This document shows positions 1 to 64,000 of a stretch of 64,000 nt of DNA, in pieces. Both the position numbers and the translations under genes were made by a program. The notes below the pieces were generated by a model. That model was not told the origin of the DNA. It ran no database searches and worked only from the letters and a program-made list of their open reading frames with translations. Position 1 is the first letter of the stretch, and the number at the start of each line of letters is the position of its first letter. The stretch lies in the NCBI GenBank assembly GCA_015068735.1, contig SVJW01000002.1, forward strand, positions 11,438 to 75,437. The letters are read 5' to 3'. The DNA is from Oscillospiraceae bacterium. GTDB lineage: Bacteria > Bacillota > Clostridia > UMGS1883.

Positions 1-40
1 CAAGCAGTTCGTATCTGCCGCCTAAAATTTTAGATTCCAT
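1..40 (-). CDS. prkC: Partial CDS (N-terminus only): Ser/Thr protein kinase PrkC-like; minus-strand ATG at 40 reads MESKILGGRYELL and runs off the window start
   Basis: rc of positions 1-40 translates MESKILGGRYELL, a typical Hanks kinase N-terminus. It is preceded by GGAGG (rc of 49-53) and sits immediately downstream of the PP2C phosphatase gene, as in the conserved stp-prkC pair. Confidence 0.4.
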   Translation of the reverse strand, partial: MESKILGGRYELL

Positions 41-68
41 TTGTATTTCCTCCATATTTCAAAACAAA

Positions 69-803
69 TCAGTTCATCGCAACGACAACGGTTATGTTGT
101 CTGTTCCCCCTGCCTCATTAGCAAGCCGCACAAGTTTTTCTGCGGATTTTTCGGGGCTTGATTCCGATGAAATAATGTTGGCAATATCTTTTTCTTCAAG
201 CATATTGGTAAGACCGTCGCTGCACATCAGGATAACATCATCCGAAGAAAGCTTCACATGGGAAACATCAGCGTTGATTTCAGCCGTTGTGCCCAAAGCC
301 TGCAAAATAATATTCTTCTGTGGATGATGCTGGGATTCTTCTCTTGTAATAGTGCCTGTTTCTATCATATATTCAACGAGAGAATGGTCCTTTGTCAGCT
401 TTGATATTGAACCGTTCTTTTTTGATATTTTATATACTCTGCTGTCACCGATGTGGGCTATGTATGCAGTGCTTTTGAAAACAAGACAAATATCGCAAGT
501 AGTTCCCATTCCGGCAAGAGAGGAATCTTTTTTTGTAAGAGCAATGATTTCACGATTTGCACTTTCCAAAGCGTCTGAAAGAAGAAGCATAATCTGTCCC
601 GGAATCATTTTTTCACTAAGCGATTCCTCAAGGAGAGATGTGACCACTTCAATAGCTTTTTTACTTGCAATTTCTCCGCCGTTATGTCCGCCCATGCCAT
701 CTGCCAGAATTAAAAGGGTGTAACCTTTAAATTCCTTGGCAAAACAGTAGTCTTCGTTGATTTCACGAAGCTTACCGCGGTCCGATATTGTATAAAACTG
801 CAT
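69..803 (-). CDS. stp: PP2C-family Ser/Thr protein phosphatase (Stp/PrpC)
   Basis: 244 aa ORF with the LADGMGGHNGGEIAS and GTDNITVVV PP2C metal-binding motifs. It lies in the conserved position between rlmN and prkC. Confidence 0.85.
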   Translation of the reverse strand: MQFYTISDRGKLREINEDYCFAKEFKGYTLLILADGMGGHNGGEIASKKAIEVVTSLLEESLSEKMIPGQIMLLLSDALESANREIIALTKKDSSLAGMGTTCDICLVFKSTAYIAHIGDSRVYKISKKNGSISKLTKDHSLVEYMIETGTITREESQHHPQKNIILQALGTTAEINADVSHVKLSSDDVILMCSDGLTNMLEEKDIANIISSESSPEKSAEKLVRLANEAGGTDNITVVVAMN

Positions 804-830
804 AATACCACCTCCATTGAGCTGTATTTT

Positions 831-1865
831 TTAAAGTTCGTTGTTTCTGAGCTGTCCGCAGGATGCATTTATATCTGCACCCAACTCCCTGCGGATAGTT
901 GCATTTATCCCGAATTTTTCAAGAGTTTTTTGGAAATTCTGGGTTTCTTTCGGGTTCGTGCGAACATTGTTGCGCTCAGTTACGGGGTTTACGGGGATGA
1001 GGTTTACATGGCAGTTTTTACCCCGAAGAAGATCTGCCAGCTTTTTTGCCTCATCATAAGAGGCATTCTGTCCTTTTACAAGTGCGTATTCAAAGGTTAT
1101 TCGCCTGTGGGTTTTTTCAAAATAATAATCGCATGCACTCATAAGCTTATCCAATGAATATGCTTTTGCCACAGGCATAAGATTTTTCCTTACTTCATCA
1201 GTAGGTGCATGGAGAGATATTGCAAGGTTAATGGGTATATCTTCATCTGCAAAATCCCGTATTCTGTCAGCCAATCCGCAGGTCGAAAGGGTAATGTGAC
1301 GATACCCCATATTAAGCCCTGCTTCGTCATTGGTATTTTTTAAAAAAGTGATAATATTATCATAGTTGTCAAAAGGCTCTCCGATTCCCATAATTACCAC
1401 ATTGCTGATTTTTTCGCCCAGATCTTTCTGAGCGCGGAGAATCTGCCCCTCAATTTCAAAAGGAGAAAGATTTCTTTCCAGCCCGTGGAGGGTAGAGGCA
1501 CAGAAACTGCAACCCATACGGCACCCTACCTGACTTGAAATACAGATGCTTTTTCCGTGGTGATAGTCCATAACAACGCTTTCAATAATGTTGCCGTCGG
1601 AAAGTTTGAAAAGATATTTTACCGTGCCGTCAAGCCTGCTTACAAGCTTTTTATATACGGTGGGAAGAAAAATTTCAAAATCTTCAGAAAGCTTCTGCCT
1701 GAGGGGAATGGGAATATCGGTCATTTCGTCGGCATTTTCAATTCCGCTGTGTATCCATTTGAAAATCTGCCCTGCACGAAAGGACTTCTGTCCCGCTTTT
1801 TCTATGTATTCTTTTAATTCAGCTTTGGTAAGGTCCCCTAAATTCATAAGGTTACTTCCTTTCAA
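831..1865 (-). CDS. rlmN: 23S rRNA (adenine2503-C2)-methyltransferase RlmN (radical SAM)
   Basis: 344 aa ORF with the GCRMGCSFCAST CX3CX2C radical-SAM motif and an RlmN/Cfr-like length. It sits in the conserved rsmB-rlmN-stp context. Confidence 0.9.
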   Translation of the reverse strand: MKGSNLMNLGDLTKAELKEYIEKAGQKSFRAGQIFKWIHSGIENADEMTDIPIPLRQKLSEDFEIFLPTVYKKLVSRLDGTVKYLFKLSDGNIIESVVMDYHHGKSICISSQVGCRMGCSFCASTLHGLERNLSPFEIEGQILRAQKDLGEKISNVVIMGIGEPFDNYDNIITFLKNTNDEAGLNMGYRHITLSTCGLADRIRDFADEDIPINLAISLHAPTDEVRKNLMPVAKAYSLDKLMSACDYYFEKTHRRITFEYALVKGQNASYDEAKKLADLLRGKNCHVNLIPVNPVTERNNVRTNPKETQNFQKTLEKFGINATIRRELGADINASCGQLRNNEL

Positions 1866-3108
1866 GTACTGCGTAAAAAAATCCGTCTGTGTTATCTTTG
1901 TCCGGAAGAAGCTGCCTTTCTTCCAAAAGGGAAAATTCCGGATGCAGAGAAAGAAATTCTTTTACTCTGTCCTCGTTTTCAATACGGTTTACCGTACAGG
2001 TGGAATACATAAGCATTCCGCCTTTTTTTACATAGAGAGCCGCATTTTCAAGAATTTTCTTCTGAATTTCTGCAAGCTCTTTGGTATCTTTTTCTGTTTT
2101 GGTTCGCTTTATATCGGGCTTTCTGCGAAGAACGCCCAGTCCGGAGCAAGGAACATCCGCCAAAACTCTGTCAAAAGCTTTTTCAAAGTTTTTGTTAAAG
2201 ACCGTTGCATCATTCAGCGTAACTTTTGTGTTTGTTACACCTTGTCTTTTAAGATTGCTTTCTATAAGCGAAAGTTTATGCTCGTGAATGTCGCAGGAAA
2301 TAATTTCCCCAGTGTTATTCATAAGCTGTGCCATATATGCCGCCTTTCCGCCGGGAGCACTGCAAAGGTCAAGAATACTCATATTCTCATCTATGCGGAA
2401 AGAGGATATTGCTTTTTGTGAAGCGCCATCCTGCACCGTGATAGCACCCTCTTCAAAAAGAGGATGATTTTCTACACCTCCGCCGCCTGTATAATTATAA
2501 CCGTGGGGAAGTGTGTCGATTTTCTGAAAACCTTCGGGAAGAGAATTGGTTTTAAGGGTGTTAAGCCTTACCGTTACGGGAGGCTCCATATTCATTGAAG
2601 CAAAGAAATTTTCTTCATACCCCTGTGATTTCCACATATCAACAAGCCACAAGGGGATAGAATATTTAATGCTTATATACTCATTACTATCTTTGTTTTC
2701 GGGCAGAAAATCTCCCGACGAAACCGATTTGCGTAAAACTGCGTTGACAAAACCTGCCGATGCGCCGTGACCGTATCTTCTTGCAAGGCGCACACATTCG
2801 TTAACCGTTGCAGAAACGGGAATTCTGTCTAAAAACCGGTTGCAGAATATCCCTATCCGGAGAATATTGTGAATCCATACGGAAAGCTTTTTAAGCTTTA
2901 TCGATGAAAGATTTTTTATAATATTATCAAGGAAAAGTATATTCTTTGTAACTCCGAAAGCAATGGTGGTGGCAAGAGCATTGTCCCTTGCATCCATTCC
3001 TGCTTCCGATAGAATTGTGCGGAGGCATATATTAAGGTACGCCCCGTCTTTTTCGCAGGAAACAAGTGCTTTAAGCGCCGCTTCTCTGGGCTTTGAAAGA
3101 TTACTCAT
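1852..3108 (-). CDS. rsmB: 16S rRNA m5C967 methyltransferase RsmB (Sun)
   Basis: 418 aa ORF with an N-terminal NusB-like region, the SAM motif LDLCSAPGGK, the catalytic DVPCSGLGV motif and the MLMYSTCT motif. It overlaps rlmN by 14 nt. Confidence 0.85.
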   Translation of the reverse strand: MSNLSKPREAALKALVSCEKDGAYLNICLRTILSEAGMDARDNALATTIAFGVTKNILFLDNIIKNLSSIKLKKLSVWIHNILRIGIFCNRFLDRIPVSATVNECVRLARRYGHGASAGFVNAVLRKSVSSGDFLPENKDSNEYISIKYSIPLWLVDMWKSQGYEENFFASMNMEPPVTVRLNTLKTNSLPEGFQKIDTLPHGYNYTGGGGVENHPLFEEGAITVQDGASQKAISSFRIDENMSILDLCSAPGGKAAYMAQLMNNTGEIISCDIHEHKLSLIESNLKRQGVTNTKVTLNDATVFNKNFEKAFDRVLADVPCSGLGVLRRKPDIKRTKTEKDTKELAEIQKKILENAALYVKKGGMLMYSTCTVNRIENEDRVKEFLSLHPEFSLLEERQLLPDKDNTDGFFYAVLERK

Positions 3109-3824
3109 CAGTCATCACGTCTTCCCACAAGCATAACAAGTCTGAGAAGCTGTGCAATAGAAACAGCGGCTGCAGCAACATAAGTCATAGCTGCCGCGCC
3201 TAAAACTTTCTTTACGGCAGGAACTTCAACGGATTCAAGGTATCCGTCATTTTCGAGGGTTGCGATGGCTCTGCTGGAAGCGTTGAATTCCACGGGAAGA
3301 GTAACAAGTTGGAATATAACTGCCAGAGAAAAGAAGATAATTCCCGCATAGGCAAGAGGGCCAGAGGACATAAGAAGACCGAGAATAACAAGGTAGGGAC
3401 CTGCCATAGAACCGATGTTTGCAACGGGAACAATGGAGTTACGAACCTGAATAGGCTTGTAGTTTGTAGCGTGCTGAACTGCATGACCTGCTTCGTGTGC
3501 GGCAACGCCTACTGCAGCAACAGATGTGGAACTGTGAACAGAGTCGGAAAGTCTGATAACATTTGCCTTGGGATCATAGTGGTCGGTAAGATTTCCGGCA
3601 ACTCTTTCTACCTTCACATGATAAAGACCGTTTGCATCAAGAATACTTCTTGCTGCTTGTTCGCCTGTAATGTTTCTGCCTGTATGCAGATTTGAATATT
3701 TCTTAAAAGTAGAATTAACTTTAAACGACGCAATAACTGACAGAATTCCGGCAATAAGCACCAGAATAATGCCGCTGTCCATATAGTAACCGTAACCAAA
3801 AAACATAATAAAACATCCTTTCAA
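3108..3824 (-). CDS. Membrane zinc metallopeptidase (HExxH; COG2738-like)
   Basis: 238 aa ORF with an N-terminal TM helix, an HEAGHAVQH zinc-binding motif and C-terminal TM segments. This family is commonly inserted between fmt and rsmB in Clostridia. Confidence 0.6.
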   Translation of the reverse strand: MKGCFIMFFGYGYYMDSGIILVLIAGILSVIASFKVNSTFKKYSNLHTGRNITGEQAARSILDANGLYHVKVERVAGNLTDHYDPKANVIRLSDSVHSSTSVAAVGVAAHEAGHAVQHATNYKPIQVRNSIVPVANIGSMAGPYLVILGLLMSSGPLAYAGIIFFSLAVIFQLVTLPVEFNASSRAIATLENDGYLESVEVPAVKKVLGAAAMTYVAAAAVSIAQLLRLVMLVGRRDD

Positions 3825-3840
3825 ATCAAAAATTTAACAA

Positions 3841-4764
3841 TTAACCTAATTTTGTTCCTTTTTCTATCTTATGTCCGCGAAGATAGTCTTCCACAGACAT
3901 TTTCTTTTTACCCTCAATTTTAATTTCCTTTATAAGAACGGACCCGTCACCGCAAGCAACTAAAATTCCGTCATTATCGGCAGAAATTACTTCTCCGGGG
4001 TTGCCACTTTGTGTGGATTTATAAACAAAATCAACCACAAAACGTTTGCCGCTTATAAAACTGAACGCTTTGGGCCAGGGATTAAGCCCCCTTACTTTAT
4101 TATAAATCTGTTCATTTGTACTATTCCAGTCAATTTCACCCTCTGCCTTGGAAAGCTGAGATGCGTAGGTAGAAAGACTGTCATCCTGCTTTTTCGGGGA
4201 AAGAGTGCCTTGTTCAAGAGCATCCAGCGTTTCAAGAAGAACTTTTCCGCCGAGAATTGCCAAAGCATCATGATATTCCCCTGCTGTTGTTTCTTCTCCT
4301 ATGGGAAGTTCTTTCTTTATGAGCATATCGCCTGTATCAAGCCCTTTCTCCATATACATGCTGGTAACACCGCTGACCTTCTTGCCATCAATTACGGCAC
4401 GTTGAATGGGAGCAGCTCCACGATATTCGGGAAGCAGGGAGCCGTGAATATTGATACATCCGTATTTGGGGAAATTAAGAATATACTCAGGAAGAATTTT
4501 TCCGTATGCTACAACAATGATAACGTCAGGCTTATATTCTTCAAGCAAGGGAAGAATAGCTTCGTCCCTGAGTGTTTCCGGCTGGTATACGGGTATGTTT
4601 TTCTCCAATGCGTAAACCTTTACCTCGGGCATTGCCATCTCGTAGCCTCTGCCCTTGGGTTTATCGGGCTGTGTGATTACGCATACAACATCCCTGTTGT
4701 CTTCTACCATTGATTTGAGAGAGACCTCCGCAAATTCGGGAGTTCCCATAAACATTATACGCAT
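3841..4764 (-). CDS. fmt: Methionyl-tRNA formyltransferase
   Basis: 307 aa ORF with an MRIMFMGTPEFA N-terminus and the HGSLLPEYRGAAPIQRA formyltransferase motif. It lies directly downstream of def. Confidence 0.9.
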   Translation of the reverse strand: MRIMFMGTPEFAEVSLKSMVEDNRDVVCVITQPDKPKGRGYEMAMPEVKVYALEKNIPVYQPETLRDEAILPLLEEYKPDVIIVVAYGKILPEYILNFPKYGCINIHGSLLPEYRGAAPIQRAVIDGKKVSGVTSMYMEKGLDTGDMLIKKELPIGEETTAGEYHDALAILGGKVLLETLDALEQGTLSPKKQDDSLSTYASQLSKAEGEIDWNSTNEQIYNKVRGLNPWPKAFSFISGKRFVVDFVYKSTQSGNPGEVISADNDGILVACGDGSVLIKEIKIEGKKKMSVEDYLRGHKIEKGTKLG

Positions 4765-4768
4765 AAAA

Positions 4769-5239
4769 TTACTCCTCTTGGTTCAGGTCAAACACCTTTT
4801 CTGCCTTTTCTACATATAAGATACCCTCAAGATGGTCACATTCGTGACAGATACAGCGAGCATAAAGTCCTTCGCCCGTAAATTCAAATTCATTGCCGTC
4901 ACGGTCAAATGCACGGACGGTAGCCTTCTCGGGACGGGTTACTTCGCCTGCTTTACCGGGCACGCTGAGGCAACCTTCCGTGTCGGTTACACTTCCCTCG
5001 GTATGGGTTATTACGGGGTTTATAAGCTCCAATATTCCATCCTCTTCACCGAGATCGATAACAACCACTCTTCTTAAAATTCCCACCTGAGGTGCGGCAA
5101 GACCGACACCGTTGGCAAGAATCATTGTATCTTGCATATCATCTAAAAGGTCGTGGAGTTTTCTGTCAAAATTTTCTACTTCACGACATTTCTTTTTAAG
5201 GCAGGAGTCTCCTATCTCTCGTATTTTTCTTATAGCCAT
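4769..5239 (-). CDS. def: Peptide deformylase
   Basis: 156 aa ORF with all three PDF motifs: GVGLAAPQVG, EGCLSVPG and HECDHLEG. Confidence 0.9.
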   Translation of the reverse strand: MAIRKIREIGDSCLKKKCREVENFDRKLHDLLDDMQDTMILANGVGLAAPQVGILRRVVVIDLGEEDGILELINPVITHTEGSVTDTEGCLSVPGKAGEVTRPEKATVRAFDRDGNEFEFTGEGLYARCICHECDHLEGILYVEKAEKVFDLNQEE

Positions 5240-5462
5240 AATTTTTTCTCCTTTTTAACTGTGTTTAAGCGTTACTTGTACAGGGGATAGTTAAGGGCCT
5301 GCCCTGACAATAAATTTCGTCAAAACCGGGGGCATGTACCTCGGTTTTGACACCTTGCAAGGGCTGATGCGGTGAGCACCGCGCGAGCGAAAGCCCTTTT
5401 CTCGAAGCGAAATATTTTCGTCAGAAACTTTTCACTTCGAAAGGATGACTTGTCATCCGTCT

Positions 5463-7895
5463 TTAATTCATGCTATACGGGTTTATGTCAGCAACTATCG
5501 ATAAATCGGAGTTGCGTTTTTGTGAGCTTTCATAGATTGCCTCACGAAGAATTTTTATAAACTCCTCGTCAGCTTTGCATTTAAGCCATAGCCTCACTCG
5601 GTGCCGTCCTTGAATGCGGCTCAGAGGTGCTGCGGCAGGTCCGTAAAATGAGCAATTATCGTATGAACGTAGTGCCACTCTCAGCTTCATTGCAATTTCA
5701 GCAGCTTTCTTTTGGGCTTCCTCTTTGTCGGAGGAAGAAACGGTTATATTTATAATGTCGCAGAATGGGGGATATAAAAACTCCCGTCTGTACATAATTT
5801 CTTCTTCATAAAATGCTTTGTAATCCTGTTTTGCCGCAAGTAGCAGCGTGGGATTTTCCGGAGAATAGGTCTGAATGACACATCTTCCTTCTTTTTCGCC
5901 TCTGCCGGCTCTTCCGCAAACTTGGGTTATAAGGTTAAATGTACGCTCCTGCGCACGGAAATCGTCAACATTGAGCGAGGCGTCCGCTGCCAGTACACCC
6001 ACAAGCGTCACATCTTCAAAATCCAGTCCCTTTGTAACCATTTGCGTTCCCAGAAGTATGTCAATATTTTCATCTGTGAATTTATCCAAAAGCTTTTCGT
6101 GACCTCTTTTTCCGCTTGTGGTATCGGCATCCATTCTGAGGATTTTTCCATCCGGAAAAATGGATTCAATCTGCTCCTCGGCTTTTTGCGTTCCCTTGCC
6201 GAAATCCCGGACCCTTGTACTTTGACAGTTGGGACATACGGCATTGACTTTTTCCCTGTGACCGCAGTAATGACAGGTAAGCACATCACCGTTTTTGTGA
6301 TAAGTAAGGGAAACATTGCAGTTGGGACAGGTAAACACAAAACCACAGTCCCTGCAGGAAATGAAAGTCGAATAACCGCGTCTGTTAAGAAACAGAATAG
6401 TTTTTTCCCTGCGATTGATGTTTTCGCGAATTTCGGTGGCAAGCAGCCTGCTGAGAACGGTTTTGTTGCCGTCTTTTAATTCCTGACGCATATCTGAAAT
6501 GAAAACATCGGGAAGAGGTTTCTTATTAAAACGGTCAAGAAGCTCAATCAATGTATAGTCGCCCTGTTTTGCTTTGTAATAGCTTTCAATTGACGGGGTT
6601 GCACTTCCCAGAATAAGCGGACAATTATGCTTTTTTGCAAGGAAATGTGCAATATCTCTGGCGTGATAACGGGGGGAGGACTCCGACTTATAGGATTGCT
6701 CGTGCTCCTCGTCGATTATTATTGCGCCCACATTGTCGCAGGGAGCAAAAATTGCACTTCGCGCACCGATTATTACGGAAGCATCTCCGCGCCTTATTCT
6801 TCTCCACTCGTCAAGGCGTTCTCCGAGAGAAAGGGCACTGTGAAGAACGGCAACTTTGTCGCCAAATCGATTATAAAAACGACTTGTCATCTGTGGAGTA
6901 AGAGAAATTTCGGGAACGAGAAGAATTATCTGTTTCCCGTTTTTTAGGGCATTTAAGGCGATTTTCATATACACTTCGGTTTTACCACTGCCGGTAACAC
7001 CGTGTATTAAAAATGTGCCTGAATTCTTTTTTAATATTGTGTCAGCCGCCATTTTCTGAGAATCTGTCAGGACAAGGGGCTCTGAATCTCCGCTTTTCTT
7101 TCCCTCTAAGGGGTTGCGGAGAATTTCCGCTTCTCTGTAGGAAACAAGTCCTTTTATGTGAAGTGCTTCAACGGCGTTTCTTGTTGCACCGGAAGCAGCC
7201 ACAATATCAGAAACGCTCAGCTCACCAAATTCTGCTACAGTTTTAAGAACTGCCGCCTGTTTGGGAGCAGATTTGGATAACTTTTCGATGTGATAAGAAA
7301 TATCTTCTTCACCTGCGTAATACGCCAATCTTACGGTTTTTTCATTTGCCCGGCGTTTGTCGGTAATGCTTTTTTCACAAATTTCTTTTTTTATGAGAGC
7401 ATTCACCGTCGCTCTGGCATTTCTGCCAAGGGTGTTTTTAATTTGCGTCATTTCGGCACTGCCTTCATTTTGCTCTAAAAGTAAAATGAGCTGTTCCTGT
7501 GCTGTGCCTTTAACAAGATTTTTCTTTTCAAAATATTTGTGACTGAGAGAAATCCATTCTTCAAATTTTGCATCTGTCCCCGGGGGAATGCATAACTGTG
7601 CCGCTTCGGAAAAAGTGCAAAAGTACCGCTTCCGCATGAAAAAGCACAATTCGATACCCTTTTTAGTGAGTACGGGGAAATTATCCGTCACAGAGCGAAT
7701 GGGTTTAAGAGAATCAAAATCGCTTTTCTCTTTAACTTCCGTCACGAACGCCTCTTTGGGCATATTTCCGCCACCGAAAGAAACCTTCACCCTCACTCCG
7801 GGCATAACCTTATCCTCCAATTCCTTGGGAACAAGATAATCGAAGGGCTTGTCGATATTCAGGTTTGTAGTATTAACATAAACCTGAGCAATCAT
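5463..7895 (-). CDS. priA: Primosomal protein N' (replication restart helicase PriA)
   Basis: 810 aa ORF with the Walker A motif GVTGSGKTEV, the DExH box IIDEEH and a Cys-rich zinc-binding insert (CRDCG...CPNC...CHYCGH). It is adjacent to rpoZ. Confidence 0.9.
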   Translation of the reverse strand: MIAQVYVNTTNLNIDKPFDYLVPKELEDKVMPGVRVKVSFGGGNMPKEAFVTEVKEKSDFDSLKPIRSVTDNFPVLTKKGIELCFFMRKRYFCTFSEAAQLCIPPGTDAKFEEWISLSHKYFEKKNLVKGTAQEQLILLLEQNEGSAEMTQIKNTLGRNARATVNALIKKEICEKSITDKRRANEKTVRLAYYAGEEDISYHIEKLSKSAPKQAAVLKTVAEFGELSVSDIVAASGATRNAVEALHIKGLVSYREAEILRNPLEGKKSGDSEPLVLTDSQKMAADTILKKNSGTFLIHGVTGSGKTEVYMKIALNALKNGKQIILLVPEISLTPQMTSRFYNRFGDKVAVLHSALSLGERLDEWRRIRRGDASVIIGARSAIFAPCDNVGAIIIDEEHEQSYKSESSPRYHARDIAHFLAKKHNCPLILGSATPSIESYYKAKQGDYTLIELLDRFNKKPLPDVFISDMRQELKDGNKTVLSRLLATEIRENINRREKTILFLNRRGYSTFISCRDCGFVFTCPNCNVSLTYHKNGDVLTCHYCGHREKVNAVCPNCQSTRVRDFGKGTQKAEEQIESIFPDGKILRMDADTTSGKRGHEKLLDKFTDENIDILLGTQMVTKGLDFEDVTLVGVLAADASLNVDDFRAQERTFNLITQVCGRAGRGEKEGRCVIQTYSPENPTLLLAAKQDYKAFYEEEIMYRREFLYPPFCDIINITVSSSDKEEAQKKAAEIAMKLRVALRSYDNCSFYGPAAAPLSRIQGRHRVRLWLKCKADEEFIKILREAIYESSQKRNSDLSIVADINPYSMN

Positions 7896-7897
7896 AA

Positions 7898-8137
7898 TTA
7901 TTCCTCAACAGTTTCTTTGCTTGCTTCATATTCAGCAACAGCATCGGAAAATCTCTGGGATGCACTGCCTTTTACACACTTGATTTTGCCGTTTGCAATT
8001 TCGTTTATTGCACGGGAAACTGTCTTATCGTTTCCGGAGTCATTCTGAAGCTGGCGTGCGCGCTTTGCTGTAAGAACAACAAGTGAATAACGGGAATCAA
8101 GTCCCTCCATAAGCTTGGAAATTTCGGGATACAACAT
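7898..8137 (-). CDS. rpoZ: DNA-directed RNA polymerase subunit omega
   Basis: 79 aa ORF between gmk and priA, with an RpoZ-like [12 protein letters not shown] core. Confidence 0.8.
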
Positions 8138-8152
8138 AATAATTACCTTCCT

Positions 8153-8761
8153 TTATTTAATAAATTCTTCTTTCAAATACTCATAATTGCGAGCCATTAC
8201 ACATTTTTCCGCTTCAATGATGCTGTGAAGCACACATACCGCATTTTCAACGGTGTCATTGGTAAGCGTATAATTATATTTATCTATGTATTTAAACTCC
8301 GCTTTTGCTCGCTGGAGCCTTTTTGCGATTACATCATCAGTTTCCGTTCCTCTTCCGCGGAGACGGTTTTCCAATTCTTCCATAGACGGAGGAATTACAA
8401 ATACGAACACCGCTTCCGGATAGTGAGAACGAACCTGAAGTGCGCCCTGTACTTCTATTTCGAGAATTACGTTCTTGCCCTCGTCAAGTTTTTCCATAAC
8501 GGCATCCTTGGGAGTTCCGTAGTAATTGTCACAAAAAACTGCATGTTCCAAAAATCCGCCTGCATCAATTTTTTTCCGAAACTCGTCATGAGAAAGGAAA
8601 AAGTAGCTGACGCCGTCCACCTCGCCTTCGCGGGGAGCACGGGTGGTGGCTGACACGGACAGAGCGCAGTCATCGTATTTACTCAGATACTCCTTGCATA
8701 TAGTTCCCTTTCCAACGCCTGAGGGACCGGAAACTACAAGCAGTAAACCTTTTTTAGTCAT
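8153..8761 (-). CDS. gmk: Guanylate kinase
   Basis: 202 aa ORF with the P-loop GPSGVGKGT and a guanylate kinase fold pattern. It lies in the conserved remA-gmk-rpoZ context. Confidence 0.9.
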
Positions 8762-9023
8762 TTATATCATCCTCTTCTGTTATTTCTGTATAGCTACCGT
8801 GACGGATAGCAATAGCGTCGGGTGTCAATGCTGACAAAACAACGTGCTCGCTGTCCATAACGATAACGCTTTTTGTTTTTCTGCCGTAAGTTGCATCTAT
8901 AAGCATTCCCTTTTCGCGGGCTTCCTGTGCAATTCTTTTCACAGGGGCGCTTTCGGGAAGAGCTATGCTTATTATTCTTTCATCGGAAACAAGATTTCCG
9001 AAGCCGATATTGATTAGTTTCAT
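8754..9023 (-). CDS. remA: DUF370 protein RemA/YlzA-like (extracellular matrix regulatory protein homologue)
   Basis: 89 aa [13 protein letters not shown]..., typical of the RemA/YlzA family, located between yloC and gmk. Confidence 0.7.
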
Positions 9024-9294
9024 AATGGTTATTCCTTTACATAAGGTCTATTCACGAGTGTATAAAAATGCACAGAACGCAAAAGCACACCAATGTTATA
9101 TTTGTAGTTACCATTAATTTCCGAAAGTTATACTTTGGTAAAAATTCGCTTGGACGAATTTTTTATTATATATGCTTTTGCTACGAACAAACTTCACCTC
9201 TCGCTGTATACGCATACAGCTTCGGGTAACCCACGGCAAGCCGTGGTTCAGTTTGTCCGTTCTGCACTATTTTTCTCCACTCTAAAGAACAGGT

Positions 9295-10173
9295 TTATTC
9301 TACATTTTGGATTTGTTCTCTAAGTTTCTCAATTTCAGCCTTAACGTCTATTACAATTCTTGCAACATCAAGGTCATTGGACTTAGAGCCGATTGTGTTA
9401 ATTTCTCTGTTCATTTCCTGAATAAGGAAATCAATCTTTCTTCCCACGCTTCCGCCCTCGTCAAGCATCTTTGTAAACTGGTCAACGTGGCTTCTGAGAC
9501 GTACGGTTTCTTCATTTACATTTACCTTATCGGAGAAAATGGCAACCTCTGTAAGAAGTCTTGTTTCATCGTATGTGGCGCTTCCTAAAATGTCGCGCAT
9601 TCTTTCTTCAATTCTCTGTCTGTATTCGGTAACAATCTGAGGAGATCTCTTTTCAACCTCCGCCGTTGCATTGGCAATAAAGGAAAGATGTTCCTTAAGG
9701 TCTGCAACAAGCTTTTCGCCCTCTGCAATACGCATTGTGTCAAAGCCGTCAAGAGCCTCGGAAAGGGCTGAAAGAATTGCGTTTGAGATAACTTCTTCAT
9801 CTACATCAGCTTTATCAACCGTAAATACATCAGGAATACGAAGAAATGTCTCTGCCGTTGCGTTTGAGGAAACTTCAAGCTCCTCAGAAAGAGTTCTGAG
9901 CCCTGCAAGATATTCACGGGCAAGAGCCGCATTTACCTTAACAACGCTGTCATCCTCACCGTTTGTTTCCACATTTACATATATGTCCACCTTGCCGCGG
10001 TTAATCCTTGCTGATGCGGTTTTTCTGATAGCATCCTCCATAAATGTATAGATGCGGGGCATCTTTATGGAAAAATCGCTGTATCTGGAATTGACCGATT
10101 TAATCTCAACGGTAAAAGTTTTTGTGCCTGCTTCCGCTTTTCCGCTGCCGTAGCCTGTCATACTTTTTATCAT
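9295..10173 (-). CDS. yloC: YicC/YloC-family stress-induced protein
   Basis: 292 aa ORF with YicC N- and C-terminal regions. It is the first gene of the conserved yloC-remA-gmk-rpoZ block. Confidence 0.8.
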   Translation of the reverse strand: MIKSMTGYGSGKAEAGTKTFTVEIKSVNSRYSDFSIKMPRIYTFMEDAIRKTASARINRGKVDIYVNVETNGEDDSVVKVNAALAREYLAGLRTLSEELEVSSNATAETFLRIPDVFTVDKADVDEEVISNAILSALSEALDGFDTMRIAEGEKLVADLKEHLSFIANATAEVEKRSPQIVTEYRQRIEERMRDILGSATYDETRLLTEVAIFSDKVNVNEETVRLRSHVDQFTKMLDEGGSVGRKIDFLIQEMNREINTIGSKSNDLDVARIVIDVKAEIEKLREQIQNVE

Positions 10174-10227
10174 AGGAAAAACTCCATTCTGTCTGTGTGT
10201 GGGTATAGCACCCCATAATTATTTTAC

Positions 10228-10257
10228 ATTATATCATATATAATGTATTTTAGTCAA
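10228..10257 (-). promoter_or_regulatory. Sigma-A-type promoter for yloC on the minus strand: -35 TTGACT (rc of 10252-10257) and -10 TATAAT (rc of 10228-10233), 18 nt spacer
   Basis: Both hexamers are consensus or near-consensus. The -35 box lies inside a perfect 11-bp inverted repeat (10252-10281). The predicted TSS is about 45 nt upstream of the yloC ATG. Confidence 0.45.
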
Positions 10258-10301
10258 CCGTTTTGTGGTGAACGGTTGACTAAAACATTTATGGAGAACA
10301 T

Positions 10302-10351
10302 AAAAGCAAAGCAGGATGCAGAAGTAATTTTCTGCATCCTGCTTTGCTTTT
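10302..10351. terminator. Bidirectional intrinsic terminator (22-bp perfect stem, 6-nt loop, A/T-tract arms) 10 nt after the malic enzyme stop
   Basis: AAAAGCAAAGCAGGATGCAGAA gtaatt TTCTGCATCCTGCTTTGCTTTT. The stem arms end in T-runs on both strands. Confidence 0.6.
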
Positions 10352-10360
10352 ACCGAATTT

Positions 10361-11533
10361 TTATATCCTTGCTACACCTGTTTTTCTTGCGGCTTCCGCA
10401 ACGGCATCGGCAACGGTTTTTCCTACCCTTTTGTCGAATGCCTTGGGAATAATGTAATCAGGTGCAAGCTCGTCGTCACTTACCAATGAAGCGATTGCAA
10501 AGGAAGCCGCCATTTTCATTTCATCATTGATATCGCTTGCTCTTACATCCAATGCACCGCGGAAAATTCCGGGGAATGCAAGAACGTTATTTATCTGATT
10601 GTCAAAATCGCTTCTGCCGGTACCTACAACTGCAGCACCTGCTTTAAGGGCAAGGTCGGGCATAATTTCAGGTGTGGGGTTTGCCATGGGGAATACGATT
10701 GCACCATCTGCCATAGATTTAACCATTTCTTCGGAAACAATTCCCGGTGCAGAAACGCCGATAAATACATCAGCATCTTTCATAGCATCGGCAAGTGTAC
10801 CCTGTTTATGCTCTTTATTGGTGATTTTTGCAAGCTCTTTATGTGCCTCGGAAAGCTCTTTCATTCCCTCGCAGATTATACCGAAACGGTCAACCATAAC
10901 AAGGTTTTTTACGCCAAGCTTCATAAGATGAAGTCCGATTGCCGTTCCTGCACTTCCTGCACCGTTAATTACAACCTGCACTTTTTCAATGTCTTTTTTT
11001 ACAACCTTAAGCGCGTTGAGCATAGCAGCTGCAACAACGATTGCAGTACCGTGCTGGTCATCGTGAAATACGGGAATATCGCAGATTTCCTTTAATCTTC
11101 TTTCTATCTCAAAGCATCTTGGTGCGGCAATGTCCTCAAGGTTGATTCCGCCGAAGCTGCCGGAAATATTGTAAATAGTCTGAACGGCTTCGTCCACATC
11201 TTTTGTCTTGATACAAAGGGGGAATGCATCAACATCTGCAAATTCTTTGAAGAGGACACATTTCCCCTCCATTACGGGCATTCCTGCCTCAGGACCGATG
11301 TCACCGAGACCGAGGACAGCCGTACCGTCTGTAATAACTGCCACAAGATTGTTCCTTCTTGTAAGTTCATATGACTTGGAAATATCTTTCTGTATTTCAA
11401 GGCATGGCTCGGCAACGCCCGGTGTGTATGCAAGGGAAAGCTCCTCGGAATTAGTTACTTTCGCCTTTGCAACAACTTGAATTTTGCCGTTCCATTCGTA
11501 ATGTTTTTTTAGTGATTCTTTTCTGATATCCAT
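10361..11533 (-). CDS. NAD(P)-dependent malic enzyme (short form, YtsJ/MaeB-like)
   Basis: 390 aa ORF with a malic enzyme N-terminal domain and the NAD-binding motif [14 protein letters not shown]. Confidence 0.85.
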
Positions 11534-11544
11534 AATTTATCCCC

Positions 11545-12627
11545 TCAGTTAATTCTTGCTACTTCTGCACACATAAGTAAGAACGCGCCTACACCGTGAA
11601 GGTCATTTGCAACGGTGGGACGTTCAATATATCCCTGATAATCCTTAACGCCTGTTCCTACGCAAACCTTATTGACATAGATTTCGTCGCCCTTCTTTTC
11701 CACGCTGTCATAAATTGCATCGAAGCATTCATTTACATAATCTGTATAGCTCTTATCCAAGATACCCATATAAATTGCCTTGGCAATTGCGGCAGTGAAA
11801 AGACAACTACAGGATGTTTCAATCCAGTTTCCTGCACAGTCGCCCTTGTCAATAACCTGATACCACATTCTCTTCTGTGCGTCTCTGTATTTAATAATGC
11901 TTGCAAGAACAGCCTTTTCAATTTCGATAAGCTTTTCTCTTCTGGGGTGATTATCAGGCATAAACTGTAAAATATCTAAAATTGCAACAACATACCAGCC
12001 CTGAGCTCTGCCCCAGACTTCAGGAGAAAGTCCTGTTGCAGGGTCTGCCCATTCAACTTCCTTTGATTCGTCCCAAGCGTGGAACATAAGTCCGGTTTTT
12101 GCATCGAGCATATTTTCGTACATAATTACTGCCTGCTCAGCAGCTTCATCCAGAAACTTTGTTTCACCGCTGAAAACAGCATATTCTGCCTGAATGGGCC
12201 CTCCCATATACAAAGAATCCAGCCACATCTGATTGGGGTGCATGTCCTTGTGCCAGAAACCGCCGGCATTGTTCTTTTTCCAGGTTCTTAATATATCAAT
12301 CAGCGTACCCAGAGCAATTTTATATTTTTCATCCTTTGTTCTCTCATAAAGAGGGAAGAGCAGGATTCCCGGCTGAATATCGTCAAGACGGGTGGGGTCA
12401 TATGTATCAATTGTACCGTCTTCCTGAATAATAGAATCAACCCACGCTTTTATATAATCGTAATATTTCTCTTCTCCTGTAAGTTTGTAATTATTCATCA
12501 TGCCGGACAAAAATACACCCTGGTGGTAATGGAATAATTTTTCCGGGGGAAGATCCTTTGCATTTTTAAAGTTACTCATCATAGTATCGCAGAGTCTGCG
12601 AGCAGTGTCTAATACTTTTTCTTTCAT
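11545..12627 (-). CDS. GH88/GH105-family unsaturated (rhamno)galacturonyl/glucuronyl hydrolase (YteR/YesR-like)
   Basis: 360 aa cytoplasmic ORF with an (alpha/alpha)6-type sequence pattern. It is paralogous to the ORF at 58836-59957, and both resemble B. subtilis YteR/YesR. Confidence 0.75.
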   Translation of the reverse strand: MKEKVLDTARRLCDTMMSNFKNAKDLPPEKLFHYHQGVFLSGMMNNYKLTGEEKYYDYIKAWVDSIIQEDGTIDTYDPTRLDDIQPGILLFPLYERTKDEKYKIALGTLIDILRTWKKNNAGGFWHKDMHPNQMWLDSLYMGGPIQAEYAVFSGETKFLDEAAEQAVIMYENMLDAKTGLMFHAWDESKEVEWADPATGLSPEVWGRAQGWYVVAILDILQFMPDNHPRREKLIEIEKAVLASIIKYRDAQKRMWYQVIDKGDCAGNWIETSCSCLFTAAIAKAIYMGILDKSYTDYVNECFDAIYDSVEKKGDEIYVNKVCVGTGVKDYQGYIERPTVANDLHGVGAFLLMCAEVARIN

Positions 12628-12827
12628 AAATAAACTCTCCCTTATGGATAATGATTGCAGGTTAATTATATATATAAGTAGGGCTTCCTGTCAATATCAT
12701 ACCAGTATTTGTCAGTGGAATTCTTGTGTTTGTCCGTTGAAATAACAGGGTGATTGATGCTATTATTAGAATGAGATTTTACACTCGATTACAACGCGGT
12801 TTTTATTTGAAAATATGAGGTGTTAAG

Positions 12828-15068
12828 ATGACTTTGCAAGGGATTAAGTCAAAAATAGGAAAATATAAGATATTATCTGTAATCATAATTTCATATGTTG
12901 TCGTTATATCTCTCTTTGTTGCTGCATTTGTTGCGATATATTTTTACTCGCAGAATGCATTTCGTTCTTATTTCGACTACAATTCAAAAATTATAGCAGA
13001 TAATATCTCCGATAAATATGAAGAAAGTATTGAAAGCATCAATACGATGGTTGTTAATTCTATTCTGAGCAACAGTAATCTTCAGAATGATATACAAGAG
13101 ATATGGGAAGGAACAAGTTCTTATGAAAGTTGCTGGAAAGTAAGAAATCAACTGGCAAAAGAATTGTATGACACAAACTACCTGACAGAGGCTCTGATCT
13201 ATGTTGAAAACAGGGATCTGATAATTTTCTCCACGGGATTTTGTTCTACAAAAACGTATTACGAGGCATATGCAAAAGACAATTTTTCTGACTATGATGA
13301 ATTTCTTTCCTTTTTAGACGGAGAAAAGATGCCGAAGAATCTGTATTCTCAAGACACTATGCAGATGTTTTCCCGTAAGCAGTATTATTTGTATGAGGAA
13401 GGCGTGGAAGTCGGTAAAATAATAGTTAAAAATGATATGGAAAGCTTACTTCATAATTTTACTGATGAAAATTCTAATGTGGTGATAGTTGAGGATGAGT
13501 ATATTCTCGCAAGTTCCGACGGAGAATTGGCATCGGAACTGTTAAAAAAGGATCTTGATAGCCGTGATACGTTTAAACTCGGCGGAAAACTTGTTTATAA
13601 AAGCAGCATAGGCGGTGGCAGGAGAAAGTGCTTCTACATTGTTGACATGGACAAAATGAATGAAGCAAATAAAACATACAGTATGTTTGTAATCGGTGTA
13701 TGTATGATTTGTTTATTGATATGTATTGCCGCTTGTACATTCTTTGTCCGTTTCCATTATATGCCCATAAAAAAATTTGTGGATTTTATCAGAGCAAAAA
13801 ATAAAGGTAGCGGAGAAAACAGTGGGTACAGAATTTTTTCAAATGCCGTAAGCTACATAGAGACCAATGAAAAAAGTGCAGAGAAAGAAATAGAGGCAAA
13901 GGAACGTAATTTAAGGGAAATCCATTTAGAACAATGGCTTTTGTATAAAAAGAGCAATTCCAAAGAAATGCTTAAGGCCGAACCACAAAAAAATTACGCA
14001 TTAGTGGTAATCAAGGCGGAAGAATATGAAAATATCTTCTTTGAAGAACTGTATGAGAAAAAGTCGGTAAAATCAGAAATGGCAAACTATATTCTTGCAA
14101 ATATTTTTGATGAGGAGCTTTGTAACAATTTTACCGATGTAATAAAGTGCAAAATAAATGATTTGTTGATATGGATGGTTGTTTTTGACGATACACCGCA
14201 ATGGAAAGACAAGATCAATGAAATTGCACAGCGGACGTTAAAACTGACAAAGGAAGAATTCAATATTTCTTTTGAGTGTTACACAAGTGATTCGTGTGAT
14301 ACTATGGAAAAGTTATCAGAGGATTTTGATTTGCTTATGGTAGAAATTAAACAGAAAAATGAAAATACAGATTTAAAACTGTTTTCGGAAAATGAAAAAG
14401 AAGAAAAAACTGTTTATTACTTCCCGGAAGCATTGAAGAAGCAGTTATACGACAGCATTGAGAACGGTAATACAAAGAGTGCAGCGGTGATTTTGGATAA
14501 CATTCTTAATCATAATGTACAGATTATGCACTCGGAACTTAACAACCTCAAAGCGTTGGCAACAGAAATTTACAATACGGTAATTCTTCGTTTGAGATGT
14601 CTGGATATTGAGGTGGAGAAGCTGTTTGAAGAAAACCGTCTGGGAAAAGACATTATTATGTGTGAACAGGCGGAAGTGCTGGAGCGTGAATTGAAAAAAT
14701 TCATAGAGTCTATGTGCGGTATCTTCTGTGCGGGAATAAACAGTACCGACAGCGTATATGCAAAAACCAGAAGAATTATATATCAACACTATAAGGACCC
14801 GCTTCTGTCCAGTACAACCATTGCAGATAAACTTGGGATAAGCCGTGACTATTTCCTCAGCGTATTCAAAAAGGAAAGCGGAATGAAAGTTGCGGACTAC
14901 ATTCATCAGATAAGAATTGAGGAAGCTTGTAAAATACTCGAAAAAACAAATTCTTCAATTGAAAAGATAGCAACGCAGGTGGGCTATTCAAACACCAAGA
15001 CATTTTCAAGAGTATTTGTGAAACTAAAAGGGGTAACTCCCGGAGTTTACCGCGACAAACTTAAATAA
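12828..15068 (+). CDS. Membrane-anchored one-component AraC-family regulator (two TM helices flanking a ~250 aa extracytoplasmic sensor region; C-terminal AraC HTH)
   Basis: 746 aa ORF. TM1 spans residues ~16-40 and TM2 ~285-308. The C-terminal ~100 aa carry the AraC HTH (IATQVGYSNTKTFSRVF). No HisKA/HATPase or receiver motifs are visible. The RBS is GAGGTG. Confidence 0.7.
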   Translation: MTLQGIKSKIGKYKILSVIIISYVVVISLFVAAFVAIYFYSQNAFRSYFDYNSKIIADNISDKYEESIESINTMVVNSILSNSNLQNDIQEIWEGTSSYESCWKVRNQLAKELYDTNYLTEALIYVENRDLIIFSTGFCSTKTYYEAYAKDNFSDYDEFLSFLDGEKMPKNLYSQDTMQMFSRKQYYLYEEGVEVGKIIVKNDMESLLHNFTDENSNVVIVEDEYILASSDGELASELLKKDLDSRDTFKLGGKLVYKSSIGGGRRKCFYIVDMDKMNEANKTYSMFVIGVCMICLLICIAACTFFVRFHYMPIKKFVDFIRAKNKGSGENSGYRIFSNAVSYIETNEKSAEKEIEAKERNLREIHLEQWLLYKKSNSKEMLKAEPQKNYALVVIKAEEYENIFFEELYEKKSVKSEMANYILANIFDEELCNNFTDVIKCKINDLLIWMVVFDDTPQWKDKINEIAQRTLKLTKEEFNISFECYTSDSCDTMEKLSEDFDLLMVEIKQKNENTDLKLFSENEKEEKTVYYFPEALKKQLYDSIENGNTKSAAVILDNILNHNVQIMHSELNNLKALATEIYNTVILRLRCLDIEVEKLFEENRLGKDIIMCEQAEVLERELKKFIESMCGIFCAGINSTDSVYAKTRRIIYQHYKDPLLSSTTIADKLGISRDYFLSVFKKESGMKVADYIHQIRIEEACKILEKTNSSIEKIATQVGYSNTKTFSRVFVKLKGVTPGVYRDKLK

Positions 15069-15207
15069 AGGGCATTGCCGTAAATGGGAGTTAAAACACG
15101 GGTTTTGTCCCTTGTGAATAAAAAAGCGTGCTGATAGAATATTATTGAGAGTTTAATTTGCTCAGTATTATGAGCGTGTATAAAAAAATTAGAAAGAAGG
15201 AAAAGAA

Positions 15208-16746
15208 ATGAAAAAAATCAAGTTGATGGCTATTGCCGGTGTTTTGTGCTTGTCTCTTATTCTGACATCTTGTGCAAGCCTCGGCCTTAGCAAAAAGGAA
15301 TCCAAACCGGAAGGAACTATTTCATACTGGATGCCTCTGTCTGCTACCGATAAGGTGGAAATCAAGGATATGGCAAAAACTCCTCTTGGCAAGGCGTTGA
15401 AAGAAAGAACAGGTATAGATGTAGAATACATCCATCCTGACAGTGATGAACAGTTCAATCTTATGCTTGCATCCGGCGACCTTCCCGACATAATCCAGAC
15501 AAACTGGGTTACAGATTATCCCGGTGGCCCCGAAAAAGCAATTCAGGAAAAGCAGATTATCACATTTGACGAAATGATGGAAGAATATGCTCCCAACCTT
15601 ACAAAGTACCTTAAGGAACATCCGGAAATCGACAAGCTTGTTACAACAAATGACGGTAAGCACTATATGTTCCCCTTCATCAGAGGTGACGAGTATCTTC
15701 TTATTTCTCACGGTCCCGTTGTAAGAAAAGACTGGCTTGATGATTTGGGAATGGAAGTTCCTGAAACAATGGATGATTGGTACAATATGCTCAAGGCATT
15801 CAAGGAAAAAGCAAGTGGCGCACCCCTTACTACATATCTTCCCCTTGTAAACGGTATCTTCTCATCCGCATACGGTGCTCCCCAGGCTTTCTTCGTTGAT
15901 AACGGAGAGATTAAATACGGTCCTATACTTGACGGATACAAAGAATGTCTTATGGAACTTAACCGTTGGTATAAAGAAGGTCTTCTTGATAACAACTTCA
16001 TGGGCCTCGACTCAAAGATGATGGATAGTGCTATTCTTACAGGCGGAAGCGGTGCAACTGTAGGTTCTGTAGGTAGCGGTATCGGTAAGTGGATGGCTGC
16101 AGCCCAGGAAGAAGGTTATGAACTTGTAGCTGCTCCCTATCCTGTACTTAACAAGGGTGAAAAAGCAATGTTTAGTGCAAGACAGAATGCTGCACCCGGC
16201 TTTGGCGCTGCTATTTCTGCAAAATGTAAGAATCCCGAAATCGCTATGCAGTTCCTCGACTACTTCTACAGCGAAGAGGGTCTGATGCTTCTTAACTTCG
16301 GTATCGAAGGCGAAAGCTATGAAATGATTGACGGTTATCCCACATATACAGAACTTATAACAAAGAATCCTAACGGTAAGTCTATGGCTGCGATGCTCGG
16401 TCAGTATGCAAGAAGTGCAACACAGGCACCTTTTGTTCAGGACAGAAGATATATGGAACAGTATGCTTCACTTCCTCAGCAGAAAGATGCAATTGAAGTT
16501 TGGGGAAATACTGATGCTGACAAACATATTCTTCCTCCGTTAGCACCCTCTGCAGAAGAAAGCAGCGAGCTTGCAAAAATTCTCGGAGACGTAAATACAC
16601 ACGTGGAAGAATACACAACAAAGTTTGTAGCAGGACAGATTTCGTTTGATGATTGGGATAAATATATTTCACAGCTCAAGACACTTAAGATTGAAAGAGC
16701 AATTGAGATTTATCAGAATGCATATGATGTATATTCCGCAAAATGA
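15208..16746 (+). CDS. ABC transporter extracellular solute-binding lipoprotein, LplA/YtcQ family (oligosaccharide)
   Basis: 512 aa ORF with a signal peptide and the lipobox LTSCAS. This is the ~500 aa family-1 SBP type associated with LplB/LplC permeases. Confidence 0.8.
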   Translation: MKKIKLMAIAGVLCLSLILTSCASLGLSKKESKPEGTISYWMPLSATDKVEIKDMAKTPLGKALKERTGIDVEYIHPDSDEQFNLMLASGDLPDIIQTNWVTDYPGGPEKAIQEKQIITFDEMMEEYAPNLTKYLKEHPEIDKLVTTNDGKHYMFPFIRGDEYLLISHGPVVRKDWLDDLGMEVPETMDDWYNMLKAFKEKASGAPLTTYLPLVNGIFSSAYGAPQAFFVDNGEIKYGPILDGYKECLMELNRWYKEGLLDNNFMGLDSKMMDSAILTGGSGATVGSVGSGIGKWMAAAQEEGYELVAAPYPVLNKGEKAMFSARQNAAPGFGAAISAKCKNPEIAMQFLDYFYSEEGLMLLNFGIEGESYEMIDGYPTYTELITKNPNGKSMAAMLGQYARSATQAPFVQDRRYMEQYASLPQQKDAIEVWGNTDADKHILPPLAPSAEESSELAKILGDVNTHVEEYTTKFVAGQISFDDWDKYISQLKTLKIERAIEIYQNAYDVYSAK

Positions 16747-16769
16747 CAGATATAGAATGAGGTTTTACA

Positions 16770-17720
16770 ATGAAAAGAAATACTTCGGTGAATAATTCAT
16801 TACATAAAAAATGTTTTATTTCTCGACTTGGCAGGGATTTGTATAAGAACAAACTGATGTATTTGATGGTTCTCCCTGCGCTTCTGTTCTACTTTATATT
16901 TGCATATAAGCCAATGTACGGTGCAATTATTGCCTTCAAGGATTACTCTCCGTCGTTGGGAATAGAAGGAAGCCCCTGGGTAGGACTTAAGCATATTGAG
17001 GAGTTCTTTAAATCATTTTACTTTGACAGAACAATAAAGAATACCATAGTTATCAGTTTGGCATCTATTTTTATCGGTTTTCCCATGCCTATCATTTTTG
17101 CACTGCTGATAAACGAATTAAGGAATAAAAAGTTTGCTAAATGTGTCCAGACTGTTTCTTACGTTCCGCACTTTATTTCAATAGTGGTAGTTTGCGGTAT
17201 GATAAAGCAGTTTACACTGGATACAGGTCTCATAAATGACATCATAGCATTTTTCGGCGGAACAAGAGTGTCGATGCTGAATGATCCGGACTACTTTGTT
17301 CCCATATATACTTTGTCAAATATTTGGCAAGGTATGGGATGGCAGTCTATTATATATCTGGCAGCACTTACCTCTGTTGATTCCAGCCTTTATGAAGCTG
17401 CGGAGGTGGATGGAGCAAGCCGACTCAGGCAGGTGTTTACAGTTACATTACCTGCCATAGCTCCTACAATCGTTACCATGTTCCTTCTCAAGATTGGTAA
17501 CATTCTGAATGTAGGCTATGAAAAGATCATTTTGCTTTATAATCCCGCAACATATGAGACGGCAGACGTAGTTTCGTCGTATGTATACAGACAGGGTCTT
17601 CTCGAATTTAACTGGAGCTATTCTGCTGCGATCGGACTCTTCAATTCTGCGATTAACTTAGTGCTTCTTATTTCGGCAAACTATTTGAGCAAAAAAGTAG
17701 CAGATACTTCACTGTGGTAA
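16770..17720 (+). CDS. ABC transporter permease, LplB/YtcP-like
   Basis: 316 aa polytopic ORF with the EAA loop YEAAEVDGAS. Confidence 0.8.
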   Translation: MKRNTSVNNSLHKKCFISRLGRDLYKNKLMYLMVLPALLFYFIFAYKPMYGAIIAFKDYSPSLGIEGSPWVGLKHIEEFFKSFYFDRTIKNTIVISLASIFIGFPMPIIFALLINELRNKKFAKCVQTVSYVPHFISIVVVCGMIKQFTLDTGLINDIIAFFGGTRVSMLNDPDYFVPIYTLSNIWQGMGWQSIIYLAALTSVDSSLYEAAEVDGASRLRQVFTVTLPAIAPTIVTMFLLKIGNILNVGYEKIILLYNPATYETADVVSSYVYRQGLLEFNWSYSAAIGLFNSAINLVLLISANYLSKKVADTSLW

Positions 17721-17732
17721 GGAGATGAGATC

Positions 17733-18602
17733 ATGAAGAAAAAAATATCAGTTTTTGACATAATAAATTTCATCATATGTGGTTTGATAGGGCTTGTTTG
17801 CGTCTATCCGTTCTACTATGTTGTTATGGCATCTTTCTCAGATCCATCCAAACTAATGGGGCACAACGGAGTTCTGCTCGCTCCGCTCGATTCAACTCTG
17901 GGCGCTTATGAAGAGATTTTCAAAAACGAATTGTTGGTAGGAAGCTTCCGTAATACTTTTCTTATCCTGTTTATCGGTGTAGCATTAAGTATGATTGTCA
18001 CAACAATGGCTGCATACTTTTTCTCAAGAAAAGATATTATGCTTCAGAAACCCTTGTTCCTTTTGGTTCTGCTTACAATGTTTGTAAGCGGTGGTTTAGT
18101 ACCTCTTTATTTAACAGTTTGTGACCTTGGTATAGACGATACTTTATGGGCTGTTATTCTTCCGACGGCAGTATCAACCTATAACCTGATAGTGCTGAGG
18201 ACAGGGTTTATGTCGGTACCTGAATCTCTGATAGAATCGGCAAAGCTTGACGGAGCCAGCGACTTCACTGTCTTTTCGAAGATAGTGCTTCCTTTGTCAA
18301 AAGCACCGCTGGCGGTTATTCTGCTTTATTATTTGGTAGAAAACTGGAACTCTTGGTTCAATGCAAGTATTTTCCTGAGAGATAAATCGCTTTATCCGTT
18401 GCAGCTTGTATTACGTCAGATTCTTCTTTCAAATAATACCGATTCTATGATGGGCGGCGCTGACGTAGGTGACTACGAAAGCTTCTCGGAAACTCTTAAG
18501 TATGCAATTATCTGTATATCTACAGTTCCGATGCTTCTCATTTATCCCTTCCTGCAGAAACATTTTGCAAAAGGCGTAATGATAGGAGCGGTCAAAGGTT
18601 AA
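17733..18602 (+). CDS. ABC transporter permease, LplC/YteP-like
   Basis: 289 aa polytopic ORF with the EAA-like loop ESAKLDGAS and the RBS AAGGAG. Confidence 0.8.
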   Translation: MKKKISVFDIINFIICGLIGLVCVYPFYYVVMASFSDPSKLMGHNGVLLAPLDSTLGAYEEIFKNELLVGSFRNTFLILFIGVALSMIVTTMAAYFFSRKDIMLQKPLFLLVLLTMFVSGGLVPLYLTVCDLGIDDTLWAVILPTAVSTYNLIVLRTGFMSVPESLIESAKLDGASDFTVFSKIVLPLSKAPLAVILLYYLVENWNSWFNASIFLRDKSLYPLQLVLRQILLSNNTDSMMGGADVGDYESFSETLKYAIICISTVPMLLIYPFLQKHFAKGVMIGAVKG

Positions 18603-18648
18603 TAATCAAAACTATAAAAATAAAAATATAAAAAAAGGAGAGATTGCG

Positions 18649-20670
18649 ATGAAAAAATTATTCAGCATTCTTCTTGCCATGGCGATGGCATTTACTCTTT
18701 TATCTTTGCCTGTAATGGCAAAACCCTATGTAGCACTTGATTCAGAACTTATGCCCGTTAAGGAAACTATTCTGAATCTTGAGTTTAATGACAGTGCAAA
18801 CAGATACTGGGGAAACTATGTCGGTGAATCCGGACTTTTCTGGAACAACGGTAGTGTTGGTGCTAACGCTGTTTCAGTAGCAGGCGGCACATTAACAAGC
18901 GGCAATTACCTCAATGTTACAGGCGAAATCTATATGCAGTTAAAGCATCCCTCCACCGGTGCAAACGGTTGGGCAGCAACTGCAGCAGAATACGATGTGG
19001 CAACAAATCCCCTTCGCGGCAGCTATGTAACAGAATTTAAGTTTATGCTTCCCTCATTGCCTACTACTGCAATGAAGAGCTTCTATACAGCTCATTCAAA
19101 CAGCGGAGAAGGCACATCCCACGGTCCCAAGCTCTGGGTAACAACAGGTGGTAGCCTTAATGCGTATACTACAAACGGCGCTGCTTTTACAGCTGCCTCA
19201 CTTACAGCAGGTACTTGGTACACACTCAAAATTGTGAACAACATTGATACTGACAGCTATGACCTTTACCTCAACGGTGTTCTTGTAGCAAACGATGCAG
19301 GATACTGTGACGGTAAGTTCTATGCAGATTCTTTCAGCAGACCTTTCATGATGAAAACTGAAGGAAACCCCGTATATATAGACGACCTTAAAATGTATAA
19401 GGAAGTTACCGGCAGACAGACTTTTGCTGCAGATGATTTCTCATCTTACAGCGCAGATGCTTCCTATAATTCTACTACAGAATTAAGAGAATTCGGTGGT
19501 TTTGCTCTTTATCCCAGAAACGGATATCAGGCAGGGGTTAAAATTGATGCAACAAACCAGCGTGCAGAATTCAGCTCCGGTGCTAACCTCTTTGCAGGCT
19601 TTGCAAAGACATGGAATCAGCCGGATAATACTCTTACAGATTCACTTATCGGTAAGAAGCAGGTTGCTGTAGAATTTGATTTCACCCCCTCAGCTGAAAC
19701 AGTAGGTGACTTTTACCAGATTACAGATGCTGTAGGAACACATTACGGTCTTATCCTTGCTGCAACAAACGGAAAAATTTCTGCAAAAATAGGTGCAGAG
19801 GGCGATGTTACTCCCGACAGCGCAAACAGAGGCGTAGACCTTGCTTCCTTTACTGCAGGAGAAACTTACAGAATTAAGGTATATGTTGACCTTGATAAGA
19901 AGTTTACACAGAATCTTATAGGAAACTCAACAGCATCTCACAACAAGGAACATACTCGTTCCGGTAAGGCAGATATATATATCGACGGTAAGCTTGTAGG
20001 TGAAGAACTTCCTCTTCGTTATAACTGTGGCAGCGCATCTAATGCAAGCTACGATATAACAAACCTGGGAAGACCTTTCGCTGCGTCCGGTGGTTCATCT
20101 GCAACATACTACATCGACAATATTGCTGTTTATACAGATGTAAGAGAAAAGGTTCTTTCATCAGCTCTTAATGCAGTTGAAAAGACTGTTTCCGAGAAGA
20201 CATTTACTCTTCCTTCCTCTACAGTTGACGGATATGCTATTACATGGGCAAGCGACAGCGACGCAATAGCAATTTCCGACAATACTGCTACAGTTACAAC
20301 AAGTGATGCAACACAGAAGGTAACCCTTACTGCAACCGTAGCTGATACGGCAGGAGAGCTTGCTGTATCAGGCAAAGTAGATGTTATCGTTTATCCCGAT
20401 TATGAAGTATTCGTAGGTATGGACGGCAATATCTTTGCCAGCACTATCTTCTACGACAACTATAATTCAGGCAAAACCGTAGATTTATATGCGGTACTTT
20501 ATAATTCCGACCTTAGTATGGAAAACTGTGTCGTAGTCGATAATGCAGTGAGCGGAAAAAGTAATCCTATTTCACTCACCCGCGGTGAAGGACAGACCAT
20601 AAGAATTTTTGTGTTCACAGACAATACTTTAGTTCCTGTGAAGTTTACCGAACTTAATTCTAAGAAATAA
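18649..20670 (+). CDS. Secreted protein with two LamG/concanavalin-like beta-sandwich modules and a C-terminal Ig-like domain; function unknown
   Basis: 673 aa ORF with a signal peptide (MKKLFSILLAMAMAFTLLSLPVMA). It carries two W-x-x-L-K-[IV]...[LI]Y-[LI]-[ND]-G LamG-like patterns and a Big-like C-terminus. The RBS is AAGGAG. Confidence 0.5.
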   Translation: MKKLFSILLAMAMAFTLLSLPVMAKPYVALDSELMPVKETILNLEFNDSANRYWGNYVGESGLFWNNGSVGANAVSVAGGTLTSGNYLNVTGEIYMQLKHPSTGANGWAATAAEYDVATNPLRGSYVTEFKFMLPSLPTTAMKSFYTAHSNSGEGTSHGPKLWVTTGGSLNAYTTNGAAFTAASLTAGTWYTLKIVNNIDTDSYDLYLNGVLVANDAGYCDGKFYADSFSRPFMMKTEGNPVYIDDLKMYKEVTGRQTFAADDFSSYSADASYNSTTELREFGGFALYPRNGYQAGVKIDATNQRAEFSSGANLFAGFAKTWNQPDNTLTDSLIGKKQVAVEFDFTPSAETVGDFYQITDAVGTHYGLILAATNGKISAKIGAEGDVTPDSANRGVDLASFTAGETYRIKVYVDLDKKFTQNLIGNSTASHNKEHTRSGKADIYIDGKLVGEELPLRYNCGSASNASYDITNLGRPFAASGGSSATYYIDNIAVYTDVREKVLSSALNAVEKTVSEKTFTLPSSTVDGYAITWASDSDAIAISDNTATVTTSDATQKVTLTATVADTAGELAVSGKVDVIVYPDYEVFVGMDGNIFASTIFYDNYNSGKTVDLYAVLYNSDLSMENCVVVDNAVSGKSNPISLTRGEGQTIRIFVFTDNTLVPVKFTELNSKK

Positions 20671-20681
20671 TTGTATCAAAC

Positions 20682-20732
20682 TATAGGGGTGACGTACGCC
20701 ACCCCTATAGCTGTAAATTAGAACAGGCTTTT
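20682..20732 (+). terminator. Candidate terminator: long hairpin (CTATAGGGGTG-N8-CACCCCTATAG) followed about 10 nt later by a T6 run
   Basis: A near-perfect 30-nt palindrome begins 12 nt after the stop of the 18649-20670 ORF. GGCTTTTTT follows at 20720-20731. Confidence 0.35.
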
Positions 20733-20758
20733 TTATGGAAGATTTTAGGAGAAAATTT

Positions 20759-21610
20759 ATGCGATACAGATTTTTAAGATTCCCCGGCGGAAAAGAAAAA
20801 GCAGTAACGCTCAGTTATGATGACGGAAAACCGGAAGATATCCGCTTTTCTGAAATCATAACAAGTTACGGTCTTAAATGTACATTCAATCTTAACTGTA
20901 AAAAACAGCGTGATGTTTTTTTGACTGATGAGCAGGTTCAGGAGCATTTTCTGAGTAAGGGTCACGAAATTGCGGTTCACGGGGCTTTGCATAAAGCAGA
21001 AGGTTGTATTCGTCCCATAGAGGGAATAACAGATATCCTTGAATGTCGGCTGGAGCTTGAAAAACGCTTTGGCAGAATTATTAAGGGTATGGCATATCCC
21101 GATACAGGCATAAATTTGTTCTCCAATAACGCTTCCTATGAATCCATAAAAAACTATTTAAAAGAGCTGGATATTGTTTATGCAAGAACAATAGACGGAG
21201 ACAATAATTCTTTTATGCTTCCCGATGATTGGTATTCTTGGACCCCCACAGCACATCACGGCAACCCCGAAATAATGGAATACATAGAAGAATTTAACTC
21301 AATCAATCTATCAAAAAGCACTTTCATGCCCGGCAGAGCCCCCAGACTTTTTTATATGTGGGGACACAGCTTCGAGTTTGAAAGAGCGAAAAACTGGGAC
21401 TTGCTCCGGAAAATTTCCGACAAGCTCGGTGGTAAAGACGATGTTTGGTACGCAACAAATATCGAGATATACGATTATGTAAATGCGTACAACAACCTTA
21501 GTTACAGTGCGGACGGCACAATGATTTATAATCCGGCATTATTTGAGATTTGGCTTGATATTGATGGTGAAACGTACAGTATCGCCCCGGGAGAAATGCT
21601 TAAATTATGA
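20759..21610 (+). CDS. Polysaccharide deacetylase (CE4 / NodB-homology domain)
   Basis: The RFPGGKEKAVTLSYDDG NodB motif 1 lies near the N-terminus. The second in-frame ATG (20759) has an AGGAG RBS; the first ATG (20735) has none. Confidence 0.6.
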   Translation: MRYRFLRFPGGKEKAVTLSYDDGKPEDIRFSEIITSYGLKCTFNLNCKKQRDVFLTDEQVQEHFLSKGHEIAVHGALHKAEGCIRPIEGITDILECRLELEKRFGRIIKGMAYPDTGINLFSNNASYESIKNYLKELDIVYARTIDGDNNSFMLPDDWYSWTPTAHHGNPEIMEYIEEFNSINLSKSTFMPGRAPRLFYMWGHSFEFERAKNWDLLRKISDKLGGKDDVWYATNIEIYDYVNAYNNLSYSADGTMIYNPALFEIWLDIDGETYSIAPGEMLKL

Positions 21611-21641
21611 GCGAGACTATATATTGACAGGAGTAAAGCTT

Positions 21642-24314
21642 ATGAAAAATAAAAGAATATTATCAATAGCGGTTTTAATGTGTTTGCTTATCAATATATG
21701 TGCATTTTCTTCAATTGTAACTGTTTCTGCAGATAATAATGCTATGGATGCCGATATTTTCAAAGGAAACAGTGAAAATGCATATGTGCTGTTGGATAAA
21801 CAGATAGAAGAAAACAAATGTGAATTTTTCGACGGAATGGAAATGGGAATTTCCGATACTGCGAATCCTTTATATAATGAAGTTTCTCAGGAAAACGGTA
21901 TAAACGGCAGAAAGTTTTACGCTGCAAATTTCTTGTCCGTAAAGCTTGATAAAAGTTTTGCATCAGCAGAAGATACTGAATTCCTTATAACAATTGTTTA
22001 TTATGACTACGGCCCGAAACAAGGTAGATTCTTTTTGGAATACTTTGACGAGTCGGGAAACCAGCAAACAAAAACTATCATAAAGCCCGGTAACATCCAG
22101 CGCTTTAATGCGGAAACTGTTTATGTAAGCAGTATGGATGTAAACAAAGCATTTGAAGATACCGGCGCTACATTGAGAATAAGAACAAACGGACAGAACC
22201 TCTTTAAAAGAGTTGAAGTTATAAACCTTTCAAAATTTAAAAGGGAAGGCAAACCTTTAAGTGAGCTTACGGCTATACCTTCCGATACTTCTCTTGACGA
22301 ATTGGTTTCATTGGGTATTGTTGATGAAACTTTGCAGAAAGAATTATCTGCAAATATGTCAGAGAATGCTACTATTGAAAAAGCATATAAACTCCTCTCA
22401 ATTATAAGTGGAGATGAAAATAAAGTCATTCCGGCAGAAGTTAACGGAAGCGATTCTATCACACAGGGAAAGATTCTTGAGTTGTATCTTGAAGCACTGG
22501 ATATAACTTCTGATGAAAAGGGCGCAGTAGAATGCGCTTTGGAAAAAGGACTTATAGATAAGTCGGATTTGTTTTTTGGCAATGATGTACCTGCTTGTAA
22601 TTACAATCTTGTAGAGCTTGTTTACAACGCTTTGTATTTTGCGAAGAGCGACGGGACATCGATGATGGAGGGGCTTCTTGCAAAGGACTTCTTCAGTGAG
22701 CAAGTTCTTAAGTCAGACGAATCTCTGATTGCCCTGACATATAAATATCCGAAAAAAGTTCCCTATCAGACAATCAGAGAAAACGAGACAGGACAATCCT
22801 ACTATTATATGAATATATGTAACATTCCCACGATAAGAACATATGTTACTGCACAAAGCTGGACAAACGACGGTAAAAGTTTTGTTTGCGGATTTCAGTC
22901 GGGAAGAATGTTCCTTTACAATACCGAAACACAGATGCTTGTATACATAGACCAGACTTCAGCATCTACTCAGTTAAATGCAGTTGTGGGTACGGACGAT
23001 TATATATATTATGTAAAAACAGATGCAGAAGGAAATCAGGGATTATGGAAAGCGAATCTAAAGGAAGCTCCCATAAAGCCTGAATTTATATGCAATTCAG
23101 TTCACAGTTACAGCCTTGGACTGGTACACATCACAAATGACTGTAAATACATTTCCGCAGAAATGTACGCTCCGGGAAATACCAGAGAAAGTATAAGCGG
23201 AAGATACAGTATTGATGAACAGAAATGGGTTACTTACAGACATCCCACATTCCCGTATTCGCCTGCAAGAACTCACGATATAATAAATCCCGAATACCCT
23301 AATATTATGGCTTTCTGTCATGAAATCACAGGTGTTGGTGCTATCAATCTTTATGACAGAATATGGCAGGTTGATTTAGACACAATGACAGCACAAAACG
23401 TGTTCAAGCAGGGTACAAGACAGGGCGCAGGCTCCATAGCTCTTCAAGGTGCAACTCACGAAATATGGTCAATAAACGGTGAATATATGTATTTCATCAC
23501 CTACGATATGCGTGAATATAATCAGGATCCCATCGGAGCCTCTCCGGCAGTTGTCAGATTTGATAAAGACGGCTCTCACAGAAAGTATTACTATACAAAA
23601 GACTCAGTTGTTCACGAAAACAAGCACTGTGCACCCAGCGGTGATGACAAGTATGTGGTTGCTGACGGTGACTATGTAGTAATTATAAGCACAGAAACAT
23701 GGGAAACATTCCCCATTTCAAGATACGAGTGGAACGGAAAGACATCACATCCCTATCATGGTCATGCGGTTATTGCAAGAAACCACTATAAGGTAAACTG
23801 GGGCGGACAGGATAAGTACGGTATGCTTGGCGTTAAATGGTTTGATTTTACCGAGCTTGTTTCCTCTCAGGCAAAAGGCGGTTACTATAACATGGGTGAA
23901 AATGTTACTCGTGCAAGCTATGAAGGATTGGAATGTGAAAGCGGAGTAACAAATATTAAAGGAAAAGAAGCAATTTATGCAAAGAGCGGAAAATCAATAT
24001 TTGTTGATATATCCGAGGACCTTATTGACACCGACAACGGAAAGATTAAGTTAAGTTTTGATTATCTTGATAACGGAACAATGCCGATAGATATTATTTA
24101 CACATCAGGTGTAAATACAGACAACGACCGTTACAGAATATTTGACAACAAGGAAAGTATTGTTCGCACAGGAACAAACAGATGGAAACATGCCGAAGTA
24201 GTGATTTACAGCGGTAACTTTGAAGATATAGGAAAGTTCAATACCGATTTGAAAATTAATGGACAGAGTGCATATGTTTATCTGTCAAATGTCAAGGCAA
24301 CTATTGTTGAGTAA
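21642..24314 (+). CDS. Large secreted protein with a beta-propeller-like repeat region (TolB/PL22-like blades); candidate polysaccharide lyase
   Basis: 891 aa ORF from the ATG with an AGGAG RBS, with a signal peptide (MKNKRILSIAVLMCLLINICAFS). Blade-like repeats occur, e.g. TNDGKSFVCGFQSGRMFLYNTETQMLVYID. It sits in the rhamnogalacturonan utilisation context. Confidence 0.45.
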   Translation: MKNKRILSIAVLMCLLINICAFSSIVTVSADNNAMDADIFKGNSENAYVLLDKQIEENKCEFFDGMEMGISDTANPLYNEVSQENGINGRKFYAANFLSVKLDKSFASAEDTEFLITIVYYDYGPKQGRFFLEYFDESGNQQTKTIIKPGNIQRFNAETVYVSSMDVNKAFEDTGATLRIRTNGQNLFKRVEVINLSKFKREGKPLSELTAIPSDTSLDELVSLGIVDETLQKELSANMSENATIEKAYKLLSIISGDENKVIPAEVNGSDSITQGKILELYLEALDITSDEKGAVECALEKGLIDKSDLFFGNDVPACNYNLVELVYNALYFAKSDGTSMMEGLLAKDFFSEQVLKSDESLIALTYKYPKKVPYQTIRENETGQSYYYMNICNIPTIRTYVTAQSWTNDGKSFVCGFQSGRMFLYNTETQMLVYIDQTSASTQLNAVVGTDDYIYYVKTDAEGNQGLWKANLKEAPIKPEFICNSVHSYSLGLVHITNDCKYISAEMYAPGNTRESISGRYSIDEQKWVTYRHPTFPYSPARTHDIINPEYPNIMAFCHEITGVGAINLYDRIWQVDLDTMTAQNVFKQGTRQGAGSIALQGATHEIWSINGEYMYFITYDMREYNQDPIGASPAVVRFDKDGSHRKYYYTKDSVVHENKHCAPSGDDKYVVADGDYVVIISTETWETFPISRYEWNGKTSHPYHGHAVIARNHYKVNWGGQDKYGMLGVKWFDFTELVSSQAKGGYYNMGENVTRASYEGLECESGVTNIKGKEAIYAKSGKSIFVDISEDLIDTDNGKIKLSFDYLDNGTMPIDIIYTSGVNTDNDRYRIFDNKESIVRTGTNRWKHAEVVIYSGNFEDIGKFNTDLKINGQSAYVYLSNVKATIVE

Positions 24315-24328
24315 AGGGTGAAAACATT

Positions 24329-26089
24329 ATGAAAAAGTATTTAAAAAGTATTATCAGCCTGATTTTGGTGGTATTGCTCCTTGCAAGTCCCGTTTATGCT
24401 TCCGGCTCGGATGACACTATGCAGGCAGACTGGCGTGGAGATTATACCAACATGAACCTTATAATAAAAGTAAAATCTCCTGTTCCTTATATACAGAATG
24501 TAACTGTAACGATGTATCCCAAGGGCGCAACCCCCGGCTTTGATACATATTGCCGTGTAGATGAGGTTACTTTTAGCGGCAGGGAGGAAAAGGAAATCAT
24601 CATCAAACTGGCGAACGACCTCAATGCACCCAACGGTGAATACACAGTTGTTCTTCAGGGAAACGGTGCTTACGATTCCGAAAAGAACCGTGCAGAGATT
24701 GATGTGTGTGTTCTTTCTCCTAACAGCGTGGGAAGTCTGCTTAATCAGATTAACAGCGTAACAGGTGACACAGACGAAAGTCTTGCAAACTTGAAAACCT
24801 ATATGCAGCAGGCTGCAGCAGCATTGAGAATTGACGGTGTTGACGCTGCCACAAACAGTCAGCTTAAGACTGTTATCAATGTGAGAAACATCGATTTCGC
24901 TACAAACGGAAGTAAGTTCTTAAGCCTTAATGATGTGGAAAACGCATGGAGAGCAACAGGTCTTATTGAATATCTTAATCAGGAAAACATTAACGGCACA
25001 CAGCTTGAAACAGAATATAAAGCGGTTGCAGGCATTATGTCCATTGATATGACTGATGATGATTATGCTAAGGTAAAAACATCGCTTTACAATAATATAA
25101 TCAGTATGAGAACAGCCTTTAACAACAATAATGGTGTTCAGACATTGAAAGATGCAGAGAAAATATTCAATCAGGCAAAGGCAGTTGCCGTCGTTAACTC
25201 CTCGTCGGTTGATGATATGGAGGATGCAATCGTAAAGTATAAAGCAACACTTGAAATAAGTGACACAACATACAACACTTTCGCAAGACATTCATCGGAC
25301 AATAGAGAGAAAATAATGAGACAGCTTGTTAATAAGAATTTCCAGACAGCAAGCGCAGTAAAAGAGGCATTCTCTACTGCTGTATCAGGCGCAGGTGAAC
25401 CCGGTGGCGGTAACGGCGGTGGCGGAGGAGGCGGCGGTTCGTCCGACGATGACGACGATTATCCCACCGAAAACCCCGGAAGCCTTGGCGGTAATCCCGA
25501 CAGTATTCCTGCCGTTCCCTCTGATACACCATCTTCAAACGGTGTATTTTCGGATGTGAACGGCAACCATTGGGCAGCAAACTACATATCTGTTCTTGAA
25601 AAAGAGGGTATAGTTTCAGGATATGCCGATGGAAGGTTCTACCCTTCAAATACAGTAAAGAGAGAAGAATTTGTAAAAATGGTAGTTCTCGCATCGGGAA
25701 TGTACACGGCAGGACAGAACTGTAATTATGATGATGTAAGAGAAGAAGAATGGTATTTCACATACATTGCTTCCGCAAGTCAGTCAGGAATTGTTAACGG
25801 TATCGGCAACGGAGTGTTCGGTATAGGAAATAATATCACAAGAGAAGATGTTTCGGTAATTGTAAACCGCATCTTACTCAGCAAAAATGTAACTCCCGCG
25901 AACCCCGGATTTCTTAAATTTACCGATAATGCACAAATCAGTGATTACGCAAAAGAGAGCATTAAGAACTTATCAGCACTTGGAATTCTCAGCGGTTTTG
26001 AGGATGGTTCTTTCAAACCGAAAGCAAACCTTACCAGAGCTGAAGCTGCCAAGATAATATTTATGCTCAAAGATCATATCAGCAGATAA
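24329..26089 (+). CDS. Cell-surface protein with three C-terminal SLH (S-layer homology) repeats
   Basis: 586 aa ORF with a signal peptide, an N-terminal Ig-like region and a Gly/Asp-rich linker (GGGNGGGGGGGGSSDDDDD). Three SLH motifs follow (FSDVNGNHWAANYISVLEKEGIVSGY..., YDDVREEEWYFTYIASASQSGIVNG..., FTDNAQISDYAKESIKNLSALGILSG...). Confidence 0.7.
   Translation: MKKYLKSIISLILVVLLLASPVYASGSDDTMQADWRGDYTNMNLIIKVKSPVPYIQNVTVTMYPKGATPGFDTYCRVDEVTFSGREEKEIIIKLANDLNAPNGEYTVVLQGNGAYDSEKNRAEIDVCVLSPNSVGSLLNQINSVTGDTDESLANLKTYMQQAAAALRIDGVDAATNSQLKTVINVRNIDFATNGSKFLSLNDVENAWRATGLIEYLNQENINGTQLETEYKAVAGIMSIDMTDDDYAKVKTSLYNNIISMRTAFNNNNGVQTLKDAEKIFNQAKAVAVVNSSSVDDMEDAIVKYKATLEISDTTYNTFARHSSDNREKIMRQLVNKNFQTASAVKEAFSTAVSGAGEPGGGNGGGGGGGGSSDDDDDYPTENPGSLGGNPDSIPAVPSDTPSSNGVFSDVNGNHWAANYISVLEKEGIVSGYADGRFYPSNTVKREEFVKMVVLASGMYTAGQNCNYDDVREEEWYFTYIASASQSGIVNGIGNGVFGIGNNITREDVSVIVNRILLSKNVTPANPGFLKFTDNAQISDYAKESIKNLSALGILSGFEDGSFKPKANLTRAEAAKIIFMLKDHISR
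25397..25460 (+). repeat. Simple-sequence GGC/GGT (poly-Gly) then GAC/GAT (poly-Asp) codon run encoding the linker of the SLH protein
   Basis: ggtggcggtaacggcggtggcggaggaggcggcggt...gacgatgacgacgat, a low-complexity nucleotide tract inside the CDS. Confidence 0.6.
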
Positions 26090-26105
26090 GTAGGAGGTAA
26101 ATAGT

Positions 26106-28757
26106 ATGAAAAATTTTATAAATAGACTGTGTACCTTGCTGCTTGTAGTAGCTCTGGTGTTATCAGGCAATGCAGCTTTTGCCGATAATACCGAAGTTGT
26201 ACCGGAAAACAGCTTTGTACCAATGACATCACAGGAATTCAGTGCACTTAAGGGAATGAATCTTCTTACTGATACATTAGTTAATGCAAGTGCAAACAGT
26301 ACAGTAACAAGAGCTGAGTTTTTAGGCGCATTGTTCAAAATCACAGGATATTCAGAGATAATAACGATGGAAGAGCCCTTTGTTGATGTAGATAGTGCTA
26401 CACCCCATTATGATGCAGTATCCTTTTTCTATAATACAGGCGTTATAAAAGGAACAAGCTCAACCACATTCAGTCCTTATAACACAATCAGCTGCCGTCA
26501 GGCGGTTACTGTTCTGATTAACTTCCTCGGATACAGGACTACAAGCCGTGTGAAGTCCAATTCCGAATCCGAATATTTGGAAACGGCTTATAAATACGGC
26601 TTGTTAAAAGGTGTCAAGGCGGATTCCTTTGACAGACCTCTTACAGCAGAAACTGCCGTAGTACTTTTATATAACTGTGCTACTGCAGATCTTGTTGAGG
26701 TTTCATCCTATAACGGAAACGGGGAGGCAACAATCCATATTGACAAAGACAGTTGCATCCTTACAGACTATCATTCGATCTATTACGGAAGAGGAATAAT
26801 AGGCGTTTCTGTTAATGGGGAACTTCAGTTAGAAGAAAAAATTTCAATAGACGGAAAGGTATATTTTACAGGAGGAAAAGACTTTTCCGAATATCTCGGA
26901 TATAAAGTAAAGTTCTTTTATAAAGCAGACGGATCTGACAGAACACTTTTGTGGGTGAATCCCGAAGCAGTCAACAGCGTTCTCACTATAGACAGCGAGG
27001 ATCTTCTGATAAATGACCGCGAGTATAACTATGATAAAATTATATACAAGGGAAAAGGCGAAAAGAGAACTGAAGCAAGGGTTAATTCCTATGCGGATAT
27101 AGTTTATAACTACGCCCTTTGCAATAATGCAACCCTGGATATGATAAAACCAAAGGTGGGTAACATCACTTTGGTGGATAATAACAACGACGCCATTTAT
27201 GATACCGTTGTTATAAGAGAGTATCAGAACTTGTTCGTTTACGGTACTTCCCTTGACGAAAACTTTATTGCGGACAGATATGGAAATCCTGTTGACCTTG
27301 ACGATTATAAGTTTGTTAAAATCATCAAAAACGGAGAAGAAATCCAGATTGGTAACATTAATAATAACTGCGTAGTTTCATACCTTGCAAGCCCCGATAA
27401 AAAGTATCTTTACCTTTATGTAAATGATGCCGGAGTGAAAGAAAAATTAGTAAGCGTAACAACAGAGCCCGATGAAACTATGTATGAATTTGAAAGCGGA
27501 GAATATTTTGTTTCCAAGACATTAGATCAGGTTATTGCTGACGGTAATTACTTCGTTCCGGAGCTTAGTCCGGGAAAAACATACTGGTACTATCTTGATG
27601 TAACAGGAAGAATTGCAGCCGTAACCGAAGCAAACGATGATACCGAGCAGTATGCTTACCTGATTGAAATACATGAGCCGGTTTCATCCAGAAGCAGAGG
27701 TAAAGTTGATCTGGAACTTGTTCTGAAGGACGGAACTCAAACATTTATAGAAACAGCAAAGGAAATAACAATTGACGGGGTTGAAGACCTGCCCGGAACA
27801 ACTCTCTCTCTTGGTGAAGTAGGTGAGGTTGTAAAGCTTTCCTTTAATAAAGACGGTGAGGTAAAATCAATTGACTTTGCCGATTCTCTTGATGAAACGG
27901 CACATCCTTTCGGCTTTGACAAGACAAACTTCACTCTTGATTATCCCGAAATAAATGAACTCTATTACCGTAATTACCTGTTTGGCAACAGATACGCAAT
28001 CGGTGCAGACACAGTTTGCTTTGCGGTATTTACAAATAAAGACGGTACAAAAGAATATGATGTTATTGCGATGAACGCTATACCGAGCAATGCAACATAT
28101 ACTAATCTTATGATGTACGATTGTGACGAATATCGTAACATTGGTGCTTTGGTTATTCCGCTTAACCGTCGTGACAGATTCTTCTCAGGACATATTCTTG
28201 TAGATAATATAAGATATGTGCTGGATGAAGAAGATGACGAATATTATACTCAGATAGTAGGTCTTGTTGGAGGCAAGGAGGTTTCATACACTGTTAAGGA
28301 CGAAGACGAAGTTCTTGAAGGAATGAGTCTTAAACGCGGTGATGTAATCCGTTGCTCCACCTACGAGAATGTAGTTTATCGCGTAGAGCTTTTATGCAGA
28401 TTAAGTAACGAGGATTCTCCGTTAATTGACACAACAATCCTTGGAAGCCAGTCTGACTCAAAAGTATTCGGATATTTGTATTCCAATGACGGTAACAACA
28501 TCGTTTTGTATAATCCTGACGGGTGGAAATACGGTGGAAAGTTATTGGTGACAAGAGCAATTACACCGCTGGCAAACTTAAGTATTTCAGTATATGACAA
28601 AAAGACAGATACTGTATATACCGGAAGTGCAAAAGATTTGTATAATACATCGGCACCGCAACTTGACGGAAGCATTTTCCTGGAAGAACATGCAACGAAA
28701 GTGTTTATATGGAGAGAAAATACAACTGTCGGTGAAATTATCGTTGCACATTATTGA
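26106..28757 (+). CDS. S-layer-type protein: signal peptide, three N-terminal SLH repeats, large uncharacterised C-terminal region
   Basis: 883 aa ORF with a strong RBS GGAGG. The N-terminal SLH repeats include FVPMTSQEFSALKGMNLL..., FVDVDSATPHYDAVSFFYNTGVIKG... and FDRPLTAETAVVLLYNCA.... Confidence 0.7.
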   Translation: MKNFINRLCTLLLVVALVLSGNAAFADNTEVVPENSFVPMTSQEFSALKGMNLLTDTLVNASANSTVTRAEFLGALFKITGYSEIITMEEPFVDVDSATPHYDAVSFFYNTGVIKGTSSTTFSPYNTISCRQAVTVLINFLGYRTTSRVKSNSESEYLETAYKYGLLKGVKADSFDRPLTAETAVVLLYNCATADLVEVSSYNGNGEATIHIDKDSCILTDYHSIYYGRGIIGVSVNGELQLEEKISIDGKVYFTGGKDFSEYLGYKVKFFYKADGSDRTLLWVNPEAVNSVLTIDSEDLLINDREYNYDKIIYKGKGEKRTEARVNSYADIVYNYALCNNATLDMIKPKVGNITLVDNNNDAIYDTVVIREYQNLFVYGTSLDENFIADRYGNPVDLDDYKFVKIIKNGEEIQIGNINNNCVVSYLASPDKKYLYLYVNDAGVKEKLVSVTTEPDETMYEFESGEYFVSKTLDQVIADGNYFVPELSPGKTYWYYLDVTGRIAAVTEANDDTEQYAYLIEIHEPVSSRSRGKVDLELVLKDGTQTFIETAKEITIDGVEDLPGTTLSLGEVGEVVKLSFNKDGEVKSIDFADSLDETAHPFGFDKTNFTLDYPEINELYYRNYLFGNRYAIGADTVCFAVFTNKDGTKEYDVIAMNAIPSNATYTNLMMYDCDEYRNIGALVIPLNRRDRFFSGHILVDNIRYVLDEEDDEYYTQIVGLVGGKEVSYTVKDEDEVLEGMSLKRGDVIRCSTYENVVYRVELLCRLSNEDSPLIDTTILGSQSDSKVFGYLYSNDGNNIVLYNPDGWKYGGKLLVTRAITPLANLSISVYDKKTDTVYTGSAKDLYNTSAPQLDGSIFLEEHATKVFIWRENTTVGEIIVAHY

Positions 28758-28794
28758 TGCAGAAAACCGAAATTGGTTATAAAAGGTGATTACT

Positions 28795-31431
28795 ATGATT
28801 AAAACAAACAGAAATTTTATGAAGACTTTGTTGCTCACGACGCTTCTTATTCTGAGTTTATCTGTTAATGTAGCAGCTGATTCCGAAAGTGATTGGAATA
28901 CTGTGTATACTCAGAATTTTGAAGGCGTGGATGACGGTCTTGTTACAGATGGAATAACTAACGAAAATGAATCCTTTTCAGCTGAGATACAAGGAGAAGC
29001 ACTGGAAATGAAATCTGACGCCCTCTGCTATTACAGAGTGCAGGATCCTGACCTTGACAGTCTTAACTGCGAAGAAAACTCCCACGGTATAGAAGTATGG
29101 ACATACGGAAACAGGTGGGTGTGTTCAGAACTTAGTGAACCTGTGAATGGGGTTTATTACTCGGGAAGTAACACTAACGCATTGCTTGTTAAAGAACAAG
29201 GCGGTCTTAATTCATTGGGAACAGTTCTTGTAAAGACAAGTTCCAGCATAGCCAGAACAAACATTATGTTCAACGTTGACAGTTCTATGTTTAAAAGCAC
29301 AGATACTGTTGCCATAAGAGTTAAGTATTATACTCCTGACGGAAAAGACAGACTGCGTATAACCTATCCAAATGCATCTTCCAGCAGTACAGGCTCTTTA
29401 TACGACACGGGAAAAAGCGGTGCAACAGGCGAGTGGCATACAGTAACCAAGACTCTTGAAGGAGCTGACTTTACAAGAAAGGCTCACTCTGACTATACTT
29501 TCAGAATTTTTGCTGACCAGACAGGTACCAATGGTGAGGGTATGGTATTTATCCACAGCGTTGAACTGTACAAGGTAGGCGAAACTGCTATTGATGAAAG
29601 TGCTGAAAATACTGTTTTTGAGCAGGAAATAGCAGAAGATCAGATTTACGGTAACGCAAGACTTACCTACGATCTTACATTCCATGCAGGAATCCCCTGT
29701 GCAGAGGGTTGCAGTCAGGATGATGAGTGTGTAGTAGCAGAATATAATACAGGAAAGAACAGAGTTTCTTTTAGCCTTGCTGATAGTAACAGCGTAGAAT
29801 TTGCTTCAATACAGTACGACCTTGACGAAACAGATGCTTCTATTTATGCTCTGTCCACCGACGAGAACGGTGATGAAGAAAGAATTCTTCTTTACAGCGG
29901 AGATATTGCTGATGCGTGTCTTACTTATACGGTTACTCTTAATATGAAAGAGAGTACCTATACTGTAGAAATAGCAGATAACGGCACTCCGCTTACTCTG
30001 GAAAATGACGGTCCAATCCCTGTTTGCAACAAGGATGAACTCGGTCTTTACTGTAATGCAAAATACATACGAATTAACCATAATCAAGCCTCACACGCGC
30101 TGCTTTACAGAGTGGACAATATTATAGTTGAGGGTCAGGTTGACGCAGATTATGAAAAAGCGGCTACAGACCTTGACAACATCACTCTTGATGAGCTTGT
30201 AAAAGATGATTTTACACTTCCTTCTGAAGGCTCTGTAAACGGAAGTGAAATCTACTGGACCTCCTCAGATTCTGCCATTGAAATCAGCGGAAATACGGCA
30301 ATTGTAAGCCGCGGAGAAGAGGATATAACCGTTACATTGCGTGCAGAAGCGACCTGTAACGGTATGACTGCAGAAAAAGAATTTTATGTTACTGTAAAAT
30401 CTTTTGAAGGGGTTTATTTTGAAGTTTCAGAATGCTCCGGAAGAATTGAAAGTGACGGTACAATTACAGCAGAAGCTACTGTAATGCATCCCGGTGTAAC
30501 AGGCGCAACTTCGGTAACTTTCGTAGTATATTCAATAGACAGCAATACCGGTAAAATCTGCAATGTGGAATATATTACAAAACCTGTTACATCCACATAC
30601 GGGGAAATGAGCTTCGGCCCTGTAACAGGAATGGCTGCAAACGGTGGAAACAGCGTAAAATGCTACTTATGGGACAATAACAACAAATCTCTTGTGAACA
30701 ACAAGCCTGGAGTAAGCGATATTAAATCCGAAAGCAAGGTAAAAGGCGCAGGTATTTCATGGAAAGGATATGACGACAATAACGCCATAGACTATTATGA
30801 AATTTTCAGAAACGGATCAAAGATTGCAGAAATTCCTGCAAACGGCGAGGAAATGAAATACCTTGACACCACAGTTACCGGAAGTAACAACACTTATTCA
30901 ATCGTACCCGTAGATACAAATATGAATAAGGGTGCTGTAGCCACAGACAGTGCAAAATGCGGAAAAATTCCCATGACATACTACCTGTCTCCGGAGGGCG
31001 AATCTGAAACTGAGATTAACGAAAACGGTAACGGTATTGAAATGCTTATCAAAACCTCCGATTCAAGTGCAGGATATACTGTATTTGATCCGGACGGAAG
31101 AAAGATTCCCTCGGGCAAATATCTTCCGCTTGTGATTTCAACCAACGCGCCCAAGAGCGATCTGGTTATACAGTTTACATACAAGGCTGCAGCAGGAACT
31201 AAATTGCAGTTCTTATACAACTATCAGGTTATGGAAAATCAGGGCGAATCATACACCGTAAAGGCATCGGATATAGGTAAAGGTTGGATGGTATTCACAG
31301 TTAAGCTTGTTGGCATTACTCTTGAATACAATAACGGAAGAATGAATAACGCTCACTTTGCACTTCAGGCGTTAAACGGTGAGATTATTGTAAATAAGAT
31401 TGAAATGATAGAAATATCCAAGTATGAGTAA
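28795..31431 (+). CDS. Large secreted protein with Ig-like and fibronectin-III-like modules; function unknown
   Basis: 878 aa ORF from the ATG with RBS AAAGGTG, with a signal peptide (MIKTNRNFMKTLLLTTLLILSLSVNVAA). It has an FN3-like segment (GISWKGYDDNNAIDYYEIFRNG...TYSIVPVD) and a Big-like segment (ITLDELVKDDFTLPSEG...SSDSAIEISGNTAIV). Confidence 0.5.
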   Translation: MIKTNRNFMKTLLLTTLLILSLSVNVAADSESDWNTVYTQNFEGVDDGLVTDGITNENESFSAEIQGEALEMKSDALCYYRVQDPDLDSLNCEENSHGIEVWTYGNRWVCSELSEPVNGVYYSGSNTNALLVKEQGGLNSLGTVLVKTSSSIARTNIMFNVDSSMFKSTDTVAIRVKYYTPDGKDRLRITYPNASSSSTGSLYDTGKSGATGEWHTVTKTLEGADFTRKAHSDYTFRIFADQTGTNGEGMVFIHSVELYKVGETAIDESAENTVFEQEIAEDQIYGNARLTYDLTFHAGIPCAEGCSQDDECVVAEYNTGKNRVSFSLADSNSVEFASIQYDLDETDASIYALSTDENGDEERILLYSGDIADACLTYTVTLNMKESTYTVEIADNGTPLTLENDGPIPVCNKDELGLYCNAKYIRINHNQASHALLYRVDNIIVEGQVDADYEKAATDLDNITLDELVKDDFTLPSEGSVNGSEIYWTSSDSAIEISGNTAIVSRGEEDITVTLRAEATCNGMTAEKEFYVTVKSFEGVYFEVSECSGRIESDGTITAEATVMHPGVTGATSVTFVVYSIDSNTGKICNVEYITKPVTSTYGEMSFGPVTGMAANGGNSVKCYLWDNNNKSLVNNKPGVSDIKSESKVKGAGISWKGYDDNNAIDYYEIFRNGSKIAEIPANGEEMKYLDTTVTGSNNTYSIVPVDTNMNKGAVATDSAKCGKIPMTYYLSPEGESETEINENGNGIEMLIKTSDSSAGYTVFDPDGRKIPSGKYLPLVISTNAPKSDLVIQFTYKAAAGTKLQFLYNYQVMENQGESYTVKASDIGKGWMVFTVKLVGITLEYNNGRMNNAHFALQALNGEIIVNKIEMIEISKYE

Positions 31432-31452
31432 TCTTTGAAAGAGGGATTATAT

Positions 31453-33870
31453 ATGAAAAAGTATTTGTTTAAAATAATGTGTGTCATTCTGGCTTTCGGT
31501 CTGATTCTGCCGATGACAGGTTTTGAAATTTCTGCCGATGCAGCAGGTACTTACTTCGGCTTTACGGAAACATTCCAGGTTGACTCTTCTTTGGTCGGAA
31601 CAGAGATCGGCAAGGGCTATAACGGTTGGGGATTAACAACTTCAAGCGGTACACAGTGGCTCGATAAGAAGATTTTCTTCAACAAAGAAAGTAACAGTGA
31701 CAACATTACAGCAAGATTCACAGCTGAAAAAGAGCATGAAACCTACGAGAATAAGGATCGTAGGAACCGTGTTCTGAATTACGACTTATCTTCTGTTTCA
31801 AATTCAGATTATTTTGAATTTATGTACAGCATTAAGTCAACAGGCGAGCCATACCTTTTCCAGGCATTGGTTAACGGTCTGCACGTGGGCGATATTGATT
31901 TCAGAAATATGAAAATCGGCGGAAAGACATATTCCGGCTCTGCTGACAGTAACGGTTGGTACAACATAAAGGTTGTTGGTAATACAACAGGTAAAATCTA
32001 CATCTTTGTAAATGATGTACTTCACCTTGAAACTACAAATGCTTCTTTGACAAGCAGAGCGTCAATTCTTCATCTCGGACTTATAAGTACCGATTGTAGC
32101 GGTGCTGATATGCAGGTTGATAATGTTGAATTCAACTTTTTAACTGAGAATGAATATCTGGAATCAGCAGGTATCGTAACAAAGGCAAACCCGAAAGTTT
32201 TTGTTATAGGTGACTCAACAGCGGCAGATTACGGTACATATTCCGAAAATGAAATTGCAGGCTGGGCACAGGTTCTTTACAACTATATGGATGATTCCTA
32301 TATGATAGAGGACTATGCAGAGCCCGGCGCAAGCTCAAAGAGTTTCTATAACTATAAATGGGCAACAGTAATCCCGAAAGTGGAAAAGGGCGACTATGTT
32401 CTTATCCAGTTCGGTCATAATGATGACAAAACCACTTCTTCCTCGGAAGACGGTGCAGCTAATGTCCCCGATCCTAACAGATACACTTCTCCCACAGGAA
32501 GTAAGGATACAGAAGACTCATATAAGTGGTATCTTAACAAGTATGTAACGGAAGTTCGAGCAAAAGGTGCACAGCCTGTATTTGTTACATCTATTGAACG
32601 CAGACTTAAAGCTATTGATAAAATTGCCAATCCTGCGATTACAGGTTCTCTTGACAGCTATATGACAGCAATGAACGAATTGGCAGTTGAACTTAATGTA
32701 CCTGTAATTGATCTTCACGCAGAAAGTATCGATTTGATTTCAGATTACGAAAAGAAATCGGCAGGCTCATCCGCAAACCTTTTCATGGTTTCTGTAGATC
32801 CTGCATCAAATGATAATACTCACCTTACACAAAAGGGTGCAATGGAGATTTCAAAAAGATTCTGTGATTTGCTCAGTGCAAGTGATGCTGAAATCCTTAC
32901 AGCATTCAAGAATCATCTTAAGGACGACCTTGACAGCGTAGTATTTGAAAAACGACTTTTCAAGGTTGAGGAAGATTTTGAAAATGCTAATCTGGTTGGC
33001 ACGAGTATTTCCAACGGTTATAACGGTTGGGCAGTAAAATATACATCTCCCCTCTGGGCAGATAAGAATATCTCATTCAGCCAGGAGGAAGACGGAAATA
33101 TTGTGGCAAGGTTTACGGCTGCTGTAGCAGACACGTCTGATGCAACGCAGATAGACAAAAACCGAAAACTTGCTACATTCAGCTATGATTTGTCATCTGT
33201 TTCAAATTCAGATTACTTCCAGATGGAATACAGCCTTAAATCCACAGGAACTGCTCAAAAAATAGAATTATATATTGGTCCGGAGATAGGCGGCGTAGAT
33301 TTCAACACTATGAAAATAGGCGGAACGGTTTACAGCGGAGCTGCAGACAACGACGGTTGGTACAATATAAAAATATATGGAGATACCACTACGGGAAAAA
33401 CATACTACTATGTTAATAATGTGTTGCACAAGACAGCGACAACAAATTGGACAGGCAGAATCGGAGCTATTCAGTTCAACCTTGTAAGAACAGTCTGCAG
33501 CGGTGCCGATATTCAGCTTGACAATGTTATGTTTAAGTTTATCTCAGAGGATGACTTCTGTGATGCAACAGGCGAAATTCCCTCAACCTTAATAGAACCT
33601 GTGAAATTTGTTAAATCAGGAAATACCATAACAGGACTTACCGTGAAGGCAGGTCATATACCCTCAGCTAACAATAAATTTATCATAGCTGTATACTCTT
33701 CTCAGGGTGAATTCAAGGGTGCAAGATTTGTTACTGTGACAGGCATTGGGGAAAATAATATTACCCTTGACAGCCCCATTGCATATGAAACAGGCGACAC
33801 AATCAATGTTTATTATTGGGATATGACTACATTAAAGCCCTTATCTCAGCCTTATAATACATTAAACTAA
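31453..33870 (+). CDS. Secreted SGNH/GDSL esterase (CE12 rhamnogalacturonan acetylesterase-like) flanked by two paralogous ~170 aa beta-sandwich modules
   Basis: The GDS block is VFVIGDSTAADYG, the GHND block is QFGHNDD and the DxxH block is DNTHLTQKG. The N- and C-terminal modules are clearly paralogous (GYNGWGLTTSSGTQWLDKK... versus GYNGWAVKYTSPLWADKN...). The signal peptide is MKKYLFKIMCVILAFGLILPMTG and the RBS is AGAGGG. Confidence 0.65.
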   Translation: MKKYLFKIMCVILAFGLILPMTGFEISADAAGTYFGFTETFQVDSSLVGTEIGKGYNGWGLTTSSGTQWLDKKIFFNKESNSDNITARFTAEKEHETYENKDRRNRVLNYDLSSVSNSDYFEFMYSIKSTGEPYLFQALVNGLHVGDIDFRNMKIGGKTYSGSADSNGWYNIKVVGNTTGKIYIFVNDVLHLETTNASLTSRASILHLGLISTDCSGADMQVDNVEFNFLTENEYLESAGIVTKANPKVFVIGDSTAADYGTYSENEIAGWAQVLYNYMDDSYMIEDYAEPGASSKSFYNYKWATVIPKVEKGDYVLIQFGHNDDKTTSSSEDGAANVPDPNRYTSPTGSKDTEDSYKWYLNKYVTEVRAKGAQPVFVTSIERRLKAIDKIANPAITGSLDSYMTAMNELAVELNVPVIDLHAESIDLISDYEKKSAGSSANLFMVSVDPASNDNTHLTQKGAMEISKRFCDLLSASDAEILTAFKNHLKDDLDSVVFEKRLFKVEEDFENANLVGTSISNGYNGWAVKYTSPLWADKNISFSQEEDGNIVARFTAAVADTSDATQIDKNRKLATFSYDLSSVSNSDYFQMEYSLKSTGTAQKIELYIGPEIGGVDFNTMKIGGTVYSGAADNDGWYNIKIYGDTTTGKTYYYVNNVLHKTATTNWTGRIGAIQFNLVRTVCSGADIQLDNVMFKFISEDDFCDATGEIPSTLIEPVKFVKSGNTITGLTVKAGHIPSANNKFIIAVYSSQGEFKGARFVTVTGIGENNITLDSPIAYETGDTINVYYWDMTTLKPLSQPYNTLN

Positions 33871-33933
33871 TATTTTGTTTGACAAGGGGGCCGTTCTTTG
33901 AACGGTCCCCAAAATAAAAACAAGGAGAAAACC

Positions 33934-34248
33934 GTGAAACGATTTATTTTATACGCAGAAATAAAGCCTGAGAAACTTCAGGAATATGTAGAACTTCATA
34001 AAAACGCGTGGCCCGAAATTTTAGAGATAATTTCGGAAAGTAATTACCATAATTATTCAATCAGTATCCGCGGAAATCAGCTGTATACTTACTACGAGTA
34101 TACGGGAAACGATTATGAAGCAGATACAAAGAAAATGAACGAAAACCCCATAATGCAGAAGTGGCATACCTTTACAAAACCTTGCTTTATCCGTGATGAA
34201 AAAGGCAATGCCTATAAAGAAATGGAAGAGATTTTCTACAGCCTGTAA
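33934..34248 (+). CDS. rhaM: L-rhamnose mutarotase (RhaM/YiiL family)
   Basis: 104 aa ORF from a GTG with an AAGGAG RBS. It matches the RhaM size and pattern (KRFILYAEIKPEKLQEYVELHKNAWPEILE...YSISIRGNQLYTYYEY). Confidence 0.65.
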   Translation: MKRFILYAEIKPEKLQEYVELHKNAWPEILEIISESNYHNYSISIRGNQLYTYYEYTGNDYEADTKKMNENPIMQKWHTFTKPCFIRDEKGNAYKEMEEIFYSL

Positions 34249-34263
34249 AGGAGATGCTTTATT

Positions 34264-37200
34264 ATGAATTTTATGGAAGCAATGAAGTCGCCTAAGCCCC
34301 AGTTCAGCCCCGCAGCGTTCTGGTTCTGGTACGGTGAGCTTAATCCCGACACTTTGCGAAAGCAGATAAATATGATGGTAGAGCAGGGTGTATATAACGG
34401 CTTTATGCACGCCCGTGCCTATCTTAAAACTCAATACCTTGAAGATGATTGGTGGAAAGCAATTTCCGCTTGTATAGATGAAGGCAAGAAAACAGGGTTT
34501 TATCCCTGGCTGTACGATGAGTATGCATGGCCCAGCGGAACAGCCGGCAGTACTTTTCAGTACGGCTATCAGAAGCCTTCCCGCACTCTCTCAAAAGGCG
34601 AGTGCAATATGGCAAAATACCTTTCTATAAAGAGCTATGCCTCAAAAGAAGAGCTTTCCAAGGAAGCTTCTTTTGAAAATCTTGTTTCGGCATTTTATAA
34701 AGACGGAGAAAACTGGGTACATACAACAAACCTTTCCGATTGGAAGGGCGAGGTAATGGCATTTTACAGAAACTTCACTCCCCGATTTGTGGATTACCTT
34801 AATCCTGAAACTGTGAAAGAATTTATAAACTGTACCCATGAAGAATATAAAAAGCGTTTTGGTGAGAATTTCGGAAATATTGTACCGGGTATTTTCTTTG
34901 ACGAAATCTTTATGGTTGGCTGGATGCCCTGGACAGAAAAATTTGCGGAAGAATTCCAAAAACGCTGCGGCTATGACATTGTTTCAAAGCTGTATGTTCT
35001 GAGAGATGCAAAAGGAAAAGACGACCTTAAAGTCCGCAATGATTACTACGAAGTTGTTGCACAGCTTTATGAAGAGGGCTTCTTTGTACAGATTTCCGAT
35101 TGGTGCAAGAAGAACAACCTTGAACTTACAGGTCATATAGAAGAACATTTTGAACGCCATCCCGGAAGACAGGGTCACTTTTTCAATAACGAAAGACATC
35201 TGGACATCCCCGGTGCAGACTGTCACGATTACAGATACCGCTTCCCCCGTAAAATCACTTACAGAGAGCCTAAATTTGCCGTATCTACCGCCCGTGCATA
35301 CGGCAAAAAGCGTATGATGTCGGAAGCATTCGGCGGTGCAGGTTGGGGATGTTCCCTTCAGCAGTATAAACGCGGAATGAATACTCTCGGTGCAATGGGT
35401 ATCAATATGGTTACTCTGCACGGATTTTATACCGAGTGTGTCAGTCAGGGAGAACAGGCGGACTGGCCCTGCAGTTTCTTCTTCCAGAACCCTTACTGGA
35501 GATATTTCAAGCACCTTGCAAATTACATGAACAGAATTTGCTATATGAACACACAAGGAACTCCCGTTGTGGAAGTAGGCTTATATTATCCTATTGAGGA
35601 AATGAGAAAGCTGACCGTTGACGGATTGTTTTTCAACGGTTGTGAAACGCTTAATGACGCGTGGAACAACGCAATGAATTCCCTTCTTGAACACCAGATA
35701 GATGTGGATATAATTGACGAAGTATCACTTCTCAGAGCGACTGTTAAAGACGGAACTATCAGCGTTGGCTCGCAGAACTTTAAAGTACTGGTATTCCCCG
35801 ATATAGCAGAATTTTCTGATGAACTCAGGGAAAAACTTGACGAATTCCAAAAATCAGGCGGAAAAGTAATATATTATGCTTGCGAAGACGGCAAAGACGG
35901 TGCGGTTAAGACCGAAATGCTGCCTAAGGCGGTAAACAACGTACTTACACCCGATGTGGGAGTTCTTTTCGGTGAACGGGACAATTTATTTGTAAATCAC
36001 CGCAAAATCGAAGATAAGGAAGTATATTTCATCGGCAGCAGTACACCGAGAAAGAGAAGTCTTATCCTTAATCTCCGGGAAAAGGGCTCCGTACAAAAGC
36101 TCAGCCCCGATAACGGGGAATTATCTGATGTTTATTCCCGCATAACCGAAAACGGCACCGAGGTGCGCCTTTCTCTTGAAGAGGACGAGGCGTGCTGGCT
36201 TATTGTGGATGCAAACAGAGCGGAAAAAACTCTGCCGGAAGAATATGTTGCAGAAGAGTTTGTCGTAGCAGGAAAATGGGAATTTCTCCCCATAGATTCT
36301 GCAATTAAAGATGAAAAACAGCTGGAAATCAATGCTACTGAGCTGGATATACCTCTTGCTGCATTTTCTTCCGAGCCTCATCCTGACGGCAGACAGATAA
36401 GAATTAAAAATACAGAAAATGAAGACGGCTTCTGCGGAAGACACCTCAGCCTTTGGAAAGCAAACTGGATAACACGCAGATTTGACTGGGTAGATATTTC
36501 GATGAAAGAAAACCTTTACTGCAGAAAAGAATTTGTCCTTGATGAAAAGCCTGAATCTGCACGCATTTGCCTTGCAGCGGTAAATGAATGGACCATGTGG
36601 ATTAACGGACAAAAGGTTGCAGAGTCAGAAGATGCGAGAACTGCTTCATTTGTAGACATTACCGAATTTTTGACAGCAGGAAAAAACCTTATAGCAATCA
36701 GCGTCAGAAATAAAACTACCATGGAACATTTCAATCTGCTTTCTCTGGAATACCTTCGTCCCGAGGAAATGATTTCCCTTATTGCACAGGCAGAAATCAA
36801 GGTTGGTGACGAATTCATCACAATCGCAACAGATGAGTCGTGGCAGGTAAATGAAGCGTATATTGAGGGTTGGCAGCAGGTTTCATACTGCCCCGAAGTA
36901 CACTACAGATATTCCACAAATACACCTGAATTCGGAGATGGCGATGACAAATGGAGCCAGGCTTGGAAACGAGGCTGTCCTCCAATGCTTCCCTGGGGTG
37001 ATATGCCCCTCTTTGGCGAAACTGTAACCTATCCGCAGAAAATCAGTTACAGTATAGTGCTTCCTGCAGGAACTTCCAAGATATATTATCCCGATATGTC
37101 GGGACGCGACATTAAAGTTACGGTTGACGGTATGGCGATGCCTTGGAAAAACGGAGAATGTTTTATAAAGCCCGACGGAAATACTCACCAGATGCAGATT

Positions 37201-37671
37201 TCAATGGTTGCAGAAAACGGCAAAGACGGACTTCACAGTAATATTAAGGTACAGGTAATTCCTTTCCGTCACGCTCTTTGTGACTGGAGACTTCACGGAC
37301 TTAAATGGTATGCCGGATTTACTCGCTACCGCAATACAATGAATTTGAAGAAAAAGCCCGGCCGCTATATTCTTAACCTTGGCAAGGTTTCTTTCCAGAC
37401 AGAGGTTTGGGTAAACGGTGTGAAAGCCGGCGAAAAAGTATGGGAACCCTATCAGCTTGATATAACAGATTTTTTAAGAGACGGAGAAAACGATATTGTT
37501 GTAATCGTCTCAAACTCAGCCGCAGTTGAAAGACAGTATATGCTGGTTGACGAGGGAATGGCTCTCGGCTGGAACAGATATTGGAACGACGATAATATCC
37601 AGCGCGAGGGTGAAAATCTGGTGTCGGGTCTTCAGGGGCCCATAATGCTCGACAGACGAAGCGAGATTTAA
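34264..37671 (+). CDS. Large cytoplasmic glycoside hydrolase, GH106-like (putative alpha-L-rhamnosidase) with C-terminal GH2-type sugar-binding beta-sandwich domains
   Basis: 1135 aa ORF with no signal peptide. The N-terminal signature PQFSPAAFWFWYGELNPDTLRKQINMMVEQGVYNGF resembles the GH106 N-terminus. C-terminal jelly-roll repeats occur (…LNLGKVSFQTEVWVNGVKAGEK…). It is next to rhaM. Confidence 0.45.
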   Translation: MNFMEAMKSPKPQFSPAAFWFWYGELNPDTLRKQINMMVEQGVYNGFMHARAYLKTQYLEDDWWKAISACIDEGKKTGFYPWLYDEYAWPSGTAGSTFQYGYQKPSRTLSKGECNMAKYLSIKSYASKEELSKEASFENLVSAFYKDGENWVHTTNLSDWKGEVMAFYRNFTPRFVDYLNPETVKEFINCTHEEYKKRFGENFGNIVPGIFFDEIFMVGWMPWTEKFAEEFQKRCGYDIVSKLYVLRDAKGKDDLKVRNDYYEVVAQLYEEGFFVQISDWCKKNNLELTGHIEEHFERHPGRQGHFFNNERHLDIPGADCHDYRYRFPRKITYREPKFAVSTARAYGKKRMMSEAFGGAGWGCSLQQYKRGMNTLGAMGINMVTLHGFYTECVSQGEQADWPCSFFFQNPYWRYFKHLANYMNRICYMNTQGTPVVEVGLYYPIEEMRKLTVDGLFFNGCETLNDAWNNAMNSLLEHQIDVDIIDEVSLLRATVKDGTISVGSQNFKVLVFPDIAEFSDELREKLDEFQKSGGKVIYYACEDGKDGAVKTEMLPKAVNNVLTPDVGVLFGERDNLFVNHRKIEDKEVYFIGSSTPRKRSLILNLREKGSVQKLSPDNGELSDVYSRITENGTEVRLSLEEDEACWLIVDANRAEKTLPEEYVAEEFVVAGKWEFLPIDSAIKDEKQLEINATELDIPLAAFSSEPHPDGRQIRIKNTENEDGFCGRHLSLWKANWITRRFDWVDISMKENLYCRKEFVLDEKPESARICLAAVNEWTMWINGQKVAESEDARTASFVDITEFLTAGKNLIAISVRNKTTMEHFNLLSLEYLRPEEMISLIAQAEIKVGDEFITIATDESWQVNEAYIEGWQQVSYCPEVHYRYSTNTPEFGDGDDKWSQAWKRGCPPMLPWGDMPLFGETVTYPQKISYSIVLPAGTSKIYYPDMSGRDIKVTVDGMAMPWKNGECFIKPDGNTHQMQISMVAENGKDGLHSNIKVQVIPFRHALCDWRLHGLKWYAGFTRYRNTMNLKKKPGRYILNLGKVSFQTEVWVNGVKAGEKVWEPYQLDITDFLRDGENDIVVIVSNSAAVERQYMLVDEGMALGWNRYWNDDNIQREGENLVSGLQGPIMLDRRSEI

Positions 37672-37687
37672 AGGAGAATTTATATTT

Positions 37688-39811
37688 ATGATAAAAGAAC
37701 AGCGATATGAGTTTAAAAAAGACCTTTTACAGATTCATAAGAAGGACAGAAGGGATTTTTCTTTAAAGCCCGAAGAAAATGAATTTACAGTACCGGAGGG
37801 GCTTTGTATAGTCCTTCCGGAAAAATACGATTCCGTTGTGGAAACTGCTGCATGGGATTTTGCTGACTATATGTTAAAATCTATGGATCAGGCGGCAATG
37901 GTTACGAAAAAAGCTTCTTCGGAAGCGTGTCTGAAACTCTCTTATAACAAAGACCTTGGCGATGCTTCGGGATATATGGGTTATCGCATTACCGTTACTG
38001 ACAGCGGTATAACACTGGAGGGTTACGACAGCGTAGGAATTGCACAGGGACTTTACTTTTTAGAGGATTTAATGAATTTAAGACGTGCGCCTTTCCTTGA
38101 AAAGAAAATAACTCAGAAAAAGGCGCTGTTCTCACCACGTTTTGCTCAGTCACCCTTTGGTATGTTTGAATACAATGACGAATGCCTTTCTTATATGGCA
38201 CATCTTGGGTATGATGCAATTATGCTGTGGATAGACGGATTAAATATCAATCACCGTGGCGAATACATTGATATGTATCTTCTGTGCGAACGGGCAGAAC
38301 GCTACGGAATAAATGTTTATATCCAACTTTACAGAGATCACAGCGCTCATCCCGATGATCCCGGTGCAGAAGAGTTTTACGATAATCTCTACGGAAAAAT
38401 CTTCAAAGCCTGCCCTAAAATCAAGGGCGTGGAGCTTGTAGGCGAAGCAAACCATTTTCATAGCAAGGACCCCGATTCCAGAATAGGAAAAGCTCCCTTG
38501 TCGGCTAATTTTGAGGATAATATTCCCACGGGTAAAGTTACACCCGGATTCTGGCCCTGCCGCGACTATCCTCAGTGGATATCATTGATTAAAAAATGTA
38601 TTTCCAAATACCGTCCCGATGTGGATATTGTATTTTGTACATATAACTGGAGCTGGGCTCCGGAGGAAGAAAGACTGCGTCTGATAGAAAATCTTCCCAC
38701 AGATATTACTCTTCTTTCCGCTTGGGATGTATGCCAGCAGTTTGATATAGGAAAAGCAAAAGGCGATACAACAGACTATTCACTTCGCCAGACAGAGGCA
38801 AGTGACTACTTTGCAAGTGAGGCGCGTGCTGCTAAAAAACGCGGAATAAAAGTGTATGCAAATACCGAAACAGCAGGTCTTACATGGGACTTCGGTGTAA
38901 TTCCTTACGAGCCTATGCCGTACCAATGGCTTAAGCGTTTTGAAAGCATCGTAAAATCTCACCAAGAGTGGGGCGTATGCGGGCTTCTGGAATGTATACA
39001 TTACGGATTCTATCCGTCATTCATCAGCGACCTTGAAAAATGGGCGTTCTTCACTCATGAAGAAAACCTTACAGATGTACTTCATCGCATATTGAAGAGG
39101 GATTTCGGTGAGAACAGTTTTGATAAAGTAAATGAGGCTATGTTAAAATGGAGCGAAGCTATCTCTCACGCCACAGCAAGTAACGAAGATCAGTACGGTG
39201 CCTTCCGTGTAGGACCTTCCTATCCCTTGTGGGTGGCTGATCCCAGAACCGATATATTCGGCGGTTATCCGGAAAGCGGACGCATTCCTACGGAAAACAA
39301 TGCAATGTTCGGTAACATGATTTATAATCCTGCGTACACTCCCGACATGGGCTTTAACAGAAATAACTCTATGCCAGGGCTCAGATTGTATGAGGAAATG
39401 AAAGAAATTGAAATAATGCGCGACTTACTTTCCGAGGGTATAAATCTTTTAGAGAGCGTTCCCAATCCCAACGAAAAACTGTTGCGTGTACTCAATATAG
39501 GAAAGTTTATGTACAGATCCTGCATAACAGGAATAAATGTTAAAAAACTCTTTGTTATGAGCCAGGAGCTTAACATTGCTTCCGATGCACAAAAGATGCT
39601 TGATATTATTGATAATATGGAGAAACTTCTTCTTGAAGAAAAGAAGAATGTTGAAGAAACTATCCCTGTAGTACAGGCGGATTCCAGACTCGGTTGGGAA
39701 CCCAGTATGGAGTATCAGGGGGATGAAAAATGTCTCAGATGGAAATTAAGACAGCTTGACTACGACCTTAACTACACACTTAAAAAACACCGTGAGAGTT
39801 GTAAACTGTAA
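37688..39811 (+). CDS. Hypothetical cytoplasmic protein (707 aa), possibly a TIM-barrel glycoside hydrolase-like enzyme; no confident family assignment
   Basis: Long ORF with an RBS, coding periodicity and no TM segment or signal peptide. The region containing DAIMLWIDG and GINVYIQL is weakly suggestive of a (beta/alpha)8 barrel. Confidence 0.4.
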   Translation: MIKEQRYEFKKDLLQIHKKDRRDFSLKPEENEFTVPEGLCIVLPEKYDSVVETAAWDFADYMLKSMDQAAMVTKKASSEACLKLSYNKDLGDASGYMGYRITVTDSGITLEGYDSVGIAQGLYFLEDLMNLRRAPFLEKKITQKKALFSPRFAQSPFGMFEYNDECLSYMAHLGYDAIMLWIDGLNINHRGEYIDMYLLCERAERYGINVYIQLYRDHSAHPDDPGAEEFYDNLYGKIFKACPKIKGVELVGEANHFHSKDPDSRIGKAPLSANFEDNIPTGKVTPGFWPCRDYPQWISLIKKCISKYRPDVDIVFCTYNWSWAPEEERLRLIENLPTDITLLSAWDVCQQFDIGKAKGDTTDYSLRQTEASDYFASEARAAKKRGIKVYANTETAGLTWDFGVIPYEPMPYQWLKRFESIVKSHQEWGVCGLLECIHYGFYPSFISDLEKWAFFTHEENLTDVLHRILKRDFGENSFDKVNEAMLKWSEAISHATASNEDQYGAFRVGPSYPLWVADPRTDIFGGYPESGRIPTENNAMFGNMIYNPAYTPDMGFNRNNSMPGLRLYEEMKEIEIMRDLLSEGINLLESVPNPNEKLLRVLNIGKFMYRSCITGINVKKLFVMSQELNIASDAQKMLDIIDNMEKLLLEEKKNVEETIPVVQADSRLGWEPSMEYQGDEKCLRWKLRQLDYDLNYTLKKHRESCKL

Positions 39812-39839
39812 AAGCAATATCAGAAAGGACAAAAGCACA

Positions 39840-41252
39840 ATGAAAATAGTTATAGGCTCGCTTCAGTGCGAGGGAAATACTCTGACACCAATCAAAACCA
39901 CATTTGAGGATTTTGATTATGCATCGGGAGAAAAAATGTATGAAAAACTTAAGGATGTAACCGCATACTTTAAAAGCCATGAATGTGACCTTGTGCCTAC
40001 AGTTTATGCTCGTGCCCTCCCGGGAGGAACGGTTGTTCTCAGGGACTTTTTAAGGCTTGCAAATGAGCTTGTTGATGCAATTCCCAAGGGAGGAATTGAC
40101 GGCGTATGGTTATATCTTCACGGAGCAATGCACGTGGAGGAAATTGGCTCAGGTGAGGAATATGTACTTAAAAAAGTTCGCGAAAAAGTAGGATACAACA
40201 TTCCTATCGGTCTTGCTATGGATTTTCATGCGAATAATTCAAATAATATTGCACGTCTTGTGAACTGTGTCGCAGGCTACAGAACTGCGCCTCACAGTGA
40301 CCGTGAAGAAACACAGATAAGGGCGGCAGAAATGCTTTTAAACTGTATTGATAAAAAGATTATGCCCAGACCTCAGATGACCCGTGCCGACGTGGTGATT
40401 TGCGGTGATGCGGTACAGACAGCCGTAGAGCCGTTAAAGGGTATTCTTGATATGGCAAGGGAAATGGAAAGAACTATCCCAGGCCTTATGTGTGCGGAAG
40501 TATTTAACGGTCAGTCCTGGGTTGATGAGCCTTATATGGGCCCCAGCTTCATTGCTACTCACGAAACCGATCCTGAGATTGCATTAGAGTGTGCAGAAAA
40601 ACTTGCAAAGGAATTTTACGAAAAAAGATATGACTTTGTTATTCCTCATGTAGAAGTTGAGGAGGGAATAAAACTTGCTATGGAGGCAACTGAGCCGCAG
40701 GTATTCTTATCCGATGCCGGTGACAACACAACGGCAGGGGCGACCGGTGATAATGCCTATGTGCTTAACCGACTTATGAAAGCAGGGGCAAAAGATGTCC
40801 TCCTCGCAGGAATTACCGATGCTGAAGCGGTGGACATTTGCTATAACGCACAAATCGGTGATGAGCTGACGCTTACAGTCGGCGGAAAGTTGGAGGAGAA
40901 AAGCGAATCGGCTACAATTACCGGAAAGCTTATCCATAAAGGCGATATGGTAAATTATACAGGCGGTGCACCCATTCCGTCTGCAACTGTGGACTGTGGC
41001 GATATAACGGTTATTATAACAAAGGACCGTGCGCCCTTGTGCCGTCCTGATATATTGGATTCCATCGATTCAAACTGGAGAAAGTTTAAAATCGTTGCAA
41101 TAAAACTCGGTTTCCTGTTCCCTGAACTTGCAAAAGAAGCGGAGAGGGTAATTCTCACATTTTCTCCGGGAAATTCAACACCAAGACTTCAGGATATGGG
41201 AATGAAAAACATCAGAAGACCCATGTTTCCTCTGGACGATAATTTTATGTAA
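39840..41252 (+). CDS. M81-family metallopeptidase, MlrC-like (DUF1485 + MlrC C-terminal domain)
   Basis: 471 aa ORF from ATG 39840 (MKIVIGSLQCEGNTL...). The N-terminus and overall pattern match MlrC/DUF1485 proteins. The track ORF start at 39756 overlaps the upstream gene. Confidence 0.55.
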   Translation: MKIVIGSLQCEGNTLTPIKTTFEDFDYASGEKMYEKLKDVTAYFKSHECDLVPTVYARALPGGTVVLRDFLRLANELVDAIPKGGIDGVWLYLHGAMHVEEIGSGEEYVLKKVREKVGYNIPIGLAMDFHANNSNNIARLVNCVAGYRTAPHSDREETQIRAAEMLLNCIDKKIMPRPQMTRADVVICGDAVQTAVEPLKGILDMAREMERTIPGLMCAEVFNGQSWVDEPYMGPSFIATHETDPEIALECAEKLAKEFYEKRYDFVIPHVEVEEGIKLAMEATEPQVFLSDAGDNTTAGATGDNAYVLNRLMKAGAKDVLLAGITDAEAVDICYNAQIGDELTLTVGGKLEEKSESATITGKLIHKGDMVNYTGGAPIPSATVDCGDITVIITKDRAPLCRPDILDSIDSNWRKFKIVAIKLGFLFPELAKEAERVILTFSPGNSTPRLQDMGMKNIRRPMFPLDDNFM

Positions 41253-41267
41253 AAGGGAAGAATTTGT

Positions 41268-42407
41268 ATGATAAAAGCACTTGTTAATACAAATATAGTT
41301 CTTGAAAACGGTATCCTCTGGGACGGAATTATTTTAATATCCGAAGACAGAATTTTAAAAATAGGTAAACCTGAGGATGTAGAAATTCCGCAGGATGCTG
41401 AAATAACAGATTGTGGCGGTGCATACGCAGGGCCGGGATTTGTAGATATTCATGTTCACGAGGGCGGTGGATTTTCCACTTGTTTTGAACCTGAACGTGC
41501 GGCTGAGCACTTTCTCCGCCACGGTGAAACTACGATTCTTGCAACTCCGTCATACGACCTGAATTTTGACGAAATGGTAAGAGCAATCAGAACTATCAAG
41601 GAAGCAATGCCCAAAGCACCCACAATAAAAGGAATGTATATGGAAGGACCTTATATGAATCCGAAGTACGGCTCTCACGCATACCAAAACCCGTGGAGAC
41701 ATCCAATCTGTGAAGAAGAGTTTAAAACGTTGGTTGACGAAGCCGGAGAAGATGCTAAAATCTGGGCAATTGCACCTGAAAGGGAGGGAATACTTCCTTT
41801 CCTTGAATATGCAAGAAAAGTCAATCTCGATACGGTTTTCGCAGTAGGACACAGCGAAGCACTTCCATCGCAGATTCGTGGGTTGGGAAAATACCGCCCC
41901 ACACTTCAGACACATTCAATGAATGCTACGGGAAGGCTTCCTGTAAGCGGCGGTACACGCAGTTTTGGTCCTGATGAATACTGCTTTAAAGAGCCTGATG
42001 TTTACTGTGAGCTGATAAGTGATTCTTTTGGAATTCATGTTAATTCTGAAATGCAACAGCTATTATTACATACAAAAGGCATACACAGGATAGTCCTGAT
42101 AACAGACTCAACAGTGTATGACGAGCCTGTTCCGGAGAAGTTTGCCCATGTGACCGACCTGAATTTTGATGCGGAGGGCGGCATAGCAGGAAGTAAACTT
42201 ACTATGGATATAGCTTGCCGCAATATAATGACACATACTAATTGCGGTATTGCACAGGCGTTTATTATGGCTTCTTTAAATCCTGCAAAAGTAATAGGTA
42301 TGGATGATGAAATAGGCTCTCTGGAAGTTGGAAAAAGAGCTGACATTGTACTTGTGGATGACAGATTTAATGTGAAGCAGGTCTTTCTGGGAGGAAAATT
42401 GGTATGA
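41268..42407 (+). CDS. Amidohydrolase-superfamily enzyme, NagA-like (N-acetyl-amino-sugar-6-phosphate deacetylase family)
   Basis: 379 aa ORF with the metal-binding motif FVDIHVHEGGG. It has the small N-terminal beta-sandwich and TIM barrel pattern of NagA and an NagA-like length. Confidence 0.55.
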   Translation: MIKALVNTNIVLENGILWDGIILISEDRILKIGKPEDVEIPQDAEITDCGGAYAGPGFVDIHVHEGGGFSTCFEPERAAEHFLRHGETTILATPSYDLNFDEMVRAIRTIKEAMPKAPTIKGMYMEGPYMNPKYGSHAYQNPWRHPICEEEFKTLVDEAGEDAKIWAIAPEREGILPFLEYARKVNLDTVFAVGHSEALPSQIRGLGKYRPTLQTHSMNATGRLPVSGGTRSFGPDEYCFKEPDVYCELISDSFGIHVNSEMQQLLLHTKGIHRIVLITDSTVYDEPVPEKFAHVTDLNFDAEGGIAGSKLTMDIACRNIMTHTNCGIAQAFIMASLNPAKVIGMDDEIGSLEVGKRADIVLVDDRFNVKQVFLGGKLV

Positions 42408-43768
42408 ATAAATTAAATGTCGGATTTTCAAAAGCAAATGTAAATCCGCCCTTAGGTATAGGCGTCAGCGGATATTATATTCCAAGATTTGCAAAAGGCT
42501 TTTTAGACGATCTTGAAGTGAGAACACTTGCATTTTCTTCGGCTGATAAAAAGATATTGATGATAAGTCTTCCTGTTTGTTTAATAAGCAAAGAAAAGTG
42601 CTTGGAATATGCAGGAATAATTGAAGAAAAAACAGGCGTTCCCAAGGAAAATATATTTATATCTGCAACGCATACGCATAATGGAGGACTTCTTGAAGTG
42701 ACAGATGCGTTTGAAGCAGATGAAACCCTAATAAACTCATATTCCGAATTAATGGGAAGCAGAGTTGTCGATAGCGCCGTTATGGCACTATCTGACCTTG
42801 CTCCTGCAAAAATGGGATATATTACAGGTTATGCTCCCGAGAGGGTTGCGTACATAAGAAGATATAAAATGAAGGACGGGTCTACGCTTACCTGTCCGCC
42901 AATTAACGATCCGAATATCGACTATCCCATAGGCGAGCTTGATCAACGAGTTCATATTCTTCGCTTTGACCGTGAAAACAAAAAAAGCGTAGTTCTGGTA
43001 AACTACGGACTTCACGCAGACACAATCAACGGAGAAATGCTCTCCTCCGACTGGCCTCATTGGATGTACAAAACGATAGACGCGGCGCTTGACGGTGTGG
43101 AAAGTATCTTCTTCAACGGTGCAGAAGGCGATGTGGGAAGTACACACGTATTCCCCGAAGGCGGAGACATGAACGATACAGAGATAAGCTTCGATAACGA
43201 AATGAAAAGCCCCGGAATGGCTCGTTTTGTAGGTCGTGCTATTGCAGGTACTGTATTACAGGTGTATGATAAAGTTCATTACATAGACGTTGACAGTATA
43301 GATATTATAAGGAAGACCGTTTCAGTTTCTGCAAATGTACCTTCTCCCGAGGACCTTCCTCTCGCAAAAAAGTACAAGGAACTTCACGAATCGGGAAGAG
43401 ACAACGAAATTCCGTATACGGCTATGCAGCTTACCACCGTTGTAGCAGAGGCTCTGCGTATGTGCAATATGGAAAACAGCCCCAAAGAGATTCAGCTTGA
43501 TATTACAGGCGTAAGGATTGGTGACGTTGCATTTGTCGGTATTCCCGGAGAGCCTTTTACAGAGATAGGCGTTGAGATTAAAAAAGCCGACGGATACAAA
43601 ATGATTATGCCCTGCGGTCTGACAAACGACTATGCAGGATACTTCCCTGTAAAAGAGGCCTTTGATGAGGGCGGATACGAAGCTCGCACATCCAAGTACA
43701 AGGGCGATGTGGCGGAAAAAATCATTGAAGGCGGAAAGGCAGTTTTAAAAGAACTTTTAAAAGGTTGA
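42404..43768 (+). CDS. Neutral/alkaline ceramidase-like hydrolase (cytoplasmic)
   Basis: 454 aa ORF whose N-terminal region matches ceramidase_alk, including the conserved zinc-site motif SATHTHNGG (family consensus SATHTHSGP). It overlaps the upstream gene by 4 nt (ATGA). Confidence 0.5.
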   Translation: MNKLNVGFSKANVNPPLGIGVSGYYIPRFAKGFLDDLEVRTLAFSSADKKILMISLPVCLISKEKCLEYAGIIEEKTGVPKENIFISATHTHNGGLLEVTDAFEADETLINSYSELMGSRVVDSAVMALSDLAPAKMGYITGYAPERVAYIRRYKMKDGSTLTCPPINDPNIDYPIGELDQRVHILRFDRENKKSVVLVNYGLHADTINGEMLSSDWPHWMYKTIDAALDGVESIFFNGAEGDVGSTHVFPEGGDMNDTEISFDNEMKSPGMARFVGRAIAGTVLQVYDKVHYIDVDSIDIIRKTVSVSANVPSPEDLPLAKKYKELHESGRDNEIPYTAMQLTTVVAEALRMCNMENSPKEIQLDITGVRIGDVAFVGIPGEPFTEIGVEIKKADGYKMIMPCGLTNDYAGYFPVKEAFDEGGYEARTSKYKGDVAEKIIEGGKAVLKELLKG

Positions 43769-43778
43769 TAATCAGCAT

Positions 43779-44648
43779 ATGAAAAAAATAGCATTGATAC
43801 AAATTATATTGGCAAGCATATTGTGGGGAACATCAGGAATTTTTGTTCACTATCTGGCACCTTACGGGTTCACTTCGTTGCAGATGACCTTTTTCAGAAG
43901 TGTGGTTTCCTGTATATGTTTGGCTTTATACATTTTAATTTTCAATAAAAAATTATTTAAGGTAACATTAAAACAATTACTGCTCTTTACAGGAAGCGGT
44001 TTGTCGTTCTTTCTTACGGCGACCTGTTACTTTTATTCCATGCAGGCTACATCAATCTCAACAGCTGTTGTTCTGATGTATACAGCTCCAATATTTGTAA
44101 TGATATATTCGGTAATGTTTTTAGGGGAGAAACTTAATCCCAAAAAAGCTGTTGCCGTTTTGACTATGTTTGTGGGATGCGGACTGGTATCGGGGATAAT
44201 AGGTGGGCTCAAATTTGATGCAATGGGCATTGTAATAGGATTTATGTCGGGAATAGCGTACAGCGCATATAATATTCTGACAAAAATCGAGATGAAAGGC
44301 AACAGTAACCCATTGTCAGCAACGCTGTATTGCTTTTTATTTGCCACATTGATAGGGGCTTTCACCTGTGGCATTGGGGACATACCGCAAAGTATAGGAA
44401 AAGCTCCTCAAATCACTGTGCCGCTTGTTATAGGAATGGGGCTTGCGACTTGTATATCACCTTATTTCTTATACACTCTGGCAATGAGGAAAATTCCTGC
44501 AGGAACGGCATCCTCCCTTGGAATTATAGAGCCCATGGCAGCTACTCTTTTCAGTGTTATAATATTTGGAGAAACATTGTCGGTAGCTTCTGTCAGCGGA
44601 ATTGTGTTGATACTCGGTGCAGTATTTTTGCTTAGCAAAAGTGATTAA
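43779..44648 (+). CDS. EamA/DMT-family transporter (10 TM)
   Basis: 289 aa ORF with ten hydrophobic helices arranged as two EamA repeats. Confidence 0.75.
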   Translation: MKKIALIQIILASILWGTSGIFVHYLAPYGFTSLQMTFFRSVVSCICLALYILIFNKKLFKVTLKQLLLFTGSGLSFFLTATCYFYSMQATSISTAVVLMYTAPIFVMIYSVMFLGEKLNPKKAVAVLTMFVGCGLVSGIIGGLKFDAMGIVIGFMSGIAYSAYNILTKIEMKGNSNPLSATLYCFLFATLIGAFTCGIGDIPQSIGKAPQITVPLVIGMGLATCISPYFLYTLAMRKIPAGTASSLGIIEPMAATLFSVIIFGETLSVASVSGIVLILGAVFLLSKSD

Positions 44649-44686
44649 AAAAGGTCGTTTAACCGCAAGGTTAAACGACCTTTTTT
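44647..44686. terminator. Bidirectional intrinsic terminator shared by the convergent EamA and MATE genes
   Basis: AAAAAA GGTCGTTTAACC gcaa GGTTAAACGACC TTTTTT is a perfect 12-bp stem with an A-run on one side and a T-run on the other. The MATE stop codon lies inside the stem. Confidence 0.75.
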
Positions 44687-46035
44687 AGTTTCGATATAGC
44701 AGGTATGTATGTAATAAATAAAGTTATGATTGACAGAATCCATCCGATGGGCCATACAAGATAAAGGAATGTGAGATTGGGGAAGAGCGGAAAAATTACA
44801 TATACCCATATAAATCTTAATATACACATATACACGAGTGTCGCAATTGTGGGGATAATCGGTTTTCCCATCCCCCTCAGAGTTCCGCACATTACTTCAT
44901 TTATACCGCAAATAAAATATGTACTTGAAATAATAATCATTTTTTGCCTTGAATACTCGATGACAGCAGGTGTGGATGACATAATAGAGGATAGTTGCCT
45001 TGAAAAGATTGCAGAAAATGCACCGAAAGTTCCACCGAAAAGCGCGGTAATCATTATAGCATTCCATACAACCTGCTTTACTCTTTGTATGTTTTTTGCA
45101 CAGATATTCTGTGCCACATATGGCGTTACGGCAAGTGCCGGAGCGTAAGAGATCTGATATAAAATTCCGTCAAACTGGTTGGCTATGGATATTCCCGTGG
45201 TAGCATCGGCACCAAACCCGTTAACTGCTGTGGTGATTACTACATTTGCCAGGGAATATAACGAACTTTGCAGTCCTGCAGGAACTCCGATAAATAAAAT
45301 TTCTTTAAGCTCCCGCGCTGAAAAACGGAGCTTCTTAAATTCAAAAGAAAAAGTATTTTTGTTTTTAAGTAATGCCCTGAATGCGAGAAAGGAAGAAACC
45401 AGATTTGCAATAATCGTGGAAAGTGCAACACCTTCTACCGTCATATCAAGCTGTGAAACAAAAATAACAGTGAATACGACTTTTATTACTCCGCCAAGGA
45501 GCAGGTAGTACATAGGCCTTTTCGTATCTCCCGTGGCACGGAGTATGGCGGCACAGAAGTTATACATCATCATCAGAGGGATGCCGTAAAAATATATTTT
45601 AAAGTATACCGTAGCATCCCGTAAAAGATCATGGGGGCAGTTTGTCATTCTCAAAAATTTTTCCGAAAATGTGACACCTACCGCCATCAGAATCAATCCG
45701 CCTGTTATAGCAAGTAATATAGATGTCATAACTGCTTTGTTGGCAAGGGCTTTATTGCCTGCGCCCAGTCTTTTTGCAACAACTACGTTTGCACCGGCAG
45801 AAATTCCTATAAGCAGACTGGTGAAAAGCGTTATAAGCATTCCGCAAGCTCCTACAGCACCGACAGCCCTGTCGTTGGAAAACCACTTAAGAGCCGTCAT
45901 ATCCATAATATTAAATAATGTCTGCGCAACGTTCATAATCATAATAGGGATTGACATTGCAAGCAGTCCTTTAAAAATTGAGCCGGACAGCATATTTGTT
46001 GTGCTTTTTCTCATTGTAATCGCCCCTTTATGCAA
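44671..46035 (-). CDS. MATE-family efflux transporter
   Basis: 454 aa ORF with 12 TM helices and a MatE repeat pattern. Confidence 0.8.
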   Translation of the reverse strand: MHKGAITMRKSTTNMLSGSIFKGLLAMSIPIMIMNVAQTLFNIMDMTALKWFSNDRAVGAVGACGMLITLFTSLLIGISAGANVVVAKRLGAGNKALANKAVMTSILLAITGGLILMAVGVTFSEKFLRMTNCPHDLLRDATVYFKIYFYGIPLMMMYNFCAAILRATGDTKRPMYYLLLGGVIKVVFTVIFVSQLDMTVEGVALSTIIANLVSSFLAFRALLKNKNTFSFEFKKLRFSARELKEILFIGVPAGLQSSLYSLANVVITTAVNGFGADATTGISIANQFDGILYQISYAPALAVTPYVAQNICAKNIQRVKQVVWNAIMITALFGGTFGAFSAIFSRQLSSIMSSTPAVIEYSRQKMIIISSTYFICGINEVMCGTLRGMGKPIIPTIATLVYMCILRFIWVYVIFPLFPNLTFLYLVWPIGWILSIITLFITYIPAISKLKKVV

Positions 46036-46121
46036 ATAATTGCATTATTCATAGAATTATAACATAATATTTTTAGAATATAATACGCTTTTTCATAGAA
46101 ATACTTGCATAAAAGATAGAA

Positions 46122-46865
46122 TTGATATATTATGATGTTGGTGATAGTATGAATTATTCAATTAACAGCGTAATCACAGGAAGTCATCCGCATTACCATA
46201 CAGGATATGAGGTTATTGTCGGCATAAAGGGAAACGGCACTTTTTTTATTGAAAATAAGAAAATAGACTTTTATCCCGGAATAATTGTAATTGTTCCGCC
46301 AAATACTCCGCATAGCTCAGTTTTTGAGGGGGAGAATGAGAGAATCTATGTAAACGGAGAATTTGGTCATGTTTTTAACGCGCGTTCGCCCATTGTTATT
46401 TATGATAATTCGCAGAAGGAGGGTATTACGCTTGCAAAAATGATTTTCCGAAACCGATATGCCAAAAACGAGTATTTATCTGCTTTGATTACGGCATTTG
46501 CGCATTTTTTGATGCAAAATCTGAAAAACGACAGTGAAATAAACCTTGCGGTAAAAGAAATAGTAAATGAAATTACGGATTCTTTTTTTGAAAGCACTTT
46601 GGATTTAAAATACCTTCTTAATAAAAGCGGTTATGCAGAAGACTACATGAGAGCAAAATTCAGGGAAGTTACAGGGTATACCCCTGTTGAGTTTTTAACG
46701 AAGGTAAGAATAAATCAGGCGTGTAGCCTTATTGATATGTACGGAAATTCGCTTTCGCTTTCAGAAATAGCGGAAAGATGCGGATACACCGATTATGTGT
46801 ATTTCTCCAGAAAATTCAAGATGATAACAGGTGTGTCCCCAAGAGAATTTATGAAGTTGAAGTGA
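46122..46865 (+). CDS. AraC-family transcriptional regulator (cupin + HTH)
   Basis: The N-terminal cupin resembles AraC_binding. The C-terminal HTH is IAERCGYTDYVYFSRKFKMITGVSPREF. An alternative start at 46149 is possible. Confidence 0.75.
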   Translation: MIYYDVGDSMNYSINSVITGSHPHYHTGYEVIVGIKGNGTFFIENKKIDFYPGIIVIVPPNTPHSSVFEGENERIYVNGEFGHVFNARSPIVIYDNSQKEGITLAKMIFRNRYAKNEYLSALITAFAHFLMQNLKNDSEINLAVKEIVNEITDSFFESTLDLKYLLNKSGYAEDYMRAKFREVTGYTPVEFLTKVRINQACSLIDMYGNSLSLSEIAERCGYTDYVYFSRKFKMITGVSPREFMKLK

Positions 46866-47507
46866 AAGAAAAAGAAATGCACCCAATAAAGGCGGTTTAT
46901 CCCTAAGACCAACCGCCTAATATGAGTGCGTTCTTTTTAGACGAAGTTGCCCTCTCAGGGTTCGTAGTGCAATAACAGGGAGTTTATCTCTCTTCTTTTT
47001 ATTTTATTTTTTGCCAAACAAAATCCGAACAAATGCCTATATTAAGGGAAACAATGTGTTTTTGCCTTTAGTTTTCATTTATGCACGCCATTTTTTGAAG
47101 AGAATGAAATTTTGTAATACGTTCTGTAAGATAACAATTTATCTCTTTGAGTTCTATAGAGAGCGTCAAATATCGTTAAAAAACGCCCGAAAACGCCTAA
47201 AACAGTAGGTTTTGTAAATCTTACTGTTTATTTTTTTGCCATAACGTGTGGAAAATGTGTAACTTCCTATATAGTGTTGTGGCAAATTTGTGGCAAGTTT
47301 TTACATATCAACATCAGTTTCATCGTCAATGATGGGAGAAGGACTAATAGCCTCACATAAAGTCATACTGCTATCTATTATTAAAAGTCAAGTTTCGTAA
47401 ATGATGCTCTTTTATACAATCAACTATAAATCAACGAACAAACCCCTTATTTATAGCCGTTTTAAGATCAATTTTGGGATCCCAGTCAACTATGAGTCAA
47501 GTAAAAA

Positions 47508-48971
47508 TCAAGCCCAGAAAGGAAGATATTTTCTGTTTTTATCCGATGTGGAATCCGGAGATGTTTTAATTAAACCTATTTCGCATGTTTCGTTAAGCAA
47601 CCTGGAAATCATAGAACTATTTTTACTATCAATATTAAATCTTTCTCTTAGTGATGCGTTTGTCATAACATCTCTATTTACGCGTTTAATACAAGCATGG
47701 AGATAGCAAGCTCTATATCTATCTTCTTTTGTCATCTTAGCATACTCTTTATGTGCATATAGAATTACTTTTGTATGATCATTGTAAATTTCGATTTCTG
47801 GAGCAGGTAATTGATAATATTCTGTCTGGAATACAACTTTATCATATCCGCTACCTCTTTCTTCACACACGCCAATTCTTCTCATAAAAGATGCTAGTTT
47901 TTCGTTTCTTGAAACAGGGGGATGGTCAACAAAGCGAGCCGTATCTATTAACGGAAGTCCAGGATTTGTTATTTCAAGTCTATCCTCAAATATTTCAATC
48001 ATGGGACTTGTTCCCTGCATAAAAAAGTTTTGATGTATTATTGCATTTGCTACAAGTTCTCTGATTGCAATTTCAGGATACATGGGCACAACTTTACGAA
48101 TTGCTTTGCCCAAGATTTCGTTGTTAGGCAATAGATTGCTTATATAATCAATCAATCCGGTGAAACCATTTGCATAACCTTTCGTTCCGACTTGTTCTTT
48201 GCTTGCAGAACTAACTCGGTCTGTTCCTTCATATTTAATCACTCTTACAGATTTTCGTTCTAGCGAAGGGAAATCGGAGAGCCTTTTTGCGAATAGAATA
48301 GCACCTAAATTTGTTATATTATAGTTTCCGGTTTCGCATTCGGAAATCATCCCATCATTCAGCAAGGCTTCTATAATACGATCTCTATCGCTTGGTAAAT
48401 CTAAGGATAACATGTCAAAATATGCTGAATAGTCAAGTTCTCTGAGCAAAAATTCGCCTGATACATTTTCCATTGCGATCATAGTTTCAAATGGCTTTTT
48501 TGAAAAAACAGCCCATAACTCGCGCTCTGTGTCAGGAAAATCTTTTAATTTTTTCTTATAGGAGTCAATTCTTATATAGTCGATTGACTTGAATTTAACA
48601 GGACTTGAAAAAGCTCGGCTTATTTCCAAAAGCACCACTTTCTTCTCATTGATTTGAGTCGTATGAAAATAGAATTGAACCTGTGGATCCAATTGCGTAC
48701 TTATCCATAGATCTAGACCTTGGTTTCCGATTTTTTCGGATTGAGGATCAAATGATGTACCAACGACATCGTGTGTTTTGTCATCTATGCCCCAAATCAT
48801 AAAAGCATGTTCCTGATTGAACAATGCTGCGGTATTGGATAAAGCGCTGATATATTCGCCTATCTCTTGTGGATTACAATTATTAGTTTTGAATTCAATC
48901 CAGGGCGATTCGTATTTATGTTCTCTTGCTTCGTTAATTATTAAATCAATCATATTAACATTGTAGGGCAT
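47508..48971 (-). CDS. AlbA_2 (Schlafen-like 'divergent AAA') + HATPase_c_4 ATP-binding protein; candidate abortive-infection/defence or regulatory protein
   Basis: The N-terminal ESPWIEFKTN motif is the AlbA_2 ESxxxE[FY]K signature. The C-terminal region (IRELVANAIIHQNF...) is HATPase_c_4-like. The second ATG (MPYNV...) has a GGAGG RBS. Confidence 0.6.
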   Translation of the reverse strand: MPYNVNMIDLIINEAREHKYESPWIEFKTNNCNPQEIGEYISALSNTAALFNQEHAFMIWGIDDKTHDVVGTSFDPQSEKIGNQGLDLWISTQLDPQVQFYFHTTQINEKKVVLLEISRAFSSPVKFKSIDYIRIDSYKKKLKDFPDTERELWAVFSKKPFETMIAMENVSGEFLLRELDYSAYFDMLSLDLPSDRDRIIEALLNDGMISECETGNYNITNLGAILFAKRLSDFPSLERKSVRVIKYEGTDRVSSASKEQVGTKGYANGFTGLIDYISNLLPNNEILGKAIRKVVPMYPEIAIRELVANAIIHQNFFMQGTSPMIEIFEDRLEITNPGLPLIDTARFVDHPPVSRNEKLASFMRRIGVCEERGSGYDKVVFQTEYYQLPAPEIEIYNDHTKVILYAHKEYAKMTKEDRYRACYLHACIKRVNRDVMTNASLRERFNIDSKNSSMISRLLNETCEIGLIKTSPDSTSDKNRKYLPFWA

Positions 48972-49172
48972 AACATCAACCTCCATCGACTATACAATAA
49001 CATATTTTTTTAAAACAGTCAATATTATTATATCTTTCAATCAAGTAAATTATACTGGATTATTGGGAGTTTGAAGAAAACTGTGTTAAAATTTGCATTT
49101 AATTTCTATTTGCAGTCAAGTAAATATTAAATAAATAATCAAACGTTCTTTGTTTCCGATAAAAAACAGAAT

Positions 49173-50249
49173 TCAACACCAATCCTCATACAATTCCAAT
49201 GGTGTAGGAATATAACCTTGGTCAAACAGTTTAGCTGCTTTGCTTGTTGCGGTTACATAGTTGGTTTCTATATTGGATAGCATCCAAATCATACGGTTCA
49301 CTGCCTTTTTATCCATCCATTTTTTATATGTTGAAATTGCTCCAGCGACGCTTCTCGTATTGTTAGCATATTCTATAAACTCTTTTAAAAGTTCTGTGTT
49401 ATCGGGTTTGTATTCTCCCATATCGATTCTTTTCAAAGCTTCTGAAAGTGTGCAGATTTTTCCATCATTACATATCCTTGATAGATAGTATCGGAATAAA
49501 TAGTCTCCTATTTGCTGGGAAGAATCCATAAAGTCTTGAATGCTCTTCAATTTGAATTTCTTCTTTAATTCGCTGACTTTACCCTCCATACAGCGAATCT
49601 CTATACGAACTATTTTCTCTGTACGCTCTATTTCGGATGCGGGAAATATAGCTTTATTTTTGCCCTTTTGTTCTTTAATCATTTGTCGCTGTTTGTTATA
49701 TATTGAAACCGCTATATAGTTATCGTTGTATACTGTAAAATCATCTTTCATGGGTTTTGTTCGTTTTGACTTTTCATTATATACTTCATAAAGCATAAGG
49801 TGAGGAGGGATATTTGCTCTTTTCATTGTTTTTATATATGCTTTGACTTGCTCCTGGTTTGCAAGTTCTGCGTTAATACAGAAATCGATTCTTCGCATTT
49901 TGCAATCTTCAAGCAGGGGGAGAAGCTTGCATTTATTATGAAGAATGAAGTTCACCTCTTTTTCAAGTAGATCATAATCGTTTGTATCAAAAAGCCCGAC
50001 AAAATCATGATTATCCATGACTCGTCGGGCTGAAATTCTATATATAATATGGTAGGCGTAATAGCCTTTCTTTTTGTTTTTGGTTATAAACATTTTTATT
50101 ATGATCCCCTGTTTGGAAAGCCCCCAGTAACTCATTCCGTTTGATTCTTTTTTCCACTTGTCGGGATCTTTTGTTTTAAGTGTATCTTGAATTAATTTAA
50201 AATCATCACCGCAAAGGGTGTGGCTTACTTCAAATGTATGTATTGTCAT
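49173..50249 (-). CDS. Rep_trans-like replication initiator/relaxase (rolling-circle type), putative
   Basis: 358 aa from the ATG with a GGAGGA RBS (MTIHTFEV...). The motifs RIDFCINAE, VSIYNKQ and IVRIEIRCMEG resemble the Rep_trans RxDxxxD, YDK and RxExR blocks. This assignment was made from memory of the family motifs. Confidence 0.35.
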   Translation of the reverse strand: MTIHTFEVSHTLCGDDFKLIQDTLKTKDPDKWKKESNGMSYWGLSKQGIIIKMFITKNKKKGYYAYHIIYRISARRVMDNHDFVGLFDTNDYDLLEKEVNFILHNKCKLLPLLEDCKMRRIDFCINAELANQEQVKAYIKTMKRANIPPHLMLYEVYNEKSKRTKPMKDDFTVYNDNYIAVSIYNKQRQMIKEQKGKNKAIFPASEIERTEKIVRIEIRCMEGKVSELKKKFKLKSIQDFMDSSQQIGDYLFRYYLSRICNDGKICTLSEALKRIDMGEYKPDNTELLKEFIEYANNTRSVAGAISTYKKWMDKKAVNRMIWMLSNIETNYVTATSKAAKLFDQGYIPTPLELYEDWC

Positions 50250-50372
50250 TGTAAATTCCTCCATAAGTATATTTATATAAATACGCATTTTTATATATGT
50301 AATAATATGATTTATAGCTAGTAATTTAATGCTATAAACTGTAATTATTATTGCATTATCCATCCCCTCCCA

Positions 50373-50391
50373 AGCTTATATAGCTTATATA
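50373..50391. repeat. Tandem 9-bp direct repeat AGCTTATAT x2 about 130 bp upstream of the Rep_trans-like gene (possible iteron or origin remnant)
   Basis: agcttatat agcttatat aaa is seen directly in the sequence. It is flanked by a partial inverted repeat CCTCCC...GGGGAGG. Confidence 0.3.
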
Positions 50392-50477
50392 AACATTATC
50401 CTACCGTGGGGAGGATTGTGAATCATTATTATAAATATGTTATGAAGTTTTGAAATTAAATTTTATTCTAAATAAAG

Positions 50478-50510
50478 GCGTTGCGGAAAATGCCGCAACG
50501 CTCTTTTTTC
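50478..50510 (+). terminator. Orphan rho-independent terminator on the plus strand (GCGTTGCGG-aaaatg-CCGCAACGC followed by TCTTTTTT) with no obvious upstream plus-strand gene
   Basis: A 9-bp GC-rich stem and a T6 run. The sequence upstream contains only an 11-codon ORF. Confidence 0.5.
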
Positions 50511-50919
50511 TATGCGCCGGAAACATTATTGTTAAAAAAGGGTAAAGCATACAATGATTATATGGATTTGAGTCTTGCTGTGCCGATAATATTAGTAAAA
50601 TATATGCTCTTATTAAGTTGCTGCTGTACACACAGTTAGTAGTATTAAATTTAATTATTGAGCACTCAAACACACGAATTGTAGTGCTTTTATTGGTTTA
50701 AAACATATAAACAAAAACCCAACTAAATTGTGGTAAATTTTTGGAAATTATTTTTGTTTTATCTCGTTATTAACAAGAAATTTGGCGTTGAAGGGCAACT
50801 CTGGGTTTCCATATTGATGAAACACGAAAAGTCTATATTTTATAAAAAAAAGACAGTATTAACTAAAGCAATTTATGAGCGTAGGTTTTATAATGATATT
50901 ACAAGGAGGGGTGGATCTA

Positions 50920-51858
50920 ATGATAAGAATTGGTGTAGTAAACATTGACGTCTCTCATCCTCTTGCGTTTGCAAGCATACTAAACAACGGAAACAGGGCA
51001 AAATATGTAGCTGTTTTTAATGATGGTTTTCGCGGAGAGGACGAGGTTAATAACTTTGTTAAGACACAGGGGCTTGAAAAAATTTGCACCAGCATTGAAG
51101 AACTGGCAGATTATGTAGATGTTGGTTTTGTACAGGGATGTAATTGGGATAAGCATTTAGAATATGCCATGGCATTTATCAGCAGAAACAAACCTGTATT
51201 TATTGATAAACCAATTGTGGGTAATGTTGAGGAATGCCGGAAACTGATAGAATTAGAAGAAAATGGTGCGATTATCTTAGGATCATCTTCAGCAAGATAT
51301 TGTAACGAAGTAAGATATTTTTTAACGCTTCCTGAAAGCGAAAGAGGTAAAGTTTTACATATAGATATAACCGTTGGGGTTGATGAATTCAATTATGCGA
51401 TTCATGCGGTTGAAGCAATGTGCGCATTGGCGCAGGCAAAGCCGCTTTCTGTTAAATATGTTGGGACTTCCCATAAAGATAATCAGTCTTGTGAAACATA
51501 CTTTGTGGAATTTGAAGGTGGAACAACGGCGTGCTACCATTGCGTTGAAGGTAATTATGTGAAATTCAATATAATTATATTAACAACCACGAACAGCTAC
51601 TGTATGACCGTGGACAACAATGCTTTGTACGGTGCTTTGCTGGATGAAGTCCTCAATAAACTTGAAGGCAAAAAAAACGCACTTGCAAATATGGAAGAAA
51701 TTACTGACAGTATTAAAGTATCTCTTGCAGGAAAGTGCTCGAAGGAAAACGCCGGAAAGGTTGTGGAAATAAATTCTTCAGAGCTTAAAACAGTTCACTT
51801 TGACGGTTATAAGTTTGAAAAAGAATATGCTGCTAAAGCACAACCGATATATTTGTGA
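50920..51858 (+). CDS. Gfo/Idh/MocA-like protein with a degenerate dinucleotide-binding motif (possible non-canonical or pseudo-oxidoreductase)
   Basis: 312 aa ORF from the ATG with an AAGGAGG RBS. MIRIGVVNIDVSHPLAF replaces the usual GxGxxG motif. A VFIDKPI motif sits in the position of the family EKP motif. The C-terminal alpha/beta domain has a GFO_IDH_MocA_C-like pattern. Confidence 0.4.
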   Translation: MIRIGVVNIDVSHPLAFASILNNGNRAKYVAVFNDGFRGEDEVNNFVKTQGLEKICTSIEELADYVDVGFVQGCNWDKHLEYAMAFISRNKPVFIDKPIVGNVEECRKLIELEENGAIILGSSSARYCNEVRYFLTLPESERGKVLHIDITVGVDEFNYAIHAVEAMCALAQAKPLSVKYVGTSHKDNQSCETYFVEFEGGTTACYHCVEGNYVKFNIIILTTTNSYCMTVDNNALYGALLDEVLNKLEGKKNALANMEEITDSIKVSLAGKCSKENAGKVVEINSSELKTVHFDGYKFEKEYAAKAQPIYL

Positions 51859-51879
51859 TATTAAAGGACAAGTGATACT

Positions 51880-53172
51880 ATGGCATCAAAATTTCGAATT
51901 TGCAAAGCAAGTTGTTGTTATGAAAAAGAACCTCTGAAAACGGCATTCGGATTTAAAGGTAGTGCGCTAACGTGTCTTTGGCAAACAGTTGTAAGGCTTG
52001 AGACGGACAACAATATCGGTATCGGACTTGGCGTACAGAGTGTTTTGTGGTCTGATGCAACTGTTTTTCATGCACTTGGAGAAGAAGAGGGAAATCGCGC
52101 AATGTTTAAGCTTACCAAATATGCCGTAAGCCTTTGCGAGGGAATGGAGATTGAAACTCCTTTTGAGGCGATAGATACTCTTTTTCCAATGGTTTATTCC
52201 TATGCAAAGGATATAACCGGTTGTGAAAATTTGCGAACAACCTTTGTTCTCAATGCGCTTGTTCCTCTTGATTTTGCACTATGGCAATTATGGAGCAGGG
52301 AAAACGGAAAGACTAACTTTGACGAAATCAGTCTGTTCGACGGAAAAAGGCAGAGCAAGCTTGCAAATATTCCGCTGATTACATACAATACGCCGATTGA
52401 AACGGTAAAGGATATGGCTCGGAACGGAACGGCCCTCTTTAAAATTAAAATCGGTTCAGACCCACTAAAGAACAATGATCTGGATGCAATGCTTTCCTGG
52501 GATAAAAATCGGCTTTTAGAAATTCACAATGCGGTTAAGGATATTAAAACTCCCTATACAAAGACAGGCGGCGTATTATATTATTTGGATGCGAACGGGC
52601 GATATGATACGAAGGAAAGGCTGAAGGCACTACTCGATTTTGCAGAGGAAAACGGCATTTTAGAAAGAATTGTTCTTTTGGAAGAACCGTTTGATGAGCA
52701 GAATAAAATTAATGTGGGTGATTTGCCCGTTACTGTTGCGGCAGATGAAAGCGCTCACAGCCTTGAAGATGTAAAGGAACGTTTCGAACTTGGCTACAAA
52801 GCGTTGACGCTTAAGCCGATTGCAAAAACCTTAAGCGTGACGATCAACATGGCAGATTATGCGCGTAAGCACGGTATGGTTTGCTTCTGCGCTGATTTAA
52901 CTGTAAATCCGATTATGGTTTCGTGGAATCAGTGCGTTGCCGCGCGGCTTCATACTTTACCGCAAATGAATATCGGTGTTATGGAGTCTAATGGGGAGCA
53001 GAATTACATAAACTGGGAGAACATGCACAAACTTCATCCTTTTTATAATGAAAGCTTTACAAAATGCGAAAATGGTATTTTTAATTTAAATAATATCTTT
53101 TATGCTAAAAACGGTGGCATATTTGAACTGCCAAGGCATTTTGATATTTTAACGCTGAAGGAGGGGGAGTAA
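51880..53172 (+). CDS. Enolase-superfamily enzyme (mandelate racemase/muconate lactonizing enzyme family; probable acid-sugar dehydratase or epimerase)
   Basis: The N-terminal capping domain pattern is LKTAFGFKGSALTCLWQTVVRLETDNNIGIGLG. The KxK block is FKIKIGS, and the metal ligands are YYLDANGRY, LEEPF and AADES. Confidence 0.65.
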   Translation: MASKFRICKASCCYEKEPLKTAFGFKGSALTCLWQTVVRLETDNNIGIGLGVQSVLWSDATVFHALGEEEGNRAMFKLTKYAVSLCEGMEIETPFEAIDTLFPMVYSYAKDITGCENLRTTFVLNALVPLDFALWQLWSRENGKTNFDEISLFDGKRQSKLANIPLITYNTPIETVKDMARNGTALFKIKIGSDPLKNNDLDAMLSWDKNRLLEIHNAVKDIKTPYTKTGGVLYYLDANGRYDTKERLKALLDFAEENGILERIVLLEEPFDEQNKINVGDLPVTVAADESAHSLEDVKERFELGYKALTLKPIAKTLSVTINMADYARKHGMVCFCADLTVNPIMVSWNQCVAARLHTLPQMNIGVMESNGEQNYINWENMHKLHPFYNESFTKCENGIFNLNNIFYAKNGGIFELPRHFDILTLKEGE

Positions 53173-54195
53173 TTGAGCGACTTCAGGTTTGGTATATGGG
53201 GCTGCGGCTTGATTTCTAAATTTCACGCCGAAGCGATAGAACAGCTAAGTGGTGCTGTTATAGCGGGTGCATTTGATATCAACGAAGCATCGCGTGATAA
53301 ATTTTGTGAAACGTACGGTGCGAAGCCCTTTATGAGCGAAGAGGAGTTTGCCTCTTCCAACGAGATAGACGCTATTTGCATTTGCTTGCCGAGTGGTCTT
53401 CATTACGATGCCGCTATGCTGTGTATCAGGAATAAAAAACACGTTGTTATTGAAAAACCCATAGCGCTTACTTCAAGCCAGGCTGGCGATATTGTAAAGG
53501 CAGCTGATGAAAACGGCGTTTTCGTTTCGGTTATTTCGCAGCTTCGCTACTCTGATGCGGTAAAAGAGGTTAAGCGCATAGTAGACAGCGGAAAGCTGGG
53601 AACGATTACAATAGGAAATGCTATTATGAAATACTGGCGCAGCCCGGAGTACTACAAAACAGGCTCGTGGCGTGGAACATGGGAAATGGACGGCGGTGGA
53701 GCACTTATGAATCAGGGCATTCACGGCGTTGACTTATTACAGTATTTTATGGGTAAAGTGGTGGCAGTTTCTGCTTTTGCAAAAACACTGGTACACGATA
53801 TTCAGACAGAAGATACGCTGACGGCTGTCTTAGAATACGAAAACGGTGCCATCGGAACCATTCAGGCAACGACATCTGTTGCACCGGGTTATGGTCGTCG
53901 GATAGAGATTTGCGGTTCAAAGGGAAGTATTGTTCTGTGTGAGGATACAATTGAAATATGTGATGTTGAAGGGGAAAACAAGCCTATTTCTGATTTAAAG
54001 AAAGGCCATGCATCCGCCAGCAGACCTGACGGTATAGACTCTTCTCTTCACGCATTGCAATTGCGGGACTTTATAAAGGCTGTACAAATGGGCGAAAAGC
54101 CCTGGATAGATGCCAATGAAGGCAAAAAGTCTGTAGATATTATTTGTGCGATTTATGAATCGGCACGAAGTGGAAAGAAAGTATATTTAGATTGA
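53173..54195 (+). CDS. Gfo/Idh/MocA-family NAD(P)-dependent oxidoreductase
   Basis: The Rossmann motif FRFGIWGCGLIS, the EKP motif VIEKPIALT and the C-terminal domain are present. Its start overlaps the stop of the enolase-family gene. Confidence 0.8.
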   Translation: MSDFRFGIWGCGLISKFHAEAIEQLSGAVIAGAFDINEASRDKFCETYGAKPFMSEEEFASSNEIDAICICLPSGLHYDAAMLCIRNKKHVVIEKPIALTSSQAGDIVKAADENGVFVSVISQLRYSDAVKEVKRIVDSGKLGTITIGNAIMKYWRSPEYYKTGSWRGTWEMDGGGALMNQGIHGVDLLQYFMGKVVAVSAFAKTLVHDIQTEDTLTAVLEYENGAIGTIQATTSVAPGYGRRIEICGSKGSIVLCEDTIEICDVEGENKPISDLKKGHASASRPDGIDSSLHALQLRDFIKAVQMGEKPWIDANEGKKSVDIICAIYESARSGKKVYLD

Positions 54196-54234
54196 TAAAA
54201 ATTATTTATATATAAAATTTCAGGAGGAATTATT

Positions 54235-55248
54235 ATGTCAAAAAAAGTGAGATTAGGTATTATTGGTGCAGGCGGTATGGCTACAAACATCCACGTTCCC
54301 AGTATTATGGAAATTGAAGAATGTGAAATTGTTGCTATTTGTGACTTGTACGAAGAAAAGGCTAAGGCCCTTGCCGAAAAATACGGCATAAAGAAAACAT
54401 ATGCACTTCATCATGAAATGATAGCAAATGAAGAATTAGACGGCGTGGTTATTTTGGTTAATCCTGACCGTACTTATTGGGTTGCGGATACATGCTTGAA
54501 AGCAGGTCTCCATGTGTTAATGGAAAAACCTGCAGGACTTAATGCTTATCAGGCTCATTCTATGGCAAGAACTGCTGAAAAAATGGGCAAAATTGCCGCA
54601 GTTGCTATGAACAGAAGACATATTCCTATGGTTCAAGAGGTATTGAAGAAAATAAAAGCTGTTACAGAAATTACACAGATTGACAGCCGCTTTATGAAAT
54701 ATTCCGATATACATAATGACTGGCATTATGCAAGTGCATACAATTGTGATATTGTACACGCACTTGACCTGCTTCGTTATGCTGCAGGCTCTGAACCGAA
54801 GGATGCGGCTACAGTAGTTCAGCGTTTTGATTCTCCTGTAGATAATGCTTGGAGCAGTATCGTGCGTTTTGAAAACGGAATTACAGGAACCCTGCGTGCT
54901 AATTATCGTAGTGCGGCTCGTTTCCACGATTTTGAAATCCACGGTCCTGGTGCAAGCGCATACATCAACCTCGGTTTCGGTGATACAAAATGTAGCGCAC
55001 AGATTCATTATAATGAAGGTGGATCTATGTACTCGGCAGCGTCTGCAGGTGTAAGAGAATCAGACGTTGAATATTTAGATGCTGTTGAACTTGCCGGAAG
55101 TGATAAGTACTCTCACTATTACGGCTACAAGGCAGAAAATGTTGATTTCGTTAATTGTATTCTTAACGGCACAAAGCCCCTTTGCACTATAGAAGATGCG
55201 GCTAAATCCATGGATATGGTAGAGCTTTTGCTTGAAAAGAGAATCTAA
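54235..55248 (+). CDS. Gfo/Idh/MocA-family NAD(P)-dependent oxidoreductase
   Basis: The Rossmann motif VRLGIIGAGGMATNIH, the EKP motif MEKPAG and an AGGAGG RBS are present. Confidence 0.8.
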   Translation: MSKKVRLGIIGAGGMATNIHVPSIMEIEECEIVAICDLYEEKAKALAEKYGIKKTYALHHEMIANEELDGVVILVNPDRTYWVADTCLKAGLHVLMEKPAGLNAYQAHSMARTAEKMGKIAAVAMNRRHIPMVQEVLKKIKAVTEITQIDSRFMKYSDIHNDWHYASAYNCDIVHALDLLRYAAGSEPKDAATVVQRFDSPVDNAWSSIVRFENGITGTLRANYRSAARFHDFEIHGPGASAYINLGFGDTKCSAQIHYNEGGSMYSAASAGVRESDVEYLDAVELAGSDKYSHYYGYKAENVDFVNCILNGTKPLCTIEDAAKSMDMVELLLEKRI

Positions 55249-55350
55249 AAAATAAAGAAATCTTCTGTCAAATCCGGCTTTCACAGGTCTGATTTGACAG
55301 AAGATTGATATATCAAGTTGATAAGACAAACGGTCAGGGGGGTATAGGTT

Positions 55351-56298
55351 GTGGCTAATCTTGTTACATTAAGCACCATTGGGGCTAAGGAAGCTGACTT
55401 TAGCTCTTTGCCGAAGAATTTTACGGTATATGAGAAAGAAATTAAGGCTAAGCTAAAAAGACAAATTGATGAGGTTTTACCGAGTAATCCAGATTTGATT
55501 GTGTTCCCGGAATGTGCAAACCGTTACGTGCCGAATACAAGACTGGAACTGAAGGAATACTATAAGCACCTTGGGGATAGCATTGAAGAATTTTTAAAGC
55601 CAATAGCTATTGAAAATAATACAAACATAGCATACAGTGCAGTACGCTATGCAGATCCGTCTGATATTAAACCTTTCCGTAACTCCACCGTGTATATAAA
55701 CAGGAAAGGCGAAGTGAACGGAATTTATGATAAAAACCATTTGATAGTTGAAGAAAATACCCAGGGTGATGTGCGATACGGCACACAGGCAGAGCTTGTT
55801 GAACTGGACTTTGGAAAGGCAGCATCAGTGATTTGCTTTGATTTAAATTTTGACGAGCTATTATATAAATATAAACCGCAAAACCCTGACTTGATTGTTT
55901 TTTGTTCAATGTTTCACGGTGGGCTAATGCGACAAGCTCAGTGGGCATATACATGCCGCAGCTACTTCGTTGGCGCAGTTTGTGATAATCCGTGTTATAT
56001 TTTGAATCCTTACGGCGATATTATTGCTTCTTCTACTAATTATACAAAGCATGTCAGCGCTAAAGTAAATCTTGATTATGCGCTATGTCATTTAGACTAT
56101 AATTGGGATAAATTTACAGCGGCAAAAAAGAAATACAAAGATGCTCTTACTGTGTATGATCCCGGATTTGTAGGTTCGGTTATGCTTACCTGCGAAATTC
56201 CCGATATGACAGTATGGGACATTATATCGGAATTTGAAATTGAGCCTCTCGATGATTATTTGGAAAGAGTGCGGGCGCATCGCTTGACAAATTTATAA
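55351..56298 (+). CDS. Carbon-nitrogen hydrolase (nitrilase-superfamily) protein, putative amidase
   Basis: 315 aa ORF from a GTG. The catalytic-triad-like blocks LIVFPE (Glu) and ASVICFDLNFDE (Cys) and a nitrilase-like alpha-beta-beta-alpha pattern are present. The start is uncertain. Confidence 0.5.
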   Translation: MANLVTLSTIGAKEADFSSLPKNFTVYEKEIKAKLKRQIDEVLPSNPDLIVFPECANRYVPNTRLELKEYYKHLGDSIEEFLKPIAIENNTNIAYSAVRYADPSDIKPFRNSTVYINRKGEVNGIYDKNHLIVEENTQGDVRYGTQAELVELDFGKAASVICFDLNFDELLYKYKPQNPDLIVFCSMFHGGLMRQAQWAYTCRSYFVGAVCDNPCYILNPYGDIIASSTNYTKHVSAKVNLDYALCHLDYNWDKFTAAKKKYKDALTVYDPGFVGSVMLTCEIPDMTVWDIISEFEIEPLDDYLERVRAHRLTNL

Positions 56299-56334
56299 TT
56301 TCGTAGGAGTGTATAACAAGGGGAGGGTTGGTTT

Positions 56335-57138
56335 ATGAATTTAAGTAATTTTGATATTCTTTGGATAGAATCTTGTACGTATCTGAGTGAAACCGGAATT
56401 CCTAAGCATAAACACGAGTTTTTTCACTTTATTTATGTCGATATCGGCGTAGGTGAAATAACAATCGGCGAAACAAGGTACGCTATGAACCCTGGAAACA
56501 TTTATTTGGTTTCTTCCTTTGTTGACCATACTTTTTTTAATACAGATAAAACTCCTTTAAAAACTCTTGAGATAAAGTTTAGTTTAAATGATGAAGAAAC
56601 GGTAGATTTAATAAGAAGGTTACCAGTATGTGTAAATGTAAAGAGCTACCCGATCAAAAATATTCTGTTAACTATTCTCAATGAATCTTTAAAAGAGCTT
56701 CCGATGTCTGAGAATGTTATCAGTCTAAATTTTCAGTTGATGTTGACTTATTTGTTACGTTGTTATGAAAGTCTTCCAGGAAATTCTAAGTACAATAACA
56801 GCAGAAAGAAATTTTCTCCTGAAATTGATAAGGTCATAAATTATATATATGAAAATCTCACGGAAGATATTTCTTTAGAAAAATTAGCCAACATTGCAGG
56901 TTTTGAAAAAAACTACTTTTTAAGAAAGTTTAAAAGACAAACAAAACGTACACCTATGATTTTCATCAGAGATAAACGAATAGAAAAAGCAAAGGAGCTT
57001 CTGCGCTATTCGGATATGAATATTTCGCAAATAGCTCTTGCAACAGGTTTTAAAAGTATTCACTATTTTTCAAAGGTTTTCTTTGAATGTATGGGTATGA
57101 GACCTCTTAGCTACAGAGATAAAAACAATATTAAATAA
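56335..57138 (+). CDS. AraC-family transcriptional regulator (cupin + HTH)
   Basis: The C-terminal HTH is IALATGFKSIHYFSKVFFECMGMRPLSY. The N-terminus is a cupin-type effector domain. Confidence 0.75.
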   Translation: MNLSNFDILWIESCTYLSETGIPKHKHEFFHFIYVDIGVGEITIGETRYAMNPGNIYLVSSFVDHTFFNTDKTPLKTLEIKFSLNDEETVDLIRRLPVCVNVKSYPIKNILLTILNESLKELPMSENVISLNFQLMLTYLLRCYESLPGNSKYNNSRKKFSPEIDKVINYIYENLTEDISLEKLANIAGFEKNYFLRKFKRQTKRTPMIFIRDKRIEKAKELLRYSDMNISQIALATGFKSIHYFSKVFFECMGMRPLSYRDKNNIK

Positions 57139-57171
57139 GACTTGCAGATAACTACCCGGAGGAGGATAATG

Positions 57172-58029
57172 ATGCGCTTAGGAGTTATTACGGATGAGGT
57201 TTCTCAAGATTTCAGGGAAGCACTTGAGTTTGCGAAAAAATTTGAACTTGATTGTGTAGAGTTACGCTCTGCTTGGGAAAAGGGACCGTTTGACTATATC
57301 TGTGAAGACATTATAAAACTGAAAGCTATTTCCGATGAATACGGGATTCCGATTACAGCAGTTTCTTCACCAATATTTAAATGTGACTATAATGCGGAAA
57401 ACATAATGAGCCATCAGGAACATTTCAAGAGATTGCTTGAATATGTCTGCATTTTAGGGGCAAATAAAATCAGATGCTTTGATTTTATAAAAAGTGACAA
57501 TGTAACGCGTGACATGATAATAGAAGCATATCAGATTCCCTATGAGCTTTGTGAAAAGGCGGGTGTGACGATTGCGATTGAGTCAGAGCCTACCACAAAT
57601 TCCTCTTGTTGCAGGGACATCGCAGAGCTTGTCAGAGCTTTTAATAAACCTTATTTTAAAGCCCTCTATGACCCCGGTAACAACATTTATTGTACAGAAG
57701 AGATCCCTTACCCTGATGGGTTTGAGTTTATAAAGGATGTATTTTGTCATGTACATATAAAAGATGCAGTAAGAACTCCCGGCGGAACAATCGGAGAATG
57801 TGTGGGAAAAGGCAGTGTAAATTACGATGGGCTTTTCAAAAGGCTTCATACAATAGGATATGACGGAGACGTAATGCTTGAAACACATTATCGTATACCG
57901 GGTACGGTAAAAATTGATGATGCTACATTGGCTAATCCAAAAGGAAGCGCTATTTCAGAAAACGGTTACGAGGCAAGCTGTATATGTATGGAGCAACTCA
58001 AAGAAATCGTTAAAAGGTCGATGTACTGA
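57172..58029 (+). CDS. Sugar phosphate isomerase/epimerase (xylose isomerase-like TIM barrel)
   Basis: MMRLGVITDEVSQDFREALEFAKKFELDCVELRS is typical of AP_endonuc_2/TIM barrel sugar isomerases. It starts at the second ATG, with a GGAGGA RBS. Confidence 0.7.
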   Translation: MRLGVITDEVSQDFREALEFAKKFELDCVELRSAWEKGPFDYICEDIIKLKAISDEYGIPITAVSSPIFKCDYNAENIMSHQEHFKRLLEYVCILGANKIRCFDFIKSDNVTRDMIIEAYQIPYELCEKAGVTIAIESEPTTNSSCCRDIAELVRAFNKPYFKALYDPGNNIYCTEEIPYPDGFEFIKDVFCHVHIKDAVRTPGGTIGECVGKGSVNYDGLFKRLHTIGYDGDVMLETHYRIPGTVKIDDATLANPKGSAISENGYEASCICMEQLKEIVKRSMY

Positions 58030-58041
58030 AGGAGACGTAAA

Positions 58042-58806
58042 ATGCTTAAAGAATTACAAAAAGATAAGTTAAATGTTTTGATTTTTGAAACACGCGAAGA
58101 AATGGGAAAAAAGGCAGGAAGTGACGCCGCAGAGTGTATAAAAAAGCTACTTTCCGAAAAGGAAGAGGTTAATATGATTTTTGCGGCAGCACCCTCGCAG
58201 AATGAAACACTTGCTTCACTTATAGCCGCGCAGGGTATTGACTGGAGCAGGGTAAATGCATTCCATATGGATGAATACATAGGTCTTTCACCGGATGCAC
58301 CGCAGGGCTTTGGGAACTTCTTGAAAAATGCAATTTTCAAGAGACTCCCATTTAAAAGTGTTAACTATATTTATGCAGAGGGAGAAACTGCAGAGGAAAC
58401 CTGCGCACGCTACACAAAACTTATAGGGGAAAATCCTATTGATGTAGTGTGCCTCGGTATAGGTGAAAACGGCCACATTGCATTTAACGACCCATGGGTA
58501 GCAGATTTTAAAGACGGTAAGGTTATAAAGAGGGTTGAACTTGACGAGGTTTGTCGTCAGCAACAGGTAAATGACCGATGCTTCAGCAAACTTGATGATG
58601 TGCCAAAGTATGCACTTACCTTGACCGTTCCAACACTCTTTAATGCAGACTATCTTTTCTGTACAGTCCCTGCACCAACAAAGGCAGATGCAGTCTATAA
58701 GACGGTAAATAACGATATAAATGAAGAATTACCGGCAACTATAATGCGAAAGCACAATAATGCGATTATGTACTGTGATAAAGACAGTGGTGCAAAGCTT
58801 TTGTGA
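58042..58806 (+). CDS. Glucosamine-6-phosphate deaminase/6-phosphogluconolactonase-family protein (NagB-like)
   Basis: 254 aa ORF with the FHMDEYIGL motif (NagB fnlDEY block) and a Glucosamine_iso fold pattern. Confidence 0.65.
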   Translation: MLKELQKDKLNVLIFETREEMGKKAGSDAAECIKKLLSEKEEVNMIFAAAPSQNETLASLIAAQGIDWSRVNAFHMDEYIGLSPDAPQGFGNFLKNAIFKRLPFKSVNYIYAEGETAEETCARYTKLIGENPIDVVCLGIGENGHIAFNDPWVADFKDGKVIKRVELDEVCRQQQVNDRCFSKLDDVPKYALTLTVPTLFNADYLFCTVPAPTKADAVYKTVNNDINEELPATIMRKHNNAIMYCDKDSGAKLL

Positions 58807-58835
58807 TCACGAAAATATAAAAGGAGATAAAGTGT

Positions 58836-59957
58836 ATGATTGTGCACCCTTTAGAGCTTTCAAAACGTGTGTGTGATAATCTTATCGAAACATTTGAACC
58901 AAATGAACTGGAACCTGTGAATAGACCATGGTTTTATGCTCACGGATTATTTATGTGCGGTTTGCAATGCTTGTATGAACTGACAGAAGATCAAAGGTAT
59001 CTTGAATATACGAAAAAATGGGCAGATTCCAAAATTGATGAAAACGGTGAATTCTATTTTAAGAATTCTTTCATCGAAGGTAGCGACCAACCGTGTTTTT
59101 GTCCTCAGTTAGATGCAGTTCAGCCCGGCTTACCTTTCTTTAAATTATATAGGATTTACGGTGATGAAAAATATAAACACGCTATAGAAGTTCTGTTTGA
59201 TTTTTTGAAAAATGCAGACAAAACCAGCGAGGGTGGATATTTCCACTACTGGTATAAAAATCTCTTTCCGTTTCAGATGTGGCTTGATGGCCTTTATATG
59301 GCGGAACCGTTTACTATGGAGTATTACTTGCTGACCAAAAAAGAAGAATGTCTGGATATGATATGGAATCAGTTCAGGCTTATAACAGAGCATACCCGTG
59401 ATGAAAAAACCGGGTTGTTGTTCCACGGTTGGGACGAAACGAAAGAGGCAGCCTGGGCAGATAAAGAAACCGGACATTCGAGTGAATTCTGGGGACGTTC
59501 AATAGGTTGGTACGGTGTTGCTTTGGCAGATATTTTAGAACATTTCCCAAAAGAACGTCCTGAGTATGAAAAAATGAAGAAAATGCTGCTTGATGTGATA
59601 GAGGCAGTTCTTAAATATCAGGATGAAAGCGGACTTTGGTATCAAGTGTTAGATAAGGGCGATAGGGAAGATAACTGGCTCGAAAGCTCTTGTACGTGCT
59701 TGTATCTGTATACATTGTCCAAGTGTATCAGGCTTGGATTTTTGTCAAAAGATTATAAGAAACAAGCAGATAACGCATATCTGGGTATTCTAAAAATGCT
59801 CAAAGAGGATAACGGGCGTATTCTTATGGAAAACATATCAAAGGGCTTAAATGTTGGTGATTACGAGTATTATGTTGGAGTAAAAAAATCAAATAGTGAT
59901 TTGCATGGTATCGGGGCATTGGTTTTGGGCATTACCGAGTATGCAAAGATTTACTGA
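58836..59957 (+). CDS. GH88/GH105-family unsaturated (rhamno)galacturonyl/glucuronyl hydrolase (second paralogue)
   Basis: 373 aa ORF alignable by eye to the ORF at 11545-12627 (YAHGLFMCGLQCLYELTEDQRYLEYTKKWADS versus YHQGVFLSGMMNNYKLTGEEKYYDYIKAWVDS). Confidence 0.75.
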   Translation: MIVHPLELSKRVCDNLIETFEPNELEPVNRPWFYAHGLFMCGLQCLYELTEDQRYLEYTKKWADSKIDENGEFYFKNSFIEGSDQPCFCPQLDAVQPGLPFFKLYRIYGDEKYKHAIEVLFDFLKNADKTSEGGYFHYWYKNLFPFQMWLDGLYMAEPFTMEYYLLTKKEECLDMIWNQFRLITEHTRDEKTGLLFHGWDETKEAAWADKETGHSSEFWGRSIGWYGVALADILEHFPKERPEYEKMKKMLLDVIEAVLKYQDESGLWYQVLDKGDREDNWLESSCTCLYLYTLSKCIRLGFLSKDYKKQADNAYLGILKMLKEDNGRILMENISKGLNVGDYEYYVGVKKSNSDLHGIGALVLGITEYAKIY

Positions 59958-59995
59958 GTTTTACACGAAGAAGACTATGTATGGAGGGATTTTAT

Positions 59996-60949
59996 ATGAA
60001 AAAAGGGAAATCGGAATATCATTCCGTAAAGAATAAAGCGCCGCTTTTGAAAAGATTAAAAAAAGATGTTTTTTCAAATTACGAGCTTTATCTTATGTTA
60101 CTTCCGGTTGTGGCGTTTTATATTATATTTCATTATGCACCAATGTATGGTGTTTTGATGGGATTTCAAGATTACAAGCCGATGCTTGGTATAGAAGGCA
60201 GCCCATGGGTTGGATTTCAACATTTTACTGACTTTTTTAATAGCCCCTATTTTTTCAGGGTAATTAAAAACACATTGACTATCAGCTTGTCGCAGCTCTT
60301 TTTCAGCTTCCCTATGCCAATAATTCTGGCACTGCTTTTAAATGAGGTCAAAACCCGATGGTTCGGACGTACAATTCAGACGGTGACTTACATACCGCAT
60401 TTTATATCCTTAGTGGTTGTGTGTGCGTTGGTACGCGATTTTACATCAGATACAGGTATTATTACTTCAATATTTAAGTTTTTTGGCTATGATGGACGTA
60501 CAATGCTGACTAAACCGGATTTATTCGTTCCGATATATGTTACTTCCGGAATATGGCAGGAGATTGGTTGGAACTCCATTATTTATCTGGCCGCTCTTTC
60601 TGCTGTAGATGCACAGCTTTATGAGGCTGCAGCGATTGATGGTGCAGGTAAATGGAGACAGACAATTCACATTACTCTTCCAAGTATTCTGCCGACCATT
60701 ATTATTTTGCTTATTCTGAAAATGGGCACCCTGTTGAGTGTCGGATATGAAAAAGTGTTGCTTCTTTATAACCCCGGTATCTACGACACGGCAGATGTTA
60801 TATCAACATATGTATATCGCTTAGGTTTTGAAAGTGCCAGCTACAGCGCAAGTACCGCAATTGGTCTTTTTAATTCGCTGGTAAATATTATATTGGTTGT
60901 AATGGCAAATACGTTGAGTAAAAAATTCAGTGAGACATCATTGTTCTAA
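59996..60949 (+). CDS. ABC transporter permease, LplB-like (paralogue of 16770-17720)
   Basis: The EAA loop is YEAAAIDGAGKWRQ. It starts at the second ATG, with a GGAGGG RBS. Confidence 0.8.
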   Translation: MKKGKSEYHSVKNKAPLLKRLKKDVFSNYELYLMLLPVVAFYIIFHYAPMYGVLMGFQDYKPMLGIEGSPWVGFQHFTDFFNSPYFFRVIKNTLTISLSQLFFSFPMPIILALLLNEVKTRWFGRTIQTVTYIPHFISLVVVCALVRDFTSDTGIITSIFKFFGYDGRTMLTKPDLFVPIYVTSGIWQEIGWNSIIYLAALSAVDAQLYEAAAIDGAGKWRQTIHITLPSILPTIIILLILKMGTLLSVGYEKVLLLYNPGIYDTADVISTYVYRLGFESASYSASTAIGLFNSLVNIILVVMANTLSKKFSETSLF

Positions 60950-60963
60950 AGGAGGGATGTAGT

Positions 60964-61845
60964 ATGAAAATTAAAGAAAGTTTGGGTATGAAAGTTTTTC
61001 GCTTTATTAACGGTATAATTTTAACAGCACTGGCTATTGCTTGTGTTTACCCTATGTATCACGTTATTATGGCATCTTTTTCAGATGGCTACAGTCTTCT
61101 TGGTCACAGCGGAGCTTTGATAACTCCATTGAATTTTAATCTTGACGGATATGAAAAACTATTTGAATATCCAATTTTGCTTAAAAGCTACGGTAACACG
61201 CTTTTTATATGCGTTGTACAGCTTGTCTTGAATGTGATTTTAACTTCCTTTGCGGCTTATGCTTTAACAAGAAAGGAACTGCATATACGTCGCTATGTAA
61301 TGTTGTTTATACTGTTTACAATGTACTTTAACGGCGGTATGGTGCCAACATATATGCTTATCAGGGATTTAGGGCTTTTAAATTCGCTCTGGTCTATTAT
61401 TCTTCCGAGTGCATTGACAACTTATAATTTGATTGTGTTGAGAACTGCATTTGCAGCTGTTCCGGAAAGCTTGTATGAATCGGCACGGTTGGATGGTGCA
61501 GGACATTTTCAGATTTTATTTAAAATTTACTTGCCACTGACAAAAGCATCACTTGCAGTTGTAGTGCTTTATTATCTTGTGGCAGCATGGAGCAGCTGGT
61601 TTTCTGCATCTCTTTATTTGGATGATCGTGAAAAATATCCTCTGCAACTACTTCTCCGTGAGATTTTGATTGAGAACGATGCCGGAGAAATGAGTGCAGG
61701 TGTATCGGACTCAGAGAAACAGGCAGTAAGCGAAACACTCAAATACTCAGCCATTGTGATTTCTACTATTCCGATTTTATGTGTGTACCCTTTCTTGCAG
61801 AAATATTTTGCAAAGGGCGTTATGATTGGCGCGGTAAAAGGTTAA
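60964..61845 (+). CDS. ABC transporter permease, LplC-like (paralogue of 17733-18602)
   Basis: The EAA-like loop is ESARLDGAGHF. The C-terminal motif KGVMIGAVKG is identical to that of the first copy. Confidence 0.8.
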   Translation: MKIKESLGMKVFRFINGIILTALAIACVYPMYHVIMASFSDGYSLLGHSGALITPLNFNLDGYEKLFEYPILLKSYGNTLFICVVQLVLNVILTSFAAYALTRKELHIRRYVMLFILFTMYFNGGMVPTYMLIRDLGLLNSLWSIILPSALTTYNLIVLRTAFAAVPESLYESARLDGAGHFQILFKIYLPLTKASLAVVVLYYLVAAWSSWFSASLYLDDREKYPLQLLLREILIENDAGEMSAGVSDSEKQAVSETLKYSAIVISTIPILCVYPFLQKYFAKGVMIGAVKG

Positions 61846-61876
61846 TTTTAATATAAAAAAATAGGAGGAAATGAAT

Positions 61877-63454
61877 ATGAAAAAATTTAAAAAGCTTTTA
61901 GCATTGGCTATGTCACTTGCCTTGGTTGCAGGATGTAGCGGGAAGAAGACTGTAGGAAAAGTCGAGATAGGTGAGGCAAAATACGGTGATACCTATCCCA
62001 TTGAGTCAGAGGTTAAATTAACCCATTGGATGCCTATGAATGCAAAAATTTCTGTAAGTGCTTCAAACTTCGGTGACCTTCCCGTTGCAAAAGAACTTGC
62101 GGAAAGAACAGGTGTTAAGGTTGAATACATTCACCCGTCTCTTACAAATGCAACAGAAAAATTTAATATGATGATTGCCAGTGGTGAACTTCCGGATATT
62201 ATCACATATAACTGGGAGAGTTATCCCGGCGGTCCTGCTAAAGCAATTGAAGACGGTATTATATTGCCGCTTAATGATCTTATTGACGCGTATGCACCTA
62301 ATTTAAAAGCTTTCTATGAAGAAAACCCGGAGTTAGCAGCAGAATGCCGTACAGCAAATGGTGATTATTATTCGGCAGGTATGTTTATGGGCGACAGAAA
62401 GCTTCAGACATCAGCAGGTGTTATAATCAGACAGGACTGGCTTGATGAGTTAGGATTAGAAATGCCTGAAACAATTGAAGAATGGGAAGTTGTACTTCGC
62501 GCTTTTAAAGAAAAGAAGGGGGCAACTGCGCCTTTATCACTGACATTGTCAGCTGTATCAAACGGTGCTTTTACAGGTGCTTTTGGAGTAACAACCAGTT
62601 ATTACCACATAGGAGATACCGTACATTTTGGCCCTATGGAAGATGGCTATAAAGAATTTTTGGAGACAATGCACAGATGGTATAAAGAAGGACTTCTTGA
62701 TCCAAACTTCTCTACTACTGATTCAGCAACAATTACATCAAACATGCTTAATGGTAAAACAGGAGCAATGAATGGAGCTTTAAGCGGCGGTATCGGTTCT
62801 CTGATTAAAGCGTCAACTAATCCTTCAGCTAAGTATGCTGGGGCTCCATATCCCACTCACAAGAAGGGCGAAACACCGATGTTCGGACAGCTTGTTTCGA
62901 ATACACTTCCTCATGCTGCCATTACTACTCAGTGTAAGGATATTGAACTTGCAATGCGCCTTCTTGACTATGGTTACAGCGAAGATGGGCACATGTTTTT
63001 CAACTTCGGTACAGAGGGAGAAACCTACAATATGGTTGACGGCTACCCCACTTATACAGATTTAATTAAGAACAATCCTGATGGTCTTTCTATGGCTCAG
63101 GCAATGACAAAGTATACCATGAACGGTGACAGAAACAGCTTTGTTCAGGACGTACGCTATTTGGAACAGTACGCAGGTCTTCCTGAACAGCAGCAAGCAT
63201 GGGAAACTTGGTGTAATACCGATGCCGTTAAATATGTATTGCCAAATCTGTATATCCCTGAGAATAAAAGCTCAGAATATGCAACTAAATCAACAGCTAT
63301 AAGTTCCTACGTGGATGAAATGTATGTAAAGTTTATTACCGGAACAGAGCCGATTGAGAATTTTGATAAATATGTTAAACAGTTGAAAAAGTTAGGCATT
63401 GAAGATGTCCTTAAGATAAAACAGGAAGCTTATGATGCATACTTGAAACAGTAA
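61877..63454 (+). CDS. ABC transporter solute-binding lipoprotein, LplA family (paralogue of 15208-16746)
   Basis: The lipobox is LVAGCSG. It is about 45% identical to the first SBP by eye. It starts at the second ATG, with an AGGAGG RBS. Confidence 0.8.
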   Translation: MKKFKKLLALAMSLALVAGCSGKKTVGKVEIGEAKYGDTYPIESEVKLTHWMPMNAKISVSASNFGDLPVAKELAERTGVKVEYIHPSLTNATEKFNMMIASGELPDIITYNWESYPGGPAKAIEDGIILPLNDLIDAYAPNLKAFYEENPELAAECRTANGDYYSAGMFMGDRKLQTSAGVIIRQDWLDELGLEMPETIEEWEVVLRAFKEKKGATAPLSLTLSAVSNGAFTGAFGVTTSYYHIGDTVHFGPMEDGYKEFLETMHRWYKEGLLDPNFSTTDSATITSNMLNGKTGAMNGALSGGIGSLIKASTNPSAKYAGAPYPTHKKGETPMFGQLVSNTLPHAAITTQCKDIELAMRLLDYGYSEDGHMFFNFGTEGETYNMVDGYPTYTDLIKNNPDGLSMAQAMTKYTMNGDRNSFVQDVRYLEQYAGLPEQQQAWETWCNTDAVKYVLPNLYIPENKSSEYATKSTAISSYVDEMYVKFITGTEPIENFDKYVKQLKKLGIEDVLKIKQEAYDAYLKQ

Positions 63455-63491
63455 TAAATAAGAAAGAATTTTGTAAAACCAGGTGATTAAT

Positions 63492-64000
63492 ATGAAACAG
63501 CTTACAGCCATTGTATTAGGTTATGGTTTAAGAGGGCAGGCTTATACTGAATATGCCATAAGAAACCCTCAGGAATTAAAGATTGTGGCAGTTGCAGATA
63601 AAGAAGAGTCAAAACGTAACTTTGCAAGGGAGCGTCACAATTTGCCTGATGATATGATGTTTGATGATTGGAAAAATCTTGCGGCACTTCCTAAAATGGC
63701 AGATTTTGCAATTATTACAACCCAGGACAAGATGCATGTAGAGCCCGCACTCGCGTGCATAGAAAAAGGTTATAACCTGCTGCTTGAGAAGCCGATTGCG
63801 CCTACTGCAGAGGAGTGTAAAAAAATCACTTTGGCAGCCGAAAAGAAAGGTGTTAAGGTAATTGTATGTCATGTACTCAGATTTACTGCGCTGTTTCAAA
63901 TAATAAAAGATATTATTGACCGTGGTGAGATTGGTGATGTTACATCTATAATACATACGGAAAATGTGGGTAATTTACACTACAGTCACAGCTATGTGCG
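63492..64000 (+). CDS. Partial CDS (N-terminal 169 aa): Gfo/Idh/MocA-family oxidoreductase, continues beyond window
   Basis: The Rossmann motif is AIVLGYGLRGQAY and the EKP motif is LLLEKPIAPT. Confidence 0.7.
   Translation, partial: MKQLTAIVLGYGLRGQAYTEYAIRNPQELKIVAVADKEESKRNFARERHNLPDDMMFDDWKNLAALPKMADFAIITTQDKMHVEPALACIEKGYNLLLEKPIAPTAEECKKITLAAEKKGVKVIVCHVLRFTALFQIIKDIIDRGEIGDVTSIIHTENVGNLHYSHSYV

Follow-up and report, generated by a model that had tools for sequence, protein, structure and literature searches.

The gene at positions 12828..15068 (+) of the window, the whole 64,000-nucleotide stretch of DNA analysed, encodes a membrane-anchored one-component AraC-family regulator of the YtdP type (746 aa, ATG start). 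The regulator is a divergent but otherwise unremarkable representative of a large family to which Bacillus subtilis YtdP also belongs; this architecture is already catalogued, and the protein does not constitute a new kind of system. We consider it probable (roughly 70 %) that it functions as a one-component transmembrane sensor-regulator by the whole of the following mechanism. Outside the cell, a dCache domain would bind a fragment derived from a rhamnogalacturonan-type polysaccharide of rhamnose and uronic acid. The ensuing conformational change would travel, with no phosphotransfer involved, via the second transmembrane helix (TM2) and HAMP-like helices into the GGDEF-like and helical domains in the cytoplasm. 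This would switch the AraC domains, which probably act as a dimer, to bind TTTGTC-type direct repeats arranged in tandem at a spacing of 21 bp, with the proximal repeat lying over the -35 element, and the regulator would stay tethered to the membrane while activating both its own promoter and that of the operon encoding a solute-binding protein (SBP), permeases and enzymes. A further, cytoplasmic input may enter through the GGDEF-like domain, in the way reported for YesS with His~P-HPr. The sensing of an extracellular oligosaccharide by this protein is something we infer.

Gene, topology and domain architecture

The regulator gene is preceded by a GAGGTG Shine-Dalgarno sequence 6 nt 5' of the ATG. 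Seven full-length homologues (44-70 % identity) retain all of its domains, including an ectodomain that is 38-67 % identical, which indicates a real gene under selection. The closest match in a collection of 15 billion proteins shares 70 % identity, and the exact protein is absent from that collection. Antisense ORFs within the gene, for example at 14445-14906 (-), were taken as chance ORFs.

Exactly two hydrophobic segments are distinguished by Kyte-Doolittle hydropathy, namely TM1 (aa ~16-40; 12873..12947, +), which follows a Lys-rich cytoplasmic N-terminus (K7, K9, K12 and K14) and is helical in the AF2 model, and TM2 (aa ~286-308; 13683..13751, +), likewise present in the AF2 model and followed by an Arg/Lys-rich stretch. 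Judged by hydropathy and charge, this pattern fits an N-in/ectodomain-out/C-in topology with positive charges on the cytoplasmic sides, and agrees with a preliminary description of this DNA, in which two transmembrane helices flank an ectodomain of ~250 aa.

The segment between the two helices (aa 41-285, 245 aa; 12948..13682, +) is assigned as an extracytoplasmic dCache-like sensor domain on the basis of the AF2 model, Foldseek comparison and the occurrence of Pfam dCache_1 at the same position in relatives. The modelled ectodomain (pLDDT 87, pTM 0.80) returned 97 Foldseek matches in the PDB at E<=1e-3, with TM-scores of up to 0.62, and the best 50 of these 97 all belong to extracytoplasmic sensor domains, of the dCache/Cache type or otherwise. 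The dCache ligand-binding domains matched are those of McpB/C, TlpA, Mlp24, Tlp3, TlpC, McpH and DctB. The predicted fold is thus that of a double-Cache (dCache) sensor, which answers the question, raised at the outset, of whether this segment is of the Cache or dCache type. Neither dCache_1, HAMP nor GGDEF_2 is matched by Pfam in the regulator itself, and searching the PDB with a profile of aa 1-640 gave zero matches even at E<=10.

The cytoplasmic region was previously described as a linker of ~340 aa. It is indeed predicted to lie in the cytoplasm, but in place of a linker it has a HAMP-like stretch followed by a GGDEF_2-like and a helical domain. The HAMP-like segment (aa ~309-350; 13752..13877, +), delineated by hmmalign against YesM-like kinases and YtdP, consists of an AS1-type motif ('P313-I') and an amphipathic helix resembling AS2, joined by a short connector. 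P313 is nearly invariant across the family, while the near-invariant HAMP-AS2 Glu of the family is replaced by Gly333, so that the segment is degenerate. The GGDEF_2-like (PF17853-type) alpha/beta domain (aa ~386-513; 13983..14366, +) is provisionally assigned from the strand order in the AF2 model and from the Pfam matches of relatives. Over aa 389-513 the modelled order is beta-alpha-beta-beta-alpha-beta, which is GGDEF-like rather than that of a flavodoxin-like receiver, and the domain can be aligned to the GGDEF_2 stretches found in YtdP and in YesN-like response regulators. The helical domain (aa ~530-640; 14415..14747, +), supported by the AF2 model and alignment, is common to YesN-type response regulators. 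Two stretches, aa 320-349 (past TM2) and aa 514-529, are modelled with low confidence and poorly conserved. The protein ends in an AraC-type double helix-turn-helix (HTH; 14748..15065, +), with Pfam HTH_18 (E 8.5e-21) and HTH_AraC (E 8e-13) both matching at aa 665-743, as expected from the C-terminal AraC HTH noted earlier. The structures that match this domain best are AraT (6swi) and the C-terminal domain of YesN (3lsg), and the NCBIfam matches on the regulator are confined to the HTH region.

The GGDEF_2-like domain (aa 386-513) coincides by coordinates with the HPr-binding domain of YesS (aa 406-510). The decisive signal could accordingly be cytoplasmic, with HPr/His~P-HPr or an imported metabolite acting through this domain and the membrane part serving as an anchor or secondary input. 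We regard this as unlikely, given that the ectodomain is conserved among homologues to the same degree as the cytoplasmic domains and has a confidently predicted dCache fold, which together argue for a real extracellular input. Furthermore, the HPr control of YesS is catabolite control and would leave the substrate specificity unexplained.

The YtdP family

A profile of the regulator's subfamily over aa 1-640, from which the HTH was left out, was searched against 1.84 billion representatives at E<=1e-3. At least 567 clusters (50 % identity) were recovered, nearly all of them 740-800 aa long and colinear with the profile over their whole length. Among 62 family members scanned with Pfam, dCache_1 was found in 38/62, GGDEF_2 in 48/62 and HTH_18 in 62/62. 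One stepping-stone sequence (P0023), which matches the subfamily profile at E 1.5e-22, carries both dCache_1 (2.9e-11) and GGDEF_2, and the B. spizizenii ortholog of YtdP (L006:6459-8774) combines dCache_1, GGDEF_2 and HTH_18. YtdP matches the HTH-less family profile with E-values of 1e-57 to 1e-75, while a --max run of the aa 1-640 subfamily profile used above matched YtdP orthologs over its positions ~250-638 (E 5e-11 to 1e-7). A direct BLASTP alignment of the regulator to YtdP covers aa 462-744, with 27 % identity and E 1e-19. A word-indexed protein search with the alignment of the 62 sequences returned the same close relatives and YesN-like response regulators again, and nothing new.

The YtdP-type family is very common in sugar-utilisation loci of the Bacillota, where its members are named generically or, wrongly, as response regulators. 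Mechanistic study of the family is almost nil, with YesS examined solely for its control by HPr. A literature search found no paper explicitly describing the dCache-AraC architecture, and no experimental characterisation of YtdP.

Correspondence with the YesM and YesN halves

The YesM/YesN two-component systems consist of a dCache_1-HAMP-His_kinase (PF06580)-HATPase_c kinase and a REC-GGDEF_2-HTH_18 regulator. When the family profile without the HTH was compared with these pairs, it matched the sensor, TM2 and the start of the HAMP in YesM-like kinases (E 1e-12 to 1e-25), and the post-receiver, pre-HTH region in the adjacent YesN-like regulators (E down to 5e-31). The alignment with the kinases stops at the HAMP region and that with the YesN-like response regulators starts from residue ~125, past REC, so that what the regulator lacks corresponds exactly to the kinase core and the receiver. 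In hhalign comparisons of the narrow subfamily the matches are weak though colinear (YesM-like kinases, E 0.0086, probability 4.7 %; YesN-like regulators, E 6e-4, probability 28 %), and the case for homology is therefore made from the broader family profile and the stepping stones. At that level, profile comparison shows the N-terminal half to be homologous to YesM-type sensors and the C-terminal half to YesN-type regulators deprived of their receiver, which supports the initial reading of the protein as a fusion of a YesM sensor to a YesN output. This alignment of the halves has some value for annotation and for considering the interconversion of two- and one-component systems.

The regulator lacks the DHp/His_kinase, HATPase and receiver domains of the YesM/YesN pairs, and its signalling must thus be phosphorylation-independent and take place within a single polypeptide. 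It is extremely improbable that a cryptic, degenerate kinase or receiver in the cytoplasmic region exchanges phosphoryl groups with an unlinked partner, even though some relatives carry the name 'YesN/AraC family two-component response regulator' or 'response regulator transcription factor' in their source databases. Such an element, whose detection would have spoken against the original description, is largely refuted by the domain scans, the alignment and the strand order: no HisKA, His_kinase, HATPase_c or Response_reg was found in the regulator by Pfam at E<=1, where HTH_18/HTH_AraC alone were detected, and 0/62 relatives are listed for such families. The YesM/YesN alignment omits precisely the kinase core and receiver, and the alpha/beta domain has the GGDEF-like order. 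A check for conserved phosphotransfer residues likewise identified His310 as the only His of this region that is invariant in the eight-member subfamily, but it is Asn in the wider family consensus, and no His of the region is conserved family-wide in the subfamily alignment and wider consensus.

Some membrane-tethered regulators act by regulated proteolysis, and signal-dependent cleavage near TM2 might similarly free a soluble AraC fragment to activate transcription. The two low-confidence, poorly conserved stretches (aa 320-349 and 514-529) would be compatible with such processing. We nevertheless judge it very unlikely, as no protease gene is conserved across the orthologous loci, and signalling by conformational change is favoured by the retained HAMP-like motif and by the colinear arrangement shared with kinase sensors. 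ToxR and CadC, moreover, are membrane-tethered regulators which bind DNA without being released.

More tentatively, and with odds somewhat below even, the family may represent a two-component system collapsed into one polypeptide, in which a dCache/TM2/HAMP-like transmitter acts via the GGDEF-like domain on the AraC output with no phosphoryl chemistry and with promoters held at the membrane. The sensor of the present clade would have diverged past recognition by Pfam, and its ligand may be a fragment of some rhamnose/uronic-acid polysaccharide, so far undefined, on which the many uncharacterised SLH-anchored proteins encoded downstream would act. If so, the family would provide a minimal, portable, phosphorylation-free transmembrane transcription switch, here with a new ligand specificity.

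The regulator locus

The regulator gene is divergent to a GH105 unsaturated rhamnogalacturonyl hydrolase gene (11545..12627, -), the product of which is a YteR homologue (E 9.7e-99 to the YteR structure 1nc5). Downstream, separated from the regulator gene by a gap of 139 bp and hence directly adjacent to it, as previously noted, are the CUT1-type ABC importer genes (15208..18602, +). These comprise, by Pfam, an SBP gene (SBP_bac_1, 512 aa; 15208-16746, +) and two permease genes (16770-17720 and 17733-18602, both +), which are the counterparts of YtcQ (24 %), YteP (46 %) and YtcP (41 %), respectively, all three values being BLASTP identities to the B. spizizenii orthologs. The order of the genes for GH105, the regulator, the SBP, the two permeases, a ~675-aa protein and a deacetylase is kept in five orthologous loci. 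Some orthologous loci also include a cupin-AraC gene, which is absent from the window.

The location of the regulator gene, always directly 5' of the SBP gene, would suit a mechanism in which the ectodomain reads the ligand-loaded SBP (15208-16746) or the activity of the transporter and not the free sugar, as in some sensor kinases and chemoreceptors; stimulation of dCache-containing receptors via SBPs is documented in general. This appears rather unlikely, however, as a 44 %-identical ortholog (L002) has no ABC transporter downstream and yet retains the ectodomain and the operator repeats, and there was no sign of a protein-protein interface in this analysis.

Across other Bacillaceae, the niche linked to YteR is occupied by YesM/YesN-type systems in 19/80 loci and by the one-component type in 43/80; YtdP-type regulators and YesMN pairs thus alternate beside the same GH105 gene. 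The contrast drawn in the preliminary description with two-component loci of Bacillus was overstated, since the counterpart locus of the B. subtilis group, ytcPQ-ytdP-ytePR, uses the one-component YtdP.

Candidate promoters and operators

Promoter scans identified a promoter-like site for the regulator gene (12737..12766, +; TTGAAA-18-TATTAT, extended -10 TG), another for the SBP operon (15112..15140, +; TTGTGA-17-TAGAAT, extended -10 TG) and a promoter with perfect TTGACA-18-TATAAT elements for the GH105 gene (12694..12665, -). A candidate operator 5' of the regulator gene (12705..12739, +), predicted by comparison of orthologous loci and underlain by invariant blocks in a six-locus alignment, comprises a distal repeat GTATTTGTCA (12705-12714) and a proximal repeat GTGTTTGTCCGTTG (12726-12739), which are 21 bp apart, with the proximal GTGTTTGTCCGTTG overlapping the -35. 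The candidate operator 5' of the SBP operon (15080..15114, +) has a degenerate distal half-site GTAAATGGGA (15080-15089) and a proximal half-site GTTTTGTCCCTTG (15102-15114), which again overlaps the -35. At the promoters of the regulator gene and the SBP operon, the -35 is overlapped by the conserved motif TTTGTCC[CG]TTG, which occurs in its exact form in the 64 kb solely at the candidate regulator operator and at 15104, while the repeat pattern is present in all orthologous loci and in the distant ortholog locus L002. Tandem repeats upstream of promoters are also associated with AraC-family sugar regulators in C. bescii (PMC8579813).

The distribution of this motif suggests that the regulator, tethered to the membrane, activates its own gene together with an uptake locus of the rhamnogalacturonan type. 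The motif could also be bound by another factor, such as the cupin-AraC protein of some orthologous loci. The conserved block 5' of the SBP promoter was also considered as a terminator hairpin of the regulator gene, for which good stems occur in two loci (L001 and L089), and was rejected as a general feature; a terminator scan at this block found none, RNAalifold gave no consensus structure, and an Rfam scan of 9000-19000 found no RNA family. The locus now has concrete candidate promoters and operator repeats, and the regulator can sensibly be annotated as the probable specific activator of a large cell-surface cluster for polysaccharide utilisation, most of which is uncharacterised.

Comparison with known systems

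The closest comparison is with B. subtilis YtdP (772 aa, AraC-family), the architecture of which, as established via the B. spizizenii ortholog and B. subtilis sequence P0181, resembles that of the regulator. The two are similar in size and their homology is significant beyond the HTH, and both loci encode a YteR-type GH105, an LplA/YtcQ-type SBP and YteP/YtcP-type permeases. The overall identity is nonetheless ~18-27 %, dCache_1 and GGDEF_2 are seen by Pfam in YtdP but not in the regulator, gene order and orientation are unlike, and the regulator locus differs in extending further, with many more genes for SLH-anchored and unknown proteins. The ytcPQ-ytdP-ytePRSTUV locus imports rhamnogalacturonan I and polygalacturonan products (PMC5730181).

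Judged by length and coordinates, YesS of B. subtilis also looks like a paralogue. YesS, the activator of the rhamnogalacturonan (yes) operon, probably belongs to the same membrane/dCache family and is presumably the 'RhgR' of the regulon name, though it was not among the matches listed in a protein search seeded with YtdP. YesS (761 aa, AraC/XylS-family C-terminal HTH) is a pectin-induced, positively autoregulated activator in which aa 406-510 bind HPr, with His~P-HPr required for activation, in a study that is silent on membrane topology (PMC2788870). The two proteins share an AraC-type C-terminal HTH and a length of ~760 aa, the HPr-binding region of YesS sits at the GGDEF_2-like position of the family, and both control the uptake or degradation of a rhamnogalacturonan-type substrate, as would be expected for the regulator from its locus. 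The binding of HPr is a feature known for B. subtilis YesS only.

The hybrid two-component systems (HTCS) of Bacteroides retain a full kinase and receiver and have other periplasmic sensor folds. Those of the polysaccharide utilisation loci resemble the regulator in being a single membrane polypeptide with an AraC-type DNA-binding end and in sensing extracellular glycan fragments, as the regulator may do (PMC3404733). The sensor and transmitter of the HTCS and of the regulator are not homologous. Membrane-integrated one-component regulators of the ToxR/CadC type carry an OmpR-type winged helix at the N-terminus, span the membrane once and possess unrelated sensor domains. What the regulator would have in common with them, by analogy only, is the principle of membrane-anchored DNA binding coupled to an extracytoplasmic sensor (PMC10629549).

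Architecture of the regulator

The regulator is encoded by a 746 aa open reading frame (ORF) at 12828-15068 (+), the sole long ORF in that stretch, which starts with ATG and is immediately preceded by a GAGGTG ribosome-binding site. Kyte-Doolittle analysis distinguished exactly two strongly hydrophobic stretches, TM1 (aa ~16-40) and TM2 (aa ~286-308), with four lysines ahead of the former and an Arg/Lys cluster behind the latter. By the positive-inside rule, these flanking charges would put aa 41-285 on the outer side of the membrane and the C-terminal 440 aa in the cytoplasm. The AlphaFold2 model of the full protein (pLDDT 73) comprises a long N-terminal helix and two alpha/beta modules outside the membrane, TM2 running on into a helix, a beta-alpha-beta-beta-alpha-beta domain (aa 389-513) and a helical domain (aa 534-637), followed by the HTH. 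The latter, an AraC-type HTH (HTH_18; aa 665-743; E 8.5e-21), is the sole Pfam detection and the only region with NCBIfam matches, while HisKA, His_kinase, HATPase_c and Response_reg gave no Pfam match in this protein even at E<=1. The ORF, hydropathy and Pfam results thus confirm the preliminary description of a protein with two TM helices, an ectodomain and a C-terminal AraC HTH, and without kinase or receiver motifs.

A divergent member of the YtdP family

A word-indexed search yielded just seven relatives of full length, with 44-70 % identity and all of metagenome or MAG origin; every domain, the ectodomain included, is conserved among them. An exhaustive HMMER search of 1.84 billion cluster representatives, using a profile of aa 1-640 (HTH removed), yielded 567 proteins at E<=1e-3, of which 178 also passed E<=1e-10; almost all span 740-800 aa and align end to end. 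Among the 62 family members scanned against Pfam, HTH_18 occurs in 62/62, GGDEF_2 (PF17853) in 48/62 and dCache_1 (PF02743) in 38/62, and no kinase or receiver family reached the Pfam list; signalling by a cryptic phosphorelay is essentially excluded. The Pfam models fail on the window protein and its nearest clade (P0015-P0019), which are divergent members. Intermediate members provide the link; one of them, P0023, matches the narrow, eight-sequence subfamily profile (E 1.5e-22) and contains dCache_1 (2.9e-11) as well as GGDEF_2.

The YteR sequence (from the 1nc5 alignment) was used to obtain 80 YteR loci of named Bacillaceae genomes. In that of B. spizizenii TU-B-10, a gene between ytcQ/ytcP-type and yteP/yteR-type genes encodes a 771 aa protein with dCache_1 (aa 42-286, above gathering score), GGDEF_2 (394-529) and HTH_18. 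This protein is 96 % identical to the 772 aa B. subtilis protein P0181, named merely 'helix-turn-helix domain-containing protein' in its source database, and both are YtdP of the ytcPQ-ytdP-ytePRSTUV locus (PMC5730181). When the window protein was compared with YtdP by BlastP, the alignment spanned aa 462-744, well past the HTH, at 27 % identity (E 1e-19). The HTH-less family HMM matched YtdP orthologs over the whole profile length (1e-57 to 1e-75), and the narrow subfamily profile did so at 5e-11 to 1e-7 with the HMMER filters off. Furthermore, the window permeases share 46 and 41 % identity with the YteP and YtcP orthologs, respectively; for the window SBP and the YtcQ ortholog, a full-length alignment gives 24 %. 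The window protein is a new but divergent addition to a large family to which B. subtilis YtdP also belongs. YesS (or RhgR), an activator already characterised, presumably belongs to it too, judging from database entries. The architecture of this family is not new, being catalogued in databases through Pfam architecture, and the novelty of the window protein is low. The family itself is under-studied, as the literature searched is silent on these regulators being membrane/dCache proteins.

Source databases give five receiver-less members (P0212, P0218, P0221, P0228 and P0254) a misleading name, either 'YesN/AraC family two-component response regulator' or 'two-component system response regulator YesN' or else 'response regulator transcription factor'. 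The deposited call for the relative P0006 (729 aa, start 5809; NCBI MAG GCA_964385605.1) is 17 codons shorter than the family-aligning ORF at 5758-7998 (746 aa) of its locus, L001, and partly cuts the N-terminus/TM1.

Correspondence with YesM and YesN

In other YteR loci, proteins of ~600 aa match the HTH-less family profile at positions ~20-380 (E 1e-12 to 1e-25), while the products of the genes directly downstream (511-528 aa) match positions ~362-666 with their own residues ~125-420 (E down to 5e-31). Their Pfam domains identify the former as YesM-type kinases (dCache_1, HAMP, His_kinase PF06580 and HATPase_c) and the latter as YesN-type regulators (REC, GGDEF_2 and HTH_18). With hmmalign, the kinase alignment stops in the HAMP region and that of the regulator starts right behind the receiver, with the kinase 'RPI/NPL' motif aligned to 'YMPI' in the window protein and 'YKPI' in YtdP. 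These profile matches and the junction argue that the family equates to a YesM sensor, TM2 and HAMP-like segment fused to a receiver-less YesN, in support of the fusion of YesM-like sensor and YesN-like output proposed in the preliminary description. Direct hhalign comparison of the subfamily profile is weak, albeit colinear in the expected regions, against both the kinases (E 0.0086; 4.7 % probability) and the regulators (E 6e-4; 28 % probability), so that for the window protein itself the claim rests on transitive homology through the family.

A YtdP-type regulator is encoded in 43 of the 80 Bacillaceae YteR loci and a YesM-like kinase in 19 (18 with an adjacent YesN-like regulator), with both present in a single locus (L029). 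One-component and two-component versions therefore take each other's place in the same genomic niche, beside the same GH105 gene.

Gene content of the locus

As previously described, the regulator lies directly upstream of the SBP gene: a gap of 139 bp separates it from a 512 aa SBP_bac_1 gene, which is followed by two permease genes, while a divergent glycoside hydrolase gene (11545-12627 (-)) precedes it. The product of the latter bears the Pfam label 'Glyco_hydro_88', yet is a close homologue (E 9.7e-99 to 1nc5) of YteR, the GH105 unsaturated rhamnogalacturonyl hydrolase of B. subtilis. Because of this homology, the locus is predicted to be of the rhamnogalacturonan rather than the glycosaminoglycan type. 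The order GH105 (-), regulator, SBP, permease, permease, ~675 aa protein and deacetylase is kept in five orthologous loci. With intergenic gaps of at most 64 nt, the SBP operon probably extends from 15208 to about 33870.

Two long co-directional gene runs (18649-33870 and 34264-44648 (+)) encode large proteins with no Pfam match or only SLH or aBig_2 domains, along with a polysaccharide deacetylase, GDSL esterase, GH106-like rhamnosidase, M81/MlrC peptidase-like protein, amidohydrolases and an EamA transporter. The two runs make up an extensive cluster for polysaccharide processing at the cell surface, most of it uncharacterised. The 923 aa ORF listed at 21543-24314 (+) has a TTG start and a 68 nt overlap with the preceding deacetylase gene; its true start is probably further downstream, given that its orthologs comprise 886 aa (L001) and 894 aa (L002, the locus of the 44 %-identical regulator ortholog). 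A soluble classical cupin-AraC regulator (293-296 aa) is encoded beside, and just downstream of, the GH105 gene in several orthologous loci (L083, 3770-4651 (-); L084, 621-1502 (-); L085, 65-955 (-); L087, 73-963 (-)), with a malic enzyme gene (10361-11533) at this position in the window instead. Beyond it, 5463-10173 (-) contains a YicC-like gene (9295-10173), the only one of these scanned, and ORFs of 89, 202 and 810 aa, an order presumably resembling the Bacillota yloC-remA-gmk...priA arrangement. Taken with a G+C content of 40 %, this order points to the genome of an uncultured member of the Bacillota.

Promoters and candidate operators

Alignment of both intergenic regions over six loci (the window and five others) revealed invariant blocks amid variable sequence in each. 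The motif TTTGTCC[CG]TTG is found in the 64-kb window at 12729 and 15104 and nowhere else. Every orthologous contig has two copies (C/T allowed at the seventh base) and none elsewhere, always upstream of the regulator and of the SBP gene and in the same orientation. In the window, both copies overlap a -35 element, in each case that of a promoter-like site whose -10 is extended, namely TTGAAA-18-TGnTATTAT (12737-12766 (+)) for the regulator and TTGTGA-17-TGnTAGAAT (15112-15140 (+)) for the SBP operon. A second TTTGTC-type repeat (GTATTTGTCA; 12705-12714 (+)) lies 21 bp upstream of the proximal copy at the regulator promoter, and a more degenerate one 22 bp upstream at the SBP promoter. On comparative grounds, these candidate sites are arranged as is typical for AraC-type activators, being direct repeats separated by two turns of the helix whose proximal member overlaps the -35. 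Matching tandem-repeat sites have been inferred for AraC-family sugar regulators of C. bescii (PMC8579813), and the arrangement also fits the positive autoregulation shown for YesS (PMC2788870). In L002 the downstream genes differ, encoding SLH proteins and no ABC transporter; even so, both the regulator and its downstream neighbour have tandem TTTGTC[CT] repeats, spaced by 21 bp, in front of them (6327-6361 and 8716-8752). The candidate operator thus appears to follow the regulator, not the transporter. A separate promoter of the GH105 gene (TTGACA-18-TATAAT; 12665-12694 (-)) fits the sigma-A consensus perfectly, and its two hexamers are conserved across the orthologous loci; the two promoters presumed to depend on the activator, by contrast, have weak -35 elements.

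Proposed mechanism and comparison with known systems

Given the observed architecture, homologies, synteny and conserved motifs of the regulator locus, a product of extracellular rhamnose/uronic-acid polysaccharide breakdown would bind the dCache domain. Sensing mediated by the SBP encoded next to the regulator, instead of such direct binding, is unlikely. From the dCache domain, the signal would cross the membrane via TM2 and reach the GGDEF-like and helical domains by way of the HAMP-like helices, with no phosphotransfer involved. Additional cytoplasmic input may enter via the GGDEF-like domain, to which the coordinates of the HPr-binding domain of YesS (aa 406-510 of 761; PMC2788870) correspond; that the input is mainly cytoplasmic is slightly less likely still than SBP-mediated sensing. 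Under the favoured extracellular sensing, the AraC domains would activate the regulator's own promoter and the SBP operon with the protein still membrane-tethered, and regulated proteolysis in place of tethered activation is quite improbable. The value of these results lies in the annotation of the locus, testable operator and promoter predictions, and a tidy demonstration of the two halves of the regulator aligning with YesM and YesN.

The resemblance of the window protein to the Bacteroides HTCS and to the ToxR/CadC-type regulators is by analogy only. The protein works like the YesMN-type two-component systems and is evolutionarily derived from or ancestral to them, but is not a member of that class, since both domains that define it, kinase and receiver, were looked for and proved absent.

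Follow-up and report, generated by a model that had tools for sequence, protein, structure and literature searches.

The canonical polysaccharide lyases of family PL22 (PF14583) are cytoplasmic, exo-acting enzymes with di- and trisaccharide substrates, and their chemistry is established for galacturonate. The canonical OGLs of this family, which includes YeOGL from Yersinia enterocolitica (3PE7) and VPA0088 from Vibrio parahaemolyticus (3C5M), consist of a bare beta-propeller of about 390 aa. Abbott et al. reportedly proposed in 2010 that such metal sites are those of cytoplasmic pectate lyases, with Ca2+ sites being those of secreted ones.

Propeller lyases are also found in families PL11, PL24, PL25 and PL42. 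PL11 enzymes adopt an eight-bladed, Ca2+-dependent propeller and, as YesW and YesX, belong to the set used by Bacillus subtilis for rhamnogalacturonan-I (RG-I), together with the importer YesOPQ, the GH105 enzymes YteR and YesR and the esterases YesT and YesY. The ulvan lyases of PL24 and PL25 and the Rha-GlcA lyase FoRham1 of PL42 are seven-bladed, metal-independent propellers with a catalytic histidine; some act beside rhamnose, and GH105- or GH88-type hydrolases go on to use what they release. In FoRham1 the catalytic site is devoid of metal and the catalytic residues are common to PL24, while the former GH145 family, in which rhamnosidases and lyases stood together, has been renamed PL42 (PMC8377490).

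GH105 genes lacking a recognisable lyase partner represent a gap in predicting pectin use from gut and rumen Firmicutes genomes. A gene of this kind is present in the stretch of 64,000 nucleotides analysed here (the window), for which a preliminary description had put forward a secreted propeller protein, hereafter the target, as the missing polysaccharide lyase. On the basis of its sequence, its predicted structure and analogy with YeOGL, the target is considered, with a probability of about 0.65, to be a secreted metal-dependent uronate lyase with a divergent seven-bladed propeller of the PL22 lineage, acting on pectin and supplying the GH105 enzyme with its products.

The target shares the PL22 fold and presumably, by analogy, the same metal-assisted beta-elimination of uronate. 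It departs from the cytoplasmic OGLs in being secreted and in its size of 890 aa, which accommodates three extra domains: an N-terminal CBM-like jelly-roll, a helical domain and a C-terminal beta-sandwich. The RG-I system of B. subtilis has the same proposed logic of an extracellular lyase, an ABC importer and a cytoplasmic GH105; it is likewise accompanied by acetylesterases, and the GH105 of the window resembles its YteR. However, its lyases are of family PL11, to which the target does not belong, and it is without the SLH-anchored partners seen at the target locus. Unlike the metal-independent PL24, PL25 and PL42 enzymes, the target keeps, by alignment, the His cluster that in 3PE7 binds Mn2+.

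Domain architecture and homology to PL22

The target gene (21642..24314, plus strand, stop codon counted) extends from an ATG at 21642 to a stop codon at 24312-24314, as given by the ORF list and translation. This bears out the previously described reading frame, while the length of 891 aa reported for it has to be read as 890 residues plus the stop. P0001, a "hypothetical protein" of a Ruminococcaceae/Oscillospiraceae MAG, is 100% identical to the target. A Shine-Dalgarno-like GGAG, read from the sequence, is located 8 nt before the ATG (21630..21633, plus strand); a longer ORF, opening with TTG at 21543, runs into the upstream gene and is unlikely to mark the true start. The N-terminus, MKNKRILSIAVLMCLLINICAFSSIVTVSA followed by DNN, has by eye the features of a Sec signal peptide (residues 1-30; 21642..21731, plus strand), namely a basic n-region, a hydrophobic core and VSA ahead of the predicted cleavage between VSA and D, in line with the earlier view that the protein is secreted. 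In the AlphaFold2 model, residues 3-23 are helical and residues 20-36 are of low confidence.

The whole-protein AlphaFold2 model has a pLDDT of 87.5. Its N-terminal domain (residues ~45-195; 21774..22226, plus strand; domain model pLDDT 90.4) is a CBM-like beta-jelly-roll with weak Foldseek matches (E 4e-5 to 1e-3) to CBM16, CBM22, CBM28, CBM29 and a GH50 accessory domain; hhalign also relates it to part of the 881-aa protein encoded nearby (89%, E 2e-6). The preliminary description had seen no obvious match to known families in the N-terminal 400 aa, which holds at the level of sequence, where the first ~400 residues gave nothing in Pfam, NCBIfam or the PDB profile search; at that of structure the jelly-roll appears. 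The helical domain (residues ~196-371; 22227..22754, plus strand) consists of confidently modelled helices and has no Pfam or PDB match and no informative structural match. A reading of this domain as a degenerate SLH domain was rejected at an hhalign probability of 0.7% against the SLH partner family, and the Pfam scan of the target gave no SLH match.

The beta-propeller (residues ~372-745; 22755..23876, plus strand), the putative catalytic PL22-like domain by profile, Foldseek and hhalign, is predicted with high confidence and has ~28 strands, consistent with seven blades. The blades described earlier, exemplified there by the peptide TNDGKSFVCGFQSGRMFLYNTETQMLVYID (residues 408-437; DNA 22863-22952), are therefore part of a predicted propeller. 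A C-terminal beta-sandwich (residues 746-890; 23877..24311, plus strand; pLDDT 89-97) accompanies the propeller in most relatives, the matches of which cover residues 372-884 of the query. Comparison of the N- and C-terminal beta-sandwiches as possible duplicates gave a weak score (probability 14.6%, E 0.0018).

The relationship with PL22 is too distant for single-sequence searches: scanned against Pfam and NCBIfam, the target gave just a 14-bit match to WD40_CDC20, and the PL22 model PF14583 had no match at E<=1 for it or for its 27 close homologues. Profiles and structures recover it. The family profile, built from the target and 27 close homologues, detects distant relatives that exceed the PF14583 gathering score of 30 bits (P0090 with 49 bits, P0163 with 39.2 and P0111 with 34.3), and in a PDB search its only significant matches are the PL22 structures 3c5m (E 3.4e-9) and 3pe7 (E 4.2e-8). 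The same two structures head the Foldseek matches of the model (3pe7, E 3.3e-17, TM 0.77; 3c5m, E 1.1e-16, TM 0.74), with 3pe7 superposing at an rmsd of 3.9 over 408 columns and its TM score normalised to the 376-residue 3pe7 chain. Generic WD40/TolB propellers come next at ~1e-9, seven orders of magnitude behind 3pe7. In addition, hhalign against an alignment of seven diverse PL22 proteins gave a probability of 99.1% (E 1.5e-18, 313 columns), although identity to the solved PL22 enzymes amounts to 15-17% in the Foldseek alignments.

Three independent computations thus lead from the propeller to PL22, lending computational support to the proposal of a propeller polysaccharide lyase. Among the precedents originally named for it (PL11, PL22, PL24 and PL25), PL22 is retained. 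No PL11 chain occurs among the PDB profile matches at E<=10 or the 50 best Foldseek matches, nor do PL24, PL25 or PL42 occur among the PDB profile matches or those 50, and because of their absence from the 50 best Foldseek matches the precedents outside PL22 are taken not to apply.

Gene neighbourhood and probable substrate

The GH105 of the window (11545..12627, minus strand) is YteR-like, as an unsaturated rhamnogalacturonyl hydrolase, by Pfam (Glyco_hydro_88, E 7.5e-110) and by PDB search (B. subtilis YteR, 1nc5, E 9.7e-99), and looks cytoplasmic, with no signal peptide by eye. This agrees with the preliminary description, as does the lack of an evident lyase: other window ORFs of >=150 aa contain neither another recognisable polysaccharide lyase domain nor a second member of the target family. 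Between GH105 and the target are genes for a 746-aa AraC-family regulator (12828..15068, plus strand; HTH_18, HTH_AraC), with homologues in related loci, and for an ABC importer made up of a lipoprotein solute-binding protein and two permeases (15208..18602, plus strand; Pfam SBP_bac_1, BPD_transp_1 x2), the solute-binding protein of which has homologues adjoining target-family members in other loci.

Directly downstream of the target lie three genes for secreted proteins which, together with the target gene, form a four-gene cassette. Partner 1 (586 aa; 24329..26089, plus strand) carries three C-terminal SLH domains (Pfam SLH, E 6.5e-40). Partner 2 (883 aa; 26106..28757, plus strand) has an N-terminal SLH domain, present in 24/24 members and the sole domain found in its family, the other ~700 residues being without any match. 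Partner 3 (881 aa; 28786..31431, plus strand) is a large aBig_2 protein sharing a beta-sandwich with the target N-terminus. For the unannotated neighbours of the target, the PDB was searched with the sequences of the 673-, 707-, 881- and 883-aa proteins and, for the last two, with profiles as well; SLH and aBig_2-type accessory domains were all that came up. A homologue of partner 1 directly follows the target homologue in 23/29 loci with >=2 kb of downstream DNA; where >=8 kb is available, partners 1 and 2 are conserved in 18/22 loci and all three partners in 16, making these proteins the tightest genomic partners of the target.

The cassette is followed by a secreted, PaeY-like (pectin acetylesterase-like) GDSL esterase of 811 aa (31435..33870, plus strand; Pfam Lipase_GDSL_2), whose match to NCBIfam PaeY (E 1.4e-16) is far below the curated cutoff, and by a GH106-like alpha-L-rhamnosidase-like protein of 1135 aa (34264..37671, plus strand; Pfam Glyco_hydro_106, E 2e-26), whose match to the NCBIfam BT4145-type rhamnosidase (E 3.6e-31) is also below cutoff. 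Judged by their N-termini, the lyase candidate, the esterase and the SLH proteins look secreted, and GH105, the GH106-like protein and a CE4-like protein cytoplasmic. The window context fits pectin, and within it probably RG-I. Genes for an M81 peptidase, for an amidohydrolase and for a ceramidase-like protein directly downstream are also present in the window and do not fit pectin.

Across related loci the association with GH105 looks enriched yet is far from universal, and the link is contextual: of 30 loci of >=12 kb, seven have a GH105 within 10 kb and 23 do not. L009, L016, L018, L019, L020, L023 and L040 have a GH105 within the operon or next to it, and the loci of the closest clade retain it in the operon. 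More distant members are found beside GH28, SDR and MR_MLE genes (L011) or KDG-kinase-like and aldolase-like genes (L012), and some loci hold unrelated glycosidase genes (GH38, GH109-like, raffinose-synthase-like), from which it follows that paralogues may have other substrates. Sialidase-like/BNR genes adjoin family members in other loci.

These data bear on a rather unlikely alternative, according to which the target would be a PL22-type lyase for a non-pectic uronic-acid glycan and the nearby GH105 would be loosely connected. Candidate substrates would include glucuronate-containing arabinogalactan or gum side chains, bacterial exopolysaccharide, alginate- or ulvan-like polymers and host glycans. 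The 23 loci without GH105, the GH38, GH109-like, raffinose-synthase-like and sialidase-like/BNR neighbours elsewhere and the window genes that do not fit pectin all speak in its favour, as does the presence of 4-5 cassettes in some gut MAGs, a multiplication that suggests diversified specificities. On the other hand, the GH105 of the window matches YteR, an RG-I-specific enzyme, at 1e-98, the esterase and GH106-like protein resemble pectin or RG-I enzymes, the closest clade keeps GH105 in the operon, GH28 and KDG-pathway genes stand beside more distant members, and galacturonate is the substrate of established PL22 chemistry. A lyase acting on pectin remains the preferred reading for the target.

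Predicted active-site residues and proposed mechanism

A literature search gave nothing relevant on the active-site residues of YeOGL, or on secreted or divergent PL22 enzymes in Clostridia. The roles of the YeOGL residues are said to have been set out by Abbott, Gilbert and Boraston in 2010, with His242 reportedly proposed as the Bronsted base. Nine columns are invariant among the seven PL22 references (H192, P197, E208, R217, H242, E243, G249, H287 and D300), and by hhalign they align with H545, P550, E561, R573, H606, E607, G613, H662 and D675 of the target, all of which are invariant or nearly so in the 28 close homologues and ~160 distant representatives. Arg573 (23358..23360, plus strand), aligned with YeOGL Arg217 by hmmsearch and hhalign, is kept in 28/28 close homologues and 151/157 of the wider family, as Arg217 is in 7/7 PL22 references. 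The same two methods align His606-Glu607 (23457..23462, plus strand) with His242-Glu243, His606 being kept in 28/28 and 161/161, respectively. His545 (23274..23276, plus strand) matches the PL22-invariant His192 by hhalign and family conservation.

The preliminary description had suggested a search for a metal-coordinating cluster, and a candidate emerges at the level of alignment. His662 (23625..23627, plus strand) aligns by hhalign with the Mn ligand His287 and is kept in 27/27 non-gap close homologues and 156/158 of the wider family. The motif H703-P-Y-H706-G-H708 (23748..23765, plus strand) matches YeOGL Q350-V-T-H353-P-H355 by hhalign and spacing, with H706 and H708 aligned to the Mn ligands H353 and H355 (YeOGL numbering was checked against 3pe7). 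From the identical spacing of the motif we infer that H703 occupies the position of Gln350, so that the predicted fourth metal ligand is His in the target and Gln in YeOGL. In the wider family H708 is kept in 158/158, the H706 position holds His in 100 and Gln in 50, and that of H703 holds His in 120, Asp in 13 and Asn in 13. With equivalents of R217, H242/E243, H192, H287, D300, H353 and H355 all retained, the target is supported computationally, by sequence and model, as a divergent PL22 variant with its catalytic and metal-position residues kept, and therefore as a candidate lyase feeding GH105.

On the YeOGL pattern, His662, His706, His708 and His703 would hold a transition metal (Mn2+ or similar), which would neutralise the C6 carboxylate of the galacturonate in the +1 subsite. 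His606, with the help of Arg573, would then take the C5 proton, and elimination of the O4 glycosidic bond would leave the newly formed non-reducing end with a 4,5-unsaturated uronate. In contrast to the cytoplasmic OGLs, the target may act extracellularly, on polymer or on large fragments, assisted by its CBM-like N-terminal module and C-terminal beta-sandwich, and it probably works with the two SLH-anchored proteins and the large aBig_2 protein. Placement of the gene in an SLH-protein cassette makes polymers a more probable substrate than imported disaccharides; since canonical PL22 enzymes are cytoplasmic exo enzymes on short substrates, activity on polymers is extrapolated. The ABC transporter encoded next to the target would take up the unsaturated oligosaccharides, and in the cytoplasm the YteR-like GH105 would trim them together with the GH106-like rhamnosidase and esterases. 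The likeliest substrate would be acetylated pectin, most probably the RG-I backbone (Rha-alpha-1,4-GalA bond) or homogalacturonan.

Use of the PL22-like metal/His site for hydrolysis, epimerisation or de-esterification, which would make the target an enzyme other than a lyase, is improbable. Propeller sites have switched chemistry before, as in the former GH145, now PL42 (PMC8377490); furthermore, the target sequence has diverged widely from PL22, one predicted metal ligand is changed, and the family has conserved residues of its own (N549, Q590, R639, D643 and R647) with no PL22 counterpart. Nevertheless, strong purifying selection has kept the entire PL22 constellation across ~160 representatives, with the putative base His and the Arg as well as the HE(x)W motif and three His ligands, and the association with GH105 and KDG-pathway genes fits the products of a lyase. 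A non-catalytic TolB/WD40-type propeller, binding glycan or serving as a scaffold in an S-layer-anchored complex, might be read from the TolB/WD40 matches at ~1e-9, the CBM-like modules and the SLH-anchored, non-enzymatic closest partners, but is very improbable and is rejected because of the conserved catalytic residues, as invariant His, Arg and Glu at exact PL22 catalytic and metal positions are not expected of a scaffold and PL22 enzymes rank seven orders of magnitude ahead of every non-catalytic propeller among the Foldseek matches.

Family spread and possible significance

The family is sizeable and unannotated: a profile search gave 532 clusters (50% identity) at E<=1e-3, with 151 at E<=1e-30. 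The target offers a concrete lyase candidate within it, with predicted catalytic residues. A more tentative proposal, with the odds against it, is that the target is the catalytic subunit of an undescribed cell-surface glycan-degrading apparatus of gut Clostridia and the founding member of a new PL family or subfamily. The apparatus would consist of the four products of the cassette: the PL22-like lyase candidate, the two SLH-anchored proteins and the large aBig_2 protein, which has a module in common with the lyase candidate.

On this tentative proposal, no earlier PL22-type enzyme would have combined an extracellular location and activity on polymers with a transition metal coordinated by histidines, and a secreted enzyme with such a site would contradict the idea ascribed to Abbott et al. 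An active family would take PL22-type chemistry beyond the cleavage of disaccharides in the cytoplasm to depolymerisation outside the cell, would probably warrant its own CAZy family or subfamily and would improve CAZyme annotation of fibre-degrading Clostridia. In addition, the three co-conserved "dark" surface proteins would then be implicated as parts of a Gram-positive system for glycan capture and degradation.

Genome matches are all to MAGs, with ruminant, deer, goat or human (Hadza) gut as the named sources. In some cases a single genome holds several diverged copies of the cassette, an arrangement reminiscent of polysaccharide utilisation loci. A MAG with a family member bears the label Candidatus Ornithomonoglobus, a name similar to that of the pectin specialist Monoglobus pectinilyticus.

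The protein and its relationship to PL22

The gene at 21642-24314 (+) runs from an ATG at 21642 to a stop codon at 24312-24314 and encodes 890 residues. With a GGAG lying 8 nt 5' of it, this ATG is the credible start; the TTG at 21543 taken from a mechanical ORF list overlaps the preceding CE4-like gene (stop 21610) and is unneeded. The N-terminus, MKNKRILSIAVLMCLLINICAFSSIVTVSA|DNN, resembles a Sec signal peptide. The protein is 100% identical to a 'hypothetical protein' from a Ruminococcaceae/Oscillospiraceae MAG, while a Pfam scan returned only one WD40-type match of 14 bits and an NCBIfam scan none. The preliminary description thus holds, and the peptide quoted there is found at residues 408-437.

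Among 5.8 billion clustered proteins, 28 relatives with 31-100% identity were identified, mostly of ca. 880-900 aa, none of which carries a precomputed Pfam domain. Comparison of a profile of these close homologues with all PDB sequences gave two significant matches, over target residues 377-622, both PL22 oligogalacturonate lyases: 3c5m from Vibrio parahaemolyticus (E 3.4e-9) and 3pe7, the Yersinia enterocolitica enzyme YeOGL (E 4.2e-8). An AlphaFold2 model built with the same alignment (mean pLDDT 87.5, pTM 0.75) consists of an N-terminal signal helix, a beta-sandwich (residues ca. 45-195), a helical region (ca. 196-371), the anticipated beta-propeller, predicted as ca. 28 strands consistent with seven blades (372-745), and a second beta-sandwich (746-890). 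Foldseek searches of the PDB placed 3pe7 first (E 3.3e-17, TM 0.77 on 3pe7, rmsd 3.9) and 3c5m second (E 1.1e-16), followed at ca. 1e-9 by G-beta, spliceosomal WD40 and TolB propellers. Of the propeller lyases originally cited as precedents, PL22 is thus retained, whereas PL11, PL24 and PL25, and likewise PL42, are rejected as kin, having no structure among the 50 best matches.

Modelled separately, residues 40-372 (pLDDT 90.4) form two domains: a jelly-roll, matched weakly by Foldseek (E 4e-5 to 1e-3) to CBM16, CBM22, CBM28, CBM29 and a GH50 accessory domain, and a helical domain with neither an informative structural match nor a detectable SLH identity. The jelly-roll (residues 95-198, 21924-22235) is related to residues 158-266 (29257-29583) of the 881-aa protein encoded downstream (hhalign 89%, E 2e-6), and the common module might bind glycan or dock the proteins together.

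With the close-family alignment as query, a full HMMER run over 1.84 billion cluster representatives retrieved 532 sequences at E<=1e-3, of which 277 reach E<=1e-10 and 151 reach E<=1e-30. Many house the propeller and C-terminal sandwich (query 372-884) in proteins of a different architecture, 360-1744 aa long. The Pfam PL22 model matches none of the 28 close members even at E<=1, but some distant members reach its gathering score of 30 bits, namely P0090 (49 bits), P0163 (39 bits) and P0111 (34 bits). The first of these (locus L014, 554-2128) is a 524-aa protein formed by propeller and C-terminal sandwich, matching the target family at E 1e-89. Through such intermediates the target clade is joined to PL22 as a divergent branch, which rules out an unrelated propeller. 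The protein descends from PL22 and is predicted to work in the same way. Its location, size and domain architecture set it apart from all characterised PL22 enzymes, as do one metal ligand and the genomic setting, and it falls below the curated PL22 model. It is best placed as a variant of PL22 that may merit a new CAZy family or subfamily, and not as something categorically new.

A probable catalytic site in common with PL22

Seven diverse PL22 proteins taken from plasmid records (enterobacterial, Vibrio, haloarchaeal, Asticcacaulis and Pseudoalteromonas) were aligned, the first of which matches 3pe7 without gaps over 1-386, so that the numbering is that of YeOGL. Invariant columns include H192, P197, E208, R217, H242, E243, G249, H287 and D300. 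Aligned against the close-family profile by hhalign (probability 99.1%, E 1.5e-18, 313 columns; target 375-717, PL22 11-364), these correspond to target H545, P550, E561, R573, H606-E607, G613, H662 and D675, respectively, with H706 and H708 pairing with H353 and H355. The aligned target residues are invariant or nearly so across the 28 close homologues. In the HMM alignment of the wider family, conservation extends to H606 (161/161), H708 (158/158), H662 (156/158), D675 (154/157), R573 and H545 (each 151/157), with more variation at the positions of H706 (His 100, Gln 50) and H703 (His 120, Asp 13, Asn 13).

In YeOGL, H242 is reportedly the proposed base, while H287, H353, H355 and Q350 are said to bind the Mn2+ that neutralises the uronate carboxylate; the manganese in 3pe7 is confirmed by its PDB title. 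The motif H703-P-Y-H706-G-H708 is spaced identically to Q350-V-T-H353-P-H355, which would place H703 at the Q350 position. In the alignment, the three histidines of the YeOGL metal-ligand cluster have counterparts, and its glutamine would be replaced by His703; we infer the geometry of the metal site from these alignments. Coincidence of the invariant columns in two families with ca. 16% identity provides strong evidence of a common catalytic site, independently of the residue roles ascribed to YeOGL.

The evidence best favours, with a probability of roughly two in three, a secreted metal-dependent uronate lyase of PL22 lineage that supplies unsaturated products for import and for GH105, its substrate here most probably being acetylated pectin (RG-I or homogalacturonan). 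Such an enzyme would cut the uronate glycan outside the cell, and the unsaturated oligosaccharides released would then be imported and processed by GH105. The main rival, a lyase acting on another uronate glycan, is considerably less probable. Different chemistry at the PL22-like site is improbable given the conservation pattern, which makes a non-catalytic role more improbable still.

Gene neighbourhood in the window

Divergently transcribed upstream is the GH105 gene (11545-12627, -; YteR E 1e-98), followed by an AraC-type regulator (12828-15068). Plus-strand genes then run with short gaps from 15208 to at least 39811, encoding a lipoprotein SBP with two permeases (15208-18602), a secreted 673-aa aBig_2 protein (18649-20670), a cytoplasmic CE4-like deacetylase (20735-21610), the putative lyase, a 586-aa protein with three C-terminal SLH domains (SLH586, 24329-26089), an 883-aa secreted protein with an N-terminal SLH domain (26106-28757), the 881-aa aBig_2 protein (28786-31431), a secreted GDSL esterase resembling pectin acetylesterase PaeY (31435-33870), a cytoplasmic GH106-like protein resembling rhamnosidase BT4145 (34264-37671) and a 707-aa protein without assigned function (37688-39811). 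For the cytoplasmic 707-aa protein the sole match is a GH20b-type N-terminal domain below threshold (E 0.0016), and the 673-aa protein adds faint sialidase-like CBM and 3-keto-disaccharide-hydrolase matches to its aBig_2 domain. Neither a lyase domain in the other window ORFs of at least 150 aa nor a second member of the target family within the window was found.

Judged by their N-termini, the target, esterase, SLH proteins, aBig_2 proteins and SBP appear to be exported, while the GH105, GH106-like and CE4-like proteins do not. In the RG-I pathway of B. subtilis, YesW/YesX act outside the cell, YesOPQ is the importer and YteR/YesR are cytoplasmic; the window's layout of exported lyase candidate, importer and cytoplasmic GH105 parallels it.

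The next genes downstream (39756-44648), co-directional with the glycan genes, encode an M81 (MlrC-like) peptidase, an amidohydrolase, a ceramidase-like protein and an EamA transporter; they misfit pectin breakdown and could hint at amide-decorated substrates or a separate operon. A second sugar-acid-type locus spans 50875-63454 and likewise has no recognisable lyase. It combines an AraC regulator and an ABC importer with another GH105 (58836-59957), three GFO/IDH/MocA oxidoreductases, a CN-hydrolase, a member of the enolase superfamily, a TIM barrel resembling xylose isomerase and a protein resembling glucosamine-6-P isomerase.

A conserved cassette across Clostridia

Seven contexts from assemblies and 31 loci drawn from species genomes in GTDB were surveyed by tblastn with the window's proteins. 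An SLH586 homologue directly follows the target homologue in 23 of the 29 loci whose downstream DNA extends for at least 2 kb; where at least 8 kb is available, homologues of SLH586 and the 883-aa protein are present in 18/22 loci and all three partners in 16/22. The order is fixed: the PL22-like protein, a ca. 580-aa protein with three C-terminal SLH domains, a ca. 885-aa protein with an N-terminal SLH domain and a large aBig_2 protein (window 21642-31431; L009, L011, L013, L016-L020, L023, L026-L029, L033-L037, L039, L041, L042 and L046). This four-gene cassette looks like a surface-anchored apparatus more than a lone enzyme. The main bodies of the two SLH-anchored partners and the aBig_2 partner have no match in Pfam or PDB. 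The 883-aa protein, with SLH in 24/24 aligned homologues and ca. 700 further residues lacking a Pfam or PDB sequence match even by a 24-sequence profile, is a conserved 'dark' surface protein.

Of the 30 loci that span 12 kb or more, 7 contain GH105; it lies immediately upstream of the target homologue in L016 and inside the same co-directional gene run in L009. Other neighbours include GH28, SDR and MR_MLE genes (L011), KDG-kinase-like and aldolase-like genes (L012), GH38, a GH109-like gene and a raffinose-synthase-like gene.

All genome hits of the family are Clostridia MAGs, with sources named in record titles as roe deer and water deer rectum, goat caecum, dairy cattle colon and Hadza human gut. 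Several MAGs carry 2-5 diverged copies each, most with the partner cassette: five in an uncultured Oscillospiraceae MAG (L035, L036, L038, L039, L042) and four in one labelled Candidatus Ornithomonoglobus (L027, L029, L030, L033), while L026 and L032 are adjacent on one contig. Such multiplicity suggests diversified specificity, reminiscent of polysaccharide utilisation loci.

Follow-up and report, generated by a model that had tools for sequence, protein, structure and literature searches.

Breakdown of glycosides assisted by a deacetylase is known from the archaeal chitobiose pathway of Dac and GlmA and from ChbG and ChbF of E. coli, in which deacylation and hydrolysis act on the same imported oligosaccharide. 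The closest described single enzymes for the locus considered here are NagA/AgaA (TIGR00221; PDB 3egj, 2vhl and 1ymy), the neutral/alkaline ceramidases (PF04734) and MlrC. MlrC is the one characterised M81 enzyme; it acts on microcystin-derived peptides, and its zinc centre consists of E56, H150, D184, H186 and H208 (PMC12474180).

The window, that is, the whole 64,000-nucleotide stretch of DNA that was analysed, comes from a herbivore-gut Oscillospiraceae/Ruminococcaceae bacterium and contains a co-directional glycan-utilisation array of about 30 kb (15208-44648). Its features are as follows.

12828-15068, plus strand: AraC-type sensor/regulator (PF12833/PF00165), at the head of the co-directional array
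15208-16746 (binding protein) and 16770-18602 (permeases), plus strand: CUT1 sugar ABC importer, from PF01547 and the ORF layout
20735..21610, plus strand: CE4-type polysaccharide deacetylase, 291 aa, PF01522 at 30.5 bits, without a signal peptide
33898..34248, plus strand: L-rhamnose mutarotase (RhaM), PF05336 at 79 bits
34264..37671, plus strand: GH106-like alpha-L-rhamnosidase-type enzyme, 1135 aa, cytoplasmic, PF17132 at 93 bits
37688..39811, plus strand: p707, an unannotated cytoplasmic glycosidase-like protein of 707 aa, just upstream of M81
39840..41252, plus strand: M81 protein, 470 aa from the ATG at 39840, cytoplasmic
41268..42407, plus strand: NagA-like amidohydrolase, 379 aa, of a divergent N-acetylhexosamine-phosphate deacetylase family
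42404..43768, plus strand: short neutral-ceramidase-fold zinc amidase (ceramidase-like protein), 454 aa
43779..44648, plus strand: EamA/DMT transporter, 289 aa, the final operon gene
44646..44687, no strand: bidirectional intrinsic terminator, 19-pair stem with flanking T/A runs

The earlier note placed M81, NagA-like, ceramidase-like and EamA genes in this order at the tail of a glycan-utilisation operon, after a rhamnose mutarotase and a GH106-like enzyme, and the open reading frames, their positions and strand, and the PF05336 and PF17132 matches bear this out. The domain search also found GH2_N and Bac_rhamnosid_N domains in the GH106-like enzyme. The intergenic distances from p707 to EamA are 28, 15, -4 and 10 nt, with the ceramidase-like start overlapping the NagA-like stop by 4 nt; a separate promoter would not fit into the 15 nt before the NagA-like gene or the -4 nt before the ceramidase-like gene. 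The terminator lies directly 3' of EamA, between it and a convergent MATE gene. From this spacing and the terminator, the array can be inferred to be co-transcribed. No signal-peptide-like N-terminal segment was seen in the three hydrolases, judged by eye and without a predictor, in agreement with the cytoplasmic location that had been proposed. The CE4-type deacetylase is a fourth deacylase-type enzyme of the same operon.

The M81 assignment is strong. An HMM search scored the N-domain PF07364 at 242 bits (gathering cut-off 22.8) and the C-domain PF07171 at 122 bits (cut-off 27.2), and matches in the PDB include 3iuu (E 5.7e-29) and MlrC 7ylq (E 2.4e-22). The protein shares with MlrC the two-domain PF07364 + PF07171 architecture and all five zinc-centre residues at identical spacings of 34, 2 and 22, and these residues (E11, H94, D128, H130 and H152) are invariant in the family alignment (A3). 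However, its score against the microcystinase model NF041767 was 89.7 against a cut-off of 999, so that it is not the MlrC equivalog, and domain annotation detected no MlrA-, MlrB- or MlrD-type genes within the window. This score and the absence of mlr gene context speak against an identity as the MlrC microcystinase proper.

The NagA-like protein matches PF01979, and its ten top PDB matches are all NagA. The alignment with NagA/AgaA spans the full length, although the TIGR00221 match (E 4.6e-49, 167.4 bits) falls below the equivalog cut-off of 225.65. The catalytic set of HxH, Glu, His, His, His and Asp is kept: H62, H64, E126, H195, H216, H257 and D280 are conserved at every aligned residue among 70 family members, with H62 and H64 counted in 69 of the 70 rows because one row is gapped. 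R231, retained in 63/70 members, is paired in the alignment with the GREPG-loop Arg that binds phosphate in E. coli NagA; in the NagA-like protein this loop carries a four-residue insertion, and the Tyr position is not kept. The partner of the NagA-like gene is a ceramidase-fold gene, rather than nagB as for NagA, and the NagA-like gene itself is often present in 2-3 tandem copies.

The ceramidase-like protein belongs to a superfamily of 17110 clusters at 50% identity. Its PF04734 score of 22.6 bits lies under the gathering score of 32.1, and some of its homologues have precomputed PF04734 matches. The call holds through remote sequence similarity, predicted fold and conserved active-site residues taken together. 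In a Foldseek search of the PDB with the AF2 model (pLDDT 81, pTM 0.84), neutral ceramidases alone passed E 1e-3, led by human nCDase 4wgk (E 1.2e-23, TM 0.69) and followed by P. aeruginosa CDase 2zws and 2zxc, to 3e-20. The SATHTH zinc-site motif pointed out previously is present as residues 87-92 (window 42662-42679), and the profile alignment matches THTH, E383, Y413 and Y425 to ceramidase residues. In common with neutral ceramidase, the protein has the catalytic-domain fold, the HxH, a third His (H204), E383, Y413, Y425 and a GDVxS-type motif, GDVGST (242-247). Across 85 ceramidase-like sequences there is no variation at H90, H92, R152, H204, D206, D243, S246, E383, Y413 or Y425. All three hydrolases have kept their catalytic residues.

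In other respects this protein departs from neutral ceramidase. Identity is about 15%; its 454 aa, against about 650-700 aa in ceramidases and 630-690 residues in the matched targets, end just past the catalytic-domain match, without the C-terminal tail domain; and its N-terminus, MNKLNVGFSKANV, is without the signal peptide or membrane anchor. Its genes lie among those of sugar metabolism, at a short distance behind a NagA-like gene. The loop of 25 residues at 243-267 is largely invariant and is modelled with low confidence, and invariant charged residues, R147, R152 and R153 among them, abound in the protein. A polar or anionic substrate is more probable than a lipid.

The gene linking M81 to the NagA-like/ceramidase-like pair is p707, which the earlier note overlooked. 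No Pfam family scored above its cut-off and no sequence match was found in the PDB for this protein. Its AF2 model (pLDDT 88.5) consists of a GH20b-like N-domain, a TIM barrel and a helical bundle, and Foldseek gave GH138 BT0997 as the best match (E 1.5e-17), followed by GH67, GH84 and GH115 (to 1e-13). The three-domain predicted fold is shared with GH138 (BT0997, an RG-II alpha-galacturonidase), the GH67/GH115 alpha-glucuronidases and the GH84 O-GlcNAcase, whereas identity is 10-13% and TM 0.42-0.56, the likeness being one of predicted fold alone. Probably p707 represents a separate, unclassified family. As in the Dac/GlmA and ChbG/ChbF systems, p707 and its amidase neighbours would set a cytoplasmic glycosidase gene beside a metal-dependent de-N-acetylase gene; unlike in those systems, p707 belongs to neither GH35 nor GH4, and YdjC is not among the amidases, which are PIG-L in some cases only. 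The last gene, EamA, has two PF00892 repeats (126 bits) and matches TIGR00950 at 112 bits. The family calls of the earlier note thus held for all four proteins.

How the genes travel was compared between two sets of 80 loci, one from genomes with the ceramidase-like protein as anchor and one from metagenomes with M81 as anchor. In the ceramidase-anchored set, a NagA-like gene is present in 58-59/80 loci and is the next gene upstream, in the same orientation, in 47 of the 72 that could be evaluated, with a gap of -8 to 31 nt in 49/51 pairs. Ten loci carry at least two NagA-like genes, and several paralogous pairs and tandem arrays occur per genome. The pair, which is uncharacterised, is shown by these counts to be a conserved, tightly spaced two-gene unit. 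M81 was found in 0/80 of these loci and EamA in 1/80. Conversely, a NagA-like or ceramidase-like partner was found in 0/80 M81-anchored loci, in which the neighbours of M81 are M24 peptidase, ASRT and RhaM. M81 relatives (33-67% identity) form a conserved string of M81, M24 and ASRT, with or without RhaM, by CUT1/CUT2 sugar-type ABC transporters and not by the pair; the M81 lineage of the window, unlike these, has p707 upstream. M81 was shown by these contexts to have been recruited separately in the lineage of the window.

The earlier note had treated the three hydrolases as one functional unit and had named loss of their conservation in related genomes as its own refutation. The reciprocal 0/80 and 0/80 are this refuting result, and M81 is already absent from the locus of a 78%-identical ceramidase-like orthologue, which keeps the NagA-like gene and p707. 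The trio occurs only in contigs near-identical to the window. Non-randomness applies to the pair only, not to the trio.

Homologues of p707 (40-42% identity) adjoin the pair in five loci (L014, L017, L021, L092 and L178), p707 being adjacent in about 5/80 ceramidase-anchored loci. Another (L177) adjoins three ceramidase-like genes. In two further loci (L087/L088), p707 is followed by a 72%-identical M81, with rhaM, a GH106-like gene (86%) and GH88 close by; in L087 this 86%-identical GH106-like orthologue adjoins rhaM, p707 and M81. Both of these M81 loci also carry, upstream of rhaM, a ceramidase-like paralogue of 45% identity. In L090, M81 is preceded by a distant homologue of p707 (hhalign 98.8%), and other homologues (L175/L176) adjoin PIG-L or creatininase. 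When p707 relatives were sampled irrespective of the pair or M81, amidase neighbours were found in 3/3 contexts: PIG-L with NagB-like and aldolase, creatininase, and three ceramidase-like genes.

An amino-sugar and acid-sugar flavour of the pair follows from its neighbours. A NagB-like deaminase, for which 12/12 PDB matches in a profile search are GlcN6P deaminases (best 8.5e-10), adjoins the ceramidase-like gene in 7-9/80 loci. L178 runs from p707 through CBM9-like, NagA-like and two ceramidase-like genes to UxaB, UxaA and UxaC; L093 has GH88, ceramidase-like and GntP, in that order. In L092 the companions of the pair are p707 and N-acetyltransferases of the AAC(3) and Eis types, and SIS/GKRP-type (MurQ-like) and BadF-type kinase genes lie within about 8 kb on the opposite strand. 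The immediate flanks are very heterogeneous: their 137 proteins cover 145 Pfam families, the commonest being AraC with 7. With flanks so variable, the pair often stands on its own, and its role could be general housekeeping in amino-sugar or cell-wall turnover rather than a glycan-specific one.

The arrangement in the window might be a coincidental juxtaposition, in which M81 belongs to a rhamnose/p707 module and a generic pair landed at the 3' end of the operon with EamA, the three enzymes having no common substrate. Between the two sets of anchored loci there is no overlap, the flanks of the pair are very variable, EamA is confined to near-identical contigs apart from 1/80 related loci, and the pair sits at the extreme 3' end, just ahead of the terminator, all of which fits this account. 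Nevertheless, we regard it as unlikely: p707 co-occurs independently with the pair and, in L087/L088 and remotely in L090, with M81, so that both modules are linked to the same upstream gene; L087/L088 have the ceramidase-like paralogue upstream of rhaM; and the 15 nt and -4 nt gaps are too small for a separate promoter. Scavenging of bacterial cell wall, as muropeptide or wall glycopolymer, is distinctly unlikely. Here p707 would be an exo-N-acetylhexosaminidase/muramidase, the ceramidase-like protein would cut the lactyl-L-Ala amide, M81 would degrade a stem peptide containing D-amino acids, the NagA-like protein would deacetylate GlcNAc-6-P, and the rhamnose enzymes would process rhamnose-rich wall polysaccharides. 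GH84 hexosaminidases are among the fold matches of p707, the microcystin-derived peptides on which MlrC, the sole characterised M81 enzyme, acts contain D-Glu, the NagA-like protein keeps the Arg aligned with the phosphate-binding Arg, the pair often stands free amid housekeeping genes, and in L092 the MurQ-like and BadF-type kinase genes are no more than about 8 kb away from it. These last neighbours, however, are seen in one locus only and on the opposite strand, whereas UxaABC, GntP and GH88/105 point to uronates; that a genome holds several paralogous pairs and tandem arrays does not fit easily with simple recycling, and the genes around M81 relatives are those of sugar ABC transporters, M24 and ASRT instead of cell-wall genes.

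A dedicated three-amidase pathway, acting on a glycolipid/ceramide-like lipid or detoxifying a microcystin-like/non-ribosomal peptide with EamA as exporter, is very improbable. Only the family names (ceramidase fold, MlrC family, DMT exporter family) speak for it; against it, the trio is not conserved and every informative neighbourhood is carbohydrate-related. The glycolipid or ceramide substrate and the microcystin-like detoxification suggested by the earlier note are without support: the ceramidase-like protein, which has many invariant charged residues and neither tail domain nor signal peptide, is found in sugar contexts, the NF041767 score is far below its cut-off, and M81 relatives have sugar-type ABC transporters beside them. 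The more general suggestion of the earlier note, de-N-acylation of an amino-sugar-type compound, gains support from the NagB-like neighbours and from UxaB/UxaA/UxaC after the pair in L178. The pair probably strips N-acyl groups from sugars, not from lipids or toxins.

The reading that we prefer, held with about even confidence, is that the region constitutes a cytoplasmic finishing stage that takes N-acyl or amide substituents off imported oligosaccharides in which rhamnose and uronates occur. Judging from domains, proteins with signal peptides and SLH-anchored proteins would cut a rhamnose/uronic-acid polymer, and the CUT1 ABC transporter would import the fragments. The content of GH106, GH138-like and GH88/105 suggests pectin-type polymers. 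We know of no amide groups in pectin-type polymers, which counts against this proposal, as does the lack of a sugar kinase in the operon while the NagA-like protein keeps the Arg aligned with the phosphate-binding residue, and as do the heterogeneous flanks of the pair and the adjacency of p707 in only about 5/80 ceramidase-anchored loci. In the cytoplasm, the GH106-like enzyme would free L-rhamnose, RhaM would anomerise it, and p707, with the predicted fold described above, may release an acidic or N-acylated sugar. The Zn/metal amidohydrolases would then cut off the amide-linked substituents: the NagA-like and ceramidase-like proteins may de-N-acylate an amino or amino-uronic sugar, probably anionic, which would feed deaminase or uronate pathways, and on fragments of this kind M81 may cleave an amino-acid or peptidyl amide. 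EamA would carry a released product across the membrane. Since the pair is conserved as a unit and M81 was recruited separately, the trio is a fusion of two modules, and is therefore best described as a lineage-specific join of rhaM, GH106-like, p707 and M81 genes with the portable NagA-like and ceramidase-like pair.

The genes considered here lie in a plus-strand array that, in the ORF layout of the window, extends over 15208-44648. The following features are referred to below:

12828-15068, AraC-type sensor/regulator, ahead of the array
20735-21610, CE4 (NodB-type) polysaccharide deacetylase without signal peptide, mid-operon
33898-34248, plus strand, RhaM, back half
34264-37671, plus strand, GH106-like enzyme, back half
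37688-39811, plus strand, p707, a glycosidase-like protein of 707 aa without Pfam family
39840-41252, plus strand, M81 protein
41268-42407, plus strand, NagA-like protein
42404-43768, plus strand, ceramidase-like protein
43779-44648, plus strand, EamA protein, end of the back half

The front half of the array encodes a CUT1 sugar ABC importer, a GDSL esterase, the CE4 deacetylase and several large, putatively secreted proteins with signal-peptide-like N-termini, two of which contain SLH domains. The proteins encoded in the back half are all devoid of signal peptides. The intergenic gaps from p707 through the M81, NagA-like and ceramidase-like genes to EamA are 28, 15, -4 and 10 nt. Promoter-like matches within the operon are fewer than expected (28 observed, 33.3 expected after shuffling), and a bidirectional terminator of 19 pairs (44646-44687) lies between EamA and a convergent MATE gene. 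No sugar kinase was found in the operon, and PDB and Pfam searches with the secreted proteins of 923 and 881 aa returned nothing informative on the identity of the polymer. The CE4 enzyme, absent from the earlier note, is a fourth deacylase-type enzyme of the operon. The mechanical ORF of the 923-aa protein (21543-21662 region) has a TTG start and shares 68 nt with the end of the CE4 gene; translation probably begins at a more downstream position. An identical copy of a protein of this region is annotated in a Ruminococcaceae/Oscillospiraceae MAG, and the related loci are mostly from MAGs, many of them from the gut of ruminants, deer, yak and horse.

The observation that three hydrolases of these families stand in succession was confirmed by the family checks on the M81, NagA-like and ceramidase-like proteins. 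The M81 assignment is unambiguous (Pfam PF07364 and PF07171; PDB 3iuu and MlrC 7ylq). The zinc center of MlrC consists of E56, H150, D184, H186 and H208 (PMC12474180); the counterparts in the window protein, E11, H94, D128, H130 and H152, have identical spacing and are invariant among 20 M81 homologues (family alignment A3). With the microcystinase equivalog model, whose cut-off is 999, the protein scores 89.7 bits, and that assignment was rejected. The NagA-like protein matches NagA structures and TIGR00221 over its whole length, at a score below the equivalog cut-off. In an alignment of 70 family members, its HxH motif is conserved together with one Glu, three His and one Asp, and an Arg aligned with the phosphate-binding Arg of E. 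coli NagA is kept in 63 of the 70.

The ceramidase-like protein is a remote relative of its namesakes, with a sub-threshold Pfam match and a best PDB sequence E-value of 5e-4. Its AlphaFold model (pLDDT 81) nevertheless retrieves neutral ceramidases alone in a fold search (E 1e-23), and residues invariant in 85 sequences occur in the motifs SATHTH, YGLHAD, GDVGST, GIPGEPF, GYFP and GGYEA. Unlike neutral ceramidases, the protein has neither a C-terminal tail domain nor a secretion signal. A profile search revealed 17,110 clusters of this short family at 50% identity, mostly of 430-460 aa. Most positions of residues 242-267 (window 43127-43204, GDVGSTHVFPEGGDMNDTEISFDNEM) are invariant in family alignment A1, and residues 243-267 form the sole stretch with pLDDT below 50. 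This segment is a candidate mobile lid, or a candidate contact surface for a partner, for instance the NagA-like protein.

The earlier note had further read the three enzymes as parts of one module, and this reading failed in reciprocal comparisons. Among 80 genome loci anchored on the ceramidase-like protein (61-73% identity), M81 occurs in 0/80, EamA in 1/80 and a NagA-like gene in 58-59/80; among 80 metagenome loci anchored on M81 (32-68% identity), neither the ceramidase-like nor the NagA-like gene was found (0/80 each). This is the outcome that the note itself had named as refuting. The full trio was seen in near-identical contigs only, and locus L178, with a ceramidase-like orthologue of 78% identity, retains p707 and the NagA-like gene, has an extra ceramidase-like gene and lacks M81. 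The trio itself is mostly a lineage-specific arrangement arising from ordinary gene shuffling.

What recurs is the pair of NagA-like and short ceramidase-like genes. In 47 of the 72 evaluable ceramidase-anchored loci, the gene directly 5' of the ceramidase-like one, in the same orientation, is NagA-like; 49 of 51 pairs have gaps of -8 to 31 nt, and 13 pairs overlap. Tandem arrays exist (three NagA-like genes followed by one ceramidase-like gene in L027), and one genome may carry several pairs, as in MAG RGIG1655 with three loci. In a census that took one flanking ORF on either side of the pair block, as far as the contig reached, the 137 proteins showed 145 Pfam families, the commonest being AraC regulators at 7. 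With flanks this variable, the two genes behave as a portable unit; a fixed PUL component was rejected, as the census showed no dominant partner family. The informative neighbors of the pair belong to sugar metabolism. A divergent NagB-like deaminase adjoins the ceramidase-like gene in 7-9 loci, GH88 and a GntP permease are its neighbors in L093, and UxaB, UxaA and UxaC lie directly 3' of the pair in L178. GFO/IDH/MocA oxidoreductases, a NanA/DHDPS-type lyase, GH28-like, GH29 and GDSL enzymes also occur, and AAC(3)-type and Eis-type N-acetyltransferases lie near the pair in L092. Pfam and PDB searches were empty for cluster C4, a 312-aa protein adjoining the pair in 7 loci.

M81 belongs to other surroundings. 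An orthologue of 72% identity (L087/L088) lies directly 3' of p707 in loci that also hold rhaM, a GH106-like gene (86% identical), GH88 and a ceramidase-like paralogue (45% identical), and in L090 a distant homologue of p707 (hhalign 98.8%) precedes M81. More distant relatives stand in a conserved string of M81, M24 and ASRT genes, which is kept down to ~33% M81 identity and adjoins CUT1 or CUT2 sugar-type ABC transporters. In the 80 M81-anchored loci, M24 occurs in 32, ASRT in 22, RhaM in 10 and a Mac/hexapeptide acetyltransferase in 9. In the string (L089-L091, L096-L132 and others), the M24 protein is of the Creatinase_N plus Peptidase_M24 type and ASRT is PF07100; RhaM and the acetyltransferase are often next. 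Sugar binding by ASRT has been predicted in published work, and a published study of ASRT gene contexts makes no mention of the string. No M24, ASRT or second copy of the pair was found elsewhere in the window. Hyp-rich glycopeptides (AGP/extensin) as substrates of M81 with M24 are a matter of speculation.

The p707 model (pLDDT 88.5) resembles the GH138 RG-II alpha-galacturonidase BT0997, and also GH67 and GH115 alpha-glucuronidases and GH84 O-GlcNAcases. The p707 proteins probably make up a glycoside hydrolase family that has yet to be classified. Homologues of 40-42% identity adjoin the pair in L014, L017, L021, L092 and L178. In three further contexts sampled regardless of pair or M81, an AraC regulator and an amidase adjoin p707 in 3/3; the amidases are PIG-L in L175, where NagB-like and class II aldolase genes accompany it, a creatininase-family protein in L176 and the products of three tandem short ceramidase-like genes in L177. 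The family, of ~700 aa, has more than 1000 homologues, all without name or Pfam domain, and AraC together with a metal amidohydrolase (PIG-L, creatininase family, ceramidase-like, NagA-like or M81) adjoins nearly always. In L177 (11154-19308) the tandem genes lie 3' of p707 and are 82-86% identical to one another and 24-26% to that of the window; GFO/IDH/MocA and two ADP-ribosylglycohydrolase-family genes come next, and phage portal and terminase genes directly adjoin the block. A CBM9_2-like protein of ~198 aa (L178 8215-8811 and L092 6611-7210, 41% identity) adjoins p707, NagA-like and ceramidase-like genes in these two otherwise different loci.

A second sugar locus (50875-63454) encodes three GFO/IDH/MocA oxidoreductases, an enolase-superfamily protein, AraC, a xylose-isomerase-like TIM protein and a paralogous CUT1 ABC system. 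It is another combination of amidase, amino-sugar and unsaturated-uronate enzymes in the same genome. Between both sugar loci, 46000-52000 has a G+C content of ~0.34, against ~0.40-0.44 in the flanks, holds an AraC gene and a 396-aa ORF without family, and may be an inserted segment. Features of these two regions are:

47508-48986, minus strand, SLFN/AlbA_2 plus HATPase_c_4 gene, low-G+C segment
55351-56298, carbon-nitrogen hydrolase, second sugar locus
58042-58806, NagB/6PGL-family protein, second sugar locus
58836-59957, second GH88/105, second sugar locus

The window joins a module of rhaM, GH106-like, p707 and M81 genes to the portable pair, and the element common to both modules is p707. 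The analysis shows these gene associations and, by conserved active-site residues, the catalytic competence of the three hydrolases. The most economical reading is a finishing stage, located in the cytoplasm, that acts on imported oligosaccharides of a rhamnose- and uronic-acid-containing polymer. Rhamnose would be taken off the oligosaccharide, p707 would free an acidic or N-acylated sugar, and the metal amidohydrolases would strip N-acyl or amide substituents, allowing the sugar to enter deaminase or uronate pathways; the activities, their order and the substrate are all inferred. Against this reading stand the absence of a kinase from the operon and the heterogeneous flanks of the pair, which fit a general amino-sugar or cell-wall turnover role; a further weak point is that pectin-type polymers are not known to carry amide groups. 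Scavenging of cell-wall material or muropeptides is a rival, with which the same flanks are compatible, and so is coincidental juxtaposition of the modules, against which stands the recurrence of p707 in both. Catabolism of a glycolipid-like compound, or detoxification, as put forward in the earlier note, is the least supported rival, and ceramide/glycolipid, plant GIPC or GPI-anchor substrates are speculation.

Extending the finishing-stage reading, we tentatively suggest, as a possibility rather than an expectation, that gut Clostridia have a hitherto unrecognised cytoplasmic route for amide-decorated acidic glycans built from three uncharacterised families, p707, the very large family of short, tail-less ceramidase-fold amidases and divergent NagA paralogues, in which the ceramidase fold has moved from lipid to sugar and M81 (with M24 and ASRT elsewhere) comprises glycan-associated amidases, not peptide peptidases. 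N-acyl amino(uronic) sugars and amino-acid-amidated uronic acids, which occur in microbial capsules and wall polymers, would be examples of its substrates.

The novelty lies not in the enzyme superfamilies, which are known already, but in two associations: a cytoplasmic ceramidase-fold family lacking the tail domain stands systematically beside NagA-like genes in sugar contexts, and an unclassified GH-like family (p707) accompanies varied amidases. A literature search found nothing on these ceramidase-like, M81 and ASRT subfamilies, including in PUL, amino-sugar and pectin/rhamnosidase contexts, and neither the NagA-like/ceramidase-like pairing nor the p707-amidase association was addressed. 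Beneath the trio are three large families without assigned function, namely the short ceramidase-fold proteins and their NagA-like partners, both with intact active sites, and p707, whose active site is putatively intact. All three occur in abundance among the gut Clostridia of herbivores and humans and are good experimental targets. Should the ceramidase fold act on sugars here, the "ceramidase" or sphingolipid labels that gut metagenomes receive automatically would mislead, and the same would hold for M81 enzymes, at present viewed through microcystin degradation alone. If true, this would also indicate a class of glycan substrates with amide groups that has yet to be explored.
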